A stretch of DNA of 64,000 nucleotides, taken from the NCBI GenBank assembly GCA_016699595.1, contig CP064982.1, positions 203,647 through 267,646 on the forward strand. Direction: 5' to 3'. The notes under the pieces are model-generated. The model was given only the letters and a program-made list of their open reading frames with translations, was not told the DNA's origin and made no database searches. The translations under genes and the position numbers were made by a program. Shown here one piece after another: positions 1 through 64,000 of this stretch; within the stretch, counting starts at the first letter, position 1, and each line of letters starts with the position of its first letter. This stretch comes from a bacterium (GTDB lineage Bacteria; Patescibacteriota; Dojkabacteria; GCA-016699595).

Positions 1-334
1 AATTTATGTCGGCAACTAGTCCGTCTAAATCGTTTAAAATTTGCTCTTCACAATACATCAAAGTACTCATAGCTTGCGGAATGTCGATTTTTCCACTACT
101 CACACTTTCAACTTTACCACCACTTATATTGCAAAACTGCCAGTTTACTTGATTGTTTTCAAATTTCAAACTCCCACCCCTATAAGTTTCAGTAGCACGT
201 TCTAGCTTACTAACTTTCCAATTTCCTTGTATTTCATTTGTAGAGTTTATCAAGCTATATTCAATTCCATTTTTTGTTGTATAAATTTTGGATTGAGCTT
301 GCATATTATCTCTAACTACAAAATAAGCTAACAT
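1..334 (-). CDS. hypothetical protein; ATG at ~334, 3' end runs past the window start (not in the ORF track because it has no stop in the window)
   Basis: Manual translation of the minus strand gives an uninterrupted ORF: MLAYFVVRDNMQAQSKIYTTKNGIEYSLINSTNEIQGNWKVSKLERATETYRGG... No recognisable motif. Confidence 0.35.
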   Translation of the reverse strand, partial: MLAYFVVRDNMQAQSKIYTTKNGIEYSLINSTNEIQGNWKVSKLERATETYRGGSLKFENNQVNWQFCNISGGKVESVSSGKIDIPQAMSTLMYCEEQILNDLDGLVADIN

Positions 335-415
335 TAGTCCAAAAGAGTATTGTTATAAAAATTGAGATGATGATAAGAGTTTGTTTGGACATAGGTTTAA
401 TAACAAAAACAAATT

Positions 416-1687
416 TTATCTTCCCGTTTTTGCTTTTATCTCTTCTTTCATATTCAAAACTCCAGGTTTATTCAAAATCTCTTGTGCTGGTTGCAAAAGT
501 TCTACAAAGTAATCAGCTACTGCAATTTTCAAATCTACGGGATGTAGTTTCTTTGCTAGGAAGTCTTCTTTCAAAGTTGCAAAATCAGTATAGGTCAGAT
601 CACCCCCCCATTCTAATTTTCTTTTTATTTCCAATTTCTTATTTAATTTTGATTTTGGATTATCAAGTTTGAAAATAATCTTGTCACACCAGTCAAGTAT
701 AGGGTTGAGAGTATCATCACCTTCGGGACAATAAGCATTTCTTAGCTTGCTTCTGATTTCCTCTTCGTTCTCATCCATGAAAATTGCAGTACTTGCTTTG
801 CTTTTACTCATCTTAATTTCCGTTGCAGAGATTTCCTCGCCTTTCTTGACCTTCTGGAGCGTTTCAGTTGATGGTGCTTGCAATCCAAGTATCAATGCAT
901 GGTGTATAGCAACAGGTTTGAACCCCAATTCATTTCCTACATCTATTGCAATTACATGTATTTTTCTTTGATCCATACCTCCGTGGACAATTTTGTTGTC
1001 CATAAAGAAGATGTCTGCAGCTTGAAGTGGAGGGTAAATCAGACTTGCGAAGTTCACAACCTCCCCTTCAGTCCTACCCATGATATCTATACTTCGTTGA
1101 ATTCTTGCAAGTGTTGTGTTTTTACTGACTTTTATAAGAGTTTCCCAGTATGTAAGTGGAGATAGAACTTTATCTTGAGCAACTTTCCTGTTTTGTGACT
1201 CTGTCACTAAGACATCCTCCCTTGTGAGGGAGGCATTTAAATTATTAGGAATTTTGTCAGGATTATTTTTATAATATTCTCCACTATAAAGTTCAGATCC
1301 TGTTATAAATTCAAGTGGATTATCTCCATCAAGCTGAACGCCAACGCATTTTGCTCCAGCAATCATATATTCTTTGAAAAGTCCAACTCCGGTATTTTGA
1401 ATCAATTCCCAGTCTCCACCAAGTTTTCCGTTGATCCAAGCATGCCAATCTGCAATGAAAATTCTACAGTGAATGCCAAGTTTTTGAAGTTCTTTTATAA
1501 CCATCATACCTAGTATCCCATGCCCAATGTGTGGTCTACCTGAAACTTCGTAGCCTATATAATGATAAACTTTTTCACCGTTTGCAATTTGATTGAGAAG
1601 TTCGGCAAGTCTATCTTCTCCAAGTATTTCTTGAGTTAATGATTTTAGAGTTGTAAGATCTTTTGACATTATTATTGATTGTAGCAT
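416..1687 (-). CDS. tyrS: tyrosyl-tRNA synthetase, archaeal/eukaryotic type, with a ~100 aa internal insertion
   Basis: Class I motifs PHIGHG (HIGH) and KMSKS. The C-terminal block AYCPEG...EWGGDLTYTDFATLKEDFLAKKLHPVDLKIAVADYFVELL matches the euk/archaeal TyrRS anticodon-binding region (AFCEPG...KWGG...HPGDLKN). Stop is TAA. Confidence 0.8.
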   Translation of the reverse strand: MLQSIIMSKDLTTLKSLTQEILGEDRLAELLNQIANGEKVYHYIGYEVSGRPHIGHGILGMMVIKELQKLGIHCRIFIADWHAWINGKLGGDWELIQNTGVGLFKEYMIAGAKCVGVQLDGDNPLEFITGSELYSGEYYKNNPDKIPNNLNASLTREDVLVTESQNRKVAQDKVLSPLTYWETLIKVSKNTTLARIQRSIDIMGRTEGEVVNFASLIYPPLQAADIFFMDNKIVHGGMDQRKIHVIAIDVGNELGFKPVAIHHALILGLQAPSTETLQKVKKGEEISATEIKMSKSKASTAIFMDENEEEIRSKLRNAYCPEGDDTLNPILDWCDKIIFKLDNPKSKLNKKLEIKRKLEWGGDLTYTDFATLKEDFLAKKLHPVDLKIAVADYFVELLQPAQEILNKPGVLNMKEEIKAKTGR

Positions 1688-1950
1688 GTTTATATGCTTG
1701 ACAATTTATTTAGTGCTTACTGATTAGTGTTTAGTGATAGTTTCAAAGTGTATAAAAATGTAAACTAACTTTTGTTCAAATAGTGTAACTCTTGTAAATT
1801 ATTTTATACAAATTATTAAGTATCAACAAATCTTTTGCTAAATTCATAATTAATTTGTGTAAATTGTCTTAAAGGATCACTTTTGAACTTCTTGGTTTGT
1901 CCATAAACAGGAAAAATTTGCTTCGTTGAGACAAACTAGCAACAAGTTTT

Positions 1951-2397
1951 TTATACCTTTATTACTTTTGGTAACGGAATCCTCCCATCCAAAACCTCAT
2001 CAACTTTTATATTCTTTTCTTGTGGAATTTCGAGTTTATCTTTTTTCGCCAGTTCTTCAATTATAAACTCTATTTTTTCTATAAGTTTTTCGGCTTTCAA
2101 ATCAGCTATAAAGTCAGCATCATCACGAACTTGATTTCTTTTTTCCTGTCTGTTTTGAGAAATAAGTAATAGAGGCATGAAAGTCATTGATTCTACTGCC
2201 AGAATTAAATTCAAAATTTGGAAGGTTTGAGAATCAATTGTAATTTTGGCTTCGGATGCTATCAAAACCAAATTCAATATAATCCAAAAAGCGATAAATA
2301 TAGTATGTATTATCAAAAATTTCCAACTGCCAAGTATTTGACCAACCTTATCAGCTAAAATTTCAGATTTTTGACTTTGTTTTTCTTGGTTGAACAT
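1951..2397 (-). CDS. DUF1003 family membrane protein
   Basis: Two TM helices followed by ISQNRQ...DFIADLKAEKLIEKI, which matches the DUF1003 signature (SQNRQ, D..NLKAE). Confidence 0.65.
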   Translation of the reverse strand: MFNQEKQSQKSEILADKVGQILGSWKFLIIHTIFIAFWIILNLVLIASEAKITIDSQTFQILNLILAVESMTFMPLLLISQNRQEKRNQVRDDADFIADLKAEKLIEKIEFIIEELAKKDKLEIPQEKNIKVDEVLDGRIPLPKVIKV

Positions 2398-2485
2398 ATA
2401 TTGATTTTACGAAAATTCTACTTTTACTGCAAATTATTACTATTAGAAAGTTTGTATGTGCTAAAATATTTTGATTATAAATTAT

Positions 2486-3172
2486 ATGCATAAAAAAGAT
2501 ATGGATAAATTAAGAAAATACTTACCACAGATATTGGTACTTTTGACAGTGATCTTGTCAATACTTGGTATATATTATCTAATTTCTCGAAATGGAAATA
2601 AAGATTCAGAAGTTCTAACTGAATTGAACGCCACAAAGTCTGAGATAACAAAAGGGACGAATGATCCTAAAATAATTGTAGATATTTTTAGTGATTTTCG
2701 ATGCCCTGCATGTAGATATGCAAATATGACAATTGAACCTGCACTTTATGAAAAGTACAAAGATCAAGTGCAGTTTAGATTTAGACATTTTCCTTTGCCA
2801 TCTCATGGTCAACTTGCAGTTGATGCTTCCGAAGCTGCTGAGACAGTGTTTCGTTTATCAAACTCTGATACTTTTTGGAAGTATGCAAACAAACTTTTTG
2901 TCGAACAAGGTACAGATATGGGAGAAGTCACTTTCACGCTAGATAATTTTGGACTTTGGGCAGAAGAATTTGGTGTAAATAAGGAAGAATTTCTAAATAG
3001 CATGAACTCTGCAAAATATAGACAAAATGTTCAAAAAGATATAGATCTAGGAAATAAACTTGGTGTATCTTGGACTCCAAGTTGGTTTGTAAATGGGAAG
3101 CTTGTAAAAAGCTCTAGTCAAGATTTAGAAGGTATAAGCAAAGTTATAGATGAAGCTTTAAAGAATTTATAA
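2486..3172 (+). CDS. DsbA-like thiol:disulfide oxidoreductase (thioredoxin fold), N-terminal membrane anchor
   Basis: CxxC active site in DFRCPACRY within a thioredoxin-like context, after an N-terminal TM segment. The track ORF starts at a TTG at 2471; the first ATG is at 2486. Confidence 0.7.
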   Translation: MHKKDMDKLRKYLPQILVLLTVILSILGIYYLISRNGNKDSEVLTELNATKSEITKGTNDPKIIVDIFSDFRCPACRYANMTIEPALYEKYKDQVQFRFRHFPLPSHGQLAVDASEAAETVFRLSNSDTFWKYANKLFVEQGTDMGEVTFTLDNFGLWAEEFGVNKEEFLNSMNSAKYRQNVQKDIDLGNKLGVSWTPSWFVNGKLVKSSSQDLEGISKVIDEALKNL

Positions 3173-3244
3173 AGTGTGATTTATTCTTTCAAAATTTGCT
3201 GACAATATTGAAAAAATTTGTCGATATTATCAGCAAATGGTTTC

Positions 3245-5722
3245 TTATATCTTTTTAATTTTTAGCTTGCCTTTTCCAACTTTCACTTCAAAGTCATTTT
3301 CATCTTGCAAAATCCCTTCTGCGATTTTATCTTCTACTTCTCTTTGAATTACTCTTCTTATTTCCCTTGCTCCAAATTCCTCACTAAATCCATCTTCCAA
3401 TAGTTGTTCGATGACTTTTTCATCGTATTTCATATCAAAATGTTGAGATACTAAGTTTTTGACTACTTTGTCGAGTTCTAGCCTAACTATTTGTTGTACT
3501 TCATCTTTTGCAAGTGGCTTGAAAATAATTATCCCATCAAGTCTGTTTATAAATTCTGGTTTGAAAAATTTGTCTATGTCTTCTCTGACTTCTTGGACTA
3601 CAAAATCCCAAGTTGATTTAGGGTTATCATTTTTTGTAACTTTACTTTTTTTCGCTTCGATATTGTCCGTATCTTCATTAACTTTGAAACCCAATGCATT
3701 ACTTACTTTCCCAAATTTATAATAATCTTGAATAATTTCAGAACCTAAGTTGCTTGTTGCAATAATTATAGTATTTTTGAAACTAACTGTTCTACCTTTT
3801 CCGTCAGTCAATCTTCCATCTTCAAGAATCTGAAGTAAAGTATTGAAGATTTCATTATCTGCCTTTTCTATTTCGTCAAGTAAGATCAAACTATAAGGAT
3901 TTCTACGAACTTTTTCAGTTAATTGTCCACCTTCATCATAACCAACATAACCTGGAGGAGCTCCAATTAGTTTGCTTGAAGTGAATTTTTCACTAAATTC
4001 ACTCATGTCAATTCTGATTATATTTTCATCACTTCCAAATACTTCAGCAGCGACTGATTTTGCAAGTTCTGTTTTACCTACCCCAGTTGGGCCAAGAAAT
4101 AGAAAACTAGCAATTGGCCTACTTGGACTTTTCAAACCAGCTCTGGCTCTACGAATAGCACTTGCGACAGCTTGAACAGCTTCGTTTTGACCTATCAATC
4201 TTTTGTGAATATCTGATTCTAAATTAATTAGTTTCAACTTTTCGTCAAGTTTAAGTCTACTAACTGGAATTTTTGTGATCATTGAGCAAACTTCAGCTAT
4301 ATCATCTTCAGTTAATTTTGGAGTTCCAGTTCCTCGAACTTTCATCCATTCTTGTGTCAATTTTTCAATCTCTTTTTGCTTTTCATCTATTTCCAATTTC
4401 AAAGCGGCTGCTTCTTCAAACTTTTGGGAAACTGTAAGACTTTCTCTTTCTTGTTCCATTTTTCCTATCTCATGTTCAACCTTCTTCAAATCTTCAGGCT
4501 TTACCATTTTTTCTAACCTAACTTTACTTGCAGCTTCATCGATAAGATCAATTGCTTTATCCGGCATAAACCTGTCCTGAATATATTTCTCAGCAAATTC
4601 AGCAGCAGCAACTATAGCTTCATCAGTAATTTCAATTTTGTGATGGGATTCATACTTGTCTTTGATTCCTCGCAAAATCGCTATAGTTTCTTCAATTGTT
4701 GGTTCATCAACTTGAACTGGTTGAAATCTTCTTTCCAAGGCTCCGTCTTTTTCTATATATTTTCTATATTCATCAATCGTCGTTGCACCAATCATCTGAA
4801 GCTCACCCCTAGCTAATGGTGGTTTCATTATATTGCTTAGGTCAAGTCCACCTTCTTTGTCACCTGCCCCAACAACTGTATGAAGCTCGTCGATAAATAA
4901 AATAATTTTTCCCTTTGCTCTCTGAACTTCTTGAAGAATCTTCATCGCTCTTTCTTCAAATTCACCTCGAAACTTAGCACCAGCAACAAGCATCCCGAGA
5001 TCAAGCGCCATAACCCTTTTGTCAAGTAAGACTTCAGGAACATTTCCACTAGAAATCCTAAGTGCCAAACCTTCAGCAATTGCAGTTTTTCCCACACCAG
5101 GATCACCAATCAAAACCGGATTATTTTTTTTTCTTCTACTAAGAATTTGTATAACTCTAGTGACTTCCTTGCTTCTTCCTATAACTGGATCAATTTTCCC
5201 TGCCTTTGCAAGTGCTGTAAGATCACGGCTATACTTGTCAATTGTGGGCGTTTCACTAACTTCTTTTTTCTTTAGTTCTTCAGCTCCAACTATTTTTTCT
5301 ACTGCGTTTCGAACTTCAGGAAGGTTTAGTCCAAAAGACTTCAAGACTTGTGCAGCCAACCCCTCATTTTCTTCAAGCAATCCTATCAAAATATGTTCGG
5401 GTCCTACATACCTATGATTCAAGTTTCTTGCATTTTGTATAGCAAGTTCCAAAACCTGTTTTGCACGAGGTGAAATCTCAATTTGATTTGCATTCGTTGC
5501 ATTGCCAGGAGTCAGGCTTGGTTCTATTCGGTTTCTTATAGCTTCAGATGATGTTCCTAAATCATTCAATACTCTATCTACAACATCATCACTACAAATT
5601 CCCAACAACAGATGTTCTGTATCTATAAATGGCATTCTAAAGTCAAGTGCGTATTTGGCTGCGTTTTGAATTGCTTCTTTTGCCCTATCTGAGAAAAGGT
5701 CTAGTAAATTGAATTGAAACAT
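3245..5722 (-). CDS. clpC: ATP-dependent Clp protease ATP-binding subunit ClpC (double AAA+ ATPase)
   Basis: Two Clp_N repeats, then two Walker A P-loops (GDPGVGKT, GPTGVGKT). The middle domain is short (~60 aa, UVR-like), as in ClpC rather than ClpB. A candidate ClpP-docking loop LGF follows NBD2. 825 aa. Confidence 0.85.
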   Translation of the reverse strand: MFQFNLLDLFSDRAKEAIQNAAKYALDFRMPFIDTEHLLLGICSDDVVDRVLNDLGTSSEAIRNRIEPSLTPGNATNANQIEISPRAKQVLELAIQNARNLNHRYVGPEHILIGLLEENEGLAAQVLKSFGLNLPEVRNAVEKIVGAEELKKKEVSETPTIDKYSRDLTALAKAGKIDPVIGRSKEVTRVIQILSRRKKNNPVLIGDPGVGKTAIAEGLALRISSGNVPEVLLDKRVMALDLGMLVAGAKFRGEFEERAMKILQEVQRAKGKIILFIDELHTVVGAGDKEGGLDLSNIMKPPLARGELQMIGATTIDEYRKYIEKDGALERRFQPVQVDEPTIEETIAILRGIKDKYESHHKIEITDEAIVAAAEFAEKYIQDRFMPDKAIDLIDEAASKVRLEKMVKPEDLKKVEHEIGKMEQERESLTVSQKFEEAAALKLEIDEKQKEIEKLTQEWMKVRGTGTPKLTEDDIAEVCSMITKIPVSRLKLDEKLKLINLESDIHKRLIGQNEAVQAVASAIRRARAGLKSPSRPIASFLFLGPTGVGKTELAKSVAAEVFGSDENIIRIDMSEFSEKFTSSKLIGAPPGYVGYDEGGQLTEKVRRNPYSLILLDEIEKADNEIFNTLLQILEDGRLTDGKGRTVSFKNTIIIATSNLGSEIIQDYYKFGKVSNALGFKVNEDTDNIEAKKSKVTKNDNPKSTWDFVVQEVREDIDKFFKPEFINRLDGIIIFKPLAKDEVQQIVRLELDKVVKNLVSQHFDMKYDEKVIEQLLEDGFSEEFGAREIRRVIQREVEDKIAEGILQDENDFEVKVGKGKLKIKKI

Positions 5723-5972
5723 AGCTTGTTAAATAAAGTAAATTGTTTGATAAATTGAATGTAAAATTACATCTAATTTTAATTTTATCATTATTTTTGA
5801 AGAATGGAAGTAAAAAACTAGCAATCACAAAGAAGCAGTGCTAATGCAAATTGTTTCAAATAAAATAATGGATTTAGCAAGTTAGCTTTACTATACAGTA
5901 AGCAATTTTCTTCAAAATCAAACTTTATAATTAAAGGTAAAGTGAATTGACAATAAATAGTTGTTACTCATT

Positions 5973-8384
5973 TTATCCAACTTGTGCTCCCAATTTTTCT
6001 ACAACTTCTTTTGTTATCAAGTCTACTATATTCTTATCTTCAGAAGTTGCTCTAACTGTAACAGCATGTTTGGTATCTTTATCAAATCTACTTACTTGAG
6101 ATACTTCAATGTCAAAAAAGTTATCTTTTATGAAGTCTACTAGCTCCTTTATCTGAAACCTGTCTCCTACTTCGAATGTTATGTCTTGTGAGATAGCTTC
6201 GGTACTGACTGGTTTGAAATTCAGATTATTCCGCTCACTATATTTCAGCATCTTTTCCAAATCCAATTCTGCAAGTCCAACTTCATTCAGTTTGAAATTC
6301 TCGCTAACTTGGGGGTTCACCAAACCAAAGTAACCTAGAATATCTTCTCCAATTCTTACAATTCCAGCTTGTGATGGATTGAAGATAAGTTGTATATCAT
6401 CCGTGTCTCCTAGTTCAGTAAAACTTACAATTTCATAATTGTCAGATATATTACTAATGTCCAAAACTTCTTGAACATAATGACTCAATTGCTCTAGTTT
6501 ATTTGTAGTTAGCAATCCAAGTTTCCAAGGTTGAGAAGGTATTCTTATTACTCCATTTGACTCGATCATAGAGTTTGTCACAATTCTTGTAAGTTCAAAG
6601 TAATTTATTTCTTCAAATCCAAACCTTCTCCTGTTGATACTTGCTTTTTCCAATAATGATGGTAAAAGTGTATCTCGTAATTTGTTGAGTTCCGGTGATA
6701 AAGGATTTAGAACTTGTATAAGGCTGTTTGAGTTCAGGTTGCTATTTTCCCAAAGATTATCATTTACAAATGTATAACTTAACATTTCATCAAAACTTTG
6801 TCCAATTAAGAAAGTTTTCAACTTCCTTTCCAGTTTTGATACATCGCTTGTTTTAACTGGAGTAGCATTTCGCTTTGGTATTGTTGGCTCTATCAAATTA
6901 TAACCATACAACCTCCCAATTTCTTCAAGTATATCCTCTTCAATGTTTATATCTCTTCGCCAAGTAGGAATAAGAAGTGTCACAAAGTTGGTATTCAAAA
7001 CTGGGTTGACTCCATCGACATTAACATATGCTGCGTGATCTGTGTTGATACCTAGTGATTTTAGCTTATTTATTGCCTCAGTTTTGTCCATACTAATACC
7101 AAGAAATCTCGATACTCTATTGAAGTCAAATTCCACGTACTTGTCACTCATCGGCTCTGGATAAATATCTATAATTTCAGATGCAACCTCTCCCCCTGCG
7201 ATATCTACTATCAAACTAGCAACTTCATTTATTGCTTGCACTGTAAGTTCTGGGTCAAGGCCCTTCTCAAAACGAGTTGATGCCTCTGATCTCAGTCCTA
7301 GAGTTCTACTTGTTCTTCGGATATTGAACATTTCAAAATTCGCAGCCTCAATTAGTATAGTTCTTGTTTCATTACTAATTTCTGAATCCATGCCACCCAT
7401 TATGCCAGCAATGCCAACTGGAGTATTTTCACCATCGCAAATCAACATCATTGATTCATTCAAATCTCTTCTAACATTATCTAATGTAAGAATGCTCTCA
7501 TCAAGATTTGCATCTCTTGCAATCAATTTATTTCCTTTGATTTTACTGTAATCATAAGCATGAATCGGTTGTCCTAAATCCATCATTACAAAGTTCGTAG
7601 CATCTACTATATTATTCACCGGTCTCATACCAACTGAAGCAAGTCTATCCATCAACCAAATTGGTGATGGCCCAACTCTGACACCTTTTATCACTATTCC
7701 TGAAAATCTTTTGCAATTATCTGTTTGTATTTCGATTTCCAAATCAAGATTTGTAGTTTTTGTAGGAAGCTTGTATTCAATTTCTGCAAAATTATCTAAT
7801 TCTAATATTGCATTGACTTCTCTAGCTATACCTTTTATCCCAAAACAATCGCCTCTATGTGTCAAACTTTTATTCTCAATTTCATAAACTATATCAGGGT
7901 TGAATTCGCCCTTGATGTCTTCGTCGGTAACTAATTCAGTACCTACAATTTCATTATTATTCAGTTCAAGTATACCATTATGCTCCGAACTAAGTCCAAG
8001 TTCTCGTTCAGAACAAATCATTCCTTGACTCTTGATTCCTGCAATCTCAGCTTCATCTATATCAAACTTCTCTCCAAATTCATTCAAGCAACTACCGCCT
8101 ACTTTGCAAACGACGACTTTCAAATTGCTTCTTACATTTGTGGCTCCACAAACAATGTCCACAGCTTCATTTCCAATGTCAACTTTGCAGATATGAAGCT
8201 TCTTTGACTTTGGATGTTCGCTAACTTCAAGTACTTCTCCAACAACAAGTTTGTTCAATTTATCATTTCTGAATGTAAATCCCTCAACTTCTGCAAGTTT
8301 TTGTGTTATTTGTGTTCTAAATTCTTCTGTGTCGTTAGTAAGTTTCGGGATATAAGTTTTTAACCAGTTATTTGAAATAAGCAT
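5973..8384 (-). CDS. pheT: phenylalanyl-tRNA synthetase beta subunit
   Basis: 803 aa with typical PheT N-terminus (MLISNNWLKTYIP) and B3/4, B5 and catalytic-like domains. Lies directly downstream of pheS. Confidence 0.9.
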   Translation of the reverse strand: MLISNNWLKTYIPKLTNDTEEFRTQITQKLAEVEGFTFRNDKLNKLVVGEVLEVSEHPKSKKLHICKVDIGNEAVDIVCGATNVRSNLKVVVCKVGGSCLNEFGEKFDIDEAEIAGIKSQGMICSERELGLSSEHNGILELNNNEIVGTELVTDEDIKGEFNPDIVYEIENKSLTHRGDCFGIKGIAREVNAILELDNFAEIEYKLPTKTTNLDLEIEIQTDNCKRFSGIVIKGVRVGPSPIWLMDRLASVGMRPVNNIVDATNFVMMDLGQPIHAYDYSKIKGNKLIARDANLDESILTLDNVRRDLNESMMLICDGENTPVGIAGIMGGMDSEISNETRTILIEAANFEMFNIRRTSRTLGLRSEASTRFEKGLDPELTVQAINEVASLIVDIAGGEVASEIIDIYPEPMSDKYVEFDFNRVSRFLGISMDKTEAINKLKSLGINTDHAAYVNVDGVNPVLNTNFVTLLIPTWRRDINIEEDILEEIGRLYGYNLIEPTIPKRNATPVKTSDVSKLERKLKTFLIGQSFDEMLSYTFVNDNLWENSNLNSNSLIQVLNPLSPELNKLRDTLLPSLLEKASINRRRFGFEEINYFELTRIVTNSMIESNGVIRIPSQPWKLGLLTTNKLEQLSHYVQEVLDISNISDNYEIVSFTELGDTDDIQLIFNPSQAGIVRIGEDILGYFGLVNPQVSENFKLNEVGLAELDLEKMLKYSERNNLNFKPVSTEAISQDITFEVGDRFQIKELVDFIKDNFFDIEVSQVSRFDKDTKHAVTVRATSEDKNIVDLITKEVVEKLGAQVG

Positions 8385-8594
8385 TTTTATATAACAATTA
8401 AATATAAAATATTAGATAAAATCTATTTGATACTAAATATTATTTACTTTCCTTCTATTCTATAATTTACAATAATCATAATGCACTTAGCTAGGTCTGT
8501 GAAGTATTTGGAACTTGAATGCTGATTACATAAACTCTGACTTAGCTTACTTGATAAATATATGATATATCAAGCGTCTAGCACTTAATCATTT

Positions 8595-9623
8595 TCAAAA
8601 CTGATCCAAGAATCTTCGGTCTCCTGAATGAAAAAGTCTAATATCATCGACTGCATACTTTATCATTACCAATCTTTCAAGTCCAAAACCCCAAGCGAAG
8701 CCGGAATAAACCTCGTGGTCAATCTCGGCCATTTTCAAAACATTTGGATGAATCATTCCGCAACCAAGAACTTCCAACCAACCAGTACCTTTCGTTATTT
8801 TCAAAATATTTTCACTTGGATTATCCCATCTAATTTCAATGCCGTTTCCGGGCTCAACGAAAGGAAAGTAATCACAGCTAATTCTGATCTCAACTTCTTT
8901 CTCGAAATAGGCTTCAAAAAAAGTTTTCAAGATACCTATCATATCACTAAACCTAATTCCCTTCCCTACTACGACACCTTCACACTGGAAGAAAGTATGT
9001 TCATGTCGAGCATCAGTGGATTCATGTCGAAAACATTTTCCAATACCTGCAGTTCCAAGAAATCCGTTCTCAAGTGCATCGATTTTCGTAGCGAACTCTT
9101 TCAATATCCTATTTTGAAGTGAGCTAGTATGAGTTATCAAAACATTTTTGTCAACATTTGTAAAAAGTGTATCCCAACTATCTCTTGCTGGATGACCTTC
9201 AGGTATATTTACAGCTTCAAAATTGTTGTATTCACTATCTACCTCAAAAGCATAAGCAATTTCAAAACCCATTTTTTGGAAAATATCTTCAATCTTCCAT
9301 CTTTCTTGTGTGAGTGGATTTAGTTTGCCAATCTTATGTTGCGGAATTGCAAGACTTATATCCTTCCAAGTAGATAGCTGTATTGACAATTCTTTCTTCT
9401 TTAGCTCTTCTCGCTTTGTATCAAAGATATTTTGCAACAATTTTTTTTGATTGTTTAATTCATTTCCAAGCAGTTTTCTTTGCTCTACAGGTAACTGAGT
9501 AAGATCTTTGAACTTTTTCATTAGTTCGGATTGTGGACCGATTGTATCTTTTTCGAAGGTATCTAGTTCTGAAATAGTGTCTATGAGGCTTACTTTATTT
9601 TGTAGTTCAGTTGTTTCTGACAT
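8595..9623 (-). CDS. pheS: phenylalanyl-tRNA synthetase alpha subunit
   Basis: Class II motifs FRHESTDARHEHTFFQCEGVVVG and GFAWGFGLERL. Ends ...RRFLDQF followed by TGA, the canonical PheS C-terminus. The likely ATG start is at MSETTELQ (~9623); the track ORF extends to a TTG at 9653. Confidence 0.9.
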   Translation of the reverse strand: MSETTELQNKVSLIDTISELDTFEKDTIGPQSELMKKFKDLTQLPVEQRKLLGNELNNQKKLLQNIFDTKREELKKKELSIQLSTWKDISLAIPQHKIGKLNPLTQERWKIEDIFQKMGFEIAYAFEVDSEYNNFEAVNIPEGHPARDSWDTLFTNVDKNVLITHTSSLQNRILKEFATKIDALENGFLGTAGIGKCFRHESTDARHEHTFFQCEGVVVGKGIRFSDMIGILKTFFEAYFEKEVEIRISCDYFPFVEPGNGIEIRWDNPSENILKITKGTGWLEVLGCGMIHPNVLKMAEIDHEVYSGFAWGFGLERLVMIKYAVDDIRLFHSGDRRFLDQF

Positions 9624-9658
9624 GGCGGTGATTATAACAATAAAACCTTTCAATAGAC

Positions 9659-9682
9659 AAAAAAATCCCGCAGTTGCGGGAT
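9659..9682 (-). terminator. rho-independent terminator downstream of the 9732..10136 gene
   Basis: On the minus strand: GGATCCCGCAACTGCGGGAT hairpin (8-bp GC-rich stem) followed by TTTTTTT. Confidence 0.55.
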
Positions 9683-9731
9683 CCTTAGTCTCAACATAGT
9701 GTAGTCGAGCTACCGACTATATTCGATTATA

Positions 9732-10136
9732 TTATATCAAATTCAATTCCCTTAATTTTGCTCCCAAAGCTTTTAGTAGCATTAATTGAAATTTTGTTGT
9801 AGGTTTATGTTCTATTCCTTTAGGATCTGTGAGTTTATCTATACCCTCCCCCAATATTTCAAACGACTCAGGAGGTATTTGCAACAATTGTCTGTAAGTT
9901 ACTGAACTATTCAAAAGAATAAATTCTGCAGCTATTCTAGCTAAATTATTTATAGCTTCACTAAAAACTTTTCGAACTCCTTTTGTTCCAGGATTTATTA
10001 ATTCGCCTGTATTAAAGCTATGTGCTTCTAGTTCCAATAAATCTGGTTTACGCTGTACATTATTTGTAAACAAGCGAACTATTTCATCTACTTTTTCTTG
10101 TTTTTCGCGTTGTTTTTCTTCCTTTCTAGTAGTCAT
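9732..10136 (-). CDS. hypothetical protein (134 aa) between rplT and pheS
   Basis: Clean ATG-to-TAA ORF in operon context. No recognisable motif. Confidence 0.45.
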   Translation of the reverse strand: MTTRKEEKQREKQEKVDEIVRLFTNNVQRKPDLLELEAHSFNTGELINPGTKGVRKVFSEAINNLARIAAEFILLNSSVTYRQLLQIPPESFEILGEGIDKLTDPKGIEHKPTTKFQLMLLKALGAKLRELNLI

Positions 10137-10144
10137 CTTAGTAA

Positions 10145-10489
10145 TTATTTTACATTATTTACTATTTCACCAAAAACTTCAGGTTTATCAAGAGCTAGGG
10201 TAGCAAGAATTTTCCTGTTCAATCTCTTGAAATCAGATTTTCCAAGCTTATTTATAAATTCACTATATCTCATATCATACTTTGTTAATTCTGCAGAAAT
10301 CATTTTGATCCATCTTTCTCTATATACAGAAGTTCGTCTCCTTCTATGTCTGAAGCTATAATCTCCGGCATGCAATACTGCTTCTTTTGCTCTTTTGATC
10401 AACTTGTGATTTGATCCTAAGTAGCCTTTCGTCAATCCTAGTATTTTTTTGTGTTTTCTATGGGCTGAAATGCCTCTTTTTACTCTCAT
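10145..10489 (-). CDS. rplT: 50S ribosomal protein L20
   Basis: MRVKRGISAHRKHKKIL...FRHRRRR... is a typical L20. Part of the infC-rpmI-rplT arrangement. Confidence 0.92.
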   Translation of the reverse strand: MRVKRGISAHRKHKKILGLTKGYLGSNHKLIKRAKEAVLHAGDYSFRHRRRRTSVYRERWIKMISAELTKYDMRYSEFINKLGKSDFKRLNRKILATLALDKPEVFGEIVNNVK

Positions 10490-10493
10490 TTTT

Positions 10494-10694
10494 TTATATC
10501 CATTTAATTATAGTTTTTGTTTGTGCAGTCTTTGTTAGAGATTTATCGCCAGTCATTCGATTTTTTTTCAGTGCTGACTTCTTTCCTTTCAAATGATGAT
10601 TGTCGAATTGACCACTATGCATAAGTTTTTGTTCTGTTTTGGAGCCTGTAACTCGAAATCGCTTCGAAAGACCTTTGTGCGTTTTTTGTTTCAT
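10494..10694 (-). CDS. rpmI: 50S ribosomal protein L35
   Basis: 66 aa, MKQKTHKGLSKRFRVTGSK..., a typical L35. Confidence 0.9.
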   Translation of the reverse strand: MKQKTHKGLSKRFRVTGSKTEQKLMHSGQFDNHHLKGKKSALKKNRMTGDKSLTKTAQTKTIIKWI

Positions 10695-10712
10695 CTTGAT
10701 AATTTTGTAAAA

Positions 10713-11330
10713 CTATTTCTTTGAAAAAATAACTGTATATCTCCTATTACCTTCAAATTTTGGAGGTTGATCTATTTTAACATTATCTTTCAGTTTTTCA
10801 AGGATTTTATCCATTATCTCCTGAAATTTGCCTTGCGGTATTCTTCCTCCTTTAGCTCGAATTTCTACTTTCACAGGCATTCTTTTCTCTGTAAATTCAA
10901 TGGCTCTTTCAATCTTTTGGTCCAAATGACCTGATGATGAGTTAATCCCTATCCATAAAACTTTTGTTTCAGTTGTATGTTGTTTCTGTTCAGATTGTTT
11001 CTTTTTTACTTCATATCGAAATTTATCCCAACTCACAATCCTACAAACAGGTGGCTTTGCATTTGCAGAAATTTCAACTAAGTCAAGTTCTTGTTCAGTT
11101 GCAATTCTTCTTGCTTCATCTGTAGACAAAATCCCCAAATTCTCTCCATCACTATCAATTACTCTGACCTCTGTTGCCAAAATATATTCGTTTCTATTAA
11201 AACCATATGTATTTTCTCTAGCTTTAAATGGCTTGTTGAATCTTGGTTTATAGTTCGGATTATAATTGTTTCCTTTGTAATTCGAATTCTGTTTGAAATT
11301 ATTTGAGAATGAATTGTTACTCTTATACAT
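10713..11330 (-). CDS. infC: translation initiation factor IF-3 with an N/Y-rich N-terminal extension
   Basis: Core NEYILATEVRVIDSDGENLGILSTDEARRIATEQELDLVEISANAKPPVCRIV is characteristic of IF3. The first ~45 aa are a low-complexity N/Y-rich extension, so the true start may lie downstream. Confidence 0.85.
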   Translation of the reverse strand: MYKSNNSFSNNFKQNSNYKGNNYNPNYKPRFNKPFKARENTYGFNRNEYILATEVRVIDSDGENLGILSTDEARRIATEQELDLVEISANAKPPVCRIVSWDKFRYEVKKKQSEQKQHTTETKVLWIGINSSSGHLDQKIERAIEFTEKRMPVKVEIRAKGGRIPQGKFQEIMDKILEKLKDNVKIDQPPKFEGNRRYTVIFSKK

Positions 11331-11357
11331 TAATGTTAATTATATATTTACCTGTCA

Positions 11358-11915
11358 TTAATTTGAATAATTAAATTTACCAACGATAACTTTCGTAGGT
11401 CTCAGCGTTGTATTTGTACTCTTCATCATATAACCCTTTTGTACAATGAATCTCACAGTATCATCTTTTGATTCTTCATCTACATCAACCAAGCTTATAG
11501 CTTCCATTTTCTCTTCGTCAAATTTATCACCTTCACTTATATGCAGCTCTTCTATTCCTTGATTATGTAAAAATTGAAATATCTTTTCCCCCAAAATATC
11601 AAAATTTTGCACTACTTTTTGGACATCCTCTTCGTTTGCTGATTTCTCTCTTATTCTTTCTATATCATCTGACAATTCCAATAGTTTTGAAAAAATTAAG
11701 GTATTTCCCAAACTTCTTGCTTTTGCAATTTCTTCTTCAAATCTTTTTCTCAAATTATCACAATCAGCTAAAGCTTTCAACTTTTGATACTTTTCCTCTT
11801 CCAAATTTTTCTCTAAATCAGCAACCTTTTTCTCTAAGTATGTCTGGTCTAATGGAAGATTATTTGGTTCGGTTTGATCAAAGTCTAAGTTCGTATTACA
11901 ATTTATATCATCCAT
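11358..11915 (-). CDS. grpE: nucleotide exchange factor GrpE
   Basis: N-terminal coiled-coil with ALADCDNLRKRFEEE, and the C-terminal beta-domain motif TLRPTKVIVGK (GrpE ...LRPA.V.V). Confidence 0.8.
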   Translation of the reverse strand: MDDINCNTNLDFDQTEPNNLPLDQTYLEKKVADLEKNLEEEKYQKLKALADCDNLRKRFEEEIAKARSLGNTLIFSKLLELSDDIERIREKSANEEDVQKVVQNFDILGEKIFQFLHNQGIEELHISEGDKFDEEKMEAISLVDVDEESKDDTVRFIVQKGYMMKSTNTTLRPTKVIVGKFNYSN

Positions 11916-11932
11916 GAAAGTATTAATTATAA

Positions 11933-13501
11933 CTATTGTTTAAGTAAGGATTCAGCCTTAGCTGCAAATTCACCTGTATTGTCAAGATCTAGAACTTTTT
12001 CAAGTCTTGCTTTGTATGCTTTTGATATCTCATCAATTGAATCAGCAGTAGTTGAAAATTTTAACATATCTTTGTAAATTATGCCAATATAATAGTTCAG
12101 TATAGCCATGTCTGGATATTCTTTATCCAAATTTGACAAATCTTGAAAAACCTTGATATAAAAAGATGCATTGCTTTTATTTTCTTCTTTTAGAACATTT
12201 ATTTGATAGGAAGACCAAATATTATAGAATTTAATTAAATAATAATTTTCTGTATACCCATCAGCATTTTGCCAAAACCGAAGAATATCATCAGAGTTTC
12301 TATAAAGATTTTCATAATCATTCACTTTGTTGAATAATATATAATTTAGTCGCATATAGTTTGCAAAATCATCTTTTGATTTGCTCGCAAAATTCATCTT
12401 TTTGTAAACATTTGCAGATTGAGTGTAGAGATTTGCTCGGAATAGCATTTCAGCATAAATTTTCAAATTTGCATTGTTACTATCCATGAGTATAGCTTTA
12501 TCGTAAGTCGAAATTGCCTTTTGAGTCTCGCCTACTTTTTCCAAAGCTTGTGCAAGATAGATTTGAGATTCTGGTGTTGGATTTAAATCAAAACTTTTTG
12601 TTAGATCATTTATAGCATCTTGAAAATTATTAAGTTGATATTCAGCTATACCTTTTATCAAAAATCCACCATAATACTCCGGATTTTCAGCAGAAAATTT
12701 TTCAGTTATATCTTTTGCAAGGATAGATAACGAATGATTGGCCATATATCTTGCAATATTTATGAGTTTTTCATTTTGGCTAATTTCTTGATTTTCAAAT
12801 AACTTTCTTAGTTCAATAACTTCTTCATCTACATATCCTGCCTCAATTTTATCTAAATAACTTATTGCTGTAGTAGGGATAGTATAATTTGATAATGCTA
12901 AAACTATAAAAATTTCTCTTTCAAATTCTCCTTTGATATAAGAAGGATAGTCAATAACTATTTTGTTCAAATTTGTCTTTGCAGCATCAAAATCTGAATC
13001 CTTCATAGAGTAAAAGTAAAGATATGCGGATTTACTTAGATCAGTTGTTTTCACAAGATTTTCAACATTCTCAATGTTGACATTTGCCCAAAACTTCTTT
13101 GAATACAAATTCAAATTAGACATGTCATTTTCTAAATAATAGATGTCAAGAATCTCCATCATCAAGGTTAGACTTGAAGGATTTTTTTCTAATCCAAGTT
13201 TCAATACTTGCAATGCATCATCTGTTCTATTTTTAGTTAAGTAAATGTTAGCTAGATTATGATAAAGGTTCGTGTCGTTAGGATGTTTTTGGATGCCTTC
13301 TGCAAGAACCTTGGCAGCTGATGTGTAATCATACTTTTTCAATAATTCATTTGCTATATCATCATAATTCGTCTCTGTGATTACATTTTTGTCTCTCGTG
13401 AGAACAATAGCAGTGCCAATTATGAAGCCGAAAACTATTATTAAAATCAAAAATATAAAAAAAATGCTTTTGAAGTTTGATGCTTTGAATTTCATTTTCA
13501 T
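11933..13501 (-). CDS. TPR-repeat protein with N-terminal transmembrane anchor
   Basis: N-terminal TM helix followed by multiple 34-aa TPR-like repeats (AxxYxxAL..P.. patterns). Confidence 0.6.
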   Translation of the reverse strand: MKMKFKASNFKSIFFIFLILIIVFGFIIGTAIVLTRDKNVITETNYDDIANELLKKYDYTSAAKVLAEGIQKHPNDTNLYHNLANIYLTKNRTDDALQVLKLGLEKNPSSLTLMMEILDIYYLENDMSNLNLYSKKFWANVNIENVENLVKTTDLSKSAYLYFYSMKDSDFDAAKTNLNKIVIDYPSYIKGEFEREIFIVLALSNYTIPTTAISYLDKIEAGYVDEEVIELRKLFENQEISQNEKLINIARYMANHSLSILAKDITEKFSAENPEYYGGFLIKGIAEYQLNNFQDAINDLTKSFDLNPTPESQIYLAQALEKVGETQKAISTYDKAILMDSNNANLKIYAEMLFRANLYTQSANVYKKMNFASKSKDDFANYMRLNYILFNKVNDYENLYRNSDDILRFWQNADGYTENYYLIKFYNIWSSYQINVLKEENKSNASFYIKVFQDLSNLDKEYPDMAILNYYIGIIYKDMLKFSTTADSIDEISKAYKARLEKVLDLDNTGEFAAKAESLLKQ

Positions 13502-13557
13502 ATGATGAAATAATACTAAAAAGTTGGATACTTTTAAATCAAAATTTCTCTGAATGT

Positions 13558-14574
13558 TTAATTAACTAAAAGATATCCAAATCCAGCAATCATTGCAGCA
13601 TTGTCAGTGCAGAGTATTTGAGGTGGAAAACTTACTTTTATATCATATTGATTCATTACTCTAGTCATAGTTTCTCTAAGTTTAGTGTTTCCTGCAACTC
13701 CTCCTGCGAGATAAATTTGAGAGGCACCATACTTTTGCGCAGCTTGCAAAGTTTTTTGACAAAGTATATCAACTGTAGTTTTTTGAAAACTTGCTGCTAC
13801 ATTACTTTTTTCTTCTTCAAGTTTTTCAACTTCTTTCAATTCTTTCGCTAACTTTACTACATGAGTTTTCAAACCTGAAAAACTAAAGTTTAAATTTTCT
13901 TCAAATCCATTCCCGGTCATAGGATGTGGTAATTCAAATTTATTTTCATCTCCAAGTTTTGCCAATTTTTCTAAGTTTACTCCTCCAGGATATGAAAGAT
14001 CAAGGACTCTAGCAACTTTGTCAAAACATTCTCATGCTGCATCATCTACAGTTTCACTTATTATTTCCAGTTCAAATTTATTATCTACATTTTTGAGTAA
14101 TATCAACTGAGTGTGTCCACCAGAGACTAGAAGACAAAGAGCTTGATTTGGCAACTTCTTTGTAATGCTAGATCTATTATTTGCAACAACATTATCAGAT
14201 TCTTTGAATTCAAGAAAATTTGCCCAAACATGAGCTTTGAGGTGATCAACTTCGAGAAGTGGTTTATCTACTGACAATGCAAGTCCTGAAGCATAAGCAT
14301 AGCCAACTGAAAGTGCAGGTGGAAGTCCGGGATTTCGCGCAATTGCGATAGCATCAATATTATCAATAATTACTTTAGCTTGTTGTAAAGCCTCATCTAT
14401 AACTATTGGTAATCTTTCGAGGTGAAGTCGTGAAGCAATTTCAGGCACAACTCCACCATATTTTGCGTGCAAGTCAGCTTGGGAAGCAATTATATTTGAC
14501 CAAATTATTTGACCATTTTCAACAACTGATGCAGCAGTTTCGTCACATGTTGTTTCGATTCCTAAAATTAGCAT
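13558..14574 (-). CDS. tsaD: tRNA N6-adenosine threonylcarbamoyltransferase TsaD (Kae1/Gcp family), interrupted by one in-frame TGA at 14032-14034
   Basis: The track ORFs 14032..14574 and 13558..13965 are in the same frame. Read through, the sequence is ...TVDDAA[TGA]ECFDKVARVLDLSYPGG..., which matches the universal TsaD motif DDAAGEAFDK with TGA at the conserved Gly. N-terminal part: MLILGIETTCDETAASV...; C-terminal part: ...LAGGVAGNTKLRE... Confidence 0.75.
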
Positions 14575-14626
14575 AAAAAATCTTATGAAAAATTCAAACT
14601 ATTTAGTTAATATTATTTTTGTAAAA

Positions 14627-15274
14627 TCATTTGCCAATAAGTAACTTTAGTGAATTTATTACTTTTGGCATATTCATCATTCCCATTCCAACAGGATAAT
14701 ACATTGGAAAACATTTTATTTCTTTTTCTCCAATATTTAACATTTCAAATTCTAAATTTTGATACTTACTTACTGAAATTCTTTTATTCAAAACAATCGA
14801 ACTTACTTGATTACCAAATAACATTGTATTACTTGGGTTAAGTTCTGATAATTCTTGATACATCAAATCTAAATAATTTCTAAACACTTTATCTTTCAAC
14901 GGCTTGGCATCAATTTGTGTACATTTTGCCAAATTTGTCACATAAACTTTGTTTTCAGCTAAATAATTATACAATGACTTTGCAAATTCTGCTGTCCAAG
15001 CATCATTATTTTGAGTATTCTTAAAATATTATTCATTTAACATCCCAACTCTTTGAAATAATTTCCAAACATTTTTAGTTCCAATCCAAGGTGCCTGAAT
15101 TCCTGTCCAGCTTTTGTGTGAACTAATATTTTTCGCAGTTGGATTCATGAAGACAAAAACATATTTTGGATTTTCTGTGCAACCAGCTCCATATATTGAA
15201 TTGAAGTTTGTATCACCATGCAGTTCGTGTAACTTATCAAACTCGGAATGTAGGTGTGTTAGTTGAAGATTCAT
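14627..15274 (-). pseudogene. uracil-DNA glycosylase superfamily-like protein (divergent) interrupted by an in-frame TAA at 15029-15031
   Basis: Track ORFs 15029..15379 and 14627..14974 share one frame. The N-terminal part has an FVFMNPTAKN motif (compare G[IM]NPG / GEAPG) and the C-terminal part has VYVTNLAKC (compare [VI]YITNVVKC). The family call is low confidence. Confidence 0.4.
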
Positions 15275-16056
15275 AAAATATTGATAAACATAAATATTAT
15301 AACCGCAGCAATTCCCCAAACAGGCAACATTAATATTGATGTATATCTTCTCATTATTGGATAATCGAAATATTCCCAATGTTTATACCTTTTACTAACT
15401 ATTAAATTAATTGTATTACCAAGAGCACCTTCTCCTATTGATCCGGTAACGCTACCTATAAGAAATATAAATAAAAAATTGGTTGAGATATTTGTTAAAA
15501 ATACCCCCAAAAATATAATTGGTAAAATTATACTTAGAAAATATCTGCTAAATCTAAACTGTAAGTTCAATTTTTCATTGTCTAAATTATAAAACTTACT
15601 TAGTAGAAAAATTGTTGCAATCATTATTGAAAATAGCAAAAGAAGAAGTTTGAGAATTATTAGTTGATTTGGATTTATATTTAATTTAATTGCAGATGGT
15701 ATAAAATTATTAGTTGTTGCAATAATTAATAAAACGCCTCCAGCATAATATCCAATATTCACTAAGCTTGCATATTTAATCAAATCAAATGAATTATCGG
15801 CATAACTATATAATCTGTGTTTTTGAAATAAGTGATAAATATAACTAAACGAGTATTCTGCAATAACAAAAACTACTGACATTGAGATTGCTATAGCTGC
15901 ATTTTTACCGAAAAACATTAAACCTATCGAGATAAATAAAATATAATTCAAGATTGTAATAATAAAGTAGCTCACATTGAAGTCTAAATGTTTAATAAGA
16001 TTGCGATGTATTACGCTAGTTAATAGGTAAGTTAGGAGAAAAGTTAATGTGAACAT
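15259..16056 (-). CDS. polytopic integral membrane protein (about 7 TM helices), unknown function
   Basis: 261 aa, highly hydrophobic. The track ORF ends at a TGA (15271) that overlaps the ATG of the downstream UDG-like ORF in an ATGA arrangement. Confidence 0.5.
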
Positions 16057-16086
16057 GATGAAGATTTTATATATATTTGCAAAATT

Positions 16087-17241
16087 CTAACAAAATTTTT
16101 CAACCAACTCATTATAAAACTCTAAATTCTGCAAACTTGCAATTCTAAATGCATTACTATCTTTGATTTTGAATAATTGTCTTAGATATTTGAAACTAGT
16201 TGTTCTAAGTTCTTCACTTTTTGAGTTAGGATTTATCATTCTGTCATCATGTTCATATTTGGCTGAATTTATCCTGATTGTTTCAAAACTAGAACGAGAT
16301 GAATTATTACTACAATGATCACAGAGCGAGTCATTCCAAGTATAAATAGTCCCGTGCCTTGCGTTTCTAGTTGGCAATACGCAATCAAAAAGATCATAAC
16401 CATACTTCAAGCATTTTATAATGTCATGAGGCGCACCTACTCCCATTGCATAGTTATAAACTTTCTTCATTGGAGACACATTCAAAACATAATTCAAGCT
16501 ATTTACAAGTTCTGCATTAAACTCAGCAAGTTCATCCAAAAAACTTCCATCTTTATCAAGTGGCCAACCTCCCCAACCATAACCACCAAATCCGATTGCA
16601 GCAAGTTTATCAAAACAATATTTCCTTAGTTCAAAATTTCCTCCACCTTGAATTACACAAAAAATAAGAGGTTTGTAATTATTATCAAATTCATTTATTT
16701 CTTTTAGTCTTTTTTCAAAATAATCTTTACAAATCTTCGCCCAACGAACAGTTCTTTCAACTGATGATTTTATCCTACCTATTTCAGAATCTGGTTCAAG
16801 AGGATCATCAAGTACAACTATGACATCAGAATAAAGTGCAAACTGAATTTCAATTGATTTTTCTGGTGTTAGTTTATGGATACTTTTGTCAATCGGTGAG
16901 CTAAATTTGAAAAACTCGTCAGTTACTCTTCCTAAACCTCTTTTTGCGAAACTATATGCTTGAAAACCTCCAGAATCAGTTAAAATTCCACCTTGCCAAT
17001 TTGTCAAATTCCTAAAGTTATATTTTTGAGAATTCGTTAAATTTTTCAATTCTTCTAAACTCATATCTCTACCAGTTCTATTCAAATAGTTTAGATAATT
17101 ATGCAAAGTATTTGTCACAATTGCAGAAGTTCCAATTTGTTTTAGATCTGACCAAGAAACTGAATTTACAACTCCATAAGTTGCATCAGGCATGAAAAAT
17201 GGTGGATTTTGGGTTGAGAAATTATTTTTCAATTGATACAT
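16087..17241 (-). CDS. tgt: queuine tRNA-ribosyltransferase (tRNA-guanine transglycosylase)
   Basis: ILTDSGGFQ catalytic motif, MGVGAPHDII, and C-terminal QNLEFYNEL (compare HNLHFY). The Zn-site region is CDHC. Confidence 0.8.
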   Translation of the reverse strand: MYQLKNNFSTQNPPFFMPDATYGVVNSVSWSDLKQIGTSAIVTNTLHNYLNYLNRTGRDMSLEELKNLTNSQKYNFRNLTNWQGGILTDSGGFQAYSFAKRGLGRVTDEFFKFSSPIDKSIHKLTPEKSIEIQFALYSDVIVVLDDPLEPDSEIGRIKSSVERTVRWAKICKDYFEKRLKEINEFDNNYKPLIFCVIQGGGNFELRKYCFDKLAAIGFGGYGWGGWPLDKDGSFLDELAEFNAELVNSLNYVLNVSPMKKVYNYAMGVGAPHDIIKCLKYGYDLFDCVLPTRNARHGTIYTWNDSLCDHCSNNSSRSSFETIRINSAKYEHDDRMINPNSKSEELRTTSFKYLRQLFKIKDSNAFRIASLQNLEFYNELVEKFC

Positions 17242-17885
17242 ATGACTGTATAAAGTCGTAGATTTTTTCGGATGTATTTCAAAAAATCACCTTCTCCAAT
17301 TCTTGCTTTGCCTATTTCTCTAACTAACTTTTCAAATTTGATAAGTTCCATATTACCACAAATCAACGGATTTTTTATCCTTGAGATTCTGATAACCTGA
17401 GTTTCAACACTTGGCTTTGGTTTGAAATCATTTTTTGATAAATCCATCAGAATATCAAAGCCAAAATAATTTTGATATACAATTGATTTTAGATTATTGC
17501 GAAAAACTCCCATAAACATTTCAGCAACTTCTTTTTGAACTATAAAAACCCCATATTGAAAATGACTATTTTTCATCAATTTAGTCAAAATTTCTGAAGT
17601 AAATGCAAAAGGCAAGTTAGAAAGTACTTGATAATCAAAATCTGGCAATTCAAAATCAAAGAAATCAACATTATAAATATTCAGCTTTGGATAATATTTT
17701 TTGAGGTTTGTAGCAAGTTCGATATCTTTTTCTAGAATAATTGAGTGAGGTTTCAAAAATTTGCTGAATTCTCCGTGTCCACCACCTATTTCTAAAGTTG
17801 GCAAGGAAGAATCTTGATTTGCAAGAATTAGTTTGACTTTACCTGAATTTGTGAAAAAGTTTTGAGTATACTTCAGTGAAAACAT
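17229..17885 (-). CDS. rsmA: 16S rRNA (adenine1518/1519-N6)-dimethyltransferase RsmA/KsgA
   Basis: TQNFF (GQNFL), EIGGGHGEFS SAM motif, and VLSNLPFAFTSEIL (SNLPYnISTpil). The TGA stop overlaps the tgt start by 13 nt. Confidence 0.8.
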   Translation of the reverse strand: MFSLKYTQNFFTNSGKVKLILANQDSSLPTLEIGGGHGEFSKFLKPHSIILEKDIELATNLKKYYPKLNIYNVDFFDFELPDFDYQVLSNLPFAFTSEILTKLMKNSHFQYGVFIVQKEVAEMFMGVFRNNLKSIVYQNYFGFDILMDLSKNDFKPKPSVETQVIRISRIKNPLICGNMELIKFEKLVREIGKARIGEGDFLKYIRKNLRLYTVICIN

Positions 17886-18445
17886 TATTCAATAATTGTA
17901 GCATTTCCTAACCTTACAATTTCAAAATGGTTATCAAAAAGTTTGACTATTGTTGAAGGTTTTTGCAAAGATTTGTAGTGAAATTCATAAATAAAATCTA
18001 TTTGGCTTCTTATATCTTGTGGTATGTCATGAGAATTCATAATCGGATCTTCTCCAGAATGATTCAATGATGTTTGAGCAATCAAGCCAATTTCGTTGAT
18101 GAGTTCTGACAACCATTTAACATGTGTGACTCTAAAACCAGAATATCTTTTCAAACCATCTACCATAAATAAATGACTATCAACTTCTACGAGACTTTTC
18201 AATGGCACAACAAATGTCATGTCGCTGACATTATTTTTGTGTATGAAGTCCAATTGATAATTATTCAGCTGATATAGTTCAATTACTTTATCAAGTGAAT
18301 TGCTAAGTATAAGTAATGGTTTTGAATAATCTCTTTTTTTGATTTCAAAGATTGTTTGAATTGAATTATGATCACTATACCTGCAAAATAATCCAGGCAC
18401 AGTTTCAGTTGGACCGGCAAATACTTTATACTTACTAAAAATCAT
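17885..18445 (-). CDS. tsaC: L-threonylcarbamoyladenylate synthase TsaC/YrdC family
   Basis: FAGPTETVPGLFC...KKRDYSKPLLIL and PSTIV, the YrdC/Sua5 signature. Adjacent to ksgA and tgt, forming an RNA-modification gene string. Confidence 0.7.
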   Translation of the reverse strand: MIFSKYKVFAGPTETVPGLFCRYSDHNSIQTIFEIKKRDYSKPLLILSNSLDKVIELYQLNNYQLDFIHKNNVSDMTFVVPLKSLVEVDSHLFMVDGLKRYSGFRVTHVKWLSELINEIGLIAQTSLNHSGEDPIMNSHDIPQDIRSQIDFIYEFHYKSLQKPSTIVKLFDNHFEIVRLGNATIIE

Positions 18446-18471
18446 AATATTAGATTACCAGTAAAAATCAT

Positions 18472-21400
18472 TTAAATAACTATACTAACAATTCTACCTT
18501 TGACATAGATAAACTTTTTGATTTCTACCCCTTGCAACCATTTAGCTATATTCATATCTTGCATAACTTTTTCCTTCAAACTTAATTCGTCATCATCTAC
18601 ACTCAACTCAAGCTCTCCCCTTAGCTTTCCATTAACTTGTACACCTATTACCATCTTCTCTTCAGATATAAGTTTCTCATCCCAAGTTGGCCAATTTGTT
18701 TGATGAATACTAACCTCTTCAGTCTCGCTTAGATCAACAGATTCCACAGAAGAAGCAATATTAATTGTTAAATTATTGTATATTTCATCAGTTATGAATG
18801 GTGCAAACGGTGCAAGTAATTTCATGTAAGTCAAAAAGTCATCAATTGAAATAGTCATACCTTCTTGTTCAATCAAGTTTTGGAACTTCATAAACTCAGC
18901 AACACAAGTATTGAATTTCAATTCCGGAATGTTTGTAGTTACATACTTGATCAATTTCTGTAATTCTGCTTTGACTTTTGGAGTTGAGACATAGCGTACC
19001 ATTTTAATGACTGGCAAATAATGAACATTATCTTTCAACATATACTTGTCTTCTCCACATTCTACAAACCCGAATTTTCGGTAAAGGTTAATCGCATTGT
19101 TTCCACTAACTACCTCAAGATACAAATCATGAATTGCAAATTTAGTTATTATAACTTCCATAGCAACACCTCCAATTCCTTTAGCTCTAAAATCTCTATC
19201 TATGTATAGAACTAGTTTCCTATGTTGATTTTTATCTTGAGATAGAAAGCTACTTAACCAACCTATAACTTTTCCTTCTGATTTAATTGTTAAACTGATT
19301 TTTCTGTTGGAATTTGCAAACCTTGGAATAATGTTTGTTAAATCGGTACTTTCATCAGGAACTATCATTCCTTGAATATTTTTTAGAATTTCTATATCAA
19401 TTCCAGTTTCAGGACTTATATTATTATCATACCAACCTTCAACTTGAATTCTTCTGGCATCTCTAATTTCAGATTCTTTTATTGATTCAAAAGTTAAATT
19501 ATATTTTTGAATTACTTCTTGAGCCTTTTCTGAATAACTATCTTTGACATTAGTATTTCCCAATTGTTCAGCAAAATTCCAAACTCTATCAATATATCTT
19601 CTCACTCCAACTACGGTTTCTTCGCTCCAATTCTTGCTTTGCTCAAGCGGACCCATAAACATTTCATAAACACGCAATGTATCAGCACCATACTTCTCAC
19701 AAACTGTGCTAGGATTCACGATATTTCCCCATCGCTTGCTCATCTTTCTACCATCAGGACCTTGAATCATGCCTTGATGTCTCATTTTATAAAAAGGTTC
19801 GGAATAATTTATCAATCCTTTGTCAAAAAAGTATTTCGTAAAAAACCTAGAATACATCAAGTGCAAAACTATATGCTCTGGACCAATCATATATAGATCT
19901 GTTGGTAACCAAGCATTACAAAGTTCACTATCAAAAGCCTTTGTATCGTCATTTACTGACATATATCTCATATAATACCAGCTTGAATCTATAAATGTAT
20001 CGAGAGTGTCAAATTCAAATCGAGAGCCTACTCCGTAAAGTTCTTCAGCTAATTTTTTGTAACTTTCTGAATATGCAATTGGAGATTCTCCAGTTGGTTT
20101 AAATTCAACATCAGTTGGAAGTTTGAGTGGTAAATATTTTTCATCAACTGGTTTTACAAAGTATTTTTTACCATCAAATGTTACTTCTTTGAGTTCATTA
20201 TAATCTTTGTTTTGGGAATTATCCTCAGTGACAGGAATGTAAACTATTGGAATTGGACAACCCCAATATCTTTGTCTTGAGATCAACCAATCACGAAGTC
20301 GATAAGTTATTTTTGTGCTACCTATTCCAAGTTTTTCAAATTCTTTTATAATCCTTTTTTTAGCTTCAGGAACAGTTAGTCCATTCAATATATCTGAATG
20401 GATCAATCTTGAATTTTCATCATCTGTCAAAAATGGAAGTTTCTCACACCTATCAACTTCACACTCACAATTATCCTTGCAGTTATTACAATTAGGATTA
20501 TTACAGCCGAGATTTCCTTTTGCATCTATTCGTTTTATGACCTGAACTATATCACATCCGTATTTTGTTGCAAACTCAAAATCTCTTTCATCATGAGCAG
20601 GCACTGCCATTATGGCTCCGGTTCCATAAGTATTTAGTACATAATCTGCAACAAATATGGGAATTTCAGCTTTTGTCATTGGATTTATAGCCTTTATACC
20701 TTTCACTTCAACTCCTGTTTTTTTTATTTGAGATTCTCTTTCCAGTTGAGATTTCAACTTTGCTTGATTTTTATAATCTATAATGTCTTGATTATTAGTT
20801 ATAAAATCTTGCATTTCAACGAGCATAGCATGCTCAGGAGCAATTACCATAAAAGTTGCTCCATAAATTGTATCTGGGCGAGTCGTGAAAACTTTGAGAG
20901 TATTTCCATCGTTAGAACCTTCCGCTTCCGTCACCTTCCTAGAAGGAAAGATTTGAAACTCAACTTCTGCACCTTCAGATCTGCCTATCCAGTTCTTTTG
21001 TGCAGCTTTTGTGCTCTCTGGCCAGTCAACTTCATCCAAATCTTGGTAAAGTCTTTCAGAATAATTCGTTATCTTCATAAACCATTGTTCCATATCTTTT
21101 TGAAGAACTAAACTTTCACATCTTTCACACTTTCCATTTATAACTTGTTCGTTTGCGAGGACTGTTTGACAGCTAGGACACCAGTTTACAGGAGCATTTG
21201 CTCTATATGCTAAACCATCTTTGTACATTTGCAAGAAAATCCATTGAGTCCATTTATAGTAGTTTTCCCAATGAGCAGCAAGTTCATGAGTTTCCCAGTC
21301 TGTAGAGAATCCGACCAAATCTAGTTGCCGTTTGAAATTACTTATGGCTTCTTGTGTTGTTGTATTTGGATGAATACCAGTTTTTATAGCATAATTCTCG

Positions 21401-21660
21401 GCAGGTAGCCCAAAACTATCCCAACCAATGGGCAATATTACTTCTTTGCCACGCATTCGTTCAAACCTAGCTAAAATATCAACCGGATTGAAGCAATACA
21501 TATGACCTACATGTAGTCCATAACCAGAAGGATAAGGCAAGGCAACAAGTGCATAATATTTATCTTTTTCTGACTTTAGGTTTGGCTTATAAAGTCTTTG
21601 TTCTTTCCAAACTTCTCTCCATTTGGAGTCAATTTGTTGGTGTGGGAATTTGTTTGTCAT
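18472..21660 (-). CDS. leuS: leucyl-tRNA synthetase carrying an in-frame GNAT acetyltransferase domain insertion (about aa 701-898) and a Cys-rich insertion in the editing region
   Basis: HIGH-type PYPSGYGLHVGH and KMSKRWGN. A complete GNAT motif A/B (LYIDRDFRAKGIGGVAMEVI...VVSGNNAINLYRKFGF) sits between the catalytic core and the anticodon-binding ELKFNTCVAEFMKFQN...LAPFAPFITDE. 1062 aa. Confidence 0.9.
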   Translation of the reverse strand: MTNKFPHQQIDSKWREVWKEQRLYKPNLKSEKDKYYALVALPYPSGYGLHVGHMYCFNPVDILARFERMRGKEVILPIGWDSFGLPAENYAIKTGIHPNTTTQEAISNFKRQLDLVGFSTDWETHELAAHWENYYKWTQWIFLQMYKDGLAYRANAPVNWCPSCQTVLANEQVINGKCERCESLVLQKDMEQWFMKITNYSERLYQDLDEVDWPESTKAAQKNWIGRSEGAEVEFQIFPSRKVTEAEGSNDGNTLKVFTTRPDTIYGATFMVIAPEHAMLVEMQDFITNNQDIIDYKNQAKLKSQLERESQIKKTGVEVKGIKAINPMTKAEIPIFVADYVLNTYGTGAIMAVPAHDERDFEFATKYGCDIVQVIKRIDAKGNLGCNNPNCNNCKDNCECEVDRCEKLPFLTDDENSRLIHSDILNGLTVPEAKKRIIKEFEKLGIGSTKITYRLRDWLISRQRYWGCPIPIVYIPVTEDNSQNKDYNELKEVTFDGKKYFVKPVDEKYLPLKLPTDVEFKPTGESPIAYSESYKKLAEELYGVGSRFEFDTLDTFIDSSWYYMRYMSVNDDTKAFDSELCNAWLPTDLYMIGPEHIVLHLMYSRFFTKYFFDKGLINYSEPFYKMRHQGMIQGPDGRKMSKRWGNIVNPSTVCEKYGADTLRVYEMFMGPLEQSKNWSEETVVGVRRYIDRVWNFAEQLGNTNVKDSYSEKAQEVIQKYNLTFESIKESEIRDARRIQVEGWYDNNISPETGIDIEILKNIQGMIVPDESTDLTNIIPRFANSNRKISLTIKSEGKVIGWLSSFLSQDKNQHRKLVLYIDRDFRAKGIGGVAMEVIITKFAIHDLYLEVVSGNNAINLYRKFGFVECGEDKYMLKDNVHYLPVIKMVRYVSTPKVKAELQKLIKYVTTNIPELKFNTCVAEFMKFQNLIEQEGMTISIDDFLTYMKLLAPFAPFITDEIYNNLTINIASSVESVDLSETEEVSIHQTNWPTWDEKLISEEKMVIGVQVNGKLRGELELSVDDDELSLKEKVMQDMNIAKWLQGVEIKKFIYVKGRIVSIVI

Positions 21661-22031
21661 GTTGATTTAATTGTTGTTTCAAAGGATTGAGTGATTTTTT
21701 GCCAAAATTTTTCAATAGTAGTTGTTTGATCTGATATTTCGAAATAAAAACCTACTTCATCGTTATGAAGCTTTATAAACTTTGCATCAGAGGCAAAAAC
21801 TTCCCTGTTTAGCTTGTCAAAATCTTCTATAGTAGTAATTTGTTTAAAAGTATCTTTTACTATACCAAGGTCGTCAAAGTTATTGTTCAAAGTTTGTTGC
21901 ATAATACTTACTATTTCTTTTGATGTGCAGCCAATTATTGATTTCATCTTTTGCTTTTGGCCCATAGTTGTTCGTATATAAAAAGATGGTTTTGGAGTAA
22001 TGATTTTTTGAATTTTTTCTAATATACTCAT
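21657..22031 (-). CDS. hypothetical protein (124 aa)
   Basis: ATG-to-TGA ORF whose TGA overlaps the leuS ATG (ATGA). Confidence 0.4.
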   Translation of the reverse strand: MSILEKIQKIITPKPSFYIRTTMGQKQKMKSIIGCTSKEIVSIMQQTLNNNFDDLGIVKDTFKQITTIEDFDKLNREVFASDAKFIKLHNDEVGFYFEISDQTTTIEKFWQKITQSFETTIKST

Positions 22032-22053
22032 ATTGGTAATGTAAAAACTTAAT

Positions 22054-22590
22054 TTATAAATATTGCAAAATCTCAGCTAAATTCTCTGGAGCATTAAAAC
22101 CCTTGCACATGTAAGCATCGGATGGAGGTGGTATCCAATCTGAGGATGTTACTTCAAGCTTTTGCATTTTACCTTCAAAGTATAAAACTGCACAATCAGT
22201 ATTCCACATCTTTTCTCCAAGAGTGAAGACTACATAAGAATTATCATCTTGCTTTTCACTACTATTATTCTTAGCAAGATATTTACTCTCTTTTATCAGT
22301 TTAAGTTCAGAAATTTTCATATCGTTGTTTAGATTAGACTTAAGAAATACTCTTATACTGTCAAAATAATCTTGATAATAACTGCTTGGATCTCCAGTGC
22401 CTTTCGCATACAGAGAAACTTTCTCTACTTCATTTGCCAACACAAAATTACTTTTGTCAAAGTTTGGTATGCCAATTTTGTTTTCAGTATCAAACAGACT
22501 AGAAGTTAATATTCGTATAATTATATATATGATGATGATAATTAGTATGAAAATTATTACTATCAAAGTTGCTATTCGTGATTTGCTCAT
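22054..22590 (-). CDS. membrane-anchored hypothetical protein (N-terminal TM helix)
   Basis: N-terminus MSKSRIATLIVIIFILIIIIIYIIIRIL is followed by a soluble domain with two Cys. Confidence 0.45.
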   Translation of the reverse strand: MSKSRIATLIVIIFILIIIIIYIIIRILTSSLFDTENKIGIPNFDKSNFVLANEVEKVSLYAKGTGDPSSYYQDYFDSIRVFLKSNLNNDMKISELKLIKESKYLAKNNSSEKQDDNSYVVFTLGEKMWNTDCAVLYFEGKMQKLEVTSSDWIPPPSDAYMCKGFNAPENLAEILQYL

Positions 22591-22601
22591 GTGTTAAAGA
22601 G

Positions 22602-22943
22602 TCACTTAGTTAATATTTGGACTAAAGATACTAGTGTAATAATGATCCAACAAATATTTATAACTATCGGTTGTGGATTCTTGTCTTTCAATGTATCAAT
22701 TATTATTCCTGTACTTGCAGTAACATTCAAGAAAATAGCTAGTAGTACAAGTGGAATTTGTTCAAATTTGTTCGTGATAAGCCAGCTGTTGATAGTGTAA
22801 GCTGTCAAAGTTGCAATTACTCCATACCAGCCAGCTATTTCAGTTAGTTTGTTGTTCAATATATAAAAAATACCCTGAAATACATATCCTAAACTAAATT
22901 TAGAACATATACTCCAGGGTTGAAAATTTAATAATATTTCCAA
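22602..22943 (-). CDS. small integral membrane protein, unknown
   Basis: About 3 TM helices. The TTG start is uncertain. Confidence 0.35.
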   Translation of the reverse strand: MEILLNFQPWSICSKFSLGYVFQGIFYILNNKLTEIAGWYGVIATLTAYTINSWLITNKFEQIPLVLLAIFLNVTASTGIIIDTLKDKNPQPIVINICWIIITLVSLVQILTK

Positions 22944-23245
22944 GGTACCACCCTTAGTTTGAGATCAGTATTTAAAATTAACAATCAAATTCACCTTTCC
23001 AAATTGAAAGTAACTTGTCTCACTTGAAACTCATTTTTGTATTCTGAGTTTGTATATTTGTTTTACAAGTAATTTACTTAAAGCTTGTCAGAGTCTAATA
23101 AGTTATGTCTAACCTTTCTTTCTGAACTAAAATTCGGCGAGTTTCCCATTTATTCTATCTTGTAAAAACTACAACATAATTATTCATGGCCTCCGAAAGT
23201 GTGCTTATTATAACAACGATATAAAATATATGTCAAACTTTTTTT

Positions 23246-26200
23246 CTATAATTTAAACAAAGGGTTTAGATAAAGGAAAATAACATTTCTCTTTCCAGTA
23301 TCAGCTAGTTTTATCTCAAATTGAACTGGAGTAGGATCATTCAATCTGTTAGGTAAAATATTACCTGAATTGGTTCTATTATTCAGGTCATCTGGTTGAT
23401 CCGTTCCCACATTATTGTTATTTCCATTGTAACCACTTTGATTTTCTGTATTATCATCTGAAATATCAATTACGGTCTCACTCAGATCAGAAGTGCCTTT
23501 TATTGTTGCAGAATTCCAAAATACACTTCTACTAGTACCCACAATCTTGAGATCAAGAGTAATGATTATAACTCCCTCTTCTAATATCCCTAAACTATCT
23601 GTACCAATCAAAACATTGTCATCTGTTACTCCGTCGTAAAGAGAATTTATTTGAAAATTATTATCAGTCGTTGCGACAACATTACTTATTTCTATTGGTA
23701 CTGGGAAAGCTAATCTCAAGTTATCTTTAACTTGTAAGTTATGCAACTTCATATTTCCCACATTTTTGAATCTTAATTCATATTTAATTTTGAATTGATT
23801 CGAACCTAAATCAGTCGAGGATATCAGTTTCTTAAGCAAACCTATCTTAGGACTTGAAACCATTGCATTCGCAGGATCATCTGAAGATATACTATCAGGA
23901 ACCGTACCATCAGTAAGTGGGGATGGTGTTGCTGTAACAACTCCTGTATTTGTATGCTGACCATTTTCTGGAGCTATTAGTGTAGCTGTACAAATCATGC
24001 TCTCCATAGGTAGTAATATAGTTTTGGGGCAGTTGATCTCACTAGTATTTATATGAGTGTCAGAAACTACAATATCATTCAATGTTATATTACCAATGTT
24101 AGTTACTTCAAATGTAATTTCCATCAAGGTTCCGGCACTGATATATATTCCAGGTTCTACATTAGCGTCTTCACCATTTATTCTTTTGATAATGTTTATA
24201 GCTGGATTGATAGATAATGCATTCGCAGGATCGCTGTCACTAATAGGTGACGGATGTAAGTTGTTAGGTGTAGGTGATGGAGTTCCCATTACAGTCCCAC
24301 TATTGGTATGCTGAATACCACTTGCTGGAGATGTGAAGCTCGCAGTACATGTCATGGTTCCACCCACAGCAAGTACATTGCTAGGACAATTGATTTGAGA
24401 AGTAGCAATCATGTCATCTGCTATGACTATATGGTTTAGTTGAACATTGCCAGTATTTGCAACTTGATACTCGATAGTTAAAGGAGTGTTCGGTAACACG
24501 TAAATTCCCGGAGTAATATTTGCGTCATTACCATTTATCAACTTGATTAAACTTATTCCAGGTAATGCTGGTACAAATGCATTTGCTGGGTCAGAATCAG
24601 TAACATTTGCAGGCTGATTCCCATTTGGCAATGTAGGGGGTGTGCCGGTGACATTTGCAATATTTGTATGTTGCCCTGCATTATTAGGTAAAGTAAATAC
24701 ACTAGTACATGTTATAGATTCTCGAGGAATCAATGTAGTTTTGGGGCAGCTAATATCTGATTCGCTTAATACATTATCTTCAAGAAGAATATTATTTAAA
24801 ATTGTATTTCCTGTATTTGTAATTTCAAATGTAATGTTTAGCTGAGAACCACCTTCGTAAGATAGTCCTGGAGTAGAATTTGCATCATCGCCATTTATCC
24901 TTTTGACGACTGAAATGCTAGGACTGCTACCTACAAATCCAGCATCAATAGTTATATCTGACTCACCGATATCCAAAGTAATAACTTGGCTTATACCATT
25001 TGCAAGTGAAGCATCTGAATCTTCAGTGTCATTACCAGTATTTGGATAAGTATAAGTATAACCAGCTGGTGGCGTGAATCTTATTTTATAATCTCCATGT
25101 ACTAAATTTTCAAATAAATATAATCCATCATTCCCAGTGACAACAGAATCAATAACTGTATTATTTATATCTATCAGCTCTACAAGTACTCCAGCTAATG
25201 GTAATTCCCCGCTATCGATTATCCCATTAAAGTTACTATCAACCCAAACATAATCTCCAATTTCTCCAAGAAGCACTTGAACAGAAACATTATTTGATAC
25301 CGCAGGTAAAGCAAGTCCGCTTGCCCTAAGTATAAATTGATTTGTGAAAATATCACCATTCATATTTGGAGAATTAGTCTGAGGCTTCATAACTAATTTG
25401 TATATAGAACTATCACCTCCATTTAGTAAACCAGTTTGAATTCTTAACCCGGTTACTTCATTTAATGTAGCTGGACATCCTATATTTCCAAATTGCAATT
25501 GAGTACACCAAACAATGGCTGGGTTGATAGAGATCGGATCAAGGTCATTAGGTAGTGACAGGGTGCTTCTGTCATGTTTCGTGAAGAGTATGTTTGTAGG
25601 AACAACTCCTGACTCGTAAGATATACTTTGTAGTATAGTTGTTCCATGATAATTTGTAGCAGGTGTTCTCTGATCTCCGTTCCAAGGAAGCCAATCTATA
25701 AGATCAGTACTAGGTACAGGATTTTGACCCGGATTCGTCATGCCCAACGAAAACTCAATTGTATCTAATGGCTCAACAATTGGCTTGATTGTTGACTTTT
25801 CAACTGCAAATGCAGATGTGTTTATAACTTGTAATGTAGCCGTTGATGTTCGCCAAGATTCCATAGAAGGATCATTCTCGGCAGATATTAGGGCACTATT
25901 TGTTTTCATAGTTCCACTAGGAATCAAATTGCTGATGTCAGTCCTGAAAGCAATAAATTTGAATAGTTTACCAACTTCTACATCCCCATAGTTCCAAGTG
26001 AGAGTACTAGTACCATCAACATTGTAAGTAATGCTAGGTTCGCAATTTATAGGTGCTATTTGAAAAACCATTGATATAGGTAAGTTGCATAAAGCTGTTC
26101 CGGGTATATAAGCTATCCCTTGTGGTAAGGTATCTGTCAGTACCACATTTTGTGCAAATCCAGGTGGAGTAGCACCCATAGATTCAGTGTTTGGCCATAA

Positions 26201-28282
26201 CATCCAGAATGCCTCTTGGTCTGTTGTCAATGTATCATCTTTCTTAGCACTATCTGTTATAGTCTTATTCACACGAACTTTTGCACCTACTACAGTAATT
26301 CTGTCACCAAGACCATTTCCAAGTGCGGTATCAACATTATAGTTGCTGTCAATCCAACCTCCATTTACAGGTTGCCATTGTAATGCAGCGTCTTTAAACC
26401 CAAAGTGATTGGCAACTTTTTGATTTAAGGGGGCAGTAGACTTCACGATATAAGGGACTTCTAAAACGAATGAAGCATTGCTGACTTGTTCTTGATAATT
26501 TAATTGTTCAGCAATGGTATAATCTTCGGTAAATAGAACTCTAATTTTTGTAATTGCAGCACTACCACCGGGTACAGAACCTAAATCCGAGTACCATAAT
26601 CCATCAGTTGACTGATTATTTTCGCAATTTGCTGACATTATAGCACTGTCATTAGCCCAATTTATACCTACTCCATTTACTCCTCCTGTGCCATATTGAA
26701 CTATGACATCAGTGAAGCTATCTAGTAGGGACGGATTGTCTACATGTACTATTGCTCCTTCAGCAGTATGGCCTGATATTGGGTAGACCTCTACATATCT
26801 ATTATCGATTTTGGTACATAACATACTACCGGCAATATAAGTCATTTTTCCATTTGGATAAAAAATATTTTTGCTAGAATACAATCCACCTCTTGGAACA
26901 ACACCATCTCCAGATGCATCTGTCGAACCAACGGGCACAATACTCGATAGATAACCAGCGGTTAAGTTACCATCACTGATCAAATTTGCAGTGCTAATAT
27001 TATCAACATATTTATAATCTCTTTTGGCAACTATACCACCTGGAGGTAATGTAATTACATTTACATATCCATTTTCTGAACCATACAAAGAAGTATTAAG
27101 TGTATCTTCATTTGTTAGACCTGTTCCTGGATCACCAGCTCCACCAAAGTTAGCATTGCCTGAGTTTAAGCCAACCGGACTAAAGTTTTCAAACATATTC
27201 AATACATTTGCAAGTTCATAGTTACCAGTTGATGGATTGATATTTAGATCAGTAAATGGTATAAATATTGCTATATAGTCAGAAACAATCCACATGTCAT
27301 TGCTTGAAAGAGTATTCCCGTTTTTTGCAACAGTTGGAAATGTAGAAGGATTTGTATGAGTACTAGAAATTGATATGTTGATAATTTGTGCATCTCCAAG
27401 ACTAGGAGTACAAGTAATTGTACCTGAATCTTCGACAGCATTTGTCGCAGTTGATCCTGAGTAATTGCCAATCTTGCCAAATGGAAAATATTGGACTTGA
27501 AAAGTACTTACGCCACATGCATCAAGTTCTGCATTGGGGCTAATTCCTGAAATATCATCTGTAAATGTCATTGGTAATTGAGGTATTTCTGACCCAGGTT
27601 TCAATTTGACACCTATTCCATAGTACCAAAGTGTTCCAGCTACGCCATCTTTCAACTTTGTACCTCTATATTCTATACTTCCTTTTTGTAAATCAATTTT
27701 AGGTGTAGCAGTTCCTGTTACTGTAGGTGCTGATGCAGTTGTGACATGCGTTGCTCCTGTAGCTGATGCAGTACCAGTTAAAGTAATAGTTGTCCCCTCA
27801 ACTATACTAGGTAAAGCGCGCACATTACCGTATACAGAAGTAATTTCACCGGTGTTTCTAATCCCAGTATTGCATATCAATATTGACTGAGTGTTTATGC
27901 CATCTCCAGTTAATGAGCCTCCTGAACCAAGATTACACCCTACAGGTATTTCCGTCCAAATATATCCTAGTGGTAGTGGATTTAATGTAGCAGTTAGATT
28001 TGCATAAGGTTCTTGAGTACTACCCGTCGAATCAACTAAGTTTAAATCAATTTTATATACTATAAGTTGTCCAGCACGTACTCTGTAATTGTTTGCTGAA
28101 CTATCGTTTCCAATTAAATCATCTATGTCAAAAGGAGAATTGCCATCATACTCAACAGATATAGCAATACCAGCCGTTGTCGTTGAACCATCAGCAGTAA
28201 TCTTTTCGTTTAGTTTACTTGATGCAGTGAAAAAGACGGTTACAATAATCAAAATTAGTGCTGTGATTTTAATTAGTTTCAT
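23246..28282 (-). CDS. giant secreted/cell-surface protein (1678 aa) with a signal peptide, at least three tandem DUF11-type conserved repeat domains and an SdrD-B/Cna-B-like domain; putative adhesin
   Basis: N-terminal signal peptide MKLIKITALILIIVTVFFTASS. Repeats RINGDDANSTPG...ITFEITNTGNT...ISCPKT...GQHTNIANVTGTP occur three times, typical of DUF11. GDYVWVDSNFNGIIDSGELPLAGVLVELID...TGNDGLYLFENLVHGDYKIRF resembles an SdrD B-like domain. Composition is Thr/Ser/Asn/Gly-rich. Confidence 0.8.
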   Translation of the reverse strand: MKLIKITALILIIVTVFFTASSKLNEKITADGSTTTAGIAISVEYDGNSPFDIDDLIGNDSSANNYRVRAGQLIVYKIDLNLVDSTGSTQEPYANLTATLNPLPLGYIWTEIPVGCNLGSGGSLTGDGINTQSILICNTGIRNTGEITSVYGNVRALPSIVEGTTITLTGTASATGATHVTTASAPTVTGTATPKIDLQKGSIEYRGTKLKDGVAGTLWYYGIGVKLKPGSEIPQLPMTFTDDISGISPNAELDACGVSTFQVQYFPFGKIGNYSGSTATNAVEDSGTITCTPSLGDAQIINISISSTHTNPSTFPTVAKNGNTLSSNDMWIVSDYIAIFIPFTDLNINPSTGNYELANVLNMFENFSPVGLNSGNANFGGAGDPGTGLTNEDTLNTSLYGSENGYVNVITLPPGGIVAKRDYKYVDNISTANLISDGNLTAGYLSSIVPVGSTDASGDGVVPRGGLYSSKNIFYPNGKMTYIAGSMLCTKIDNRYVEVYPISGHTAEGAIVHVDNPSLLDSFTDVIVQYGTGGVNGVGINWANDSAIMSANCENNQSTDGLWYSDLGSVPGGSAAITKIRVLFTEDYTIAEQLNYQEQVSNASFVLEVPYIVKSTAPLNQKVANHFGFKDAALQWQPVNGGWIDSNYNVDTALGNGLGDRITVVGAKVRVNKTITDSAKKDDTLTTDQEAFWMLWPNTESMGATPPGFAQNVVLTDTLPQGIAYIPGTALCNLPISMVFQIAPINCEPSITYNVDGTSTLTWNYGDVEVGKLFKFIAFRTDISNLIPSGTMKTNSALISAENDPSMESWRTSTATLQVINTSAFAVEKSTIKPIVEPLDTIEFSLGMTNPGQNPVPSTDLIDWLPWNGDQRTPATNYHGTTILQSISYESGVVPTNILFTKHDRSTLSLPNDLDPISINPAIVWCTQLQFGNIGCPATLNEVTGLRIQTGLLNGGDSSIYKLVMKPQTNSPNMNGDIFTNQFILRASGLALPAVSNNVSVQVLLGEIGDYVWVDSNFNGIIDSGELPLAGVLVELIDINNTVIDSVVTGNDGLYLFENLVHGDYKIRFTPPAGYTYTYPNTGNDTEDSDASLANGISQVITLDIGESDITIDAGFVGSSPSISVVKRINGDDANSTPGLSYEGGSQLNITFEITNTGNTILNNILLEDNVLSESDISCPKTTLIPRESITCTSVFTLPNNAGQHTNIANVTGTPPTLPNGNQPANVTDSDPANAFVPALPGISLIKLINGNDANITPGIYVLPNTPLTIEYQVANTGNVQLNHIVIADDMIATSQINCPSNVLAVGGTMTCTASFTSPASGIQHTNSGTVMGTPSPTPNNLHPSPISDSDPANALSINPAINIIKRINGEDANVEPGIYISAGTLMEITFEVTNIGNITLNDIVVSDTHINTSEINCPKTILLPMESMICTATLIAPENGQHTNTGVVTATPSPLTDGTVPDSISSDDPANAMVSSPKIGLLKKLISSTDLGSNQFKIKYELRFKNVGNMKLHNLQVKDNLRLAFPVPIEISNVVATTDNNFQINSLYDGVTDDNVLIGTDSLGILEEGVIIITLDLKIVGTSRSVFWNSATIKGTSDLSETVIDISDDNTENQSGYNGNNNNVGTDQPDDLNNRTNSGNILPNRLNDPTPVQFEIKLADTGKRNVIFLYLNPLFKL

Positions 28283-28801
28283 ATAGGCAATTGTTGAGGT
28301 GTGGCTAAAAGTATTTGCTTTATTTTAAAAGATATTTGATGCAATATCAAGTAATGAACTTTCTGTATAAGTTCATTGTTAAATTTGATAAGCTAAAATT
28401 GACAAGAGGTTGATTAGGGTTCCTTGATAATTTAACAATGTAATACTAAGTGTATTGCAGTTGTCGTTAAAACTTATATTATGGTTTTTTGAATAATTCA
28501 ACTCATGTCAGAACTCTTGCTTTCAAATATTATCAAATCAAAAGTTTGATAACAATGCGCAATTCAATTGTTTTGATGACCATAGAATGATTTCTCTGTT
28601 ACAAATGATCTATCAAGTTATCACAAGACAGTAAATAATTTTTGGTCTACACTTTTTAATATTAAATTATTATTTGTCCTATTTTCATTTTTAACTGAAA
28701 GTTTTTTGTCCGAAAATAATCGAACTATCAATACATTTTTTACCTTCAAAAGCAGGTTTTTGCAATTTGAATTATCAAGCTTTTGAATATATAATGTTGC
28801 T

Positions 28802-29644
28802 ATGAAACAAGAATTCAGTTTTTTTAAGGATTTTTTTGTCAATATATTTAGACCGAAGAATTTAATGCATAATGTAGAATTCAGTTCTATGTCTGAAAAG
28901 TTATTGAAATTTTCAGGCACATTTTTCTTGGGGCAGTTTATTACGTTTTTTGTTGCAGTGTTTCAACTAACAGCCTTGGCAATTATAGCTTTTATAGCGA
29001 ACTTTGAATTTCAAAATCAGTTATCTATTCGAAATGATATTTTTGGTGATCCTAGCCGACTTTTAAACGACATAATAATTCTTTTGTTAGGATTATTGTT
29101 TATTGTAATTATTGCTCCAATTTTTGAGGAATTAATCTTTAGGCTACATCTGAAAAATGATAAAACTCAACAAGCAATTTCATTTGCATTATTTGTTAGT
29201 TACTTTTTAATACCTATTACAGGTGGGTTTCTCTTCAAAAGATATACTTCATTAAGTCAAACAAACATAAGTATAATAATCTTATTAGTAGGCATATTAA
29301 CATTTTTGTTTTTATTTGTTTTTTTAAAGTACATTTTTTTTGATCTTAAATTTGTAAATTCATTTATTACAAATTTGTATACAAAGTATTTCTTTGTGCC
29401 TTTTTATTTGTCGGTGATAATATTTGGGCTTATACATATTTTGAATTATAAGCCAATGCCATGGTATTTATATTTGTTTATACCGATAATTACTTTGACG
29501 CAGCTGTGGTTAGGATATTTATTTGGATACATCAGAATGAGATATGGAATGATTTATTCAATCGTAGCTCATGTGCTACACAATTTTGCAATTGTAATTG
29601 TAATTGGCACATTGGTGGCATTTTTGGAGCTACTAATTACTTGA
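28802..29644 (+). CDS. CPBP family intramembrane metalloprotease (CAAX protease / Abi family)
   Basis: Motif 1 FEELIFR (EExxxR), motif 2 FGLIHILNY (FxxxH), motif 3 VAHVLHNF (HxxxN). Polytopic. Confidence 0.7.
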   Translation: MKQEFSFFKDFFVNIFRPKNLMHNVEFSSMSEKLLKFSGTFFLGQFITFFVAVFQLTALAIIAFIANFEFQNQLSIRNDIFGDPSRLLNDIIILLLGLLFIVIIAPIFEELIFRLHLKNDKTQQAISFALFVSYFLIPITGGFLFKRYTSLSQTNISIIILLVGILTFLFLFVFLKYIFFDLKFVNSFITNLYTKYFFVPFYLSVIIFGLIHILNYKPMPWYLYLFIPIITLTQLWLGYLFGYIRMRYGMIYSIVAHVLHNFAIVIVIGTLVAFLELLIT

Positions 29645-29670
29645 GTAGTTAGCTAAATATATGAAATGAT

Positions 29671-30123
29671 ATGAAGAAAATTGAAGTAATTCTTGATAAC
29701 ATAAGATCTCTTTATAATGTTGGGTCAGTATTTCGAACCAGCGATGGGCTGGGAATTTCAAAGCTTTATCTTTGTGGAATTACTGCAACTCCAGAACATC
29801 CAAAGTTAGCAAAAACTTCACTTGGTGCAGAAAAATCTGTAAGTTGGGAATATCATAAAGATGTGCTTGAATTAGTTAATAATTTAAAGTCAGCAGAAAA
29901 AAGAATTATTAGTATAGAAACTGGAGAAAGTGCAGTTGAACTTAATAAGTTTCAGTTTAGGGATGATGATGTTTTGGTCTTTGGTCACGAAGTAGATGGT
30001 GTGAATAAAGAAGTTTTAAAGTTATCCAATTATATAGTGAAAATTTCAATGCAAGGTATGAAAGAAAGTTTCAATGTAGGAAGTAGCTTTGCAATTGTTG
30101 CGTATGTTGCGATGAAAAATTAG
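29671..30123 (+). CDS. trmL: SpoU/TrmH-family RNA 2'-O-methyltransferase, TrmL-like (tRNA wobble C/U34)
   Basis: 150 aa. Has NVGSVFRTSDGLG and GHEVDGV...ISMQG..ESFNVGSSFAIVAY, typical of minimal SPOUT TrmL. Confidence 0.7.
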   Translation: MKKIEVILDNIRSLYNVGSVFRTSDGLGISKLYLCGITATPEHPKLAKTSLGAEKSVSWEYHKDVLELVNNLKSAEKRIISIETGESAVELNKFQFRDDDVLVFGHEVDGVNKEVLKLSNYIVKISMQGMKESFNVGSSFAIVAYVAMKN

Positions 30124-30149
30124 ATCTTCCTTAAAAATATCAATTAAAT

Positions 30150-30860
30150 TCAAGAAGTAATACTACTTAAAATAAAGTATCTATTCCAATCCATTTCAAA
30201 CTCTTTCTCAATTTGAAAATTATTTACTACAAAGTATTTCTCGATATCTTCCTCTTCCCACTTGTAACAAATCCTTTCAGCTTCATTATTTCCAAAAGCC
30301 AGTTTATATAGATTTGGACTTATTTCAATTGCTTTTTTCATAAGTCTAGGTATTTTCCAAAACTCCCAAAAACTAAGTATAAGTAATGTGCCATTTTTTG
30401 AATGATTTTTGATATTTTTGAAGAAATTGTCCCTCGCTGTTTCACTTTCTAAATGATGTGTAACTCCAAAACCAACTTTGATATCAAACTTCTGATCTTG
30501 CAATATTTCCCAACTTTCCGAAGTGAAATCTTGTTTAAGAAATTTAACATTTGGTAAATTAAATTTTTCTTTTGAAATCTCAAGCAAAGTGTCAGAATAA
30601 TCAATTCCTGTATAATTCTCAAAACTAATATTATTATCAATCAAAAAGTTCAGAAATCTACCGTTTCCAGATCCAATGTCTAGTATATTTTTATTCATTC
30701 CTTGTGGAAGGTGGCTGAAAGTCGGAAGGGGTTTTGAAGTATCATCTGCTTGAATTATGTTAAAATAAGGCATCAATTCATACCAACCTTGCCATGGTGC
30801 ATAACGGCTATCTGAAAATTCTTTTGCTGATTTTGGATTTAAATACAAATTATTTTTCAT
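30150..30860 (-). CDS. class I SAM-dependent methyltransferase (possible Trm9-like partner of Elp3; inference)
   Basis: ILDIGSGNGRF (motif I, Rossmann SAM-binding). Lies divergently adjacent to elp3. Confidence 0.65.
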   Translation of the reverse strand: MKNNLYLNPKSAKEFSDSRYAPWQGWYELMPYFNIIQADDTSKPLPTFSHLPQGMNKNILDIGSGNGRFLNFLIDNNISFENYTGIDYSDTLLEISKEKFNLPNVKFLKQDFTSESWEILQDQKFDIKVGFGVTHHLESETARDNFFKNIKNHSKNGTLLILSFWEFWKIPRLMKKAIEISPNLYKLAFGNNEAERICYKWEEEDIEKYFVVNNFQIEKEFEMDWNRYFILSSITS

Positions 30861-30905
30861 TCTGACTTAAACAAAACCCAACTTCATGAAATTATATCAG
30901 AACTT

Positions 30906-32765
30906 TTGAGCCTACTTGAGAAAAACGAACTAGATACTGCGAGTTATATCAAAATAGTTAGAAAATATAGTCGAGATGGAAATTCAACATTCAGCAAAGA
31001 TGACATATTGAAAGAAATTGATGTATTGCTAAGGGTAAAAGGTGAATATTGCTTCCTTGGGGAAGCTGGCGAGCGAAGCGAACCTGAAGGGGTTTTGAAA
31101 AACGAATTAGAATCTCTCAAATCTGCAATCAAACTCAAACCAATGCGAACTGAATCAGGAGTTACTACAGTTACGGTTCTGACTAAACCTTATGCTTGCC
31201 CTGGACAATGTATATTTTGTCCAAATGATGTTCGGATGCCAAAAAGTTATATCGCAACTGAACCTGGAGCTCAAAGAGCTCTGATGTTCAGGTTTTCTCC
31301 ATACGCTCAAGTTTGGAATAGACTTAAAGCTTTGCAAAATATAGGTCATCCAACCGACAAAGTCGAAATGCTTGTACTTGGTGGAACTTGGACGAGTTAT
31401 AAAGAAGATTATAAACTATGGTTTACTTACAATCTTTTCAAGGCTATGAATGATTTTGGAGATGGAATTTGTGATGAGAGGTTAATGACAAAGCAAGATA
31501 TAAGTGAGATATTTGAAAATGATTTTAATGATGATATTAGGAAAAATTACTCCTTCACATGGGAAGGTGTCCAGCAAAGCAGGACAGAAGGGGTTAACTC
31601 TTTAATTGATAAAAGTAAAACTAATTTTATTGAATACAACAAACTTCTCCAAACTCAAGAATTTAAGGCGTGGGAAAAAGAAAATGTTGTTGCAGGAGAT
31701 TTTATGAATTCTCCTACATGGGAAATTTTGTTTGAAGAACAAAATCGAAATTCGAAAGGTAAATGTAGATGCGTGGGTTTAGTTTTTGAAACTAGACCAG
31801 ATAGAATTACACAAAAAGAAGTTTTGACTTTACGAAAACTTGGTGCTACAAAAGTTCAACTAGGAATTCAGATCCTAAATGATGAAATTTCAAGTTTGAA
31901 TAAACGAGGTGAGAATATTGAAGATGCTATGAAAGCTTTTGAATTACTTCGACTTTGGGGCTTTAAAATTCATGTTCATATGATGCCAAATTTACTTGGT
32001 GCAACTCCAAAGCTAGACTTGGAAAGTTATAAGTTACTCGTTAATGATCCTCACTTTCTTCCAGATGAAATAAAAATTTACCCAACAAGTTTGATTGCAA
32101 ATACTGAACTTGAGAATGAGTATAAAGCCGGAAACTGGAGACCTTATGAAACTCAAGAATTGGTTGAATTAATCGCTCAAATGATTGCAGAAACTCCAGA
32201 ATATGTAAGGTTAACTCGTATTATTCGAGATATACCAAGTCAAGAAATTGAAGCTGGAAATAAACTTACTAACTTAAGACAAGTCGTTGAGAAGTATATG
32301 CAAGATAATGATATGCAAGATCAAAATATCAGAGCAAGAGAAATTAAACAGGAAAAAGTAACTTTTGTCGATTTGGAATTGAAAATAGTTGAATATCAAA
32401 CTACAATTTCAAAAGAATTGTTTTTGGAATATGTAAAGCCCCCATTGAAAAAGGGGGGCAAGGGGGATTTTATTGCTGGGTTTTTAAGATTGAGTTTGCC
32501 TATTGATAATATTTCTGCCATGATTCGAGAAATTCATGTTTATGGTCCAAGTTTGGAAATTAGCAAAGATAGTTCTGGCGATGCTCAGCATCTTGGACTT
32601 GGGACTAAGTTGATTGAAAAAGCAAAAAAAATTGCGAAAGATTTGGGTTATAATAGCTTGAAAGTAATTTCAGCGATTGGAACTAGAGAATATTATGCCA
32701 AAAGAGGTTTTGAAATGACGGAAGATGGACTTTATCAATTGACAAAACTAAAAGTTAATTTCTAA
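30906..32765 (+). CDS. elp3: Elp3 family tRNA uridine(34) carboxymethyl-modification enzyme (radical-SAM domain plus C-terminal GNAT/KAT domain)
   Basis: Radical-SAM CxxxCxxC in ACPGQCIFCP, the Elp3 core (LVLGGTWTSY, FETRPDRIT), and a C-terminal GNAT fold (HLGLGTKLIEKAKKIA...YYAKRGFE). The TTG start is uncertain. Confidence 0.8.
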   Translation: MSLLEKNELDTASYIKIVRKYSRDGNSTFSKDDILKEIDVLLRVKGEYCFLGEAGERSEPEGVLKNELESLKSAIKLKPMRTESGVTTVTVLTKPYACPGQCIFCPNDVRMPKSYIATEPGAQRALMFRFSPYAQVWNRLKALQNIGHPTDKVEMLVLGGTWTSYKEDYKLWFTYNLFKAMNDFGDGICDERLMTKQDISEIFENDFNDDIRKNYSFTWEGVQQSRTEGVNSLIDKSKTNFIEYNKLLQTQEFKAWEKENVVAGDFMNSPTWEILFEEQNRNSKGKCRCVGLVFETRPDRITQKEVLTLRKLGATKVQLGIQILNDEISSLNKRGENIEDAMKAFELLRLWGFKIHVHMMPNLLGATPKLDLESYKLLVNDPHFLPDEIKIYPTSLIANTELENEYKAGNWRPYETQELVELIAQMIAETPEYVRLTRIIRDIPSQEIEAGNKLTNLRQVVEKYMQDNDMQDQNIRAREIKQEKVTFVDLELKIVEYQTTISKELFLEYVKPPLKKGGKGDFIAGFLRLSLPIDNISAMIREIHVYGPSLEISKDSSGDAQHLGLGTKLIEKAKKIAKDLGYNSLKVISAIGTREYYAKRGFEMTEDGLYQLTKLKVNF

Positions 32766-33599
32766 CCTATCAATTGGACTTTGAATTTTCCTTTTATGAG
32801 CATCAGTAATATGTGTATATATTTGTGTAGTTTTTATATTTTTATGACCCAATAACTCCTGAACCACCCGGATATCTATACCATTTTCTATCAAATGCGT
32901 TGCAAAGCAGTGCCTAAGAGTATGAACGCTCGCAGGCTTATTTACTTCGGAACTCAATAATGCATTTTTAAAAACTTCTTGTACACTTCTTACATTATAC
33001 ATTTCACCACTTCTTCCCTCAAAAATATATTTCTTAGGTTGATATTTTACATAATACTTTCGAAGCAATAATAAGATGTTCGAAGATAACATAACTTCTC
33101 TATCTCTATTACCTTTCCCTCCACGAATCAATATTGTCATCCTTTTGGAATCAATATCCGCTATTTCCATCTTCACTAGTTCTGATACTCGTAATCCTGC
33201 ACTATAAATCAGGGAAACTATTGCCCGATGTTTTATATTTTTGATGCTTTGTATGATCTTCTTGATATCTTCCTCTGATAAAACAAATGGCAATTTATAA
33301 ACTCGTCTATCTGGATAAATATAATCAATTTGAATTTCCAGTTTAAGTACATATTTATAAAATAATTTTATTGAGCTAATGATACCCTTCTGTGCAGACT
33401 GAGAAATATTCTGTTCATTAATTTTGTAGCAAATATATTGTAATACGTCACTTTCGGAAATGCTATTAATTTCTTTGTTTGCAAAATATTTGAGGAAGTC
33501 TTTGATATAGGAAGAATAAGCACGAATAGTATTTGGCGAGTATCTCTTTACCTTCAATATTTCGATGAACTTCGTGATTAGTGACTCTGGCGGATTCAT
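32748..33599 (-). CDS. tyrosine-type site-specific recombinase / phage integrase family
   Basis: Catalytic tail HTLRHCFATHL...LLGHKNIKTTQIYTH (R..H..R...Y). Its 3' end overlaps the elp3 stop by 18 nt. Confidence 0.85.
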   Translation of the reverse strand: MNPPESLITKFIEILKVKRYSPNTIRAYSSYIKDFLKYFANKEINSISESDVLQYICYKINEQNISQSAQKGIISSIKLFYKYVLKLEIQIDYIYPDRRVYKLPFVLSEEDIKKIIQSIKNIKHRAIVSLIYSAGLRVSELVKMEIADIDSKRMTILIRGGKGNRDREVMLSSNILLLLRKYYVKYQPKKYIFEGRSGEMYNVRSVQEVFKNALLSSEVNKPASVHTLRHCFATHLIENGIDIRVVQELLGHKNIKTTQIYTHITDAHKRKIQSPIDRLEINF

Positions 33600-33729
33600 A
33601 ATACACTATTATAGCAAAAATATTAGTGTATAATCTAGTAAAGTTCGTATAACCTAGTGTTATATGACATATTTTGATGGCAATAAAAAACGAAGGTTTT
33701 AAAAACTTTTATTAAGATACAATATTATT

Positions 33730-34419
33730 ATGAAAACAGTAGGAATAATTGGAGGTCTTGGACCAGAAACAACATCGGAATTTTACCTAGATGTAGTTTT
33801 TTCGTGCCAGAAAAAAGACAAAACTCATAGGCCTTCAATCATAATCGCCAGCGTCCCTTTGCCATACAAAATTGAAGAAGAAGCTATTGCTAAAAACATT
33901 GGATTTGAAAGAATACCTCCTTTTTTAATTGAAGAGGCAAAAAGACTAGAAAAAGCTGGTGCTGATTTTATTGTTATGCCGTGTAATTCTTTGCATGTTT
34001 TTATCAAAGAGATCAGGGACGCTGTCGATACTCCTGTTTTAAGTATCGTGGAAGAAACGGTAAAATTCCTCAAGAGAAATAATTTGAATAAAGTAGGCAT
34101 TGTTTCTACTTCTGCGACGATTAAGAATAAATTATACGAGAATGCCTTCGCTGAGAATAAAATTGGTTACGAAACTCCAGACGATTTTCAACAAGCGAAA
34201 ATGGGTAAATTTATTCTTAATCTTGTTACTGGAATGCAGAATAACAGAGATAGAGATGAACTTATTCAAATTATTTCTGATTTTGAAAAGAAAAATGTTG
34301 ATTGTGTCGTGTTGGCATGCACAGACCTCCAATTATTAATCCCTCAACATCCATCCTTAAAGATATTCGACACAATGAAAATATTTGCCGATGCAACTGT
34401 TGAGGAATTATTAAAATAA
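33730..34419 (+). CDS. aspartate/glutamate racemase family protein
   Basis: GIIGGLGPETT (GG[LM]GP), PCNSLH and VLACTDL (the two catalytic Cys regions). Confidence 0.7.
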   Translation: MKTVGIIGGLGPETTSEFYLDVVFSCQKKDKTHRPSIIIASVPLPYKIEEEAIAKNIGFERIPPFLIEEAKRLEKAGADFIVMPCNSLHVFIKEIRDAVDTPVLSIVEETVKFLKRNNLNKVGIVSTSATIKNKLYENAFAENKIGYETPDDFQQAKMGKFILNLVTGMQNNRDRDELIQIISDFEKKNVDCVVLACTDLQLLIPQHPSLKIFDTMKIFADATVEELLK

Positions 34420-34449
34420 AAGTTTTTAAAATTATTATAAAATTGCCAT

Positions 34450-34625
34450 CAAAATACGCTAAAGCCCCACTGCGCTCTCGCTTCACTGCGTTACGCTCGG
34501 GTCATATAACACAGTATATGCGGTGAGAGCCTTGCAGGCTCTCACCCATATTCCGCTACAATTTTTAAAATGATAAAATAATGGTGTAGCGGAACATCGC
34601 ATATACTGGAACGTTAGGCGAAATA
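34450..34625 (+). repeat. GC-rich structured repeat R1, copy a (contains a perfect 10-bp hairpin GGTGAGAGCC/GGCTCTCACC)
   Basis: Shares ordered blocks with copy b at ~36860-37015: GCCCCRCTGCGCTCTC, then RTATAACACAGTRTATGCGGT, then a GC hairpin, then ACCCATATT, then ...AACGTTA. Local GC is about 50% against a ~30% background. Confidence 0.6.
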
Positions 34626-34653
34626 ATTCAAAATTAATTTAAAACTTTTTACT

Positions 34654-35166
34654 ATGAAACATACTTTATTATTCTTAATCACTATAACAATTATGAGTAT
34701 CTTTTTATCAGGCTGTAATAACAATTCGACGCAGAAAAATGAAGTTGATATTGTTTATCAAGCAATTAACATGATATCTTCCAATAATAATCTAGTTAAT
34801 AAAACTCCTTCTGAACTGTATGAATTATTAAATTTAAGTAAAGATATTTACAAAATTACCACACACTCGCATTCAGAAAATTATCAAAATTTACAAATAT
34901 CAGTAATTGATAAAAAGATTGGTGCATATGATTTAGCGAAAAAGATGAATATATCTAACGCTAATGCATATGAAGTGAATGCAGAACATTCGATATGGGT
35001 TATTGGAAGTAAAAATGAACCATTTGAATCATATAATGGATTAAATATCGATATTCATATTACCTATCCAAGTAAAAATTCAATTAAGGGTAGTTCATAT
35101 TCTGGAAATACAGGAAGCCTCAAAAATACATATATTGATTACATATACATAAATATACCAGAATAA
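34654..35166 (+). CDS. lipoprotein (lipobox LSGC), unknown function
   Basis: N-terminus MKHTLLFLITITIMSIFLSGCNNNS is a SPase II signal with Cys+1. Confidence 0.6.
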   Translation: MKHTLLFLITITIMSIFLSGCNNNSTQKNEVDIVYQAINMISSNNNLVNKTPSELYELLNLSKDIYKITTHSHSENYQNLQISVIDKKIGAYDLAKKMNISNANAYEVNAEHSIWVIGSKNEPFESYNGLNIDIHITYPSKNSIKGSSYSGNTGSLKNTYIDYIYINIPE

Positions 35167-35534
35167 AAATTAATTTTGAATTACATCGCCTAACACTGAG
35201 TATCCGGTTCCACAAAATGGACTCAATAATAAAGATAAAGACTGTCCATTTTGTTCCACCCAAGTTTTTTGCCAACAAATATGCTGAAACTGAATGTCTT
35301 CCAGTAAATAAACAAAAGTGCTAGGATACACGTAAATACTGAGAAATCCGGCAAAAAACTTCCGATACTCAGAAACGTTATACGCAATTCAAAAAATATT
35401 TTTCTTATAGTAAGGAATTTTGACAGACTTTTAAAAAGAGGAATAAATTTGTTTTTTTATTTATGCTGATGGGGATAGCGGTATTTTCTCCGCTATCGCT
35501 CCGAAAATGGTTTATAATTTAACTAAACATAATT

Positions 35535-36737
35535 ATGGGATTTGAAGATTACACTCCACCAATAGATGATATTAAAACTGGCATACAACCAGAAGTAACA
35601 GAAAGTGGTCCTAAACCACCAGTTTTGTCATTCAAAAGGAATAGTGATATTCACTTTGAAAGGTTTGGACAAACTTTTACATACGACAGTATTGCCCTTT
35701 ATCAAGAGGAAGGAAATCTGGTTACTCTTGATAGTTTGGAAAAGCTACCTCCTTCCGTTTTGCTTCAAACTGTTCTGAATATTTCTCAAATGATTGAATT
35801 ACAACAAGATATTAAGGCTTTTTCTGAAGGTGGGCTTGATATTGATGCGGCAGTAGAAAATGGCGAAGAAGTTTTAGCAATGCAATTTCAAGATATTAGA
35901 AAAGTTTTAGATGATTTGGCTTTTACCCAACAATTTTCAAAAGATGATCTTACCAAAATGCTTGACTATGTTTATGGAACCGGAAAGCCCAAGCCTTTCA
36001 CTGAAGGATTATCGTCAGTACTTTTCGCCTCTGCTTTAGCATTTCAGAGAGAACTACTTTATTCAGCCATGGAATCTCGAAAAATGAGTTTAGAAGAAGC
36101 ATCGGGAATCATTAGGAAACTTCCTTACGGAGGAACATTTTTGCTTGAGGGTGAACCAACGCTTAATGAGCTCTCGCAATTTTTTACTCAAACTGAAGAC
36201 GAAGCTGAAAAGAACTTAGTCGTAGATCAGCAAGGAAGGTATTTTTTAGTCCAAGGAATGAGCAAAGATACTGGTGTTATAACATATAGAAGTTTCCCTG
36301 ATTTGGTTGCAGATTATCATACGCACAGAATTGATTACCCTTTTTCCGCAGGAGATATTGGCGCTTATAAAGCTTTAGGTGACTCCAGAGATATTTATTC
36401 AATTACTTCTGACGAAGTAAGATTTTTCGTATGTAGTCCCAGTGGAATTTTTGAATTTGAAGGAAATTTGGAAGAAAATGTCTTTGATAAGCAGGACAGA
36501 AAAAATGATAGTGTAATGATTCCTTGCACTGTCATAAATGAAGATACAGGAGAACAAGCAAGTTTTGATGTTTATACTAATCATGCAATAGGAGAATCCG
36601 GTAGATTTATACAAGAACAAATGGAGAAAAAACCTAGACGACTAAGAATTGAACTTGAGAATGGTGATATTATTCGTTTTACTTCATGGGAGGAATTAAA
36701 GAGAGGTGATAAATTAAATTCAGATAATCATGAATAA
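35535..36737 (+). CDS. hypothetical protein (400 aa) with a possible JAMM-like HxH...SxxD motif
   Basis: Clean ATG ORF with acidic composition. YHTHRIDYPFSAGD resembles the JAMM metal site, but the spacing is one residue short. A GC hairpin (GATAGCGG...CCGCTATC) lies just upstream at ~35470-35495. Confidence 0.5.
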   Translation: MGFEDYTPPIDDIKTGIQPEVTESGPKPPVLSFKRNSDIHFERFGQTFTYDSIALYQEEGNLVTLDSLEKLPPSVLLQTVLNISQMIELQQDIKAFSEGGLDIDAAVENGEEVLAMQFQDIRKVLDDLAFTQQFSKDDLTKMLDYVYGTGKPKPFTEGLSSVLFASALAFQRELLYSAMESRKMSLEEASGIIRKLPYGGTFLLEGEPTLNELSQFFTQTEDEAEKNLVVDQQGRYFLVQGMSKDTGVITYRSFPDLVADYHTHRIDYPFSAGDIGAYKALGDSRDIYSITSDEVRFFVCSPSGIFEFEGNLEENVFDKQDRKNDSVMIPCTVINEDTGEQASFDVYTNHAIGESGRFIQEQMEKKPRRLRIELENGDIIRFTSWEELKRGDKLNSDNHE

Positions 36738-36859
36738 ATAAGGAGTTTTGGTTTTTTGGCATTCACCCCTAACCCCTCCGCCCAAAATCCAAAACAAAAA
36801 ACAAATTTATGATTATTGAATAAAAAGCCTGTCAAAATGAAATTGAATGAAAAATATTT

Positions 36860-37015
36860 TTTGAACTCGCTCCTTTCAGTCGCGCCCCGCTGCGCTCTCC
36901 TCCCTTCGGTCGTCGGGGCGTATAACACAGTGTATGCGGTTCGGGGTTCGGCTCGCCCCTTACCCATATTTTTGCTCCCGTTGGTCGCAACTTCTCATAT
37001 CCGCAAACGTTATAT
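36860..37015 (+). repeat. GC-rich structured repeat R1, copy b
   Basis: See copy a; same orientation, about 2.4 kb downstream. Partial related fragments are at ~35178-35200 and ~35355-35385. Confidence 0.6.
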
Positions 37016-37089
37016 ATAATTTGAATCAGGAATAAAAAGAAAATAATGTGAAGGTAAAAATTTATATAGATTGCTAATTCATCAATATT

Positions 37090-37987
37090 ATGGACAAAAA
37101 AATCATAAATCATTACTTACAATTCGGCACATTTACTAACCCGGGCTGTTACAAAGAATTTCTTCAAAATCTTCCAGATGATGTCAAAGAACTGGGCAAT
37201 TTAATCAGTCATCAAGTTATTCATCGCGTTACACTCAAAGAAGGCAACACAAAATCTAACAGGGATTTACGATATGGGGATATGAAAAGATATCCTTGGC
37301 ATAGATTGAGATGTGAAGATGATATTTTGCCTACTACCGTTTCAATGATTGCAGAATTATTAAGATTTGATGACCGAGGGTTTTTGCCCGACAGAAAAGT
37401 TGAAAATAAAATTGTTGTCACCTGTCGTTTTGTGGCAATACTTATGGCTTCAATTTTAAAGTCAAAAGGTGTCCCTTGCAGAGTCCGTTCGGGATTTGCC
37501 CCCTATTTTTCAAAGGCAGTTGGGATCATTGGATAAATCAATACTGGGATAAAGATAAACAAAAATGGATTACTTTTGACGCTGATGGATTTTTTGACAG
37601 TACTATTGGTTTTGACCAGTATGATATGCCTGCGAAAAAGTTGATTGGGCAGCAGATACATGGCTCGGAATAAGAGGGGGCAAACTAGATGCCAACAACT
37701 TTAGAAATGCAGATGGTTCTGTTGGACTTATGCCAGTTCTTTGGGCAATATTTTATGATTTTCATAGTTTAATGAATAACGAAATTCTTTATAATCAAAT
37801 GCCTAGTTATATCTATTTCAAATTTGATAAATTGACTGAAAAAGATTTTGAAGAAATTGATGAATTAGCCAAATTGATGTTAGAACCAGATAAAAACTTT
37901 CATGAATTAGTCAAAATTTGGAATACAAAAAAGAAATTCAGAACTTTGAATGGTCCACTTATTAGTGATAGTGATCATTTTAAATAG
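37090..37987 (+). pseudogene. transglutaminase-like cysteine protease domain protein disrupted by two frameshifts at homopolymer runs
   Basis: The core Cys (VTCRFVAIL), His (GSWDHW) and Asp (FDADG) are split across three frames. Breaks are at the T5 run (~37506) and the A5 run (~37634), and the reading frame continues into ORF 37730..37987. Confidence 0.6.
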
Positions 37988-38172
37988 AAATAAATTTTAA
38001 GTACCTACTTACTACTTATGAAAAATTACAAAACATTGATGCTATATTATTTGACATGATGGGTGTTCTGCTTTTTCAAAGAAAAGATTATATCCCGAAC
38101 AAACTTGTTGATGAAATAGATTCTAAGATTGGAGATGTAACAAATGACGATATTTTCAAGCAAGAAACTGTG

Positions 38173-38270
38173 CAAGAATTTGGGTTATAATAGCTTGAAA
38201 GTAATCTCAGCAATCGGAACTTGAGAATACTAGGTTTTGAAATGACGGAAGATGGGATGTATCAGATTGT
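38173..38270 (+). repeat. degenerate duplicate (~85% identity, 12-bp deletion) of the elp3 3' end (32634-32745); attR-like island boundary
   Basis: TTTGGGTTATAATAGCTTGAAAGTAAT[C/T]TCAGC...GTTTTGAAATGACGGAAGATGG is shared with the elp3 C-terminal coding sequence. Confidence 0.75.
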
Positions 38271-38322
38271 AAATATTCAAACATGTTTTGTAATTACTAA
38301 CATAAATTGGTATAATATCATT

Positions 38323-38670
38323 ATGAAAAAGACATTTATTACATTTTTAAGTGCATTACTAATATTTCTTCTAATTACAATTGTTTATCTTTTTGTCCAA
38401 AATTACTTTCAAGGTGATTTGAGAATTTCTGGATTGGTTCAATATCATAAGGCTGATCTCACGATATCTGCAGACGCACCAGAAGGATACTTTATTGAAT
38501 CTTCTGCAATAGGTAGAATTTATCTCCGTTATGGAAAGAACGAAAATCTAGCAGAGCTATTGGATAAAAACATTGTTGCTAAAGGATTGATGAGCAATCG
38601 ACTTTTGTGTGGTAATGATGGAGGATTATGTTATCCGGTTGTCAAGATAGAAATGGTTGAAGTGAAGTAG
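38323..38670 (+). CDS. small secreted/membrane-anchored protein, unknown
   Basis: Starts MKKTFITFLSALLIFLLITIVYLFV (signal anchor). The upstream part of track ORF 38221.. is translated elp3-duplicate sequence and is unlikely to be coding. Confidence 0.4.
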   Translation: MKKTFITFLSALLIFLLITIVYLFVQNYFQGDLRISGLVQYHKADLTISADAPEGYFIESSAIGRIYLRYGKNENLAELLDKNIVAKGLMSNRLLCGNDGGLCYPVVKIEMVEVK

Positions 38671-38785
38671 AGTCTATAAATAATGATTGTTTGGCAGGAT
38701 TTGTATGGTTTGGATTTACTTTCTACAAGTACTTTGTTTCTTATTGTATTGAACTAGGGTTGTAATGATCTCTCATATCAGTAAT

Positions 38786-38860
38786 TCTGACGTAGGTCCT
38801 TTCAATTTTATAAAACGCAATGGCTAAACCTAACAAAAACTTTAAGGAAGTCAATCTGGA
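38786..38860 (+). repeat. R2 repeat copy a
   Basis: CTGACGTAGGTCnTTTCAATTTTA(T)AAAACGCAATGGCTAAACCnAAnAAAAACTTTAAGGAAGTC recurs at 40465-40540. Confidence 0.6.
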
Positions 38861-39000
38861 AGAGTATGAAAGAAGACATTCCTACAATAAATCATATATA
38901 CACACATATGAAAAATACGCAACTTACCTATCTTTGTATTTTGCAGTATCTTTAGGTGTCATAGGTTACATCTTTTTTTGATAAAGATATAGGAGCATTC

Positions 39001-40110
39001 TTGAAAAATCTCAATCAATTTACACTTGATACACAATGGTTATACTTTACAATTTTTCTTTTTTTTGCAATTCTTATGTATTATTTATTGTCATGCTTAC
39101 TTAGTAAATTAGAATCAATATATATAAATGCAACAAGAATAAACATTTTAGAAAAAAGTTGTAACAAAATGTTTGGTCCGGATTTCATAGCTTATGAAGT
39201 GATGAAACCACGATACTTTATTTCAATTTTGGTTATTTTCATGGGTTCTATTTACTCACTTTTACTTAGTTTTTTATGTTTCATATTAGCAAACGACTTA
39301 GTATATTTTTTTGTGCTATTTACATTTTTGTTCTCAGTTTTAATACCTTATCGGTTTTATATAGTTAATACAGCTCTTATAAAAACAAATATTCGTAATG
39401 AATACGAGTTGTCTTTATCTAATAATGTGCAAGACATCTTTAAAGTAAACAAGCTAATTTTTGCACCTATTCTAACCTTGATGTTTGGAATAGTTAGTTT
39501 CTTTGTTTTGTCTTTAAAAGACGGTTCATTTTTAACGAATTCAAAAGTAGACTATCCACTGCTAGCTGTGCCAACAATATATATAGGCGATTTAATCCTG
39601 TTACCGTTAATAAACTATAGCACAGCTAAACTAGTGTTTGAATATAAAGAGTTTATTAAGAAATTCTTTAAGCAGTGGCGTTTTAAGGCTGTCTTGTTTT
39701 TATCACTTTGCATAGCAACTTTCTTTAATATTAAAACGCATAAAGTATGGGAAGGTGATAATTTCAATGGATTTATAGATATGAATCAAAAGTTAACAAC
39801 TGCAGGTCAAATTCACCTGGTTTTCAGTATAATAAATATGTTTGTAATTCTTTTTATTATTCTAATATCGATTTATGCATATTTGAACAAGTACAAAGTA
39901 ATATTTAATAAAACGATTGATATTTGGAAATACCTAATTGCTTTCTCAAGTTTATCAATTTTGGATTTCTTATATAGATATTATTTTATGAATTTCAACA
40001 ATGAGGCCTTTGGTCTGTTTTTGAAAAGTAACTCAATATCATTTTTACTATTGTATTTTAGTTTGGCAGTATTTTTAACTTTGAAAATACTTCAAAAAAG
40101 AATACGGTAA
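39001..40110 (+). CDS. polytopic membrane protein (369 aa), unknown
   Basis: About 9-10 hydrophobic helices, TTG start, bracketed by the two R2 copies. Confidence 0.5.
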   Translation: MKNLNQFTLDTQWLYFTIFLFFAILMYYLLSCLLSKLESIYINATRINILEKSCNKMFGPDFIAYEVMKPRYFISILVIFMGSIYSLLLSFLCFILANDLVYFFVLFTFLFSVLIPYRFYIVNTALIKTNIRNEYELSLSNNVQDIFKVNKLIFAPILTLMFGIVSFFVLSLKDGSFLTNSKVDYPLLAVPTIYIGDLILLPLINYSTAKLVFEYKEFIKKFFKQWRFKAVLFLSLCIATFFNIKTHKVWEGDNFNGFIDMNQKLTTAGQIHLVFSIINMFVILFIILISIYAYLNKYKVIFNKTIDIWKYLIAFSSLSILDFLYRYYFMNFNNEAFGLFLKSNSISFLLLYFSLAVFLTLKILQKRIR

Positions 40111-40464
40111 GAAGATGTTTTTAAAGTACGCCTAAAAACTTCTATTGAACTTTACTGCTAAAAGCATATTGGATTGTCAAGTCAATGTTGCGTTATTTTA
40201 AATTTGGCTAATGCACAAATTGTTATAAGTTTGAAATAAAGATTAGCAGTTTAGTATAGGATATATAAACAATATCCCTACTCCATTCTAACTTTCAAAC
40301 CCTCAATCTCACCTACTATTCTTCGCGATTCGAGGTTGTATACAACTAACTTTGAGTTATTCGGTCTTCCTTGAAAGCCATCTATTCTAGCATTCTCAAA
40401 ATCATGTATGTCTTTGAGTTCATACTTTTCTAGAAAAAGAAACAAACCATCTTCTCCTGACGTA

Positions 40465-40540
40465 GGTCATTTCAATTTTAAAAACGCAATGGCTAAACCC
40501 AATAAAAACTTTAAGGAAGTCTTTGATACACGAGAAATAA
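40465..40540 (+). repeat. R2 repeat copy b
   Basis: See copy a. It runs directly into the integrase remnant. Confidence 0.6.
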
Positions 40541-40700
40541 GCACGAATAGTATTTGGCGAGTATCTCTTTACCTTCAATATTTCGATGAACTTCGTGATT
40601 AGTGATTCTGACAGATTTATAATTAATACACTATAAATAGCAAAAATATTAGTGTATAATGTAGCAAAGTTCGTATAACCTAGTGTTGTCCGAAATTCTC
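40528..40700 (-). pseudogene. remnant of a tyrosine integrase gene: 5' ~90 bp of coding sequence plus upstream region, about 90% identical to 33494-33690, with the start codon mutated
   Basis: AAGCACGAATAGTATTTGGCGAGTATCTCTTTACCTTCAATATTTCGATGAACTTCGTGATTAGTGA and the promoter-region block TAGCAAAAATATTAGTGTATAAT...AGTTCGTATAACCTAGTGTT are duplicated. The CAT (ATG) at the start position is now TAT. Confidence 0.7.
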
Positions 40701-40779
40701 TTTTGTGAAATAGTTTTAATAAGGAAAATTTTTTGGAACTTTTTATTTTTAATTTAATAATTTTTTAACAAATACTACT

Positions 40780-41388
40780 ATGGAAAACTCCAACGAACAG
40801 TCGCAAGGACAGACCATAAAGTGTCCTTCGTGCAAAGAAGCTATTCAGCTTGGCGCAAAGAAATGCAAACATTGTGGCGCAGATTTGAGAAATTGGTTTG
40901 TTAGGCACAAAGTCATAACTGGTATACTGATTATTATTGGAATTGGAATTATTGGAAGCGCTATGGGTGGCAATGAAACAAAAAATACTTCTGACAGCTC
41001 GTCCACCACTAACAATGTACAAGAGGCTAAGTCTACTGCAGATGTAAAAGCTGAAGCAGACACTAAAGTAGCAGAAAGCGTGCCAGCTGAATATAAATCT
41101 GCTTTGAGCCAAGCAGAAACTTATGCCAACACAATGCACTTGTCAAAGCAGGGCGTCTACGATCAGCTTGTTTCAGAGTATGGTGGAAAGTTTCCAAAAG
41201 AAGCCGCACAATATGCAATTGATAATGTAAAAGCTGATTGGAACGCAAATGCGCTTTCTCAAGCAAAAACTTACCGAGATACTATGCACTTATCGACAGC
41301 AGCAGTTCGTGACCAGCTCATTTCAGAATATGGAGCAAAGTTTACAAAAGTAGAGGCAGACTATGCCATTCAGCATCTCAATGATTAG
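40780..41388 (+). CDS. Ltp-like protein: N-terminal zinc ribbon (CPSC...CKHC), TM helix, and two tandem host-cell-surface-exposed-lipoprotein (HcsEL) type repeats
   Basis: The repeats ALSQAETYANTMHLSKQGVYDQLVSEYGGKFPKEAAQYAIDN and ALSQAKTYRDTMHLSTAAVRDQLISEYGAKFTKVEADYAIQH resemble the phage TP-J34 Ltp superinfection-exclusion repeat family. GC is about 40%. Confidence 0.55.
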   Translation: MENSNEQSQGQTIKCPSCKEAIQLGAKKCKHCGADLRNWFVRHKVITGILIIIGIGIIGSAMGGNETKNTSDSSSTTNNVQEAKSTADVKAEADTKVAESVPAEYKSALSQAETYANTMHLSKQGVYDQLVSEYGGKFPKEAAQYAIDNVKADWNANALSQAKTYRDTMHLSTAAVRDQLISEYGAKFTKVEADYAIQHLND

Positions 41389-41529
41389 TGTGTCTATTGT
41401 TTTTCCATGGAGTTAAAAAATGCGAATTGAGATAAAAAGTGCCAAAAAATTATCTTTTATAATTTCACAAAAGAGAACTCAAGGGGACGTTGCGCTTTTG
41501 ATTTCTCTTTTTAGATTTTAAAGCTAAGG

Positions 41530-41680
41530 AAAGAAATCAAACCCTCGGACAACACCGAATAAACGGAAAATGCCTCGGCTCGGCATTTTCGCAAATTCGT
41601 TTTCACTAAGTTTCAAACGAACTTCGTTTATTCGGAAACGTTGTCCGACATATTTTTCTGAAAATTTTTACAAGAAAGTT
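41530..41680. other. structured inverted-repeat region between convergent genes (nested hairpins; possible bidirectional terminator or small RNA)
   Basis: Outer arms CGGACAAC..GAATAAACG / CGTTTATTCGGAAACGTTGTCCG. Inner 9-bp hairpin GAAAATGCC/GGCATTTTC and a second hairpin TTCGTTT/AAACGAA. Confidence 0.4.
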
Positions 41681-41718
41681 GTTGAAGAATTAAAATAACG
41701 AAACAAATTTTTATTATT

Positions 41719-43296
41719 TTACAACGGCAACATTTTAAACTGCTTGACCCTTTCCTTACACTTCTCCTCCCCAATCAACCACATAGTCTCAGGAAAAGGT
41801 GGTGAAAATTGTTTTCCCCAAAGAATTACTCGAAGTAACATAAATATATCTTGCGCTTTGTCTCCATTTTCTTCTGCGACTTTTTTTACTTTCGCAACCC
41901 AATCTTCTTTACTCAAACTAAAATCCAAAATATCTTTTTCTATAATTTGCAAATATTTCTCAAACCAAGCTTTATCTTTATTTTCTAAACCTTTTATTTC
42001 TTTCAAATTTAGCTTAGTATAATCTGGATTAGTTTCAAATAGTTTTAACTCTTCTACAAAATCTTGAAGTAAAGTAGTTCTTTCTTGTAATAATTTAAGC
42101 TTTTCATCAAAAATTTTAATGTCTCGATTTTGCGAGACTGAAGGGGTGAAAAGATCTATATTCTCAGGTTCAAATTTTGTGACGTAATTTTTGATCTCAC
42201 TTTTAAGTTCTTCAATTGTCAATTTTCGAATATAAACTCCTTGAAACCAATCAATTTTCTTTTGATCAAATGTAGGATTTGCTTTTTGAATTCCATCTAC
42301 ATCAAATTGCTTGACAAACTCTTCTAAATTAAATATTTCAGGATAAACATCAACTCCAGCTTCATTCTTTATAGCTTTAGGTGCCCAACCTAGCAACATT
42401 AGATAATTTAACAATGCTTCTTTCAAATAACCACTTTTCAACCATGGCATAACTCCAAACATTCCTTCTAAATCACGTTTGCTAAATTTCTTGCCAGTTC
42501 TTGGATCCATTATAACTGGAAAATGCCAAAAGTTTGGTCTTGTTAGGTTTAAGCTGTCATAAAGAAACAAATGAATAGGAGTAGTTGAGAGCCATTCAAA
42601 ACCACGCATCACATCAGTAACTTGCATATCACTATCATCAACCACAACAGCAAGATGATAAGTCGGAAACCCATCTGACTTGAGTAAAACTAAATCTTGA
42701 ATTTCTTTGAAATCAAATTCAACTTTCTTTTTCAAAATCACATCTTCCCAACTAACTTTTCCAGAGTAGGGAATCATTGGACGAATTACAAAAGATTCAC
42801 CATTTTTAATTTTCTCATCACAAAGTTTGAGATATTCCTGCCAATTATTTTCAGATTTAAATTTATCTGCAAATTTTCTTGCTTGAGGTTTTTCTTTTAG
42901 TTTCATAAATTCCTCAGCAACTTCTTCATTATCTTCTTTTTTAATCGCATGAGAATAGCTAGATTTTATTTCTTCTTTAGTTCTTTTCTCAGAATCAAAG
43001 TCATAGTATGCAGCTCCAATTTCAGCTAACTTTCTTGCAACTTCCTGATACCTTGCAATTCTATCTGACTGACGAAACAATTCATCATACTTAATTCCGA
43101 AATCACTCAAAATATCTATAATTGCAGTTTCTGTATCTTTTCTTGAACGAACCTGATCAGTATCTTCAATTCTCAATATAAATTTACCATTGTTTTTCTT
43201 TGCCCAAGCATAACTCCATAAAGCTCGGATGACAAATCCTAAGTGGACTGATTCAGGAGTTCCAGTAGGTGATGGTGCGAAACGAGTGATTGTCAT
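41719..43296 (-). CDS. gltX: glutamyl-tRNA synthetase
   Basis: RFAPSPTG...LHLG, ILRIEDTDQVRS, KFSKRDL (KMSKS). 525 aa. Confidence 0.85.
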   Translation of the reverse strand: MTITRFAPSPTGTPESVHLGFVIRALWSYAWAKKNNGKFILRIEDTDQVRSRKDTETAIIDILSDFGIKYDELFRQSDRIARYQEVARKLAEIGAAYYDFDSEKRTKEEIKSSYSHAIKKEDNEEVAEEFMKLKEKPQARKFADKFKSENNWQEYLKLCDEKIKNGESFVIRPMIPYSGKVSWEDVILKKKVEFDFKEIQDLVLLKSDGFPTYHLAVVVDDSDMQVTDVMRGFEWLSTTPIHLFLYDSLNLTRPNFWHFPVIMDPRTGKKFSKRDLEGMFGVMPWLKSGYLKEALLNYLMLLGWAPKAIKNEAGVDVYPEIFNLEEFVKQFDVDGIQKANPTFDQKKIDWFQGVYIRKLTIEELKSEIKNYVTKFEPENIDLFTPSVSQNRDIKIFDEKLKLLQERTTLLQDFVEELKLFETNPDYTKLNLKEIKGLENKDKAWFEKYLQIIEKDILDFSLSKEDWVAKVKKVAEENGDKAQDIFMLLRVILWGKQFSPPFPETMWLIGEEKCKERVKQFKMLPL

Positions 43297-43351
43297 AAAA
43301 GTTAGAATAATAGTTGTAACATAAATGATTTAAACGATTATAACATCAAAT

Positions 43352-43381
43352 AAAAAAGCTCACCATATTTAGATGAGCTTC
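43352..43381 (-). terminator. rho-independent terminator after clpP
   Basis: Minus strand AGCTCATCTAAATATGGTGAGCT hairpin followed by TTTTTT. Confidence 0.55.
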
Positions 43382-43410
43382 TAAGTGTTTTATATTAAAC
43401 AAATTGCTTG

Positions 43411-43998
43411 TTATTTAATTTCCACTATCTTATCAACAATTCCATACTTCACAGCTTCTTCTGCATTCATCCAAAAATCACGATCAATATCTTGAGAAAT
43501 TTTTTCCGCCTTTTGACCGGTTTGTTTTACATAAAAATCAACTAACTTTTTCTTGGTTTGAATTATATGCTTAGCTGCGATTTCTATGTCGCTTGCTTGT
43601 CCTTCTGCACCACCAATGGGTTGATGTATCATAACTTCTGCATTTGGTAACATGTGTCTTTTGCCTTTTTTCCCAGCAGTTAGTATAACTGAACCCATGC
43701 TTGCACACATTCCCATTCCTACTGTAGCAACATCACATTTGACCAAATTCATAGCATCAATAATTGCAAGGCCAGAATGTATATGACCACCTGGTGAATT
43801 TACATACATAAAAATATCTTTGTTTGGTGCTTCTTTTTCTAGAAAAAGTAATTGAGCTATTATAGAATTCGCCATAGTATCTTCAATTTCGCCACCTACA
43901 AACACGATTCTATCTTTGAGAAGTCTTGAATAAATATCATAAACTCGCTCGCCTTCTCGTGATTTTTCAATTACATTTGGTATGAGTACTGTTGACAT
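43411..43998 (-). CDS. clpP: ATP-dependent Clp protease proteolytic subunit
   Basis: Ser-His-Asp context [19 protein letters not shown]. 195 aa. Preceded by a ~470-nt upstream non-coding region. Confidence 0.92.
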
Positions 43999-44471
43999 AT
44001 TTTAGAATTTAATATAAATTATTGAATATTTGATGCTATAAAAAGCTTTGAACAAAGCATCGTTCAAAATTATAACCGACGCTTTAGCAAAATGCAAGGT
44101 TGATTGCTAAAAAACTTTCGTTAAGTTTGAGCTTTATATAATTAGATGGTCCTTTGGGATCATTAAATATATAAATAAGGTCATAATGTCCTATAAGTTT
44201 GGTAATGAGCAATATAGCATATCATTTTGAAGAAATCGCTTGTAGCATCTCTAATATGTTCAGAAAGGAATAATTACAAAGAAAAATGAAAAGAAAATAT
44301 CATAGTTATAATAAATATCCGTATAGTGGTATGATAGCAGTACATTTGCTAACAAAACTGCAATAACAATACTATCTTACTTATCTGCTATTTAAGAAGT
44401 CACAAAAACCGAAATCACTGTGCTTGTCAATATGACATTCTGATACTCCCAAACCTTAATGAAAAATGTCG

Positions 44472-44792
44472 TTAAGCTATTGTTTCAGTTGATGACGGAT
44501 TTATGATAACTGGATGATCTTTTCTAATTATTAAGTAAACTATGAATCCAAAAATATTTCCTACCAAAACAGCTATTAGCCAAAGTGTAGCATTTTCTGG
44601 CATACGCTTTTTCGCGTCTCTATATACCCACAAGCAAACTACAATTTGAAAAATTAGCATAGCGATTATAAATATACAATAAGCAGCAAAAAAGAGTATC
44701 CCAACAGTATCTTCAGTATTTAAAGTTCGTGCTGAGACAACCGGAATGAAAAGTGTAAGTATTATTGTTGAAAGAGTAAGTATTTTTTTCAT
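44472..44792 (-). CDS. small membrane protein (3 TM helices), unknown
   Basis: ATG at MKKILTL. The tandem 33-bp repeats lie in its upstream region. Confidence 0.45.
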   Translation of the reverse strand: MKKILTLSTIILTLFIPVVSARTLNTEDTVGILFFAAYCIFIIAMLIFQIVVCLWVYRDAKKRMPENATLWLIAVLVGNIFGFIVYLIIRKDHPVIINPSSTETIA

Positions 44793-44983
44793 ATTATTAT
44801 TTCTCCACACTTAAAAAAACATGGAGTAATTTTTATAAAAGTTCATAAAATATTGTCTACAAGTCGAAAATTTCTTAGAAAATGACTTTGGTTTAGCTAA
44901 AAGCAGACGGAACAATAAAACCTATGTTTCTTAGAAAATGGAAAAATTTATCTGTTGATTGAATAGTTTCAGATAGGTGTTTA

Positions 44984-45080
44984 GTTGCCACCTGTTATTC
45001 CTGCAAATAACCTGTAATTACCACCTGTTATTCCTGCAAATAACCTGTAGCCACCACCAACTATTCCTGCGAAAATATTA
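44984..45080. repeat. tandem direct repeats, period 33 bp, about 2.7 copies; each unit contains the palindrome TTATT-CCTGCA-AATAA
   Basis: CCACCTGTTATTCCTGCAAATAACCTGTA(ATTA/GCCA) appears twice, followed by a diverged third copy CCACCAACTATTCCTGCGAAAATATTA. Confidence 0.65.
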
Positions 45081-45177
45081 TACATATTTGTATAGTCTCT
45101 AAAGATATCTCTACCTTTAGACAAGTTATGAGTTTAATTACTTATACTACAATTTTTGTAAAATATCAAGAGAAATT

Positions 45178-45843
45178 TTAACCAATTTTATAACCAAATC
45201 CTCTACTAGATGTAATGATTTCGATTTTGTCTTTTTTTCTTTCAACCTTCCTTTTTAAGTTCTTTATATGTACAGCAACAGAATTACTTGCAATATCTGC
45301 ACTGATATCCCAAATATTATCTATCAGTTCTTGCTGATTGAAGTACTTGCCTTTGTGTCTGAGAAGTAATTCTAAGATTTTGTACTCTTTGCTGGTTAGT
45401 TCAATTTCATCATTATCAAGTTTTACAATTTTATTGACCGGATCAAGAGTCAAGCCTTGATGAGACAAAATAGTCTCACCACTTGTACTTCTTCTAAGTA
45501 AAGCACGAATACGAGATTTTAGTTCCTCAATTTTGAATGGTTTCACTAAATAATCATCAAAGCCACTGTCAAGATTTTCTGTTACTGTCTCAAGATCACT
45601 CAATGCAGTTAAAGCCAATATAGGAACCTTTTTGTTCTTTTCTCTTATTTTCCTCATAACTTCACTGCCTGTAAGCCCTGGCATCATTAAGTCTAAAATC
45701 ACCAAGTTATAATCATTTTGCCAAAATAACTTGTATGCCTTTTCTCCATCCATACAAGCATCGACTGTATAACCTTCTTTTTGAAGTGCTTCTTCAACCA
45801 ACATATTTATTTTGACTTCATCTTCTGCATAAAGTATTTTCAT
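45178..45843 (-). CDS. OmpR/PhoB-family two-component response regulator with no adjacent sensor kinase
   Basis: Receiver domain (ILYAEDE, phospho-acceptor D in LVILDLMMPG, K in YLVKPF) and a winged-helix output (ELTSKEYKILELLLRHKGKYF...RGFGYKI). Confidence 0.85.
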   Translation of the reverse strand: MKILYAEDEVKINMLVEEALQKEGYTVDACMDGEKAYKLFWQNDYNLVILDLMMPGLTGSEVMRKIREKNKKVPILALTALSDLETVTENLDSGFDDYLVKPFKIEELKSRIRALLRRSTSGETILSHQGLTLDPVNKIVKLDNDEIELTSKEYKILELLLRHKGKYFNQQELIDNIWDISADIASNSVAVHIKNLKRKVERKKDKIEIITSSRGFGYKIG

Positions 45844-45976
45844 AGTTTTGAAATAATTAATACTGTCATAATTTTGCAAATTAAATAGACAGAGTTAAAA
45901 AGATTTTATTAAATATCAGTGAAATTTTAGAAACTATTTATGAAGATTCAATGAAGAAAGTGTATTTGAAGCATGA

Positions 45977-46057
45977 ATACCGAGGACAGGACTTGAACCT
46001 GCATGCCTTTCGGCGCTTGCTCCTAAGGCAAGTGCGTCTACCATTTCGCCACCTCGG
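45977..46057 (-). tRNA. tRNA-Leu (anticodon UAG) with a long variable arm
   Basis: Minus strand: GCCGAGG-TG-GCGAAATGGTAGACGC-A-CTTGC CTTAGGA GCAAG-C-GCCGAAAGGCATGC-AGGTTCAAGTCCTGTCCTCGGTA. Cloverleaf with a 7-nt anticodon loop CU-UAG-GA. Local GC is elevated. Confidence 0.8.
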
Positions 46058-46107
46058 CAATATATACAATAATATACACTACTTAACATTTGATCGTGTA
46101 GATGAAT

Positions 46108-46860
46108 TCAATTTGAAAATATCTTCAATCTTCTAAAACCAGAATCTTCCTTGTTTGTCTCGTACTCTTCTTTTATCCAGTTTTTTCCATTTTTATCTAC
46201 ATCAACCCACTCCTGATCTGACAAATCTTCTGAACCTAGATTTGTTATTCGTATTTTACTATATCTAACACCATTTTCATCAAGATAAAATTTTGATGAA
46301 TGAATGTAAGTGATTTCATTGTTTTCAACTTTGGTAACTAGTGCTATATGAAATCCACCAGGAATAATTGAATGCAATCTTATCATATCAAGCGGTTGGA
46401 CTTCATCTAGTCTAATTTTTACGCTGTTTGATTCATTTGTCAAAGTATTGGCTGAGATAAATTCAACTTCCTTTAGAAGTCTTGAGAATTTGGCTCGAAC
46501 ATCATTATTTTGAAATTTCAAAATGTGTTTCAAACTCTTCATGCCTCTGCTCTTAAGTTCGGTGTTCAATATATGTGCGACAAATCCAGAACAATCAACA
46601 CCAATTCCAAACTTTTGCATAAATTCTCGAATTTGTGATTCACTAGAATTATTTAGATCAAACTTCATAATTTGAGCCCATATTTTTACTTCATCTTCGA
46701 TTTCGTTTGGATTTCCCTTTCCAACTAAAGTTCGCAAATCCATTTTTGTGTGTTTTGAATTAATGTAGTATGGACATCTAACTTTTTTATTCCCTAAATT
46801 AAGATTGATATAACCATCTATTACCTTTTCTGTGTTTTTTGACAATGATGAAATTTTCAT
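46108..46860 (-). CDS. NlpC/P60-CHAP-like papain-fold cysteine hydrolase domain protein
   Basis: GVDCSGFVAHIL (catalytic Cys context) and a downstream His in GGFHIALV. Confidence 0.5.
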   Translation of the reverse strand: MKISSLSKNTEKVIDGYINLNLGNKKVRCPYYINSKHTKMDLRTLVGKGNPNEIEDEVKIWAQIMKFDLNNSSESQIREFMQKFGIGVDCSGFVAHILNTELKSRGMKSLKHILKFQNNDVRAKFSRLLKEVEFISANTLTNESNSVKIRLDEVQPLDMIRLHSIIPGGFHIALVTKVENNEITYIHSSKFYLDENGVRYSKIRITNLGSEDLSDQEWVDVDKNGKNWIKEEYETNKEDSGFRRLKIFSN

Positions 46861-46862
46861 TT

Positions 46863-48200
46863 TTAGTTTATTAGCTCCAATTTATTTGCAATATAATCAA
46901 ACAAATTATTTCGAATGTCCCCGTTTTCATTTAGTGGATTTTCAGAAAAACTTTGCATTCGAAATATCTCCTGTTCTTCTTTTATAATGTGATTATCGTT
47001 TCTTTTGTGAATTTTGAATTTATCAAATTCTTTGTCTAACTTCAAATCAGAATAATTTATACTTCTACCTAAATAATTTCTGATTATAATTTGTCCAGCT
47101 TCAAAATTTGAAAAGTTTATATTGTTATAATTATCAACATCTCCAGAAGTATTGATATTGAAAAAACTAGCAAGATTTAGTTCCGACAAAGTTGGACTTA
47201 TATTATTTCTAAATTGCAACTCATTGAAAAATCCAACATTTGCTGTTTGTCTTGCATTTATTTCAATAATTTTAATTAAACCTGCCCCTTCATTATCATT
47301 CAGTATATTCATAGGAGGAAGGATCATGAGGTCAATTCCAAAAAATCCTTTGTAACCTTTCGTAGACATGAAATCTCCTAATTTCTGAATTAAACTTATT
47401 ATATTACTTTTAGTTTCACTATTTAAAAAACTTAAATCATAACTATTTCCTAAAGTAACTCCGGGATGCGGTGCGATTTTATTGGTATTATCTTGAATTT
47501 GACGATTTAAACCTCCAACATATGTTCCATTCCGAGTCACAATGCCATTCGCATTAACTGGGATGCCTTCTAAAAATTCAGTAACCTTCACCTCGGCATG
47601 AAATAGTTTCTCCTTAATTTCTTCCAAATCATGATTTGACTTTATTATCCAAGTGCCATCACCAGTATGGCCACGATTTAGTTGAACAACGATATGTTTA
47701 GAATTTTCATAACTAACTTGAGAAATGTCAGTCAAGTAAGTATTCGGAATGAAATCATCTAAGTTTGCATTTGTCAAAACATCTGTCAAATTAAACTTAT
47801 CCTCAAAGTATTGGCTAAGTTTTGCAGAATTATTCAATAATCTCAAATTTAGATCTTTGCATCTGTTTTCAATTTGAGGTGAAACTTTGAAGACTTGAAT
47901 GTATTTTTCTCCGTCAAAACTATCTATAAAGTCCATTGAATCAGAATTGTTCAAAAGTTCATTTGTGCTTCTGTAAATTGAATTATAATTCTTTGTAAAC
48001 TTTTCTAAGCAAAAATGTTGACCTGGATATTCTAAATCAAGTTTCTCAAAAACATCTGTATGATCGATACAAACAATATGAAAATTATCACTAATGAAGT
48101 TCAAACCCAAACCTCGTTCAGGGTCATTGCAAAGATAAAAAACATGATAATTATTTTGTTTTATGAAAGTGTCAATATTCAAAACTAAAGTTTTATTCAA
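46863..48200 (-). CDS. ATP-grasp fold ligase
   Basis: HIVVQLNRGHTGDGTWII and the C-terminal GFFGIDLMI...IIEINARQT (ATP-grasp E-x-N motif). TTG start two codons after the upstream stop. Confidence 0.55.
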   Translation of the reverse strand: MNKTLVLNIDTFIKQNNYHVFYLCNDPERGLGLNFISDNFHIVCIDHTDVFEKLDLEYPGQHFCLEKFTKNYNSIYRSTNELLNNSDSMDFIDSFDGEKYIQVFKVSPQIENRCKDLNLRLLNNSAKLSQYFEDKFNLTDVLTNANLDDFIPNTYLTDISQVSYENSKHIVVQLNRGHTGDGTWIIKSNHDLEEIKEKLFHAEVKVTEFLEGIPVNANGIVTRNGTYVGGLNRQIQDNTNKIAPHPGVTLGNSYDLSFLNSETKSNIISLIQKLGDFMSTKGYKGFFGIDLMILPPMNILNDNEGAGLIKIIEINARQTANVGFFNELQFRNNISPTLSELNLASFFNINTSGDVDNYNNINFSNFEAGQIIIRNYLGRSINYSDLKLDKEFDKFKIHKRNDNHIIKEEQEIFRMQSFSENPLNENGDIRNNLFDYIANKLELIN

Positions 48201-48206
48201 TCCAAT

Positions 48207-49223
48207 TTATATGCCTGAAATTATAATCAAAGGGTTTTTGAAATCCCATCCCTTTTCTTTTGCTCTCATAGTACCAGCAAAACTAGAAAGTGCATTCCAA
48301 GTGAGATCATTCAAAATATTGGCCTTATCTTCCAAGATCAAGTGCTGTGACAGTCTATCTAATGAAGCTTTGGATTTCTCAAGGTCTTCATTATCAACAA
48401 TCCAGGCAGTTCCAGAGGTTTCTAATACAAGTTTCGTGACAATATCTTTTCTCTTGGCTACTTTGTCAACAACACAAGTTACAAGACTTCCTTCTTCATC
48501 TATACCCAATTCTTTGTTTGTGAGATCGATTATATTTGACGCAATAGGTCTGCAAACAGGAGTTTGGATAATGTGAAATTGAGGCAATAAATGCCCCTCA
48601 AGATCAAGCTTTTCCTTCATTCCTTCATATATTCCCAATGTAGCAGTACCTGAACTGCAGGTAATAAAAATGCTGTCAAAATCTAAATTTTGTTCAAATA
48701 TATCATAAGCCAAACTTTTGTAACCTTCAATTGCAATGTCATCTTCTGAAGCTCGAAGATTCAAAACTTGATTTTCATTGCAAAACTTTACACAATCAGA
48801 TTTCGCTTTCGAACTTTGATGAATTTGTATAAACTCAGATTTGAAATTATTTAACTTTTCAAGTTTCCCAATATTCAACTTATCTGAAACAAAAATATCT
48901 AACTTAATATTATACTTTTTGCAGATATTTGCAGCAGCAATTGCAGCATTTCCAGAACTTGAAATTGCAAAGTGCAAATTATCTTTACTTCCAAATTGCT
49001 GAAAATAATATGAAATTTGATAAAGTAGAGATCGATCTTTAAAAGAATTTGTAGGATTTATAGTTTCGTTCCAAAATACCAAATTATCCAATTCAAAATC
49101 AATTTCTTTCAAAGTTTCAGCATTAAGATTAGTTACAAAATTAGTATTTGTTTCATCAAGCTCTAATTGAAACTCTTTCTCAATTTGGTATTTATAATTA
49201 TTTTGATATTTCCAAATGTTCAT
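48207..49223 (-). CDS. fold-type II PLP-dependent enzyme, threonine synthase-like
   Basis: INPTNSFKDRS (PLP-lysine motif NPTxSFKDR) and SSGNAAIAAA (SxGN[AH]). Confidence 0.6.
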   Translation of the reverse strand: MNIWKYQNNYKYQIEKEFQLELDETNTNFVTNLNAETLKEIDFELDNLVFWNETINPTNSFKDRSLLYQISYYFQQFGSKDNLHFAISSSGNAAIAAANICKKYNIKLDIFVSDKLNIGKLEKLNNFKSEFIQIHQSSKAKSDCVKFCNENQVLNLRASEDDIAIEGYKSLAYDIFEQNLDFDSIFITCSSGTATLGIYEGMKEKLDLEGHLLPQFHIIQTPVCRPIASNIIDLTNKELGIDEEGSLVTCVVDKVAKRKDIVTKLVLETSGTAWIVDNEDLEKSKASLDRLSQHLILEDKANILNDLTWNALSSFAGTMRAKEKGWDFKNPLIIISGI

Positions 49224-49330
49224 AACTTTTTTTGAGAGGTTGAATTATATTTGCAATATTTCCATGTTCAATTACAAAATGACTAACACCTTTAACTGTG
49301 TTTTTAATGTTTATACTTTTTTCATAACCT

Positions 49331-49372
49331 TCCGTCTCGCTCATAGCTCGACACCTTCCTAAGAGGAAGGAT
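49331..49372. repeat. member of a dispersed family of short GC-rich hairpin elements (CCGTCYCGC... + CCTTCCTAAGAGGAAGG)
   Basis: Related copies are at 53291-53325, 53723-53762, 54172-54196 (CCCTCCCGTGAGGGAG), 57361-57410 (inside mnmA) and 9659-9682. Confidence 0.5.
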
Positions 49373-49380
49373 TGTAATTG

Positions 49381-50331
49381 CTATTTCGTACTTTCTACCC
49401 TAACCCAAGTTTTGGCAAATGATTTTTTGATGATTTTTCTCTCCCAAAATATTTTTATCCAAAGCCAAAGTCTAGTTGGATATAGTAGCAAACTCCAAAT
49501 AAATTCCTTCACATTTTTTGCATATTTGATTGGATAAGTTGCAAGCGCAATTTCTCCCCAAAAACTTCGAGACTTATTCGCACTGTTTATTATACCAAGT
49601 TCGTGAAGTTGGACATAACCTCCAAGCGATCTAACTTTTTGTTTATACCAATCTTTCATATTTTGAGGATACTTTATTTTGCAAAGTGCTTTTTCTTCAT
49701 ATCCTATTTCAAATCCAAGTTCCTTTATTTTATAACTCATCCAAGCGTCATCTGAAAGTACTTCTGAAGGTAATTCTAATTTGAAATTTCTCATCATGAA
49801 ATTGTAGCCTGAAACTGGGAAAAACTTATTACTTTCGCTTTTTCGAACTCTAACTTCATTTGCAGTGTCGGCAAGCAAATTTCCCCAATATCCAAATAAT
49901 GTATTTTTTTCATCAGCTGATATTGGATGACCTGTAACTGCACCAAGTTTATCATTAGATTTCAATTTATTGTGAAGATCAACTATAGCATTTTCGGATA
50001 AGTAAGTCAGATCACCATCAGTCAAAAATAAAAACTCACCTTTTGCGATTTTGAAGCATTGATTTAGTGCAGCAGGTTTTCCTTTTTTTTCGTCTTTGAT
50101 ATGGATGAAGTTATTTTCTAAACCTCCAGTCCTCCACTTTGTGGAATCTACTCTACTTGACAGCATTTTAATTTCATACATTGCTGCATTATATGTTTCA
50201 TCATCTGGACAAGCTAAGATTAGTTCAAAGTTATCTTGGAAATAGTTTAGAAAAGTAGGATTTAGTATGCAAGAGATCAAGTTTCCTATAGTTTTTTCTT
50301 CGCGCCAAGCAGTGATAATAATTGAAAGCAT
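49381..50331 (-). CDS. family 2 glycosyltransferase
   Basis: N-terminal GT-A fold with GKPAALNQ and DxD in LTDGDL. Confidence 0.7.
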   Translation of the reverse strand: MLSIIITAWREEKTIGNLISCILNPTFLNYFQDNFELILACPDDETYNAAMYEIKMLSSRVDSTKWRTGGLENNFIHIKDEKKGKPAALNQCFKIAKGEFLFLTDGDLTYLSENAIVDLHNKLKSNDKLGAVTGHPISADEKNTLFGYWGNLLADTANEVRVRKSESNKFFPVSGYNFMMRNFKLELPSEVLSDDAWMSYKIKELGFEIGYEEKALCKIKYPQNMKDWYKQKVRSLGGYVQLHELGIINSANKSRSFWGEIALATYPIKYAKNVKEFIWSLLLYPTRLWLWIKIFWERKIIKKSFAKTWVRVESTK

Positions 50332-50358
50332 ATCGAAATTATAGCAGAAAAGGAAAAT

Positions 50359-50661
50359 TTATTTTTCCTTGCAACGTTGTGTTCCCAACCGCACACCTAA
50401 CCCATCAACTTGTGCGGAATCTACTTCATTAGCTGCTAGTCCATAACTTCCAGGTTTACTGTCTGCCCAGGTTGTAATACCTAAAGCACCGTTGCCTTGC
50501 CTATAGAAAGCAACATTATCACCCCATGGAATACAATTCTCACCTGAAGTAATCTTGCGAGCTTCATTAAAGTACCTTACTTCTCGGATTACAGCTAAAC
50601 CTAATTCTGCACACATAACTATCACAATAACAGAGTTAAATATATTCTTGAACTTTCCCAT
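50359..50661 (-). CDS. small secreted protein (100 aa), GC-rich relative to its neighbours
   Basis: Hydrophobic N-terminus MGKFKNIFNSVIVIVMCAELGLAVI, Gly/Ala-rich mature part, 3 Cys. GC about 45%. Confidence 0.45.
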   Translation of the reverse strand: MGKFKNIFNSVIVIVMCAELGLAVIREVRYFNEARKITSGENCIPWGDNVAFYRQGNGALGITTWADSKPGSYGLAANEVDSAQVDGLGVRLGTQRCKEK

Positions 50662-50724
50662 ATCCTATTATATCACTTCTCTATCATTTGTCAAACATTT
50701 TTTGTTTGTGCTAAAATTTGGCAA

Positions 50725-53277
50725 ATGTCTACACCAAAACTTACAGCAGAACAGCAATATTTAGATCTGAAATCAAAATACCCTGATTGTATCTTATTTT
50801 TTCGTATGGGAGATTTTTACGAAGTTTTTGATAATGATGCTCGTGAAATGAGTAAAGTTTTAGGTTTAACTTTGACAAGTCGAGATAAAGGTGAGAAAAA
50901 ACGACCAATGGCTGGAATTCCACATCACGCGCTGAACCAATATTTAGGAAAAATTGTAAATTTAGGTTACAAAGTTGCAATTGCTGAGCAAATGGAAGAT
51001 GCCAAGTTTGCCAAGGGAATCGTGAAAAGGGAAGTTACAAAAGTTGTAACAGCAGGAACTTTGATTGACGAGAAAAATTTACAAGAACAAGAATCAAACT
51101 TTATTCTAGCTTTGAATTATTCTAAGTATAAAAACAGTATTGTTTGGGGTTTGAGTTATCTTGAACTTTCAACTGGAGAATTCAAACTTATAGAACTTGA
51201 AACTAGTCAAAATTATTTAGCTCAAAATAAACTACCAAGTAAAATAATTGACAAAATTTCAACTTTGCAACCAAGAGAAATATTACTTCCAGAAAAACTG
51301 AAGTACTTCCTTACTCCGATCATCCAAACAAGACTTACTTTGATCGAAGAATTCCAGTTTGACTTTGATATAAGCTATAAAAATATAATCCAACATTTCA
51401 AACTTGCAAATTTAGTTGGATTTGGTATTGAAAATTATAAAATTGCAATTGGTGCAGCTGGAGTTATATTGAATTATGTCAAAACTAGTGAAAAAACTGA
51501 ACTTAGCCATATCACAAAACTAGTTTTTGATAACTTTTCAGAAAATATGAATTTTGACTTTGCAACTATACGAAGTCTGGAACTTATTGAACCTATAAAT
51601 TTATCAAACTTAAATTCAGATAAACCTACTACTTTGCTTGGAGTTTTGGATAAAACTAAAACTCCGATGGGAAAAAGACTGATTCGAAGTTGGGTTTTGA
51701 AACCTTTGACAAATTTAGCTCAAATCCAAAATAGACTTGATAATGTCGAAAACTTTTTGAAACTAGATAATGATAATAAATTAGTTATTTCAAATTCGCT
51801 GGATAATATTTATGATATAGAGCGAATTTGCGGAAGAATTGGACTTCAAACAATTTCACCGAAAGATTTTGTAGCACTAGATGGTTCTATATCTGAAATA
51901 TTAAATTTAATTCAAACTTAAACTAAATTAAATTCTGAAAATAAGCAAGGCGAATTAAAAGAAGGTTTAATATTAAATAAATTAATTAAGTACTTTGATG
52001 AATTAAATATAATTAAAAACAAAATTAGCTCATCCCTACTTTCAAATCCAAGTTTTGAGATAAATCAAGGAAATATTTTTCAAGATAATTATAATTCTGA
52101 AATTGCAGAACTTCGAAATATTTCAACAAATTCAAAAGATTGGATATTAAATTATCAAGCAGAACAAATTACTCAAACACAAATATCAAACTTGAAAGTG
52201 AAGTTTAATTCTGTTTTTGGATATTTCATAGAAGTATCAAATTCGCAAACTTCAAAAGTTCCAGAAAATTATATCCGCAAACAAACTATTGCTGGGGGTG
52301 AAAGATATATAACTTCTGAATTGAAAGACATGGAGCAGAAAATCTTAACTGCAGATGAAAAGTTGATTGGTTTAGAAAAAGAATTATTTCTAAAGTTTAG
52401 AGAAGAATTTATACAACATATTCAAACTTTGCAAAAAGTATCACAAATTATAGCAGAAGTTGATACTTTATTTTCTTTTTCAGAAGTTGCAAAGGAAAAT
52501 AATTACACAAGACCTATATTTACTGAAAAATCGCAAGTACTAGCTATTACTTCAAATCGTCATCCAGTAGTTGAAAAACTAGTTGAAAACTTTACTTCGA
52601 ATGATTTAAATCTGAATAGTCAAAACTCAATGATGATTTTGACAGGTCCAAATATGTCTGGAAAATCCACATATATTCGGCAAGTTGCACTTTTAGCTAT
52701 AATGGCTCAAATTGGAAGTCTTGTTCCTGCTGAAAGTTGTGAGCTAAGTCTAGTTGATAGAGTTTTTACTCGAGTTGGAGCAAGTGATAATTTGTCAAAA
52801 GGTGAATCAACTTTCATGGTTGAAATGAATGAAACTGCAAATATTTTGAATAATGCGACTTCAAATTCACTTTTGATTTTAGATGAAATTGGACGAGGAA
52901 CTTCGACTTTTGATGGAGTTGCTATAGCTTGGTCAGTCATGAAGTATATTTACGAAAATCTGAAGTGCAGAACTTTGTTTGCAACGCACTATCTAGAACT
53001 TACTGAACTTGAGAAAAAGTATGATGGTATTTCAAATTATTCCGTTCAAATTGCTGAAAAAAATGATCAAGTGATTTTTATGCATAAAATAATTCCTGGT
53101 AAAGCGCAGAAATCTTTCGGGGTTCATGTTGCAGAAATTGCAGGAATGCCAAATGAAGTTATAAATAATGCTAAGGAAATTTTGAAATCTTTTGAAGATA
53201 GTCAAAATAAAGTCAAAAAGGTAGTAAATAAAAAAATAAATTCAGAAAAAATTCCTCAAATGGGATTGTTTGAGTAA
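50725..53277 (+). pseudogene. mutS: DNA mismatch repair protein MutS interrupted by one in-frame TAA at 51919-51921
   Basis: Track ORFs 50725..51921 (domain I, GDFYEVFDNDA) and 52192..53277 (ABC ATPase GPNMSGKST...DEIGRGTSTFDG) are in the same frame. The 270-nt gap between them translates without further stops into MutS-like clamp/lever sequence. Confidence 0.8.
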
Positions 53278-53342
53278 AATGATTTCTTTGAAAGTTGCTT
53301 TCCTGTTAGGAAAGCTCCCCGCAGGGGTGATAGGTTAAAAAC

Positions 53343-53762
53343 ATGATTGCAAAAAACAAACATATAATTTATAAACCAAGCATTAAGTTTGCAAGGCAGA
53401 ATAGAAAAATTATGAATAAGTATGAAGTTTTTGTTTGGGTAGCTCTGAAGATTCTGAATAAAAAGTATAGATACGGTTTTAGTAGACAAATTTGTTTTGG
53501 ACCATATATATTAGATTTTTATTCCAAAAAGTTAAAAACAAATATTGAAGTAGATGGTGAAACTCACGAATTTAGGGGTAATGAAGATATAATAAGGGAT
53601 GAATATGTAAAAAGATATGGAATAAAGATAATTAGAATAACAAATTCTGATGTTCTCAAATCATATAGCTTTCTTGATGAATATCTAAATCAAATTATAG
53701 TAAATTCTACTAACCTATCCGTCCCGCAAAGCGAGACACCTTTCCTAAAAGGAAAGGAATAA
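53343..53762 (+). CDS. DUF559 family (Vsr-like PD-(D/E)xK) endonuclease-domain protein, free-standing copy
   Basis: FSRQICFGPYILDFYSKKLKTNIEVDGETHEF...DEYVKRYGIKIIRITNSDV matches the DUF559 core (RQ.pIg.yIvDFy...l.IEvDG..H...D..R...L...G..viRf.n.dv). Bracketed by GC-rich hairpins at 53291-53325 and 53723-53762. Confidence 0.7.
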   Translation: MIAKNKHIIYKPSIKFARQNRKIMNKYEVFVWVALKILNKKYRYGFSRQICFGPYILDFYSKKLKTNIEVDGETHEFRGNEDIIRDEYVKRYGIKIIRITNSDVLKSYSFLDEYLNQIIVNSTNLSVPQSETPFLKGKE

Positions 53763-53767
53763 TTCAC

Positions 53768-54139
53768 CTATTGTCCCAATGCAACATTATTTACACTATC
53801 AACTTTGATACTTACAATTTTCTTGGAGACTTCTAGCTTCATATCACTTGCGAAATTTTGTAGATTTTCAATTGAAGATAAATTATATATCTTTGACTCT
53901 AATTCCTTGTTTTCGAGATTAAGTTTCACTTGCTGAGCTTGTAATTTTGTAATTTCCTCTCCTTTGGTTGCAAAAACAGCAAAAACAGACATTTGCATCA
54001 CTATCATCAAACTAAAAATTGCTATAGCAAGGCGTACGAGTTTGTGTTGGGCAAGTTGCTTTCTCTCGGTTTCTTTCCTTGTTTGTTCCTGAACTTTTCT
54101 TGGAATGAATGTTGTGTTGTGTTGAAAATAAAGTGACAT
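53768..54139 (-). CDS. ftsL: FtsL-like cell-division protein (single TM plus coiled coil)
   Basis: Sits downstream of mraZ-rsmH, has a TM helix LVRLAIAIFSLMIVMQMSVFAVF followed by a coiled coil. ATG at MSLYFQ. Confidence 0.55.
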   Translation of the reverse strand: MSLYFQHNTTFIPRKVQEQTRKETERKQLAQHKLVRLAIAIFSLMIVMQMSVFAVFATKGEEITKLQAQQVKLNLENKELESKIYNLSSIENLQNFASDMKLEVSKKIVSIKVDSVNNVALGQ

Positions 54140-54203
54140 TTTAAACTTTTTTCTTACCAATACTGACTTTTGTCGATCCCTCCCGTGAGGGAGATTATGA
54201 AAC

Positions 54204-55220
54204 TTACTTTTTTATTACGAATCTAAATTTTGCTGATCTTGATCTGTTGTTACTCTCAACTTCAATTTCATTTGGGATTATAGGTTGATCTTTCAGATCG
54301 TTGCCGATCAAACCTTGTTCCTCAAAGGATTTAAAAAAATGCTTTACAATTCTATCTTCACCAGAATGAAAAGTTACTACTTCAAATACTCCAAATTTAC
54401 CTAATACTTCAAATCCAGAACTCAACAATCCTTCTAAATTATCATATTCGCTATTTACAACTATTCTCAACGCTTGAAAAACTTTGCTATGCAAATTAAA
54501 CTTAACTGCATTATTTTTGCCAAAAGCAATATTTATTATTTCAACTAAGCCCCCTACTTTCAGATCCCGGTTGTCTTTAATTCTATCTTTTACCAGCTTA
54601 CAAAATTTGTAACTTCCTTTTAGATCTGCATACTTTTCAAACAGTCTCACTAACTCATCCACACTAGCCATTTTCAAAATATCCAAAGCCTTGACATTGC
54701 TGTTTCTATCTAATCTCATATCAAGTTCTTGATCTAAGTTTTGAAAACTAAATCCTGATTCATTATCAAGTTGATCAGAATTCAAACCTAAATCTGCAAC
54801 CATTCCTCTAATTTTTAAATTATTCAAAATATTATCTAGTTTCAAAAATTCAATAACTTCCTTTATTTTCGCAAAGTTCTCATTAACTAAGATTACTTCT
54901 AAGCCATTATTTAAAACCTTATAAATCAATATTTCAGATCTATTTATTCCGAAATACAATTTATCGACTAACTTAAATCCTTGCTTTTCTAATTCATTTG
55001 CAAAGTTTGAAATCGCACTTTGATCAAGATCAAATGAAATAAGAATATTCCCTAACCCACCCCGAGCTTCACTTACCCTTCCAAGGAGCGGCATTTTTTG
55101 CAATTTGCTAATTATACTTTGTGAATAACCACCTCCACCAAGCGTACAATCAATCCAAATCCCATTTTTTGAAAAATCAAGATTGTCAATTGCTTCTTTG
55201 AGCATTACAGGTATATGCAT
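54204..55220 (-). CDS. rsmH: 16S rRNA (cytosine1402-N4)-methyltransferase RsmH/MraW
   Basis: HIPVMLKEAIDNL...IWIDCTLGGGGYS (compare H.PVLL.E....L....IYVDGTFGRGGHS). Its start overlaps the mraZ TGA in a TGATG junction. Confidence 0.85.
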   Translation of the reverse strand: MHIPVMLKEAIDNLDFSKNGIWIDCTLGGGGYSQSIISKLQKMPLLGRVSEARGGLGNILISFDLDQSAISNFANELEKQGFKLVDKLYFGINRSEILIYKVLNNGLEVILVNENFAKIKEVIEFLKLDNILNNLKIRGMVADLGLNSDQLDNESGFSFQNLDQELDMRLDRNSNVKALDILKMASVDELVRLFEKYADLKGSYKFCKLVKDRIKDNRDLKVGGLVEIINIAFGKNNAVKFNLHSKVFQALRIVVNSEYDNLEGLLSSGFEVLGKFGVFEVVTFHSGEDRIVKHFFKSFEEQGLIGNDLKDQPIIPNEIEVESNNRSRSAKFRFVIKK

Positions 55221-55648
55221 CAGGATTTTATAACTTCAAAAACTTTGTTTGCTATTTCAGTTGAATTCATTTCATTCATTCTTTTACTCCATATTGTTTT
55301 GTCCCAAACTTCGACCCAATCTCCAAGTCCTACGAAATAAACTTCTTTTGTCAGATTTGCATAAGTTTTCAAATTTTCACTAAGCACAAATCTTCTTTGA
55401 CTATCAAGCTCAACTTCTATTGCAGAACCTATCAAAAATCTCCTTACATCTCTTACATCACTATTCAAAAATGGAACCGCTTCAAATTGTGAGATAAGTT
55501 TATTCCAGTTTTTGTCGTTCACTACGATCAAGCAATTATCATAGCCACGGGTCAAGATAAGTTTATTTCCAAGCTCATCGGAAAACTTTTTGGGCATAGC
55601 TATTCTGTTTTTGTCGCCAAGAATAGAATCTTGAGTTCCGATGAGCAT
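55220..55648 (-). CDS. mraZ: transcriptional regulator MraZ
   Basis: Two-repeat MraZ fold: RIAMPKKF...LILTRGYDNCL and RRFVLSENL...VYFVGLGD. Confidence 0.85.
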   Translation of the reverse strand: MLIGTQDSILGDKNRIAMPKKFSDELGNKLILTRGYDNCLIVVNDKNWNKLISQFEAVPFLNSDVRDVRRFLIGSAIEVELDSQRRFVLSENLKTYANLTKEVYFVGLGDWVEVWDKTIWSKRMNEMNSTEIANKVFEVIKS

Positions 55649-55821
55649 CACCACTTATCACCACTGGTAACCATTTTAGTAGTTTCTGAAAATGATGTCA
55701 AGAGAAATAATAGTTTTTTTGAAATTTTATTTTATTTGCAAAATGCAGTTCATTATAGTATAATTACTAAAATATTTTCTTTTTGCTATATGAAATTTAA
55801 TTCATATAGGATTTTTTAAAT

Positions 55822-56202
55822 ATGCTATATAAACGAAATAAAACCAAAAAATATTTTATGCCTGTAAGTGAAATATTTACGGATGGAGTTGATCAGCGAG
55901 AAAAAGAGGCGTTAAATCTCGCTTATACACATTCTGAGTTATTACGTAAGATATCTCAACCAGGAAAGGCATCTGGAAGTTCAATCAGAAATGCTGGGGT
56001 TACGTTAGATTCCTCTTTGATGTATTTACCTGAACACATGCATACTCTGATTAAACATTATTTGAAAGAGAATATTAATGATTTTGAGAAGAACTCGAAT
56101 CTTTCAGACTACCAAAAGCTTGTGACGAATTTGTTTGCGTTAGGTGCACATCTCGAAAAGGGAGACCCAAAAAAGATATACCAATTACCAGAAGGTTTTT
56201 GA
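55822..56202 (+). CDS. hypothetical protein (126 aa)
   Basis: Clean ATG-to-TGA ORF in a strand-switch region with slightly elevated GC. No motif recognised. Confidence 0.35.
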   Translation: MLYKRNKTKKYFMPVSEIFTDGVDQREKEALNLAYTHSELLRKISQPGKASGSSIRNAGVTLDSSLMYLPEHMHTLIKHYLKENINDFEKNSNLSDYQKLVTNLFALGAHLEKGDPKKIYQLPEGF

Positions 56203-56234
56203 TATGCAACAAGGGAGGATAATTTGAGATTTTG

Positions 56235-57848
56235 CTATTGAATTATCCCTCTTCCGAAGCAAACTTCGCCATTGTAGAAAACTGCACTTTGACCTGAAGA
56301 GATTCCACGAACTGGTTCTGCGAAGTTTAGCTCATTATTTTCTAAGTTTAATGTTGCTCGAACAGGTTTTGCTCTATAGCGAACTTCAACTTCAAGATCA
56401 ACCAACCCACCTCGTCCTTCGGACACTCCTCCAATGGAGGAGAATAATTTTGAATTTATGAAATGAAGGTTTTCAAGTTGGCAACTATTTTTATATAACT
56501 TCGGATTATCAGTTCCTTGAACTACATACAAAATATTTTTTTCTAAATTCTTGCTACTTACAAAATATGGTTTTTGATGTGGCGAAATTACTTTGATTTT
56601 ATTCAGACCTTCTCGTTGACCTATAGTATAAAATGCAATCCCATCATGCTCACCTACTTTAAGCCCACTGTCTTCATCTACTATAATTCCAGGTTTATAA
56701 GCGATATTATTCCTCAAAAACTGAGCAACATCAATATCTCCTATAAAACAAATTCCTTGAGAATCTTTCTTTGTTGCAATTGGAAGTTCAAACTCTTCTG
56801 CTAATTTTCGAACTTCACTTTTTTGTAAATGACCAATTGGAAATAGTGTTTTGCTAAGCTGAAATTGATTTAGATCAGACAGAAAATAAGACTGATCTTT
56901 GTTTTGATCCAAACCTTTTAGTAAAAAATATTCAACAGATTTAGATTGATTATTTACATTAGCAAATTCTACAGTTGGGCCTTCCTGATAAGGAGGGTAA
57001 ATTTCGCTTTGCGAAATTTGGGAGGTTAAATAATTTTTAATTTTAGTGCAAACAATTTCAAAATTATACTCTACATCATTACTTTCAAATCTTAAAACAT
57101 TTATTCCTAGACTATTTAAATAATTCGTTCTTACTTTATCATATTCTAAACCTTCAGTAGTAAAGTGTTCTGCACCATCAAGTTCTATTGCAAGATTATA
57201 TTTTGAACAATAAAAATCTACTATGAAATTTCCTATTGGTTTTTGTCTTGTAAATTTATAATTTTCTAGTTTTGATAAGAAGTCATACCAAAGATGATTT
57301 TCAGACCTAGTTGCTCGTTTGTGATGTCTATTTAATTTTGTCAAGTTTGTATTGTAATTAACCCACCGTCCCGCTTCGCTGTCCACCTCCCTTGACAGGG
57401 AGGCCACCAAATTTGGAGTGATATTGTCAGTACTTGACTTTACTCTTGCATAATGTCCTGTTGCGATCATATCAGCGTCTTCCTCTAATGCTCTATTTAG
57501 AAAAGTTCCAAACTTGATTTTACTATTGCAAAGTATATCTGGGTTTGGAGTTCTACCTGCTCTATATTCATCAAAAAAATAATTTACAACTTGTTCTCTA
57601 TATTCTTTTTCAAAGTTATATATCTTCATCTCAATTCCAAGTTTGTCGCAAACTAACTTCACATCTTCTACATCCTTTTCCCATGGACAATCAGTTTGAA
57701 TTCCAAAATCTTCACCTGACCAATTTTTCATGTAAACTCCAACTACATTATCTCCATTTGATTTCAAAAGTGCTGCAACTACTGAAGAATCAACTCCTCC
57801 GGACATTGCAACGAATATTGTTTTTTTGCCGCTGTCTATAACATTCAT
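56235..57848 (-). CDS. mnmA: tRNA-specific 2-thiouridylase MnmA carrying an in-frame ~170-aa insertion that contains a complete DUF559/Vsr-like endonuclease domain
   Basis: PP-loop SGGVDSSV, ATGHYAR, then the insert, then EYFLLKGLDQNKDQSYFL (canonical LRGLD.NKDQSYFL) and GICFIGD. The insert contains FTRQKPIGNFIVDFYCSKYNLAIELDGAEH...GINVLRFESNDV. Confidence 0.85.
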   Translation of the reverse strand: MNVIDSGKKTIFVAMSGGVDSSVVAALLKSNGDNVVGVYMKNWSGEDFGIQTDCPWEKDVEDVKLVCDKLGIEMKIYNFEKEYREQVVNYFFDEYRAGRTPNPDILCNSKIKFGTFLNRALEEDADMIATGHYARVKSSTDNITPNLVASLSREVDSEAGRWVNYNTNLTKLNRHHKRATRSENHLWYDFLSKLENYKFTRQKPIGNFIVDFYCSKYNLAIELDGAEHFTTEGLEYDKVRTNYLNSLGINVLRFESNDVEYNFEIVCTKIKNYLTSQISQSEIYPPYQEGPTVEFANVNNQSKSVEYFLLKGLDQNKDQSYFLSDLNQFQLSKTLFPIGHLQKSEVRKLAEEFELPIATKKDSQGICFIGDIDVAQFLRNNIAYKPGIIVDEDSGLKVGEHDGIAFYTIGQREGLNKIKVISPHQKPYFVSSKNLEKNILYVVQGTDNPKLYKNSCQLENLHFINSKLFSSIGGVSEGRGGLVDLEVEVRYRAKPVRATLNLENNELNFAEPVRGISSGQSAVFYNGEVCFGRGIIQ

Positions 57849-58039
57849 AAGTTTCAATAATTTACACAAAAATTATACCACTTCCATAGGGGTTTAACTT
57901 ATTTTAGATAAAGTTACAATATTTCTCAAAAAATGCTTGACTTATACCTCTTTTTTGGTACAATGACTTTGTCAACCAACAATATTGTCTTTGACTATGT
58001 CATTCGATGATATTGTAGTTGGAAAATCTTTGGTTTTTC

Positions 58040-58225
58040 AACTAGGTTGACATAATTTTTATGATCTAAGTTAGTGACAACTTAGGGAGAAAGTACAAAT
58101 TAAATAATTGAGAAAGATTAGATTATTTATAATCCAAAAGTAAAGTGGCACCGCGAATTACATTTTTAATCTCGCCTTTACAAAGTATTGAAAGTTTCAG
58201 TATTTTGTAAAGGCCTTTTTTTGTT
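58040..58225 (+). promoter_or_regulatory. putative T-box riboswitch-like leader with intrinsic terminator upstream of aspS
   Basis: AAAGTGGCACCGCG at ~58142-58157 matches the T-box consensus GGUGGNACCGCG. It is followed by an 11-bp terminator hairpin GCCTTTACAAA...TTTGTAAAGGC plus a T8 run. Upstream are TTGACA (~58048), a small hairpin whose loop AGUGACA contains a GAC (Asp) triplet, and an AGGGAGAAAG GA-motif-like element. Confidence 0.5.
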
Positions 58226-58267
58226 ATAAAAAATATCACTATAACTTAATTCCAAGTATTCAAAATT

Positions 58268-59647
58268 ATGCAAAGAACACTCACATCACAACTTAAAGAA
58301 AATACAGGTCAAGAAGTCATGCTGCAAGGTTGGCTGCACAATGTACGAGATCTTGGCAAATTTGGTTTTATCATTATTCGAGATAGAGGAGGTCTGGCAC
58401 AATGTGTAGTTGAAGATGCTGAAGAACTGCGTAAACTTGATAACTTATATACAGGCACAATAATTCAAATTGAAGGTAAAGCTATAGAGAATGAGAAATC
58501 AAAGTATGGATATGAAGTTTCAAATTCAAAAGTTACTGTCTTGAATCCAGTTACCTACCCTAGTCCAGTCGATATTTCAAAAGAAGACTTGAATGTAGAA
58601 CTAGATACTGCATTGAATCTTAGATCTATTGTACTTCGACATCCTAAACAGCAAGCTATCTTTCGAGTTCAAGCATCATGTATGAAAGCATTTAGGGAAT
58701 CTATGGAGAGGCAAGGATTTACAGAGTTTGTTTCACCGGTTTTGATAGGAGTGCCATCCGAATCAGGAGCATCAGTCTTTGAAGTTAATTATTTTGGCGA
58801 AAAGGCATACTTAGCACAATCTCCTCAGATCTACAAACAAATTATGACTGGAGTTTTTGAAAGAGTGTTTACTATAGCAAGAGTATTTCGTGCTGAGAAA
58901 CACAATACTAGCAGACATCTTATGGAAATTGTTCAAATGGATGGAGAAATGGGTTTCGTCAATAATTATGATGAAGTCTTGCAAGTCATAGAACAAGTAG
59001 TTCGAGACATCGTCAACTATATTGCAGAGCATAATGTTGCAGATTTGAAAATCCATGGTGTGAATTTACCAAAACTACCTTCTGGCAGATTTCCAAAAGT
59101 GAAAGTTAAAGAAGCGTTGCAAATAATTGAAGAAAGAACTGGCAAATCTGCCAATCGTGAAGAACTTGATTTGGAACCTGAAGATGAAAGGGAAATTGCA
59201 AAGTATATTCTAGAAAAGTTTGACAGTGATTTTGTTTGGCTATTGAACTTCAAAAGGGATAAGAATTTTTATACTTGGAACAATGAAGTTGGAACGGTAG
59301 ATTCAGTTACTGATAAAACAGCTGATCCTGATGAATCACTTTCATTTGATCTCGAATGCAGAGGTTTAGAGTGGTTGTCTGGTACGCATAGAATTCACAA
59401 CTTTGAAAAACTTTATACAAACTTAATTGCACAAGGATTGAAACCTGAACATTATGTTCACTACCTTCAAGCATTCAAATACGGTATGCCTGCGGAAGCT
59501 GGATTTAGTTTTGGTTTAGAACGACTGACCAAGCAAATATTTGAACTTGATAATATCAGAGAAGCTACAAATTTCCCTTGTGATCTAAATCGGGTAGCGG
59601 GATATCCAATGAAGTCAGAAAAGAGTTGGGGAATTGATACAAACTAG
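58268..59647 (+). CDS. aspS: aspartyl-tRNA synthetase, archaeal/eukaryotic-like short form (possibly non-discriminating); AsnRS not excluded
   Basis: Class II motif 2 FRAEKHNTSRHLMEIVQMDGEMGF, motif 3 GFSFGLERL, and an N-terminal OB fold. 459 aa. Confidence 0.75.
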   Translation: MQRTLTSQLKENTGQEVMLQGWLHNVRDLGKFGFIIIRDRGGLAQCVVEDAEELRKLDNLYTGTIIQIEGKAIENEKSKYGYEVSNSKVTVLNPVTYPSPVDISKEDLNVELDTALNLRSIVLRHPKQQAIFRVQASCMKAFRESMERQGFTEFVSPVLIGVPSESGASVFEVNYFGEKAYLAQSPQIYKQIMTGVFERVFTIARVFRAEKHNTSRHLMEIVQMDGEMGFVNNYDEVLQVIEQVVRDIVNYIAEHNVADLKIHGVNLPKLPSGRFPKVKVKEALQIIEERTGKSANREELDLEPEDEREIAKYILEKFDSDFVWLLNFKRDKNFYTWNNEVGTVDSVTDKTADPDESLSFDLECRGLEWLSGTHRIHNFEKLYTNLIAQGLKPEHYVHYLQAFKYGMPAEAGFSFGLERLTKQIFELDNIREATNFPCDLNRVAGYPMKSEKSWGIDTN

Positions 59648-59722
59648 AAGATTTTGAATGAAACTTACATATGTGGTATATAAATACTTGCATATCTAGA
59701 TACGTGTGTTATAATCAAAATT

Positions 59723-60154
59723 ATGAATGACACAAATACAAAAAAACAAATCACTGATGAATTGAAAAAATTCAAAACTTCTTACAAAGATTTACAGGAA
59801 AAAGCGAGGGTAATATTTCCTGACATGAATGCGAAAGAAAGACAATGGTTTGAAAGTTTTCTATACAACCTAAATGTTGAATTTGATAATTTTGCAGATA
59901 ATCTAAACGAAATTTTGGATAGTATCAAAGAAGAAGATAAAAAATTGCCAAATGTCTTCAAAACTCTAAATTCGAGACAATACAAAATCTTGACTTATCT
60001 CAAAAAGTATCCAAATATTGTGAGAAGAGAATATTGTACAATGTTCAACATATCAGCTATGACCGCGTTCCGCGACTTGAAAGATCTAGAACAAAAAGGT
60101 TTGATATTTGGAATGGGTGCTGGAAAAGGAAGAAAGTTTGGTTTGAAGGATTGA
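59723..60154 (+). CDS. putative winged-HTH DNA-binding protein
   Basis: C-terminal LNSRQYKILTYLKKYPNIVRREYCTMFNISAMTAFRDLKDLEQKGLI resembles HTH_24/DeoR-type recognition modules. Confidence 0.45.
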   Translation: MNDTNTKKQITDELKKFKTSYKDLQEKARVIFPDMNAKERQWFESFLYNLNVEFDNFADNLNEILDSIKEEDKKLPNVFKTLNSRQYKILTYLKKYPNIVRREYCTMFNISAMTAFRDLKDLEQKGLIFGMGAGKGRKFGLKD

Positions 60155-60220
60155 TGAAACTTGATAATTTATCAACTTGTTTTGAGCTTTTGATTCTAAT
60201 TCTAGAATCAAAAGCTCTTT

Positions 60221-60772
60221 TTATATCAAAATTGGTAGGTCATTCAAATAAGGACTAAGACCAAGCAGTTCTCTCATAAAAAATGGGATACCTGCTAGAC
60301 CGAATACTAGCATAGTTATTACAAGCATTCCAGTAAGAATTGCATCTTGTATTTCTTTGAAAGTTTCACTCTTGTTATCCTTTGTTTTTGCATTCATAGC
60401 AGCTAAAACTATTTTTACAAAGACCATAAGAAGTATAATTGGTATAAAGATTCTAAGTATAGAGGTTGTAATATTGTTTTTCGCATTATCTGCATTTACT
60501 AAATTTGAATATATACATCCAGCTGAAGTCCATTGAGTATTGCCTGTTGGTGAAGTAGTACTTGTATTTCCTGGTGCTGAATTTTCAGATAAACATATAC
60601 GACAGTATTGAAGATCTCTTGACTTGTCTAATGCTCTTTTTGGATCATTTCCATAAGTAGCATCAACATATCCGTTGCAAATACTATCAATAGTCAACAC
60701 TGGTGGAACTGCATATATTTGACCAAAAAAAATAGCATTTATGACAAGGTAAAGGCTAAAAATTTTAAACAT
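60221..60772 (-). CDS. secreted/membrane protein with N-terminal signal peptide and C-terminal TM helices, unknown
   Basis: Start MFKIFSLYLVINAIFFGQIYA (signal). Ser/Thr/Asn-rich middle, two C-terminal hydrophobic helices. Confidence 0.45.
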   Translation of the reverse strand: MFKIFSLYLVINAIFFGQIYAVPPVLTIDSICNGYVDATYGNDPKRALDKSRDLQYCRICLSENSAPGNTSTTSPTGNTQWTSAGCIYSNLVNADNAKNNITTSILRIFIPIILLMVFVKIVLAAMNAKTKDNKSETFKEIQDAILTGMLVITMLVFGLAGIPFFMRELLGLSPYLNDLPILI

Positions 60773-60922
60773 GTTTTTGCTAGTGAAAAAAGTAAATGTC
60801 ATTGTTGTAAAGTTTGTAGAAAAGATGGCATACAATTCATGTTTGATTTTATATTTATTGTTGGTAAATATCAACTCTTTTTGTTATAATCTATACGCTA
60901 TTATTTACATATACTTGTTTGA

Positions 60923-63900
60923 ATGCCGTTTATTAAAGGACCTGAAAATACATATGGATCGCATGAGGTGGTTAAATATTTGCCAGGCTCTTCCGGTGAT
61001 CCAGAAAAAATTCTTGCTGAAGTAAAGTCCTTTCTTGGAGACTCAATGGATGCAAATCTACCTGTCCCTCGATGGGCACCAGAAAGTATTTCGACAATTA
61101 TGAGAGCAGCCGAAAGAGCGAAAGACAAGAATATTCGGAAGCAATTAGAGGCAGTTCTGTATTTTATTGATATAATACCTTTGGTATCTGATGCTTTGAC
61201 TCATAGTGCCGTCGGATTGGATGGCAGGATAAATGAAATAGCTAAGAAAGTTGGAGAATCTACGACATATGGAGATCATGCTAAATATCTTATATCCTTA
61301 TTTGAGGGTGATTCTAGTAAACAAAAGAAGTTAGAAGAAGCACTTTTTTTTGATTTTGGGGAATTAGATCTCACCATACCTCATAAAGCATATAAATCCT
61401 ACAAGTCGAAGCCTGGCTATACTGCAATTTTTTGGCACATTCCTGAAAAAGTTGCTTTTGATTTGACTAATCTAAGTGTTTTATTTTCAAATGCTGACCG
61501 AAATAGATCTGAGCTTTTAACTAGGCTTGGCAAAGATTGCCAATCTTCTTTGGGAGTAGACCCCGAAAATGATCCAAGACTTTCTGTTACTACTATTGAA
61601 TCGACTTGCAATATCCGAGATATAATATATGGCCTGCATGAGATAGGTCGTTTAAATGGATTGTTGAGAGCACATGTAAACGATGCATTAATTGTCAATA
61701 TGCAGACTCTTATGTCTGCTGGAGATAGCTTAGTTCATGACGAGAGATCAGCTCAACCAGTACCTTTAACTCTTTTAGTCATTGTTCAGGAAGTATTAAA
61801 CAAAATATTTCCCAGTTATGGGGGTGGAGTTGGATATACTTCAGCCTTAAAAAAGATTGAAGAATCTCATAGATTGCATGATTTGTTTACTCGATCTATC
61901 TCTGAAGGTGCAATAAGAGGTCTAAACCGTAGACTCAGACCAACCCTTGATGGAAAAGCTTTGAATCTTCCTGATCTTGTGGACTACTTAGTTAATTCAC
62001 CTGAAAACCGGAGCGATCGGTATGGTGTTTTGGTTGACGTTGCCTTTGATGGAGATGAAGAGGGGAAAAACAACTTTGTTTTGTCTCTTCATGGAAGAGA
62101 GCCAGTAATTGAGCATCTTGTTAATGAAAACTTTAATGTTTATACAGGGGTAGGCTATCAAGGGTTTGTCAAAGCTATAAGGGAACCTAAACTGGAAAAG
62201 ACAGCTACTATCTTGGGTCGACAGGGGACAATGAGACCAACTGAAATTGCAAGTGCTATTGCATCAGATATCGTTAAAAATTATGGAGGAAAAACATCAG
62301 AACTAATGGCTGCTTATGAGAAAGTTTTTGATGCATTTCGTATAATTAATTATGGACCAAATTCGCCGTTGAAACATTTTCTTGAGTCATGTGGAATATT
62401 TGTTGCCCCCGGCTTCAAAGCAACAGGATCGTCAAATACATTTTATGATGAAATTCTGAGTCTTCTTGAGTTACTTAAAGAAAATAATATTCCATTTTTG
62501 GTAACAGAAGGGCAACAAGGTTACACCTTACAGATTGGTTTAGGCGATATTACAGATAGCGCTGATAACATAAGTAGAATTAGAAAAAGTGAAAAGGATA
62601 TTTATATTTCTGGACGAAATTTTCTTGAACTCGTTTCTGTAAGGTCGAAGTTTTCAGATTCAGATTTAGAAAAAGTCTCACCATATCTGTTCGGTTTGAT
62701 GTTAGGATCTAGAAATGAATATGGTTATTTGCCTTATGGTATTCTAAATATGGTTGATTTGAATCCTGATAAGTTGATATGGCGATATACTGCAGCTATA
62801 CAACATATTTTGACATCTGGTTACTTAGATTCAATAGTAGATGCAAGAGCGCAAGGCAAAAGAGTTGCTTTTGATCCTTCTTTTGGATTGGTTTCTGCAG
62901 TTAGGCAATGGCAGGAAAATGCATTTGCATACTTGACAAAGCAGCAACTTACCGTAAGATTAACCCGGTATGTAGTTAATTATGGAGCTAAAAAGGATGT
63001 GATGCATGATGCTATAAAAAAGTTTATCGAGGACAGGCAGAAACTAAAGTTAGGTGATATTAAATATCACTCTATAGAAGATTTCATTATAGCTTTGAAA
63101 TCTGATCCATCTTTAATAGAAATATTTTATGACGATGAAATTGGAGCATATATATTTCCTGATGCAGGAGATTCTATCCCTGGAATTATTTTTAGAATTA
63201 GTGATATAGTAAATTCAACAAATAGAACAGATTTTTATAAAAAAATGCTACCAGTTATTGCCACATTTTTTGAAAGATTGACTGGTGCAGATCCATCATA
63301 TAAGATATCTAACATTGTAGAATCAATCAATGCTAATGTTATGGGTTTTTTTGATGCAGCAGTAAATAAGCTTACATCATTGATAGTCGTTCTATCTGTA
63401 CTAGATTTTGCTACAGTAGGTGGAGATAAACACTATGAATATAGTTATCTAGGAATATCCAAAGAAACCGCAGCCACAATTTTGTTTGCTCAGTTAGACT
63501 ATACATGGAAGAACTTTTCAAAATCACTAGAAGCTTATGCAGTTTATGGTAACTCCTATTTAAGGAATAAGGGTGAGTTTGCTGCTGAAGCTGCAAAAGG
63601 ATTCTTTGATAAGGCCAAATTAAAGAATGCATTGGGACAAGGGTTTGTACAAGTATTTTCAAAAGAAAACTTTGCATCTCTTTTTAGAGATATATTACCA
63701 GATCCAAAAGATCCTCAACAACTCATAGTAGCTATAGCTTCACCATTTCTATCTGTTTTCTTATATACCAATGTAGTAAAAACTATTTTGTCTGGTATTG
63801 AAAGTTTTTTTGGTATAGCTGATCCGATCATGTCTGCTAATATATCATTATTTCCTTTAGGTACAATCTTTACATATATGACTTTGATATCTTTGTTTAT

Positions 63901-64000
63901 GGGGCCATTTGTAAGGTTGAAGGAATCAGCAGTAGTAGATAGAGTTAAAGACATAAAAAGTAGTAACAATTTTGAAAAAATAGGGTTAACTTTAGGTAGA
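60923..64000 (+). CDS. large hypothetical protein (>1025 aa, continues past the window end), GC-elevated, C-terminal hydrophobic segments; not in the ORF track because no stop lies in the window
   Basis: Manual translation from the ATG at ~60923 runs uninterrupted to position 64000 (MPFIKGPENTYGSHEVVKYLPGSSGDPEKILAEVKSF...). GC is about 38-42% against a ~30% background. The C-terminal region has hydrophobic stretches (LIVAIASPFLSVFLYTNVV..., LFPLGTIFTYMTLISLFMGPFV). Confidence 0.6.
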   Translation, partial: MPFIKGPENTYGSHEVVKYLPGSSGDPEKILAEVKSFLGDSMDANLPVPRWAPESISTIMRAAERAKDKNIRKQLEAVLYFIDIIPLVSDALTHSAVGLDGRINEIAKKVGESTTYGDHAKYLISLFEGDSSKQKKLEEALFFDFGELDLTIPHKAYKSYKSKPGYTAIFWHIPEKVAFDLTNLSVLFSNADRNRSELLTRLGKDCQSSLGVDPENDPRLSVTTIESTCNIRDIIYGLHEIGRLNGLLRAHVNDALIVNMQTLMSAGDSLVHDERSAQPVPLTLLVIVQEVLNKIFPSYGGGVGYTSALKKIEESHRLHDLFTRSISEGAIRGLNRRLRPTLDGKALNLPDLVDYLVNSPENRSDRYGVLVDVAFDGDEEGKNNFVLSLHGREPVIEHLVNENFNVYTGVGYQGFVKAIREPKLEKTATILGRQGTMRPTEIASAIASDIVKNYGGKTSELMAAYEKVFDAFRIINYGPNSPLKHFLESCGIFVAPGFKATGSSNTFYDEILSLLELLKENNIPFLVTEGQQGYTLQIGLGDITDSADNISRIRKSEKDIYISGRNFLELVSVRSKFSDSDLEKVSPYLFGLMLGSRNEYGYLPYGILNMVDLNPDKLIWRYTAAIQHILTSGYLDSIVDARAQGKRVAFDPSFGLVSAVRQWQENAFAYLTKQQLTVRLTRYVVNYGAKKDVMHDAIKKFIEDRQKLKLGDIKYHSIEDFIIALKSDPSLIEIFYDDEIGAYIFPDAGDSIPGIIFRISDIVNSTNRTDFYKKMLPVIATFFERLTGADPSYKISNIVESINANVMGFFDAAVNKLTSLIVVLSVLDFATVGGDKHYEYSYLGISKETAATILFAQLDYTWKNFSKSLEAYAVYGNSYLRNKGEFAAEAAKGFFDKAKLKNALGQGFVQVFSKENFASLFRDILPDPKDPQQLIVAIASPFLSVFLYTNVVKTILSGIESFFGIADPIMSANISLFPLGTIFTYMTLISLFMGPFVRLKESAVVDRVKDIKSSNNFEKIGLTLGR

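Follow-up and report, generated by a model that had tools for sequence, protein, structure and literature searches.

Layout of the locus

The window analysed here is a stretch of 64,000 nucleotides, and between positions 32748 and 41721 it carries a platform of three parts: the gene of a 283-aa tyrosine recombinase, an attI-like site and a series of same-strand cassettes. Each cassette has an attC-type hairpin site at its end and the reverse complement of its own R'' box at its start, and in the list of open reading frames the cassettes have a single-ORF layout and one orientation. The interval 38173-41388, which had been singled out in an earlier reading of the letters, contains a pseudogene fragment of the Elp3 3' end, two ordinary genes, a remnant of the recombinase gene 39 codons long, a second intact attI core and a cassette with an Ltp-family gene. 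The features are as follows.

32748..33599, minus strand: intact IntI/XerA-like tyrosine recombinase, 283 aa (PF00589 and PF13495); outside the interval 38173-41388, defines the platform
33640..33661, plus strand: attI-like core AAAGTTCGTATAACCTAGTG|TT; cassette 1 starts at 33660; conserved beside the recombinase start in CPR relatives
34501..34622, plus strand: attC-type site of cassette 1, the racemase cassette (covariance model R1, E = 1.5e-4; bottom strand -32.4 kcal/mol, z = -8.9)
35185..35386, plus strand: attC-type site of cassette 2, long variant (L''/L' pair at 10/11; R'' matches its own cassette start)
36917..37018, plus strand: attC-type site of cassette 3, degenerate (R''/L'' 80% identical to the cassette 1 site, attC1; L' unpaired; R1 E = 0.43)
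38178..38264, plus strand: pseudogene copy of the Elp3 3' end (~97 bp, with the final 9 codons missing)
38323..38670, plus strand: gene from the ORF list for a small secreted or membrane-anchored protein, 115 aa (no Pfam, PHROG or PADLOC match)
38787..38852, plus strand: repeat copy R2a (33 native upstream nt and the first 11 codons of gene X)
38820..40110, plus strand: gene X, polytopic membrane protein, 429 aa after removal of one T (T7 run at 38973-38979)
40457..40521, plus strand: repeat copy R2b, a 66-bp copy of the gene X 5' end, 94% identical to R2a
40504..40620, minus strand: recombinase remnant, codons 1-39, start changed from ATG to ATA (tblastn 85% over residues 1-39)
40666..40687, plus strand: second attI-like core, the same as 33640-33661 at 22/22 nt
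40686..41640, plus strand: Ltp cassette, 955 bp (first letters: the TT of G|TT; last letter: the G of the following G|TT)
40780..41388, plus strand: Ltp-family gene (N-terminal zinc ribbon PF13248, one transmembrane helix, two PF07553 repeats)
41544..41649, plus strand: attC-type site of the Ltp cassette, top R1 match of the whole window (E = 3.7e-5)
41641..41721, plus strand: tail of ~80 nt after the Ltp attC, reaching the gltX stop codon (75% identity between 41600-41721 and 6731-6856 of the related locus L123)

The recombinase, its entry sites and the cassette ends

The best family match of the recombinase is the XerA model NF040815, with 233 bits against a cutoff of 220, so by sequence it would fit a XerA. 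The IntI model TIGR02249 gives 219.7 bits, which is under its cutoff of 265, in a match split into two stretches. The catalytic positions R-K-H-R-H-Y are invariant across the family alignment, and the enzyme has a simple two-domain architecture with no arm-binding domain. The IntI-specific insertion that holds the I2 helix is missing, with 22 residues (181-202) in place of the 65 found in VchIntIA (2a3v; IntI4 180-244). The AlphaFold model has no helix of more than 3 residues in 186-201 and shows about 35 gap columns when aligned to 2a3v. The insertion is likewise missing in 9 relatives, and the closest solved structures are the XerA entries 5hxy and 4a8e. The missing I2 segment and the score under the IntI cutoff both count against an integron-like reading, as attC recombination is considered to require that segment (Messier & Roy 2001 as cited in PMC4889954; PMC7790495). 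An exact-sequence look-up of this recombinase returned no record. A search of genome contigs gave relatives only at up to 47% identity, among them useful arrays from Bacteroidota and other groups, and found no close CPR relative and no strain with the ancestral Elp3-gltX locus.

The attI-like site consists of an L arm TTCGTATAAC and a 5-nt spacer CTAGT followed by G|TT, and in the first copy it is almost palindromic (CGTATAAC-ctagt-GTTATATG). A TGTATAAT motif lies upstream of both copies, at 40653-40660 for the second, and the two cores in the window are followed by different cassettes. When 15 junctions were anchored and compared, the left arm and spacer were conserved and divergence began after GTT, and the right arm varies along with the first cassette, in the relatives as well as in the window. 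Where identical recombinase proteins (P0004, P0002, P0012) lie beside a conserved attI, the samples diverge exactly at GTT. At least five different first cassettes occur beside P0012, and one locus (L082) equals another (L081) with a single cassette inserted at G|TT. The junction at L118 has an attC-type spacer (AGAAACGTT), and this hints that exchange there may have taken place to the left of the spacer. Scanning a metagenome collection with a degenerate attI pattern produced 15 matches, only two of them genuine, and both of these duplicated loci already in the set.

Our first scan for attC sites used lax thresholds and gave 30 matches compared to 21 in shuffled sequences, and it was replaced by a chained test and by the covariance model R1, built from 20 attC sites taken from other genomes only. 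The RNAalifold base pairs behind this model show compensatory changes at 15/15. Run over both strands of the 64 kb with filters off, R1 ranks the Ltp site first and the cassette 1 site second. In 97 loci it finds 74 matches at E <= 0.01, which within each locus fall on a single strand and on a single side of the recombinase gene. For the Ltp site the bottom strand has a folding energy of -32.9 kcal/mol (z = -8.2), and its R and L stems are set apart by a bulge of 3 nt. In silico both strands of the attC-type sites fold about equally well. For attC1, R'' (GTCATATAAC) is the reverse complement of the start of cassette 1 (GTTATATGAC). Among sites selected on these same pairing criteria, for which R1 serves as the independent test, every cassette start agrees at 6-7 of 7 nt with its own R'' read as reverse complement, versus 2.8/7 for non-self pairs, and L'' pairs with L' at a mean of 9.2/10 positions versus 5.4 when cross-paired. 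The L'' sequences are all distinct (13/13).

Some observations in the window count against the integron-like reading. Two of its four attC sites are weak or degenerate by the covariance model: the cassette 2 site gives only a partial match at E = 0.43, and that of cassette 3 also folds poorly (z = 0.2). In addition, no attC was found in 'cassette 4' (37011-38177) or in the segment 38265-40456, a scan for consensus promoters gave no excess over shuffled sequence (CPR promoters themselves being not defined), and neither a circle nor an empty site nor any other recombination product was seen for this genome. A scan for terminators likewise stayed within the expectation from shuffled sequence, an Rfam search of 32-42 kb found no family, and PADLOC gave no defence-system match apart from one marginal hit.

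The second left end and the Ltp cassette

The Elp3 copy at 38178-38264, which had been described as attR-like, is a genuine duplicate of 32641-32737 (~91% identical). It carries a 10-bp deletion and an in-frame TGA, and 6/8 of the substitutions between the two repeats are at codon position 3. The recombinase remnant lies 2.2 kb away and belongs to a longer repeat, in which the recombinase 5' end and its upstream region (33483-33661) match 40504-40687 at 89.7% over 184 bp (E = 1.4e-65). The duplication of the integrase 5' end with a mutated start, as proposed from the letters, thus holds with slightly shifted coordinates. A search of all six frames of 36700-41800 with a recombinase profile matched only positions 3-38, with no further remnant. 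The Elp3 3' fragment, the recombinase 5' end and the site follow in the same order and orientation as at the first left end, of which they form a second, eroded copy. This copy may have arrived by successive integration, as proposed from the letters, or by duplication.

Between the two fragments lies gene X, which reads as two ORFs because of one extra T in its T7 run. After repair the protein aligns over residues 10-426 with the 449-aa P0242 (36%) and over 1-428 with P0243, and at its N-terminus alignment with the homologues begins from residues 1-10. A blastn self-comparison of 14 kb recovers the R2 repeat (E = 3.9e-22) on either side of this membrane-protein gene, as had been seen, though it is 66 bp long rather than 75 bp and its second copy is at 40457-40521 rather than 40465-40540. 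The two copies are not att sites of a second element: R2a is the native 5' end of gene X, and R2b is a copy of it that is fused to codon 39 of the recombinase remnant. A reading of R2 as one more, diverged stretch of the recombinase gene was also rejected, because the profile finds only residues 3-38 (there is no match in the left 48 nt of R2) and R2a encodes the native gene X N-terminus. The last 19 nt of R2b overlap the recombinase homology, and a comparison of R2a, R2b and 33473-33520 shows a microhomology of 16/19 nt. Illegitimate recombination at this microhomology would have fused a copy of the gene X 5' end to recombinase codon 39. Such a fusion would have truncated the second recombinase gene, with the R2 repeat as a by-product.

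The description of 40780-41388 as a GC-elevated gene for a zinc-ribbon/transmembrane protein with two Ltp repeats withstood profile searches. PF07553 matches twice (E = 8.7e-44, 147.9 bits against a cutoff of 23.2), phrog_4980 'superinfection exclusion' matches over 165 residues (E = 3.6e-57), and the G+C content is 0.42 as opposed to about 0.31. The closest homologue is P0122 (85%). The sequence has no signal peptide, no lipobox and no Cys after the transmembrane helix, and the anchor consists of the zinc ribbon and this helix. The protein would be membrane-anchored with its two Ltp repeats predicted to face outward, and it would most likely block phage DNA entry.

The Ltp gene is not a prophage moron but forms a discrete cassette, with the duplicated attI core (G|TT at 40685-40687) on one side and its own attC hairpin (41544-41649) on the other. 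At its start this cassette reads GTTGTCCGA, in agreement with its R'' taken as reverse complement. The second attI may still be usable in trans, and we infer that it would supply a promoter for the Ltp gene. The same cassette recurs at L123 beside a 39%-identical recombinase, and there the homology begins exactly at GTT (40685 = L123 5916) and the attC is matched by R1 at E = 8.5e-4. The L''/L' sequences of the two Ltp cassettes differ, yet they are complementary within each. Other close Ltp homologues, at L125-L127, lie outside cassettes, which counts against the integron-like reading. The tail past the Ltp attC is conserved along with the cassette, which a simple cassette model does not predict. 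Short repeat matches had suggested that this tail (41641-41721) was an internally deleted copy of the racemase cassette, a reading that we dropped because L123 has the same tail without a racemase.

A probable integron variant and its alternatives

We think it likely that the chromosome of this CPR (Patescibacteria-type) bacterium carries an integron-like gene-cassette platform and that the interval 38173-41388 forms its distal part, where a broken second entry site holds the Ltp cassette. Because its recombinase is without the IntI-specific insertion, the platform is an integron variant and not a canonical member. The recombinase would act at the adjoining attI-like site, where circular cassettes would enter through their attC, an imperfect palindrome of the form R''-L''-variable loop-L'-R'. 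As a consequence the TT-proximal half of its R box would stand at the start of a resident cassette, and the hairpin site at its end.

The sequence-only reading saw instead tandem or successive integrations at one hotspot, with the older element eroding. In that spirit, two conventional integrative islands or prophage remnants could have entered the Elp3 3' end in succession, leaving R2 and the Elp3 repeats as att sites, a truncated phage-type integrase and an Ltp moron. The Elp3 3' direct repeats do flank a block of 5.4 kb (32738-38177), at the edge of which lies the recombinase gene, and the third-position substitutions suggest that each Elp3 copy was a functional gene in a lineage of its own while the two diverged. 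Ltp proteins are typical of prophages, and at L123 a terminase-like gene and a serine recombinase are found near the Ltp copy. We nevertheless find successive islands unlikely, given that Pfam and PHROG searches of 32.7-41.7 kb found no phage structural, replication or lysis genes, that the recombinase is a simple XerA/IntI-like enzyme with no arm-binding domain, and that the block is an array of cassettes on one strand, with attC sites. What borders the Ltp gene is attI and attC instead of phage DNA, and R2a is simply where gene X natively starts.

In single-Xer systems a dif site often lies beside the xer gene. The recombinase could then be a housekeeping XerA-type dimer resolvase with 'attI' as its dif site, and the flanks would be IMEX-like elements that exploit Xer. 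The match to NF040815 above its cutoff, the structural match to 5hxy and 4a8e and the near palindrome of the first attI copy all fit such an enzyme. What makes us rate it as quite improbable is that the site has no conserved right arm, and that the partner sites are hairpins of 90-200 nt with conserved structure and variable sequence instead of 28-bp dif copies. The chromosomal neighbourhood of the gene also differs among relatives. A dif site or replication terminus was rejected as well, there being no GC-skew switch in the window. An assembly artefact, with two strain variants joined in tandem, has to be weighed too since the source is a metagenome-assembled genome, the copies are ~90% identical, a typical inter-strain distance, and residual sequencing error is suggested by at least one homopolymer frameshift. 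Yet instead of a collinear allele, the second copy consists of 87-bp and 184-bp fragments with unrelated genes between them, a stop, a deletion and a mutated start, and the gene X joint is a clean microhomology fusion. We consider such an artefact very improbable.

Relation to known systems

The integron-like platform shares with chromosomal (sedentary) integrons a recombinase gene divergent from the array, an adjoining recombination site with a crossover at G|TT, and single ORFs on one strand that are each followed by an imperfect palindrome R''-L''-loop-L'-R' whose structure is kept while its sequence varies. The complementarity of R'' to its own cassette start, the turnover of the first cassette between otherwise identical loci and the typical cargo (glyoxalase, GyrI-like, DUF1801, R-M, defence) are shared as well. 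It differs in its CPR host, in the short recombinase segment that replaces the 65 residues and I2 helix of VchIntIA together with the failed IntI cutoff, in R/L stems with a 1-nt as against a 4-nt asymmetric spacer and a 3-nt bulge when folded, and in long inverted repeats that reach beyond the R box round each ORF. IntegronFinder, which requires the intI_Cterm profile, would by definition name such an array a CALIN, an attC cluster with no integron integrase, if its attC sites were detected (Cury et al. 2016, PMC4889954). Unlike in CALINs, the array here always has an intact and conserved tyrosine recombinase and an attI-like site beside it, and the gains and losses of cassettes fall at that site. 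Archaeal XerA/dif (PDB 4a8e, 5hxy) provides the closest solved relatives by sequence and fold, with two domains and ~280 aa. XerA, however, uses one conserved 28-bp dif, whereas here the left arm only is constant and the partners are long hairpins at cassette ends.

Integron integrases are defined by the additional I2 helix near patch III, which docks the extrahelical bases of the folded attC and is credited with enabling single-strand cassette recombination, and evolutionary intermediates of integron integrases have been noted as missing (PMC7790495). The standard detection tool leaves out recombinases that have no I2 segment (PMC4889954). Our full-text search of a limited literature collection found no paper that describes arrays of this kind from CPR bacteria or any with an I2-less recombinase. 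In the window and its relatives, I2-less recombinases come with a conserved entry site next to them, with attC-type hairpins and with cassettes that turn over precisely at G|TT. It is tempting to propose that short I2-less XerA/IntI-like recombinases run complete active integrons across CPR, Bacteroidota, Ignavibacteriota, Gemmatimonadota and others, a generalization that we hold as tentative and somewhat doubtful. If it is true, the I2 helix would not be needed for attI x attC cassette capture, many arrays filed as integrase-less CALINs would be complete platforms, and the enzymes would be the intermediates missing from the evolutionary path that led from Xer to integron integrases, or else a parallel solution. 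For CPR bacteria such arrays would be a main route to envelope and anti-phage genes like the Ltp cassette. Should the enzymes be active, the requirement for I2 would be directly testable and part of the 'CALIN' class would be reclassified. It would also mean a gene-capture system in ultra-small symbiotic bacteria, whose routes of horizontal transfer are poorly known. The window further indicates that a platform can hold a second, orphan entry site deep in its array, and that a phage-exclusion-type Ltp gene moves between platforms as a cassette.

The Ltp of Streptococcus thermophilus phage TP-J34 likewise has two tandem Ltp repeats predicted at the outer membrane face. The protein here differs from it by its N-terminal zinc ribbon and one transmembrane helix in place of a signal peptide and lipobox. 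Its gene sits on an integron-type cassette in a CPR chromosome and not in a prophage lysogeny module, with exclusion as its predicted function. Anti-phage integron cassettes, described as defence biobanks (bioRxiv 10.1101/2024.07.02.601686), similarly store phage-resistance-type genes as cassettes, but in another host phylum and with another recombinase type, and they encode intracellular immune systems where Ltp would exclude at the envelope. R-M cassettes are found in related arrays (L114).

Cassettes and attC-type sites

The platform at 32748-41721 appears to work like an integron, with an attI, attC sites and cassettes all found, but its recombinase lacks the single protein feature that is used to define IntI. 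In our reading of the intergenic DNA, the attI-like site AAAGTTCGTATAACCTAGTGTT lies on the plus strand after the recombinase gene, and ORFs on the same strand come next. Each cassette ORF is then followed by an imperfect palindrome of 90-200 nt, which starts with N7-AAC, 1-2 nt and a box of about 10 nt, and ends with the complementary box, 4-5 nt and GTT. The first approximately 9 nt of each unit (GTTATATGA, GTTAGGCGA, GTTATACGC and GTTGTCCGA) are the reverse complement of its own 3' AAC-box. Integron cassettes bear a signature of this kind, as their circular form is opened at G|TT within attC, and we read the self-matching starts and 3' boxes, from sequence, as that signature. At these sites, which were chosen on the two criteria compared here, the R box matches at 6-7/7 positions within its own unit against 2.8/7 with other units, and the L box at 9.2/10 against 5.4/10.

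Recombinase gene and inverted repeats flanking the cassettes
32748-33599, minus strand: recombinase gene, with Phage_integrase and SAM-like domains
33670-33713 and 34415-34456: cassette-flanking inverted repeat
34613-34640 and 35167-35194: cassette-flanking inverted repeat
35388-35457 and 36796-36865: cassette-flanking inverted repeat
40696-40746 and 41432-41477: cassette-flanking inverted repeat

The bottom strand of the first site (attC1) folds at -32.4 kcal/mol (z = -8.9), and that of the site behind the Ltp gene at -32.9 kcal/mol (z = -8.2), with a 3-nt bulge separating the R and L stems. The third attC-type site, which looks chimeric, gave no stable fold (z = 0.2). An independent test used R1, a covariance model trained on 20 attC-type sites from other genomes only (Bacteroidota, Ignavibacteriota, Calditrichales and contigs of Patescibacteria-type, or CPR, bacteria); RNAalifold predicted 15 pairs on its alignment, 15/15 with compensatory changes. 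Over the full 64-kb window, searched on both strands with filters off, the top two matches (41544-41649, E = 3.7e-5; 34501-34622, E = 1.5e-4) are exactly the sites predicted 3' of the Ltp gene and of the first cassette. The long second and degenerate third sites gave a weak signal (E about 0.4), and the same search returned no match in 37.0-41.5 kb.

Inverted repeats of 28-72 nt bracket each cassette ORF, stretching the R-box pairing far past 7 bp. They would extend the attC stem in a circular cassette; canonical integron cassettes are not known to have such repeats. They are broken up by G+C-rich modules of about 55 nt (34464-34524 and 36884-36940, 80% identical), which abut the 5' side of, and enter, the R''/L'' boxes of cassettes 1 and 3. 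The Ltp cassette has another insert in their place, of 67 nt and with its own hairpin (41497-41541), which is absent from the copy on contig L123 of a relative. The fourth unit (37011-38177) follows the degenerate attC and lacks one itself. The ORFs in it (37090-37536, 37476-37673 and 37730-37987) have an overlapping layout that resembles parts of one frameshifted gene, and no family match was found for them (37090-37987).

The duplicated segment and the Ltp cassette

The sequence-only reading had taken 38173-41388 as a decayed second mobile element carrying a prophage-type Ltp exclusion gene. Its observations stand, while its interpretation needs another frame.

Features between 38178 and 41721
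38178-38264: pseudogene copy of the 3' end of Elp3, carrying a 10-bp deletion and a TGA
38323-38670: gene for a small membrane or secreted protein, no family match
38820-40110: gene X, one membrane-protein gene interrupted by a surplus T within a T7 run
40457-40521: R2b, a copy of the 66-bp start of gene X
40666-40687: second attI core (attI'), 22/22 nt identical to the first
40686-41640: Ltp cassette
41641-41721: short tail up to the gltX stop codon

Formal self-alignment of 30-44 kb bore out every repeat that had been listed. The recombinase 5' end and its upstream region recur (33483-33661 vs 40504-40687, 89.7% over 184 bp, E = 1.4e-65) with the mutated start codon, now ATA, as does the Elp3 3' end (32641-32737 vs 38178-38264, about 91%). 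The repeat R2 is also real (38787-38852, R2a, vs 40457-40521, R2b, 94%), its length being 66 bp instead of the 75 bp claimed. The Elp3 and recombinase duplicates are arranged and oriented as in the first copy, with a spacing of 2.24 kb vs 0.75 kb. The recombinase copy is limited to residues 1-39 (85% identity), and no further recombinase-like coding sequence was found in 36700-41800. The TGTATAAT motif upstream of the second attI core is also kept. In the Elp3 copy, 6/8 substitutions fall at third codon positions (binomial p about 0.02, on small numbers), and this bias hints that the two 3' copies diverged as working genes in separate lineages.

The surplus T in the run at 38973-38979 breaks gene X into ORFs of 53 and 369 aa, and could reflect a genuine frameshift or an uncorrected homopolymer error of long-read sequencing. 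Without it the gene encodes 429 aa, which align to 449-aa homologues from the very N-terminus, so R2a holds the native start of X. The last 19 nt of R2 (CAAAAACTTTAAGGAAGTC in R2a) match recombinase codons 33-39 (CAAAATATTTGAGGAAGTC) at 16/19 positions, and the recombinase remnant begins where this overlap lies in R2b. Such a junction has the apparent shape of an illegitimate, microhomology-mediated joint, not a site-specific one.

The gene at 40780-41388 has the raised G+C that had been noticed (0.42 vs about 0.31 locally), and its Ltp assignment passes a profile search. The product combines two Ltp repeats of PF07553 (E = 8.7e-44) with a zinc ribbon and a single transmembrane helix, and matches PHROG phrog_4980 'superinfection exclusion' (E = 3.6e-57). 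A homologue with 72% aa identity, P0127 on contigs L123/L124, is encoded divergently from an adjoining recombinase of the same family, which is only 39% identical to that of the window. Nucleotide homology between the window and L123 starts exactly at GTT (40685 = L123 5916) and covers the ORF as far as 41478. A second stretch, 41600-41721 (75%), takes in the 3' half of attC plus the tail, and the TCGTATAA arm is all that the two share upstream of GTT. R1 matches L123 at 6682-6780 (E = 8.5e-4). The two cassettes have different L boxes (CCGAATAAACG/CGTTTATTCGG vs CATATCTGG/CAGATATCC type), each pair being complementary. The Ltp gene appears to be a mobile cassette. The other Ltp homologues (L125-L127) are plain genes that lack an attC, so the family occurs both in and out of cassettes.

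The 330-aa recombinase gene call in L123 (4976-5968) crosses the attI site into the Ltp cassette, so its N-terminal 55 or so residues are probably spurious or untranslated, and the true product about 275 aa like the family. In the window, the R' box after the Ltp attC (GTTGTCCGAC, 41640-41665) shares 9 nt with the cassette's own start (40685-40694) and then runs on as CATATTTTT, resembling the start of cassette 1 (33659-33684). The tail is conserved throughout with L123, though the G|TT boundaries place it beyond the cassette.

The recombinase and platforms in relatives

The recombinase scores just above the cutoff of the XerA equivalog NF040815 (233 vs 220) and below that of the IntI model TIGR02249 (219.7 vs 265), which it matches as two halves. 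Aligned to VchIntIA (PDB 2a3v), its residues 181-202 occupy the place of IntI4 residues 180-244, so the IntI-specific segment of about 40 residues is missing. Its AlphaFold model (pLDDT 86.6) has no helix at this position; XerA (5hxy, 4a8e) comes top by E-value, and 2a3v aligns with some 35 gap columns. Across the family alignment the catalytic R, K, H, R, H and Y are invariant. The nearest relatives (60-65% identity, 277 aa) are from the CPR groups Nomurabacteria, Pacebacteria and Dojkabacteria, and Bacteroidota members are about 53% identical. All relatives scanned at array loci are 269-283 aa and fall below the IntI cutoff in the same manner.

Cury et al. (PMC4889954) looked at recombinases that lie near attC sites but have no intI_Cterm region, and did not accept them as IntI. 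Escudero et al. (PMC7790495) regarded acquisition of I2, the additional IntI helix, as the key innovation, with intermediates lacking, and Ghaly et al. (PMC9668308) reported the additional domain in archaeal IntIs. Our full-text search of a limited collection turned up no paper on arrays of this kind, whether in CPR bacteria or with enzymes lacking I2.

Three recombinase proteins of relatives are each 100% identical across many contigs. P0004 is followed first by an AraC/GyrI-like cassette in L081 and L084-L086 and by a glyoxalase cassette in L083; L082 has one additional BtrH_N-like cassette exactly between ...GAGTG and TTGTAGGC, ending ...GAAAACG. P0002 has first cassettes of two different kinds, and P0012 at least five distinct ones, among them an Erm-like methyltransferase plus an MFS gene, an R-M pair of AccI type and a set of glyoxalase, TfoX and GyrI genes. 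When 15 junctions are lined up on an anchor, both the spacer and the left arm AACTTCG[C/T]ATAT.. are conserved, and divergence starts right after GTT. Judged from this cassette turnover, the platform appears to be active in the family. The L118 junction reads ...GCATATCC-AGAAAC-GTT in place of ...GCATATCC-TAGTG-TT. Its attC-type spacer suggests an origin in the attC partner and a crossover at the opposite edge of the central region, so that exchange may also resolve left of the spacer. In 97 loci R1 gave 74 matches at E <= 0.01, which within a locus share one strand and lie to one side of the recombinase gene. In CPR and the Calditrichales locus L010 that side is upstream, with divergent orientation; in Bacteroidota, Ignavibacteriota and others it is downstream, with the same orientation.

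The P0012-adjacent cargo includes an Erm-like rRNA adenine dimethylase with an MFS transporter in L113/L115/L116, and an AccI-type restriction enzyme with its methyltransferase in L114; these are resistance- and defence-type cassettes in CPR arrays. Long, canonical-looking attC arrays (GTTAGGC.../...GCCTAAC, about 120 nt) occur in Bacteroidota, Ignavibacteriota and other genomes (L005, L008, L015, L016, L018, L021, L023, L028, L037, L044 and, at positions >10,800, L072), with at least 10 attC sites in Algibacter onchidii (L016). They lie directly downstream of, and co-oriented with, recombinases of 269-283 aa, and 6/6 scanned are without the IntI insertion. Several CPR loci also have large serine recombinase genes (Resolvase, Recombinase and Zn_ribbon_recom), a few kb at most from the tyrosine recombinase gene and on the side away from the array.

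Serine recombinase genes near platforms of relatives
L082 11759-15449
L083 10489-11814
L110 3704-5236
L123 3617-4936

Working model, history and alternatives

From the architecture, the sites and the turnover at population level we infer the following working model. The recombinase would bind attI at its constant left arm, and a folded or extruded attC at its L/R boxes; strand exchange at G|TT would place cassettes beside the platform promoter. The orphan attI', its core intact, could be used in trans by the intact enzyme, and would set the Ltp cassette directly behind a kept copy of the promoter-proximal region. The Ltp protein is predicted to have a cytoplasmic zinc ribbon, one transmembrane helix after a K/R-rich segment and two external Ltp repeats. 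Ltp of phage TP-J34 acts at the envelope against phage DNA entry, and by analogy this protein would do the same. Recombination between the two direct attI cores would remove all the DNA between them.

Three histories are possible. A circle with the Elp3 3' end, recombinase, attI and cassettes 1-4 may have inserted in Campbell fashion beside an older platform, which fits both the successive integration of the sequence-only reading and the third-position bias. A tandem duplication may have been followed by replacement of the recombinase body, or there may have been two independent platforms.

A conventional island or prophage remnant is less likely than an integron-like platform, given the absence of phage genes in 32.7-41.7 kb, the simple recombinase and the cassette boundaries. 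A housekeeping XerA/dif system with IMEX-like guests is also less likely, since the right arm of the site is variable, the partner sites are hairpins and there is no skew switch in the window. Misassembly is likewise the less likely account of the duplication, the second copy being both fragmentary and mutated. Upstream of the platform region, the minus strand carries a very large ORF of 1678 aa (23246-28282).

Follow-up and report, generated by a model that had tools for sequence, protein, structure and literature searches.

The DNA analysed here holds a local copy of a conserved unit of three genes, coding for a PLP enzyme, an ATP-grasp ligase and a papain-like protein of the NlpC/P60 type, which is found widely among CPR bacteria and is specific to them. 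Relatives were found at 449 loci in GTDB species-representative genomes, and the best 80 of these 449 are all from CPR bacteria. Because the module usually lies beside genes for cell-wall precursors and a gene for a zinc ribbon ending in lysine, it points to an undescribed step in the wall building of the ultra-small CPR/Patescibacteria; no account of it was found in the searchable literature.

In the window (the whole 64-kb stretch of DNA that was analysed), the three genes are part of a cassette of five ORFs. All five had been listed in a preliminary description of the region, and all are present on the minus strand: a small membrane-anchored or secreted protein (100 aa, 50359-50661), a GT2 glycosyltransferase (316 aa, 49381-50331), a ThrC-like fold-type II PLP enzyme (338 aa, 48207-49223), the ATP-grasp ligase (445 aa, 46863-48200) and the papain-like protein (250 aa, 46108-46860). 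Counted from the papain-like gene, the spacings are 2, 6, 157 and 27 nt. The stretch of 157 nt that separates the GT2 and PLP genes (49224..49380, minus strand) contains a promoter-like site (49271..49244) and a hairpin (49354-49370), both of which are consensus matches only; two transcription units are therefore possible, and the gap is their probable boundary. A perfect sigma-70 promoter consensus (TTGACA-16-TATAAT with extended TG, 12 of 12 matches, 50667..50694, minus strand) ends, again as a consensus match only, 6 nt short of the small ORF's start codon (ATG), which suggests a leaderless transcript. The tRNA-Leu(UAG) gene reported beside the cassette, assigned by its anticodon tag, lies 48 nt past the last ORF (45977-46059, minus strand), and the 33-bp tandem repeat (44988-45070, 2.5 copies) and the response regulator (45178-45879, OmpR-type) reported beyond it are likewise real. 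Adjacency of tRNA-Leu to the module is common to the window and its closest relative (L001) only, and the tRNA gene is a neighbour with no functional part in the module.

The domain assignments made previously hold, with PF02655, PF00291 and PF00535 all above their cut-offs and the papain-like fold recovered through AF2 and Foldseek. The 445-aa protein is an ATP-grasp carboxylate-amine ligase. It matches ATP-grasp_3 (PF02655) with 37.3 bits against a cut-off of 23.2, and its AF2 model (pLDDT 91.1) has a three-domain fold for which Foldseek returned PurD, L-amino-acid ligase, biotin carboxylase, PurK and BesA at a TM of about 0.55. Residues K135, E313, N315 and R317 are invariant, and the catalytic residues are intact in all three core proteins of the window. 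The N-terminus aligns with P0001 from a TTG at 48182, which, judging from this alignment, is probably the real start codon. A kinship with RimK, Ddl, Gsp or microviridin-type ligases had been considered in the preliminary description, and the protein groups with none of them. With TTL and RimK it gives only a weak local match (E about 0.3-0.4), and it is not of the RimK/LysX/TTL type, the type known to act on protein tails.

The 338-aa PLP enzyme matches PALP (PF00291) with 96.1 bits against a cut-off of 35, and carries an invariant PLP-lysine, K62, in an SFKDRS motif. It misses all the ThrC equivalog cut-offs by far (98.9 bits against 421, and 41.2 against 167); it is not threonine synthase, which bears out the doubt voiced earlier about a bona fide ThrC. 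The best matches of the family profile are to class II ThrC (6cgq, 3e-31; 2zsj, 4e-31), followed by serine racemase (1e-22) and then dehydratases; aspartate racemase was matched at 4e-19.

The 250-aa protein has no Pfam match of its own, and PF00877 is weakly matched in 5 of 11 members of the NlpC-like family. Its AF2 model (pLDDT 89.3) is papain-like, and the best Foldseek match is the NlpC/P60 protein 3h41 (probability 0.99), with the Gsp amidase 3a30 and CHAP domains also retrieved, a papain-fold match that is weak in absolute terms (E 5e-3, TM about 0.27). In the family, D89-C90-S91, H171 and H187 are fully or almost fully conserved. The 250-aa protein has no signal peptide and is predicted to be a cytoplasmic Cys-His-His amidase or transpeptidase. 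Functional coupling of the papain-fold protein to the ATP-grasp, as proposed previously, is borne out by gene fusions: P0013 carries an NlpC-like part C-terminal of its ATP-grasp (38% identity over 250 aa), and a single chain combines both in 18 of the 148 best representatives of the family (about 12%).

The composition of the conserved unit was derived from 89 loci (window included), grouped into 34 ATP-grasp clades at 50% identity. An NlpC-like domain is present at 80 loci, a PLP gene at 59, a LysW-like gene at 51 and a methyltransferase gene at 32, the corresponding figures by clade being 31 (NlpC-like adjacent), 28, 27 and 13, although these counts are not independent events because the loci were picked through the ATP-grasp and are phylogenetically related. 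In the clade counts, the PLP gene (28) and the LysW-like gene (27) likewise adjoin the ATP-grasp gene. Such a distribution is clearly not that of separate housekeeping genes with no conserved co-occurrence. What is conserved is, however, not the five-gene unit of the preliminary description, of which the functional coupling, the non-ThrC identity and the cell-envelope link stood and the five-gene unit and the precursor role did not.

The GT2 protein (PF00535, 37.5 bits against a cut-off of 23.3; PF13632 and PF13641 also above cut-off; PgaC/IcaA-like only weakly, 63 bits against a cut-off of 422) has homologues near the module at 6 of the 89 loci (L001, L033, L047, L050, L063 and the window), i.e. 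in 2 of 34 clades, and in some of these six the gene lies between Mur ligase genes; it is an accessory, occasional neighbour outside the core. The small protein (IPJ91_01320/QQR93780.1) has an N-terminal hydrophobic helix, gave no match in family profile searches and has a near-identical counterpart on one Logan contig. Its ORF had been called GC-rich and Gly/Ala-rich: the former is correct (39.9% GC against 32.3% in the window, in the top 3.5% of 303-nt windows), whereas the latter label is weak because Gly and Ala together make up only 21%. A homologue is absent from all 88 related loci, and the protein is therefore not a conserved precursor or substrate. GT2 and the small protein alike are additions particular to the lineage. 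This contradicts the RiPP or small-molecule pathway that had been suggested as an alternative, with the small secreted protein as precursor and GT2 as tailoring enzyme. The genes are indeed co-directional and packed, and a strong promoter precedes the small ORF, but neither gene is co-conserved with the core, the gap with its promoter-like site and hairpin parts GT2 from it, and the ATP-grasp is not microviridin-type, so that we regard such a pathway as extremely unlikely.

The link to the cell envelope, in contrast, is strongly backed. Peptidoglycan (PG) or dcw genes (MraY, MurA-F, FtsW, MurG, MraZ/RsmH) lie near the module in 25 of 34 clades, in at least five different gene orders; within 10 kb, MraY was found at 41 loci, Mur ligases at 29 and MurB at 27, and the identities of MurC, MurD, MurE, MurF, MurA and MraZ/RsmH were verified. 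Sampling from the LysW side yielded the order MurD-PLP-LysW-MurC-MraY-NlpC-ATP-grasp in L092 and one more contig, as well as two loci (L090 and L091) without the ATP-grasp. In the window, the sole neighbours of this kind are mraZ, rsmH and ftsL, which form the head of a dcw cluster about 3 kb upstream of the cassette on the same strand (53768..55654): MraZ (55220-55654; Pfam MraZ, 85.6 bits), RsmH/MraW (54204-55220; Methyltransf_5, 195.7 bits) and an FtsL/DivIC-like protein (53768-54160; weak DivIC match). In L061 and L082, too, homologues of MraW/MraZ are found on the flanks of the ATP-grasp.

Finding an ATP-grasp among dcw-type genes brings ddl to mind, and fold-II PLP racemases exist, with serine and aspartate racemases among the profile matches given above; it might thus be supposed that a racemase-like PLP enzyme and a dipeptide ligase replace alanine racemase and D-Ala-D-Ala ligase. 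However, a canonical Ddl (4e-63 to E. coli DdlB) is encoded in the module's own cluster in L053, and a canonical Alr (7e-42) near the module in L035; the module therefore replaces neither. A hydrolase fused to such a ligase would also be counter-productive, and this explanation, largely refuted, has next to no likelihood.

NlpC/P60 enzymes typically cleave gamma-D-glutamyl-diamino-acid bonds, and CPR bacteria lack most amino-acid biosynthesis. Together with the PG context, this would fit a salvage of host muropeptides, in which gamma-D-Glu-DAP/Lys peptides are taken up and cut by the cytoplasmic NlpC/P60-type enzyme, and their fragments are re-used or interconverted by the ATP-grasp and the PLP enzyme to build the epibiont's own wall. 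We consider this very unlikely, since no recurring transporter or other recycling gene occurs in the module neighbourhoods, and the LysW-like protein, the methyltransferase and the ligase fusion would be left unexplained.

The recurrent small partner in the relatives is a tiny cytoplasmic LysW-like zinc ribbon, which exceeds the cut-off of PF21344 and has four invariant Cys and an invariant C-terminal Lys (EEEK or DEGK). All of its 120 best database matches end in K, a figure that may be too high, as the tail itself can serve as a seed for the word index. The PLP gene is paired with the LysW-like gene in 27 of 28 clades, and in most relatives the two are divergent. The best PDB match of the methyltransferase is the Sulfolobus protein-lysine methyltransferase aKMT (5fa8/5jwj, 2.4e-15), and an N-terminal TM helix is present in 30 of 30 copies examined. 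Neither a LysW-like ORF nor an aKMT-like methyltransferase was found in the 64 kb of the window.

We propose that the module makes up an amide ligase/amidase/PLP system linked to peptidoglycan, whose target in most relatives is the lysine-ending tail of a LysW-like protein serving as carrier, a reading based on sequence and gene context to which we give about an even chance of being right. Weighing against it are the lack of a carrier and a methyltransferase gene in the window, where the only wall-related neighbours are 3 kb distant, the clades that have an ATP-grasp/NlpC pair but neither a PLP nor a LysW gene close by, and a ligase outside the type that acts on protein tails. Working alongside peptidoglycan-precursor synthesis, the ATP-grasp, whose catalytic core is intact, would use ATP to join a carboxylate and an amine as an amide. 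The papain-like enzyme would hydrolyse or transfer amides of this kind by way of a thioester on its Cys; here the coupling is shown by fusions and synteny, and the chemistry is suggested by the fold and the Cys-His-His triad. The ThrC-like enzyme would act on an amino acid moiety whose alpha-amine is free, by beta- or gamma-replacement or by racemase-type chemistry. The substrate handle in most relatives would be the C-terminal lysine of the zinc ribbon, and it is this invariant lysine, together with the frequent aKMT-like methyltransferase, that leads us to propose a scheme of loading, tailoring and release: the ligase would load lysine, the PLP enzyme, alone or together with the methyltransferase, would tailor it on the acidic tail of the carrier, and the papain-like enzyme would release or transfer it, presumably into the Mur-ligase/MraY pathway. 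Alternatively, the cargo may be another amino acid attached to the C-terminal lysine.

The same neighbourhoods could also reflect branching or editing of the stem peptide without a carrier, the LysW-like protein being only a regulator or adaptor. The PLP enzyme would then make a D- or non-canonical amino acid, the ATP-grasp would ligate it directly to a side-chain amine or carboxylate of UDP-MurNAc-peptide or lipid II, much as the D-aspartate ligase Aslfm and its racemase do in Enterococcus, and the papain-like enzyme would trim or proofread. That MraY and Mur ligases are immediate neighbours of the module in more than one gene order argues for this, as do FemAB-like and ATE_C-like transferases nearby, the membrane anchor of the methyltransferase, which fits a lipid-linked substrate, and the assignment of the ligase to PF02655, which we take to be the PylC type that acylates Lys N-epsilon. 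The ATP-grasp/NlpC pair moreover occurs without a PLP or LysW gene within 10 kb in several clades (L007, L043, L059, L061, L082 and L084). Yet the near-perfect PLP/LysW-like pairing and the invariant C-terminal Lys would remain unexplained, and we consider stem-peptide branching rather unlikely.

The fusion of a ligase with a hydrolase implies that the two work on one bond in opposite directions, and the last residue of the acidic tail is a single, invariant one that is encoded in the gene. It is conceivable that the papain-like enzyme takes the C-terminal Lys off the zinc ribbon and the ATP-grasp adds it again, as in the tyrosination of tubulin by tubulin tyrosine ligase (TTL, an ATP-grasp) and vasohibin (papain-like), so that a small regulator of wall synthesis or division would be switched by amino-acid or ATP supply; the dcw/PG context would agree with this. 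Such a cycle nonetheless appears improbable, as it offers no role for the tightly linked ThrC-like enzyme and the ATP-grasp is not TTL- or RimK-like.

Several known systems resemble parts of the module. Class II ThrC, with its repurposed homologue cysteate synthase, aligns with the PLP enzyme over the full length (6cgq and 2zsj, about 1e-31) and shares the SFKDR PLP-lysine motif and the SSGN loop, but the phosphate-binding Arg of 'NPYR' is not conserved, a near-invariant R157 ('NLRGS') being found instead, and there are no threonine-pathway genes near the module. In the TTL/vasohibin and RimK/ribosomal protein S6 systems, an ATP-grasp acts on the last residue of a gene-encoded acidic EE(X) tail, on which, in the tubulin case, a Cys peptidase (vasohibin, papain/transglutaminase-like) also acts; the module differs in its PLP enzyme and methyltransferase and in its bacterial, cell-wall setting. 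The D-aspartate ligase Aslfm of Enterococcus faecium, with aspartate racemase, and PylC of pyrrolysine biosynthesis are ATP-grasps that acylate the lysine epsilon-amine with an unusual or D-amino acid from a companion enzyme, Aslfm acting on a peptidoglycan precursor. This likeness is drawn from the described activities of the enzymes; the racemase of the Aslfm system is PLP-independent, and neither system has a papain-like partner or a carrier protein.

Like the fused proteins of the module, glutathionylspermidine synthetase/amidase (GspSA) and trypanothione synthetase unite in one chain an ATP-dependent carboxylate-amine ligase with a Cys amidase of the papain-like (CHAP) kind, one forming and the other cleaving the same amide, and Foldseek recovers the Gsp amidase domain (3a30, 2io*) for the papain-like protein. 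In the module fusions, however, the domain order is reversed (ligase N-terminal), the ATP-grasp has no sequence match to the Gsp synthetase family, and the partners are a PLP enzyme, a LysW-like protein and PG genes; glutathione/spermidine metabolism is not expected in CPR bacteria. By gene context, a similar arrangement is found in archaeal pseudomurein clusters, in which an uncharacterised non-Ddl ATP-grasp lies beside an MraY-like gene and Mur-type ligases (PMC11915815), although the hosts are archaea and no papain-like, PLP or LysW-like partners are reported.

The LysW system (LysW/LysX/LysZ/LysY/LysJ/LysK) of Thermus and archaea, with the AmCP pathways of Streptomyces, differs from the module in many of its parts: the tail of LysW ends in Glu (EDWGE) instead of the invariant Lys, its ligase is RimK/LysX-type, its PLP enzyme is a fold I aminotransferase instead of a fold II ThrC-like protein, and its hydrolase is an M20 metallopeptidase instead of a papain-like enzyme; the module, moreover, lacks LysZ and LysY, has a peptidoglycan context and, in the window, is without a carrier gene. 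In the relatives, nevertheless, the zinc ribbon matches the Zn_ribbon_LysW family and has an acidic C-terminal tail, and the carrier is encoded together with a ligase of the ATP-grasp kind, a PLP enzyme and a hydrolase, so that the same logic of loading, tailoring on the carrier and release would apply.

The five minus-strand ORFs between positions 46108 and 50661 were found exactly where the preliminary description, which had proposed a five-gene cassette beside tRNA-Leu(UAG), had placed them; the tRNA gene itself (45977-46059) comes after them. They encode an NlpC-like protein (46108-46860, 250 aa), an ATP-grasp protein (46863-48200, 445 aa), a PLP-dependent enzyme (48207-49223, 338 aa), a GT2 protein (49381-50331, 316 aa) and a small GC-rich protein (50359-50661, 100 aa). 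The window proteins correspond to GenBank entries QQR93778-93780 (locus tags IPJ91_01300-01320), and their closest homologues belong to Candidatus Dojkabacteria and other CPR/Patescibacteria. In the closest relative (locus L001, 69-76% identity), the PLP, ATP-grasp and NlpC-like genes stand in the same order.

Scanning a single genome for each GTDB species yielded 449 loci with a relative of the ATP-grasp protein. The best 80 of these 449 were all from CPR bacteria (Dojkabacteria, Magasanikbacteria, Gottesmanbacteria, Microgenomates, Paceibacter and others), some TPA bins among the 80 being evidently mislabelled. ORFs were called in 89 loci, including the window, and queried both with the proteins of the window and with those of neighbouring genes from relatives. 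The NlpC-like gene was present in 80 of the 89 loci, the PLP gene in 59, a gene for a small LysW-like zinc-ribbon protein in 51, a small methyltransferase gene in 32 and GT2 in 6. When the ATP-grasp proteins were grouped at 50% identity into 34 clades, the corresponding figures were 31, 28, 27, 13 and 2. Because of these co-presence counts, and of the ATP-grasp–NlpC fusions described below, we regard the PLP, ATP-grasp and NlpC-like genes as the conserved functional core, and GT2 and the small protein as local additions. The 100-aa protein, for which a role as precursor had been proposed, occurs only in the window among the 89 loci and is not co-conserved, so that this role is rejected; GT2 is likewise rejected as a core member for its rarity. 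In two Taylorbacteria loci (L090 and L091) the NlpC-like gene is retained and the ATP-grasp gene is absent; a Y1 transposase and a DGR pair (bAvd and RVT_1) occupy its expected site (14333-16198).

The two local genes are probably a transcription unit apart from the core, as judged from a sigma-70 site before the small ORF (50667-50694, minus strand), which matches the consensus at all 12 of 12 positions and has an extended -10 TG, and from the 157-nt gap preceding the PLP gene, which holds a promoter-like site and a hairpin. The consensus ends 6 nt before the ATG of the 100-aa ORF, which suggests a leaderless mRNA; the divergent start of mutS is just 63 nt away. The 316-aa protein has a GT2 domain (PF00535, 37.5 against a Pfam cut-off of 23.3; PF13632, 30 against 27; PF13641, 28.8 against 27) and scores 63 against the PgaC model, with a cut-off of 422; the 100-aa protein gave no domain match in the family scans. 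An origin as a tRNA-linked island was rejected, since adjacency to tRNA-Leu is shared with L001 only and the composition of the core genes is unremarkable. A phage or defence origin was also rejected, PADLOC giving no match and PHROG a single weak one, to the PLP enzyme.

Several other features of the window deserve mention. A lone in-frame TAA (51922-51924) divides the mutS gene (50725-53277, plus strand) into ORFs of 398 and 361 aa, with the frame unchanged after it; the gene could be a pseudogene, a case of sequencing error or one of programmed read-through. Just downstream of it lies a free-standing DUF559 ORF (53343-53762, plus strand). A second DUF559 (Vsr-like endonuclease) is inserted at residues 183-281 of a MnmA-type tRNA 2-thiouridylase (56235-57869, minus strand), between the HUP and PRC-barrel domains, and from its sequence looks like a mobile endonuclease domain nested in a housekeeping gene. 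On the other side of the cassette, an intergenic 33-bp tandem repeat (44988-45070, 2.5 copies, 88% matches) is flanked by a small PLDc_N-like membrane protein (44472-44810) and an OmpR-type response regulator.

The 445-aa protein matches ATP-grasp_3 (PF02655, 37.3 bits against a cut-off of 23.2), and its model (pLDDT 91.1) shows a complete three-domain fold. The closest structures, with E-values of 1e-15 to 1e-12 in the PDB, are PurD, an L-amino-acid ligase (3vot), biotin carboxylases, PurK and BesA. When the family profile was compared with PDB sequences, weak matches were obtained to BesA, the S. aureus protein 7r8p, CPS and PurK, with RimK/TTL at E ~0.35 and no match at E ≤ 1 to Gsp synthetase or the microviridin ligase MdnC. 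Neither this comparison nor the Pfam and NCBIfam scans gave a match to Ddl. Clustering with RimK, Ddl, Gsp or microviridin ligases, which had been proposed as a point to check, was not seen. The ATP-binding lysine (K135) and an E-x-N-x-R motif (E313, N315, R317) are invariant; given these residues and the lack of a subfamily match, the protein is predicted to be a catalytically intact carboxylate-amine ligase belonging to no characterised subfamily. Its start is more likely a TTG at 48182 than position 48200.

A HMMER search of 1.84 billion cluster representatives returned 685 members of this ATP-grasp family, and among the best 148, which were retrieved, 18 are fusions of 615-772 aa with the ATP-grasp part at the N-terminus and the NlpC-like part at the C-terminus. 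One of the fusion proteins in relatives (P0013, 739 aa) shows 38% identity to the NlpC-like protein of the window across the full length of the latter.

For the 250-aa protein, the preliminary call of a CHAP/NlpC-like hydrolase is borne out at the superfamily level. In an alignment of 11 homologues, D89-C90-S91 and H171 are invariant and H187 is kept in at least 90%, which gives the arrangement expected for NlpC/P60-CHAP enzymes: a cysteine at the N-terminus of a helix, then a histidine, then a third polar residue. The AlphaFold2 model (pLDDT 89.3) has a papain-like alpha+beta fold, and the top Foldseek match was the NlpC/P60 protein 3h41 (probability 0.99), with E-values of just 5e-3 to 0.1 and a TM of ~0.27; further matches included the E. 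coli Gsp amidase, CHAP, Tse1 and PCAT peptidase domains. At the gathering threshold, neither of the Pfam models NLPC_P60 (PF00877) and CHAP (PF05257) hit the window protein, and 5 of the 11 family members matched PF00877 weakly (best E 0.0093). The family is a distant, unclassified branch of the NlpC/P60-CHAP superfamily. No signal peptide was found and the N-terminus has no hydrophobic segment, so that the protein is predicted to be a cytoplasmic, distant papain-like Cys-His-His enzyme; the fusions to a cytoplasmic ATP-grasp in 18 of 148 representatives likewise speak against a secreted cell-wall hydrolase.

The 338-aa protein contains a Pfam PALP domain, and its best NCBIfam matches are threonine synthases, far under the cut-offs (PRK05638, 98.9 against 421; TIGR00260, 41.2 against 167.1). 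A family profile built from 32 sequences aligns over its full length to class II threonine synthases (6cgq, 3e-31; 2zsj, 4e-31), and more weakly to serine racemase (1e-22), dehydratases, aspartate racemase (4e-19), SbnA and cysteine synthases. The PLP lysine, K62 in SFKDRS, is invariant, in agreement with the (S/T)FKDR signature and the alignment to fold-II enzymes. The arginine of the ThrC ‘NPYR’ motif, which we take to be a ligand of the substrate phosphate in the T. thermophilus enzyme, is not conserved, the aligned column being non-Arg; two positions before that column, the family carries a near-invariant arginine of its own (R157). With scores far under every equivalog cut-off and a changed pocket arginine, a bona fide thrC can be rejected, and the enzyme is best described, from its sequence, as ThrC-like but not ThrC. 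Fold-II/ThrC-like enzymes such as SbnA and cysteate synthase are capable of beta-replacement on O-phosphoserine.

All ORFs neighbouring the related loci were clustered, and the cluster representatives annotated. Within 10 kb, MraY was found at 41 loci, Mur ligases at 29 and MurB at 27, and MurA, FtsW, MurG and FemAB-like and ATE_C-like transferases were also among the neighbours; at least one peptidoglycan or dcw gene is nearby in 25 of the 34 clades. The Mur ligases were verified as MurC, MurD, MurE and MurF, and the MurE of locus L002 passes the cut-off of the DAP-adding equivalog (406 against 373). The gene orders include FtsW-MurG...LysW<PLP>ATP-grasp-NlpC-MraY-FemAB...MurE-MurC-MurB, MurB<ATP-grasp-NlpC-MraY-ATE-like-MurC-LysW<PLP, MurF-MraY-NlpC-LysW<PLP>ATP-grasp-FtsW-MurG and NlpC-MurD-LysW<PLP>ATP-grasp, and sampling from the LysW side, in three look-ups, gave MurD>PLP<LysW>MurC<ATE-like<MraY<NlpC<ATP-grasp in L092 and one other contig. 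This variation by lineage counts against simple inherited synteny. In the window, mraZ, rsmH and an ftsL/divIC-like gene (53768-55654) lie on the strand of the core, 3 kb upstream of the cassette, with mutS between. We put at about even the chance that the module is a peptidoglycan-linked ligase/amidase/PLP system.

Such a system would not be a simple replacement for D-Ala-D-Ala supply, because a canonical Ddl (4e-63 to E. coli DdlB) is encoded inside the cluster of the module in L053 and a canonical Alr (7e-42) near it in L035; replacement of Ddl and Alr was rejected on these grounds. No MurI was found in the neighbourhoods of ~92 loci, which is uninformative since murI is often unlinked. Muropeptide salvage, another wall-related role for a module with a papain-like enzyme amid Mur genes, is in our opinion very improbable. 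A possible tRNA-dependent stem-peptide transferase is a ~225-aa ATE_C/arginyltransferase-like (GNAT-pair) protein, conserved between mraY and murC in several CPR lineages (L074:6599-7327, L028:5092-5775, L002:17856-18545, L090:10189-10848).

Nearly every PLP gene in relatives has, as its divergent partner, the gene for the LysW-like protein (52-65 aa; Zn_ribbon_LysW, PF21344, 27.7-45.6 bits against a cut-off of 27). Four cysteines and a C-terminal lysine are invariant, the tails being ...[ILV][ILV]EEEK or ...VDEGK, and this lysine is the sole invariant non-Cys residue. A profile search of the database gave 1640 proteins, the best 120 of which all end in lysine (EEEK in 72, DEGK in 37), a result to be read with caution, as the tail itself could serve as a seed for the word index. 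Longer variants (80-126 aa) with an insertion between the Cys pairs keep the terminal lysine (L044:7012-7254, ...EEEK; L021:7730-8110, ...DMIK; L060:4114-4389, ...VLEK). The ~170-aa methyltransferase is encoded between the PLP and ATP-grasp genes in 13 clades and has an N-terminal TM helix in all 30 copies examined; for one copy (L005:9504-10004), the best PDB match is the Sulfolobus protein-lysine methyltransferase aKMT (5fa8/5jwj, 2.4e-15, residues 26-154).

Beside the LysW-like gene, 22 Dojkabacteria loci encode a ~348-aa protein with weak Fic and DeoR-HTH matches (cluster c7, e.g. L005:6884-7930), perhaps an additional accessory or regulatory member. The genes for tRNA-Thr(CGU) and tRNA-Gly(CCC) adjoin the LysW-like gene in one of the gene orders of Dojkabacteria (L016:4080-4279, L040:7977-8194, L013, L017, L031 and others); this may be plain synteny, and is worth noting as those clusters also encode aminoacyl-tRNA-dependent Fem/ATE-like transferases.

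Six-frame searches of the full 64 kb, by HMM and by motif, turned up no LysW-like ORF or remnant in the window, and no protein tagged IPJ91_ was among the best 120 of the 1640 database matches; the clade of the window is the sole PLP-bearing one of the 34 with no LysW-like gene nearby. The only marginal LysW-HMM match (E 0.005) came from a stretch at 40753-41388 in which ORFs overlap on both strands and the GC content is ~42%, against ~32% for the window; the matching plus-strand ORF (202 aa) opens with a CxxC...CxxC zinc ribbon, has a TM segment after it and lacks a terminal lysine. A search with the neighbours of relatives showed that the aKMT-like methyltransferase is also absent. The window copy is an incomplete version, with neither carrier nor methyltransferase nearby, which limits conclusions for its own organism; evidently, the trio can persist with no carrier nearby. 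In the main rival explanation a carrier is dispensed with altogether, and the enzymes would branch or edit the stem peptide directly. This appears unlikely.

By analogy, the ligase and the papain-like enzyme would make and break, or transfer, one shared amide. The site of this chemistry may be the terminal lysine of the LysW-like carrier, because it is the sole invariant residue apart from the cysteines and a lysine-methyltransferase homologue is co-encoded, and because a lysine-tethered substrate or the lysine epsilon-amine could supply what the PLP enzyme requires, either a free alpha-amine or an amine nucleophile. This specific chemistry is a tentative proposal, somewhat unlikely as it stands. 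A regulatory cycle on such a tail, of the TTL/vasohibin kind, would account for a ligase and a papain-like enzyme acting together, and seems to us quite improbable. In the carrier-lysine pathway, the PLP enzyme, with the aKMT-like methyltransferase where present, would derivatise the lysine epsilon-amine, e.g. to a diamino-dicarboxylic DAP surrogate or N-methyl-lysine; alternatively, the two might process an amino acid tethered to it, e.g. L-Glu to D-Glu. The papain-like enzyme would then free the product for MurD or MurE, the ATP-grasp enzyme would reload the tail, and the product could feed MurD, MurE or lipid-linked precursors. Taken jointly, with the genome-encoded C-terminal lysine as a working substrate that is tailored, released and restored, this is an unlikely reading in its full detail.

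CPR/Patescibacteria make up a large share of bacterial diversity, and almost none have been cultured; to our knowledge, there are no measurements of their wall chemistry. The gene set is conserved over many CPR lineages amid murA-F, mraY, ftsW and murG, and its enzyme families are foreign to the textbook pathway, which implies that precursor synthesis for peptidoglycan includes an additional or alternative step. If the carrier-lysine reading is true, it would define a new class of carrier-protein pathway and a new peptidoglycan building block or supply route across much of that diversity. The module proteins are small and soluble, save for the single membrane anchor of the methyltransferase, and the proposal is directly testable in vitro.

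In full-text searches of the literature we found no account of this gene set, of ATP-grasp–NlpC/P60 fusions in CPR peptidoglycan clusters or of a K-tailed LysW-like protein, and nothing relevant on the Ddl or MurI status of CPR. The closest analogy in print is an ATP-grasp protein, uncharacterised and not a Ddl, that archaeal pseudomurein clusters encode next to MraY-like and Mur-type genes (PMC11915815). As in LysW carrier systems, carrier and enzymes are co-encoded in relatives (27 of 34 clades), although not in the window. Attachment in LysW systems is to a C-terminal Glu (EDWGE), whereas the LysW-like proteins of relatives end in Lys instead, and, unlike in the systems partnered by LysX, LysZ, LysY, LysJ and LysK, the neighbourhoods of the module show no recurrent RimK-type ligase, kinase or reductase. 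Pairing a K-tailed protein with a PLP enzyme and a homologue of lysine methyltransferases would extend carrier chemistry past the Glu-tailed systems. Precedents for making and breaking one amide exist in GspSA and TTL/vasohibin. Each of the folds is a known one, and the architecture recalls both the LysW carrier systems and GspSA, with a real chance that it represents a new type of pathway.

Follow-up and report, generated by a model that had tools for sequence, protein, structure and literature searches.

The window (the whole 64,000-nucleotide stretch of DNA that was analysed) has a G+C content of 32.3% and carries, between mutS and ftsL, a free-standing gene for a DUF559 protein, a nuclease of the Vsr-like PD-(D/E)XK type (Table 1). 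The initial annotation had described this ORF as lying in the mutS–ftsL gap with GC-rich hairpins on its flanks, and this held when Pfam matches, the sequence and predicted folds were examined. The protein has all of the conserved D/E/D/H residues, and a close relative carries a 96% identical copy at this locus. Folding of the flanks as single-stranded DNA gave two hairpins (z = −3.6 and −5.3), and no hairpin in the interval 53100-54400 is followed by a T tail, the number of terminator-like sites there being 0. The hairpins first noticed belong to terminal inverted repeats of ~45 bp, which include a third, mirror-repeat segment, as in the BoxC/PIT/TM repeats discussed below. The mutS gene ends in TAA; the idea that TGA encodes an amino acid here, which might have explained a split mutS, was ruled out, TGA closing 10 long ORFs.

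Architecture of the terminal units

Both DUF559 copies in the window have one ~45-bp unit at each end, the two being in inverted orientation. A unit is made up of hairpin A (polypyrimidine 5′ arm, polypurine 3′ arm), a linker that is usually TG (TG/CT in element 1, the free-standing copy), mini-hairpin B and box C, which is a G/T-rich mirror repeat of the purine arm of hairpin A following the code G to G, A to A or T and C to T. The left end of element 1 reads GCTTTCCT-gtt-AGGAAAGC / CCCCGCAGGGG / TGATAGGT, where A is GCTTTCCT/AGGAAAGC, the linker is CT, B is CCCC-GCA-GGGG and C is TGATAGGT. Since the DUF559 ATG lies only 7 nt past this box C, the box is probably also the ribosome-binding site. 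The right end, read on the minus strand, is CCTTTCCT-ttt-AGGAAAGG / TG / GTCTCGCTTTGCGGGAC / GGATAGGT (A, CCTTTCCT/AGGAAAGG; linker TG; B, GTCTCGC-TTT-GCGGGAC; C, GGATAGGT) and overlaps the final 16 codons of the ORF.

Scanning the window with a full-unit detector gave nine matches, eight of them real, as against a mean of 0.6 in 20 local shuffles. In the eight real units the A stems are 6-8 bp long and perfect or with one mismatch, box C matches the mirror image at 6/6 to 8/8 positions in every case, and the second loop, which encloses hairpin B, is 10-22 nt. Counts of substitutions from the A purine arm to box C were 764 for G to G, 224 for A to A, 151 for A to T and 46 for C to T, and across loci the mirror match averaged 0.844 compared with 0.745 ± 0.006 when boxes were permuted between loci. 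Canonical pairing of box C with the pyrimidine arm was ruled out, the direct-copy score (0.752) being that of the permuted background. A perfect B stem of 5 bp or more is present in 62% of units compared with 3% in shuffles; the sequence of hairpin B varies (59 different arms) and triloops of the GNA type closed by C-G predominate. When units are folded as single-stranded DNA hairpins A and B form and C remains unpaired. It should be noted that the mirror detector and the substitution code were defined by us and that the permutation controls rely on that code. Pair counting based on MAFFT was not used, because differences in loop length led MAFFT to displace the 5′ arm of hairpin A, and our own shuffle and permutation tests were run instead.

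A second element within mnmA and further units in the window

A second DUF559 element, unnoticed in the initial annotation and bounded by ends of the same kind, lies in frame in mnmA, inserted in the MnmA variable loop that follows ATGHYAR. Its left end has A CCTCCCT/AGGGAGG, a TG linker, a decayed B (GACAGCGAAGCGGGAC) and C GGTGGGT, and is translated as ..SLSREVDSEAGRWV..; its right end has A CCTTCCT/AGGAGGG, a TA linker, B AAATTTCGC-TTT-GCGAAATTT and C GGGAGGT, and is translated as ..SQISQSEIYPPYQEG... The two window copies score 59.3 and 87.4 bits against Pfam PF04480 (cut-off 20.6) and both keep the invariant D48, E59, D61 and H65, so that the catalytic residues of the embedded domain are intact. 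Its identity is 31% with the free-standing copy and reaches 55-58% with DUF559 proteins from other bacteria. Of the top 120 MnmA homologues none but the identical protein contains DUF559, the others being 334-393 aa long. In an AlphaFold2 model of MnmA the host core is confident and the insert is uninformative (pLDDT<50, shallow alignment). An intein was ruled out, as no intein domain was found in the 544-aa protein at Pfam E<=0.01 and the insert (~160 aa, ~100 of these being DUF559) is too small to hold one; an intron around the DUF559 copies was also ruled out, since Rfam gave nothing at E<=1 for 53200-57500.

Besides the two elements the window has at least six solo or decayed units, in the genes for LeuRS, RsmH, MnmA, an Elp3-like protein and a TyrRS/TrpRS-like protein and at two intergenic sites, and five of these are translated as part of housekeeping proteins. 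The mnmA solo encodes ..SSIGGVSEGRGGL.. in a region of MnmA that varies in length, the leuS unit coincides with a 9-aa insertion relative to Thermus thermophilus LeuRS, the RsmH segment that holds the decayed unit exceeds its counterpart in solved RsmH structures by ~46 aa, and the unit of the Elp3-like gene lies within an N-terminal extension. In the TyrRS/TrpRS-like gene A and B are intact and box C has decayed. The intergenic solo has a PALP-enzyme gene and a glycosyltransferase gene as neighbours.

Four sites elsewhere in the window had been assigned to the same family by the initial annotation. Two of them held as full units: 49331-49372, which is the minus-strand unit between genes, and 57361-57410, correctly placed in mnmA coding sequence, which is the left end of element 2. 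The site at 54172-54196 held only in part, being a remnant of hairpin A, and that at 9659-9682 failed, being a minus-strand terminator-like hairpin with a T-run and without A/C architecture.

The possibility that the ends are ‘designed’ for read-through was ruled out: the DUF559 frame is no more open through them than the other frames, and for this reason we regard in-frame copies as survivors rather than the product of design.

Table 1. Positions of genes, DUF559 elements and units in the window.
Feature	Position	Strand	Evidence or detail
Partial unit, TyrRS/TrpRS-like gene, in frame	1181..1233	-	A CCTCCCT/AGGGAGG, B GTGAC-AGA-GTCAC
Solo unit in leuS, in frame	20917..20950	-	CTTTCCT-tct-AGGAAGG TG ACGGAAGC GGAAGGT
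Solo unit, Elp3-like radical-SAM/GNAT gene, in frame	31051..31090	+	GCTTCC-ttgg-GGAAGC TG GCGAGCGAAGCGAACC TGAAGG
Intergenic solo unit	49327..49370	-	CCTTCCT-ctt-AGGAAGG TG TCGAGC..GCGAGAC GGAAGGT
mutS	50725-53277		5′ neighbour of DUF559 ORF
Element 1, intergenic	53297-53757		461 bp
Left terminal repeat, element 1	53297..53335	+	sequence, unit detector, ssDNA fold
DUF559 nuclease gene, 139 aa	53343..53762	+	Pfam DUF559 E=3.8e-16
Right terminal repeat, element 1	53713..53757	-	sequence, unit detector, ssDNA fold
ftsL	53768-54160	-	3′ neighbour of DUF559 ORF
Hairpin A remnant, rsmH-ftsL gap	54177..54192		TCCCTC-ccgt-GAGGGA; no T tail
Decayed solo unit in rsmH, in frame	55055..55092	-	peptide ..LLGRVSEARGGLG..
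Host gene mnmA, 544 aa (usually ~360)	56235..57869	-	contains element 2 and one solo unit
Solo unit in mnmA, in frame	56407..56442	-	CTCCTCC-att-GGAGGAG TG TCC-GAA-GGAC.. GAGGTGG
Element 2, complete DUF559 element	56980..57403	-	424 bp; in frame in mnmA
Right terminal repeat, element 2	56980..57026	+	sequence, unit detector, ssDNA fold
DUF559 domain in MnmA, aa 183-281	57027..57323	-	Pfam 7.1e-25
Left terminal repeat, element 2	57361..57403	-	sequence, unit detector, ssDNA fold

DUF559 genes and units in other genomes

The initial annotation had also proposed that the hairpins form a REP-like family travelling with the endonuclease, with terminator-like repeats as the alternative; a cross-genome test of the link between hairpins and DUF559 was suggested, and generic terminators with no such link would have refuted the idea. 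A sample of 82 DUF559 loci from Clostridia, Cyanobacteria, Chloroflexota, Bacteroidota, Proteobacteria and CPR was used, and the test was positive. Units occur in the canonical place and orientation at 65 of the 82 loci (at both ends in 37), their density at canonical places is 28 times as high as elsewhere in these loci, and the same arrangement is present in 16 of the best 24 matches on viral contigs; ~20% of the loci are without units. The DUF559 gene and the units are thus associated, which supports the REP-like proposal, while the refuting outcome was not met and the terminator-like alternative failed because the units have no T tails. Inverted repeats flank the gene at z>4.5 in 53 of 77 loci, and element span has a median of 453 bp with clustering at 443-455 bp. 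The right unit overlaps the DUF559 stop codon, and in 23 of 46 left ends box C is Shine-Dalgarno-like and lies 1-7 nt ahead of the start codon. In locus alignments the ends of one element are more alike than the ends of different elements. A whole DUF559 module is also found in frame within a cyanobacterial methyltransferase, and in Escherichia coli units of the TMECO type lie on the flanks of ycjD, a DUF559 gene.

Derivatives without the gene were found as well. ORF-less facing pairs of 105-160 bp lie near DUF559 genes at six loci and unit arrays occur at two others, while the window has solos only; tandem arrays of a 63-bp unit, with three, four or five copies depending on the sample, adjoin a DUF559 gene that is identical in all of them. 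A relative with 72% identity to the free-standing window protein has the same ends in an unrelated gene context, and the B hairpin of a solo 2.7 kb away from it exactly matches the one in its left end.

These data bear on the simplest rival explanation, that the hairpins merely serve to express the DUF559 gene, as a 5′ leader and an intrinsic terminator, and that the other sites are unrelated terminators. The Shine-Dalgarno-like box C speaks for it, as does the existence of a real terminator-like site at 9661-9686. Against it, the units lack T tails, the right end repeats the left end in inverted orientation down to a useless ‘SD’ box, units lie within the coding regions of leuS, mnmA, rsmH and others, and ORF-less pairs and arrays occur, so that this explanation can be all but discarded.

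Mobilisation by DUF559 is an inference, as neither an empty site nor a target duplication was found. No empty-site/filled-site pair came from the comparisons of E. coli ycjD, of identical proteins and of elements, no target-site duplication was seen (the outer flanks are AAAG...CTTT or CTTG...CAAG), and an all-against-all blastn of the 82 elements returned orthologous loci only, with no near-identical copies in different contexts of one genome. Several candidates were rejected: E. coli genomes with no ycjD match have efflux genes after sapF and are not clean empty sites; of the identical DUF559 proteins compared between contexts (P0138, P0144 and P0217), P0138 is always in the gyrB-gyrA gap; what looked like a split of gyrA is a 34-bp deletion that has nothing to do with units; a supposed 100-bp indel is actually a run of N; and P0144 has differing upstream contexts with breakpoints in B hairpins, which reflects recombination and not a clean insertion.

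Under a second rival the units spread by other means (host recombination, replication slippage or an unidentified transposase) and DUF559 is a homing-type or passenger gene which lands in, or is captured between, pre-existing pairs of palindromic units that are its target rather than its ends. In its favour, the ORF-less facing pairs could be empty targets, array copy number changes while DUF559 does not, rearrangement breakpoints fall within B hairpins, DUF559 is kin to a homing endonuclease (with a weak PADLOC HEase match), and E. coli has ~23 TMECO (PMC4666352) yet the ycjD locus is fixed. Against it stand the tight register between gene and units (box C serving as ribosome-binding site in about half of the left ends), the overlap of the right unit with the stop codon, the clustered spans, the greater resemblance between the two ends of one element and the solo that shares its B hairpin with the end of the resident element. 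We consider it unlikely, and we favour, with moderate confidence, the reading that the hairpins are terminal inverted repeats of a ~450 bp mobile module with DUF559 as its sole gene, the nuclease acting on the structured ends; mobility and nuclease activity are both inferred.

Known systems, proposed mechanism and meaning

The only Pfam families found were DUF559/MTES_1575, with no HUH/Y1 transposase, and PADLOC and NCBIfam gave only weak matches to nucleases or DUF559. The window DUF559 matches the DUF559 structure 3HRL at 2.3e-17 and shares its fold family with this structure, Vsr (PDB 1cw0) and I-Bth0305I (3r3p); DUF559 has been clustered with Vsr and the homing endonuclease I-Bth0305I (PMC3424549). 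DUF559 is among the commonest bacterial domains of unknown function and lies outside all known transposase families. To our knowledge no transposase of the Vsr-like PD-(D/E)XK fold acts alone, and the open-access literature searched held no biochemical data on a DUF559 protein. Homing endonuclease genes normally lack bounding inverted repeats, whereas the DUF559 gene has them, and no linked cytosine methyltransferase was found in the neighbourhood examined.

A third rival makes DUF559 a structure-specific repair nuclease that serves the host by dealing with repeat triplexes or hairpins, the linkage reflecting regulation or hitch-hiking without mobility. The Vsr-like fold (Vsr being a repair nuclease), the occurrence of ycjD at a single conserved site in 3345 of 5426 E. 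coli genomes and the stalling of polymerases by TM units in vitro (PMC4666352) are consistent with it. It leaves unexplained, however, the inverted units at both ends at a fixed distance in many phyla, the whole modules in frame in mnmA and in the cyanobacterial methyltransferase, and related modules in unrelated contexts, and we regard it as very unlikely.

BoxC/PIT/TM repeats have been known since 1992 and occur in hundreds of genomes. They are described as intrastrand triplex repeats (Bergler 1992; Hoyne and Maher 2000; Holder et al. 2015, PMC4666352), the TMECO form having been shown to form a triplex in vitro (CD/NMR, oligonucleotides) and tied to local rearrangement (PMC4666352). Like the window units they comprise a pyrimidine block, a complementary purine block and a G-rich mirror block, and like DUF559 units in general they are multi-copy, are present in Enterobacteria, Cyanobacteria and others and are linked to local rearrangement; the TMECO beside ycjD has exactly the A/C triplex-motif form. 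In the window, as in most loci from Clostridia, the second loop is 10-22 nt with a conserved hairpin B, as against published limits of 1-6 nt (ITxF) and 0-10 nt (PIT search) (PMC4666352), and because this loop is too long and holds hairpin B we class the window units as a variant. They differ also in having shorter, A/T-richer stems and in being mostly intragenic, whereas TMECO are reported as always intergenic (PMC4666352). Salmonella is reported to lack TMECO. No transposase, integrase or other mobility function was found near BoxC/PIT/TM repeats in the published work (PMC4666352), whereas the window units bracket DUF559. A and C together are the published motif with B inserted in loop 2. 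That a triplex forms is unproven in the case of this genome, whose stems are short and richer in A/T.

Other systems offer partial parallels. As in REP/RAYT, a single small nuclease gene lies between inverted structured repeats that are also dispersed as solos or clusters, but RAYT is an HUH/Y1 transposase and DUF559 a Vsr-like PD-(D/E)XK nuclease, and the DUF559 units have a mirror-repeat third segment and copies inside genes. As in transposons with terminal inverted repeats and their MITEs, inverted repeats bound the gene and multi-copy ORF-less derivatives have the same ends. Rickettsia palindromic elements and intragenic MITEs (PMC10969869) are likewise palindromic repeats translated in frame in unrelated housekeeping genes; the DUF559 units are shorter (35-45 bp vs ~150 bp), differ in sequence, structure and host phylum, and have an identifiable protein-coding parent, one whole parent being in frame in a gene.

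In the mechanism that we propose the DUF559 module would be a selfish mobile element whose non-autonomous derivatives are the solo and paired units, by analogy with REP/RAYT and MITE/transposon pairs. The nuclease is predicted to recognise and nick the folded ends, most likely as single-stranded DNA in which hairpin A, hairpin B and a C-on-A triplex form. Intragenic copies would persist only if in frame in tolerant surface loops, like the Rickettsia palindromic elements. A bolder reading, that DUF559 with triplex-forming ends is an unrecognised class of autonomous bacterial mobile element, is more tentative, and on present evidence we lean slightly against it. If it were true, the ~450 bp element would be the smallest known autonomous bacterial mobile element, a Vsr-like nuclease would read folded single-stranded DNA (hairpin, mini-hairpin and purine-motif triplex) rather than duplex sequence, the element would be the long-sought spreader of BoxC/PIT/TM repeats in hundreds of bacterial genomes, and the widespread DUF559 family would gain a function, with colonisation of essential genes in frame in reduced CPR genomes. 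Treating DUF559 and triplex repeats as one cross-phylum module, ycjD included, turns two puzzles into one testable hypothesis, namely that YcjD/DUF559 may bind and cut folded TM units. The window also provides a second independent case, after the Rickettsia palindromic elements, of repeats that remodel essential proteins in frame, in this CPR genome to the extent of an entire nuclease domain embedded in MnmA.

Terminal inverted repeats of a free-standing DUF559 gene

With 32.3% G+C the window is A/T-rich; its genetic code is the standard one, and its MnmA is closest to that of Candidatus Dojkabacteria, a candidate-phyla-radiation lineage. The free-standing ORF at 53343-53762 (+, 139 aa) encodes a DUF559 protein (Pfam, 3.8e-16) and has mutS on one side and an ftsL-rsmH-mraZ block on the other. 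The hairpins that the initial annotation reported around this ORF are present, and they are pieces of terminal inverted repeats. At both gene ends the order going inwards is hairpin A (pyrimidine 5′ arm, purine 3′ arm), a 2-nt linker, hairpin B and a G/T-rich box C (Table); in single-stranded DNA folds of the units A and B form and C is unpaired. On the left, the start codon follows box C after a short spacer, as TGATAGGT-taaaaac-ATG. A T tail is absent from every hairpin around the ORF. The rival view that the hairpins are plain expression signals is contradicted and can be all but dismissed. The site at 9659-9682, also assigned to the family in the initial annotation, failed as a member and is an ordinary minus-strand terminator. 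In a close relative the corresponding locus holds a copy of the DUF559 gene with 96% identity, and a 72%-identical relative has the same ends in an unrelated gene context, with a solo unit 2.7 kb off whose B hairpin is identical to the left-end B. As a separate observation, the adjacent mutS (50725-53277, +) is broken by a single in-frame TAA at 51919-51921, the codon being CAA (Gln) in a closely related strain; either a sequencing error or a genuine nonsense mutation is the cause, and a mutator strain is conceivable.

Coordinates of units, elements and related features. Element 1, free-standing DUF559 gene; element 2, DUF559 module in mnmA; L-numbers, DUF559 loci from other genomes or metagenomes
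Feature	Position	Strand	Location or remark
Left end, element 1	53297-53335	+	GCTTTCCT-gtt-AGGAAAGC CT CCCC-GCA-GGGG TGATAGGT
Right end, element 1	53713-53757	-	CCTTTCCT-ttt-AGGAAAGG TG GTCTCGC-TTT-GCGGGAC GGATAGGT
Left end, element 2	57361-57403	-	same ends as element 1
Right end, element 2	56980-57026	+	same ends as element 1
Solo unit	20917-20950		leuS; coincides with 9-aa insertion relative to T. thermophilus enzyme
Solo unit	56407-56442		mnmA, variable region
Solo unit	31051-31090		Elp3-like gene, N-terminal extension
Solo unit	49327-49370		intergenic
Decayed unit	55055-55092		rsmH
Decayed (partial) unit	about 1181-1233		TyrRS/TrpRS-like gene
Decayed unit	54177-54192		between rsmH and ftsL
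GNAT domain in LeuRS	19066-19320	-	inside leuS 18472-21666
TMECO/BoxC units	L085 2851-2886, 3058-3093; L087 1932-1967		E. coli sapF-ycjD-fabI
Facing unit pair	L009 7890-8021
Facing unit pair	L012 6737-6842
Facing unit pair	L016 4074-4235
Facing unit pair	L027 5779-5884
Facing unit pairs	L048		two pairs
Facing unit pair	L068
Tandem 63-bp units	L191 2280-2520
Tandem 63-bp units	L195 975-1278
Tandem 63-bp units	L192 2154-2520

Association of the unit with DUF559 and its internal structure

DUF559 proteins of about 120 aa are widespread, and three metagenomic loci carry the same A-B-C ends. When 79 DUF559 loci from species-representative genomes of many phyla were assembled, 53 of the 77 testable loci had flanking inverted repeats (z>4.5 relative to shuffles), the alignments typically spanning 45-50 bp with identity up to 50/51. 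A unit detector requiring an A hairpin and a mirrored C within 8-30 nt was applied to 82 loci and found a left unit at 53, a right unit at 49, both at 37 and at least one at 65. In the canonical flank windows the density of high-quality units is 1.5 per strand-kb, compared with 0.053 in the remainder of these loci (28-fold). The median left-to-right span is 453 bp, and values of 443-455 are frequent. Of the 24 top DUF559 loci in an independent viral-contig set, 16 had the same flanking. Gene and units form one compact, inverted-repeat-bounded module across phyla. The initial annotation suggested a REP-like family travelling with the endonuclease, and this is supported. Translated units appear as tails of many predicted DUF559 proteins, for instance ..NPSPSPQGEG... 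At 23 of 46 left ends the start codon lies -1 to 7 nt after box C, and in this half of the cases the GGAGG-like box probably doubles as a ribosome-binding site. One variant arrangement was noted in Candidatus Falkowbacteria (JAPLWA010000004.1; 5920-5975 and 6370-6425 of locus L103), where the units around DUF559 are 'outside-out' with the C boxes outermost and the extra mini-hairpin lies within loop 1 of hairpin A, not between A and C.

Box C is neither an inverted nor a direct repeat and mirrors the purine arm of A: the mean mirror match is 0.844, compared with 0.752 for a direct copy and 0.745 +/- 0.006 for mirrors borrowed from other loci (200 permutations, maximum 0.763). The A-to-C correspondence in 161 high-quality units (G->G 764, G->A 47, A->A 224, A->T 151, C->T 46, C->C 3) matches the code of antiparallel purine-motif triplexes, which is G*GC, A*AT, T*AT and T*CG. 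A TG linker follows A in 94 of these units. Hairpin B played no part in detection, and a perfect stem of at least 5 bp is present in 62% of units against 3% of shuffled ones, with 59 different arms. Its loops are predominantly GNA triloops (GAA 32, GCA 13, GGA 8, GTA 6) closed by C-G in 102/116; they are of the d(GCGAAGC) type, a very stable DNA mini-hairpin, and hint at folding as DNA rather than RNA.

Modules and units within genes, and ORF-less pairs and arrays

A second DUF559 element, missed by the initial annotation, lies inside mnmA (56235-57869, minus strand), the 544-aa product of which has a DUF559 domain at aa 183-281 (Pfam, 7.1e-25) that interrupts the tRNA_Me_trans HUP domain. The element is stop-free, keeps the reading frame and sits in a loop of variable length between the ATGHYAR and NKDQSYFL motifs. 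Among the 120 best homologues listed, the sole carrier of DUF559 is the identical protein and the others are 334-393 aa. The two DUF559 copies in the window are only 31% identical and both retain the invariant D/E/D/H residues. An intein and an intron were ruled out at this site, as Pfam finds no intein domain at E<=0.01 and Rfam has no match at E<=1. AlphaFold2 modelled the MnmA core confidently and gave nothing reliable for the insert because the alignment was shallow.

The detector yields nine matches in the window, eight of them real (the four element ends and four solos), where local shuffles average 0.6. All intragenic copies share one unit frame, with peptides such as ..R(K/E)V.SEA.G... 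Complete modules also lie in frame within larger genes elsewhere, in a Chloroflexia ORF and in a 1148-aa N6-methyltransferase/type-IIG-like ORF of an uncultured cyanobacterium (OY969811.1; L054, 2381-5827), the module of the latter being just before the NPPF motif and accompanied by several solo units read as ..SPSPSL(K/E/Q)GG.. and ..SPP(S/C)KEG(L/Q)GE... Coding regions have been entered by both modules and units. Across loci the DUF559 frame shows no overall bias towards being open through the ends, and the in-frame copies therefore look like survivors of selection. Three further observations were made in the window. The TyrRS/TrpRS-like protein (416-1705, -; 429 aa) matches a 292-position Pfam profile over 362 residues, so insertions must be present, the partial unit among them. 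The 1064-aa LeuRS has a GNAT acetyltransferase domain (aa 783-867) between its catalytic and anticodon-binding parts. Two G+C-rich intergenic repeats of ~95 nt (34463-34556 and 36880-36965, +) share the cores ATAACACAGTRTATGCGGT and ACCCATATT, have hairpins differing through compensatory changes, lack an Rfam match and each lie upstream of a small ORF without a Pfam match; they could represent a structured RNA not yet described, without relation to the DUF559 units.

ORF-less pairs of facing units (105-160 bp) occur at the same loci as DUF559, and two loci (L018, L069) contain unit arrays. Depending on the metagenomic sample, an identical DUF559 gene is preceded by three, four or five tandem 63-bp units in the intergenic region, which is copy-number polymorphism in natural populations. 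ORF-less relatives and arrays exist and vary between strains. At two loci (L184 2340-2410, L186 490-530) identical DUF559 genes lie beside different defence-island genes (Mrr/helicase, BrxA/GmrSD), with the homology breakpoint inside the B hairpin of a unit, which would fit units as recombination hot spots, a tentative reading. In one organism (L088-L091, 2303-2965) each of the 21 contigs examined places the DUF559 gene between gyrB and gyrA, and two reverse units and a left unit lie upstream of the gene.

Relation to known triplex repeats and a proposed mechanism

The repeat itself is of a known kind: the A/C motif was published first as BoxC, later as potential intrastrand triplex (PIT) elements and latest as the TM/TMECO of Holder et al. 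2015 (PMC4666352). That study showed triplex formation by TMECO oligonucleotides (CD and NMR), counted 3610 TMECO in 262 proteobacterial genomes, found many G/C-rich motifs in cyanobacteria and reported greater rearrangement at TM loci than at controls. It also states that neither a transposase nor an integrase nor another mobility function had been detected nearby. Its search restricted loops to 1-6 nt and would therefore have missed units with hairpin B. TMECO was described as 'always located intergenically', whereas window copies are also intragenic; these lie in frame, as do the palindromic repeats known from Rickettsia (PMC10969869). Rfam has no family for the unit. In E. coli the DUF559 gene ycjD is flanked by sapF and fabI. 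A reverse TMECO/BoxC unit covers its stop codon, a forward one follows ~170 nt downstream, and in the stretch between these two units the 3′ end of ycjD is duplicated in degenerate form. None of ycjD, fabI and sapF is mentioned in PMC4666352, and no paper tying DUF559 or ycjD to triplex repeats was found in the full-text literature searched.

DUF559 has been placed in one group with Vsr and I-Bth0305I, a homing endonuclease (PMC3424549), and its closest solved structure is 3HRL. No biochemical activity of DUF559 was found, and neither an empty site at the DUF559/unit loci examined nor a target duplication at the element flanks examined was found. That DUF559 is a host repair nuclease is improbable, and that the units are its targets rather than the ends of the module is unlikely. 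On balance we lean towards the inference that the module is mobile and DUF559 its nuclease. Hairpin A, hairpin B and a C-on-A triplex would form at the ends, probably in single strands at replication or in supercoiled DNA; DUF559 would act on these folded ends, and solos and pairs may have been mobilized in trans or left behind. The variant of the repeat with the extra mini-hairpin is new, as are the in-frame copies within genes of a CPR genome, one of which places an entire nuclease domain in MnmA. The main novelty is the connection of DUF559 with the triplex repeats, which offers a common, testable explanation for two old unknowns.
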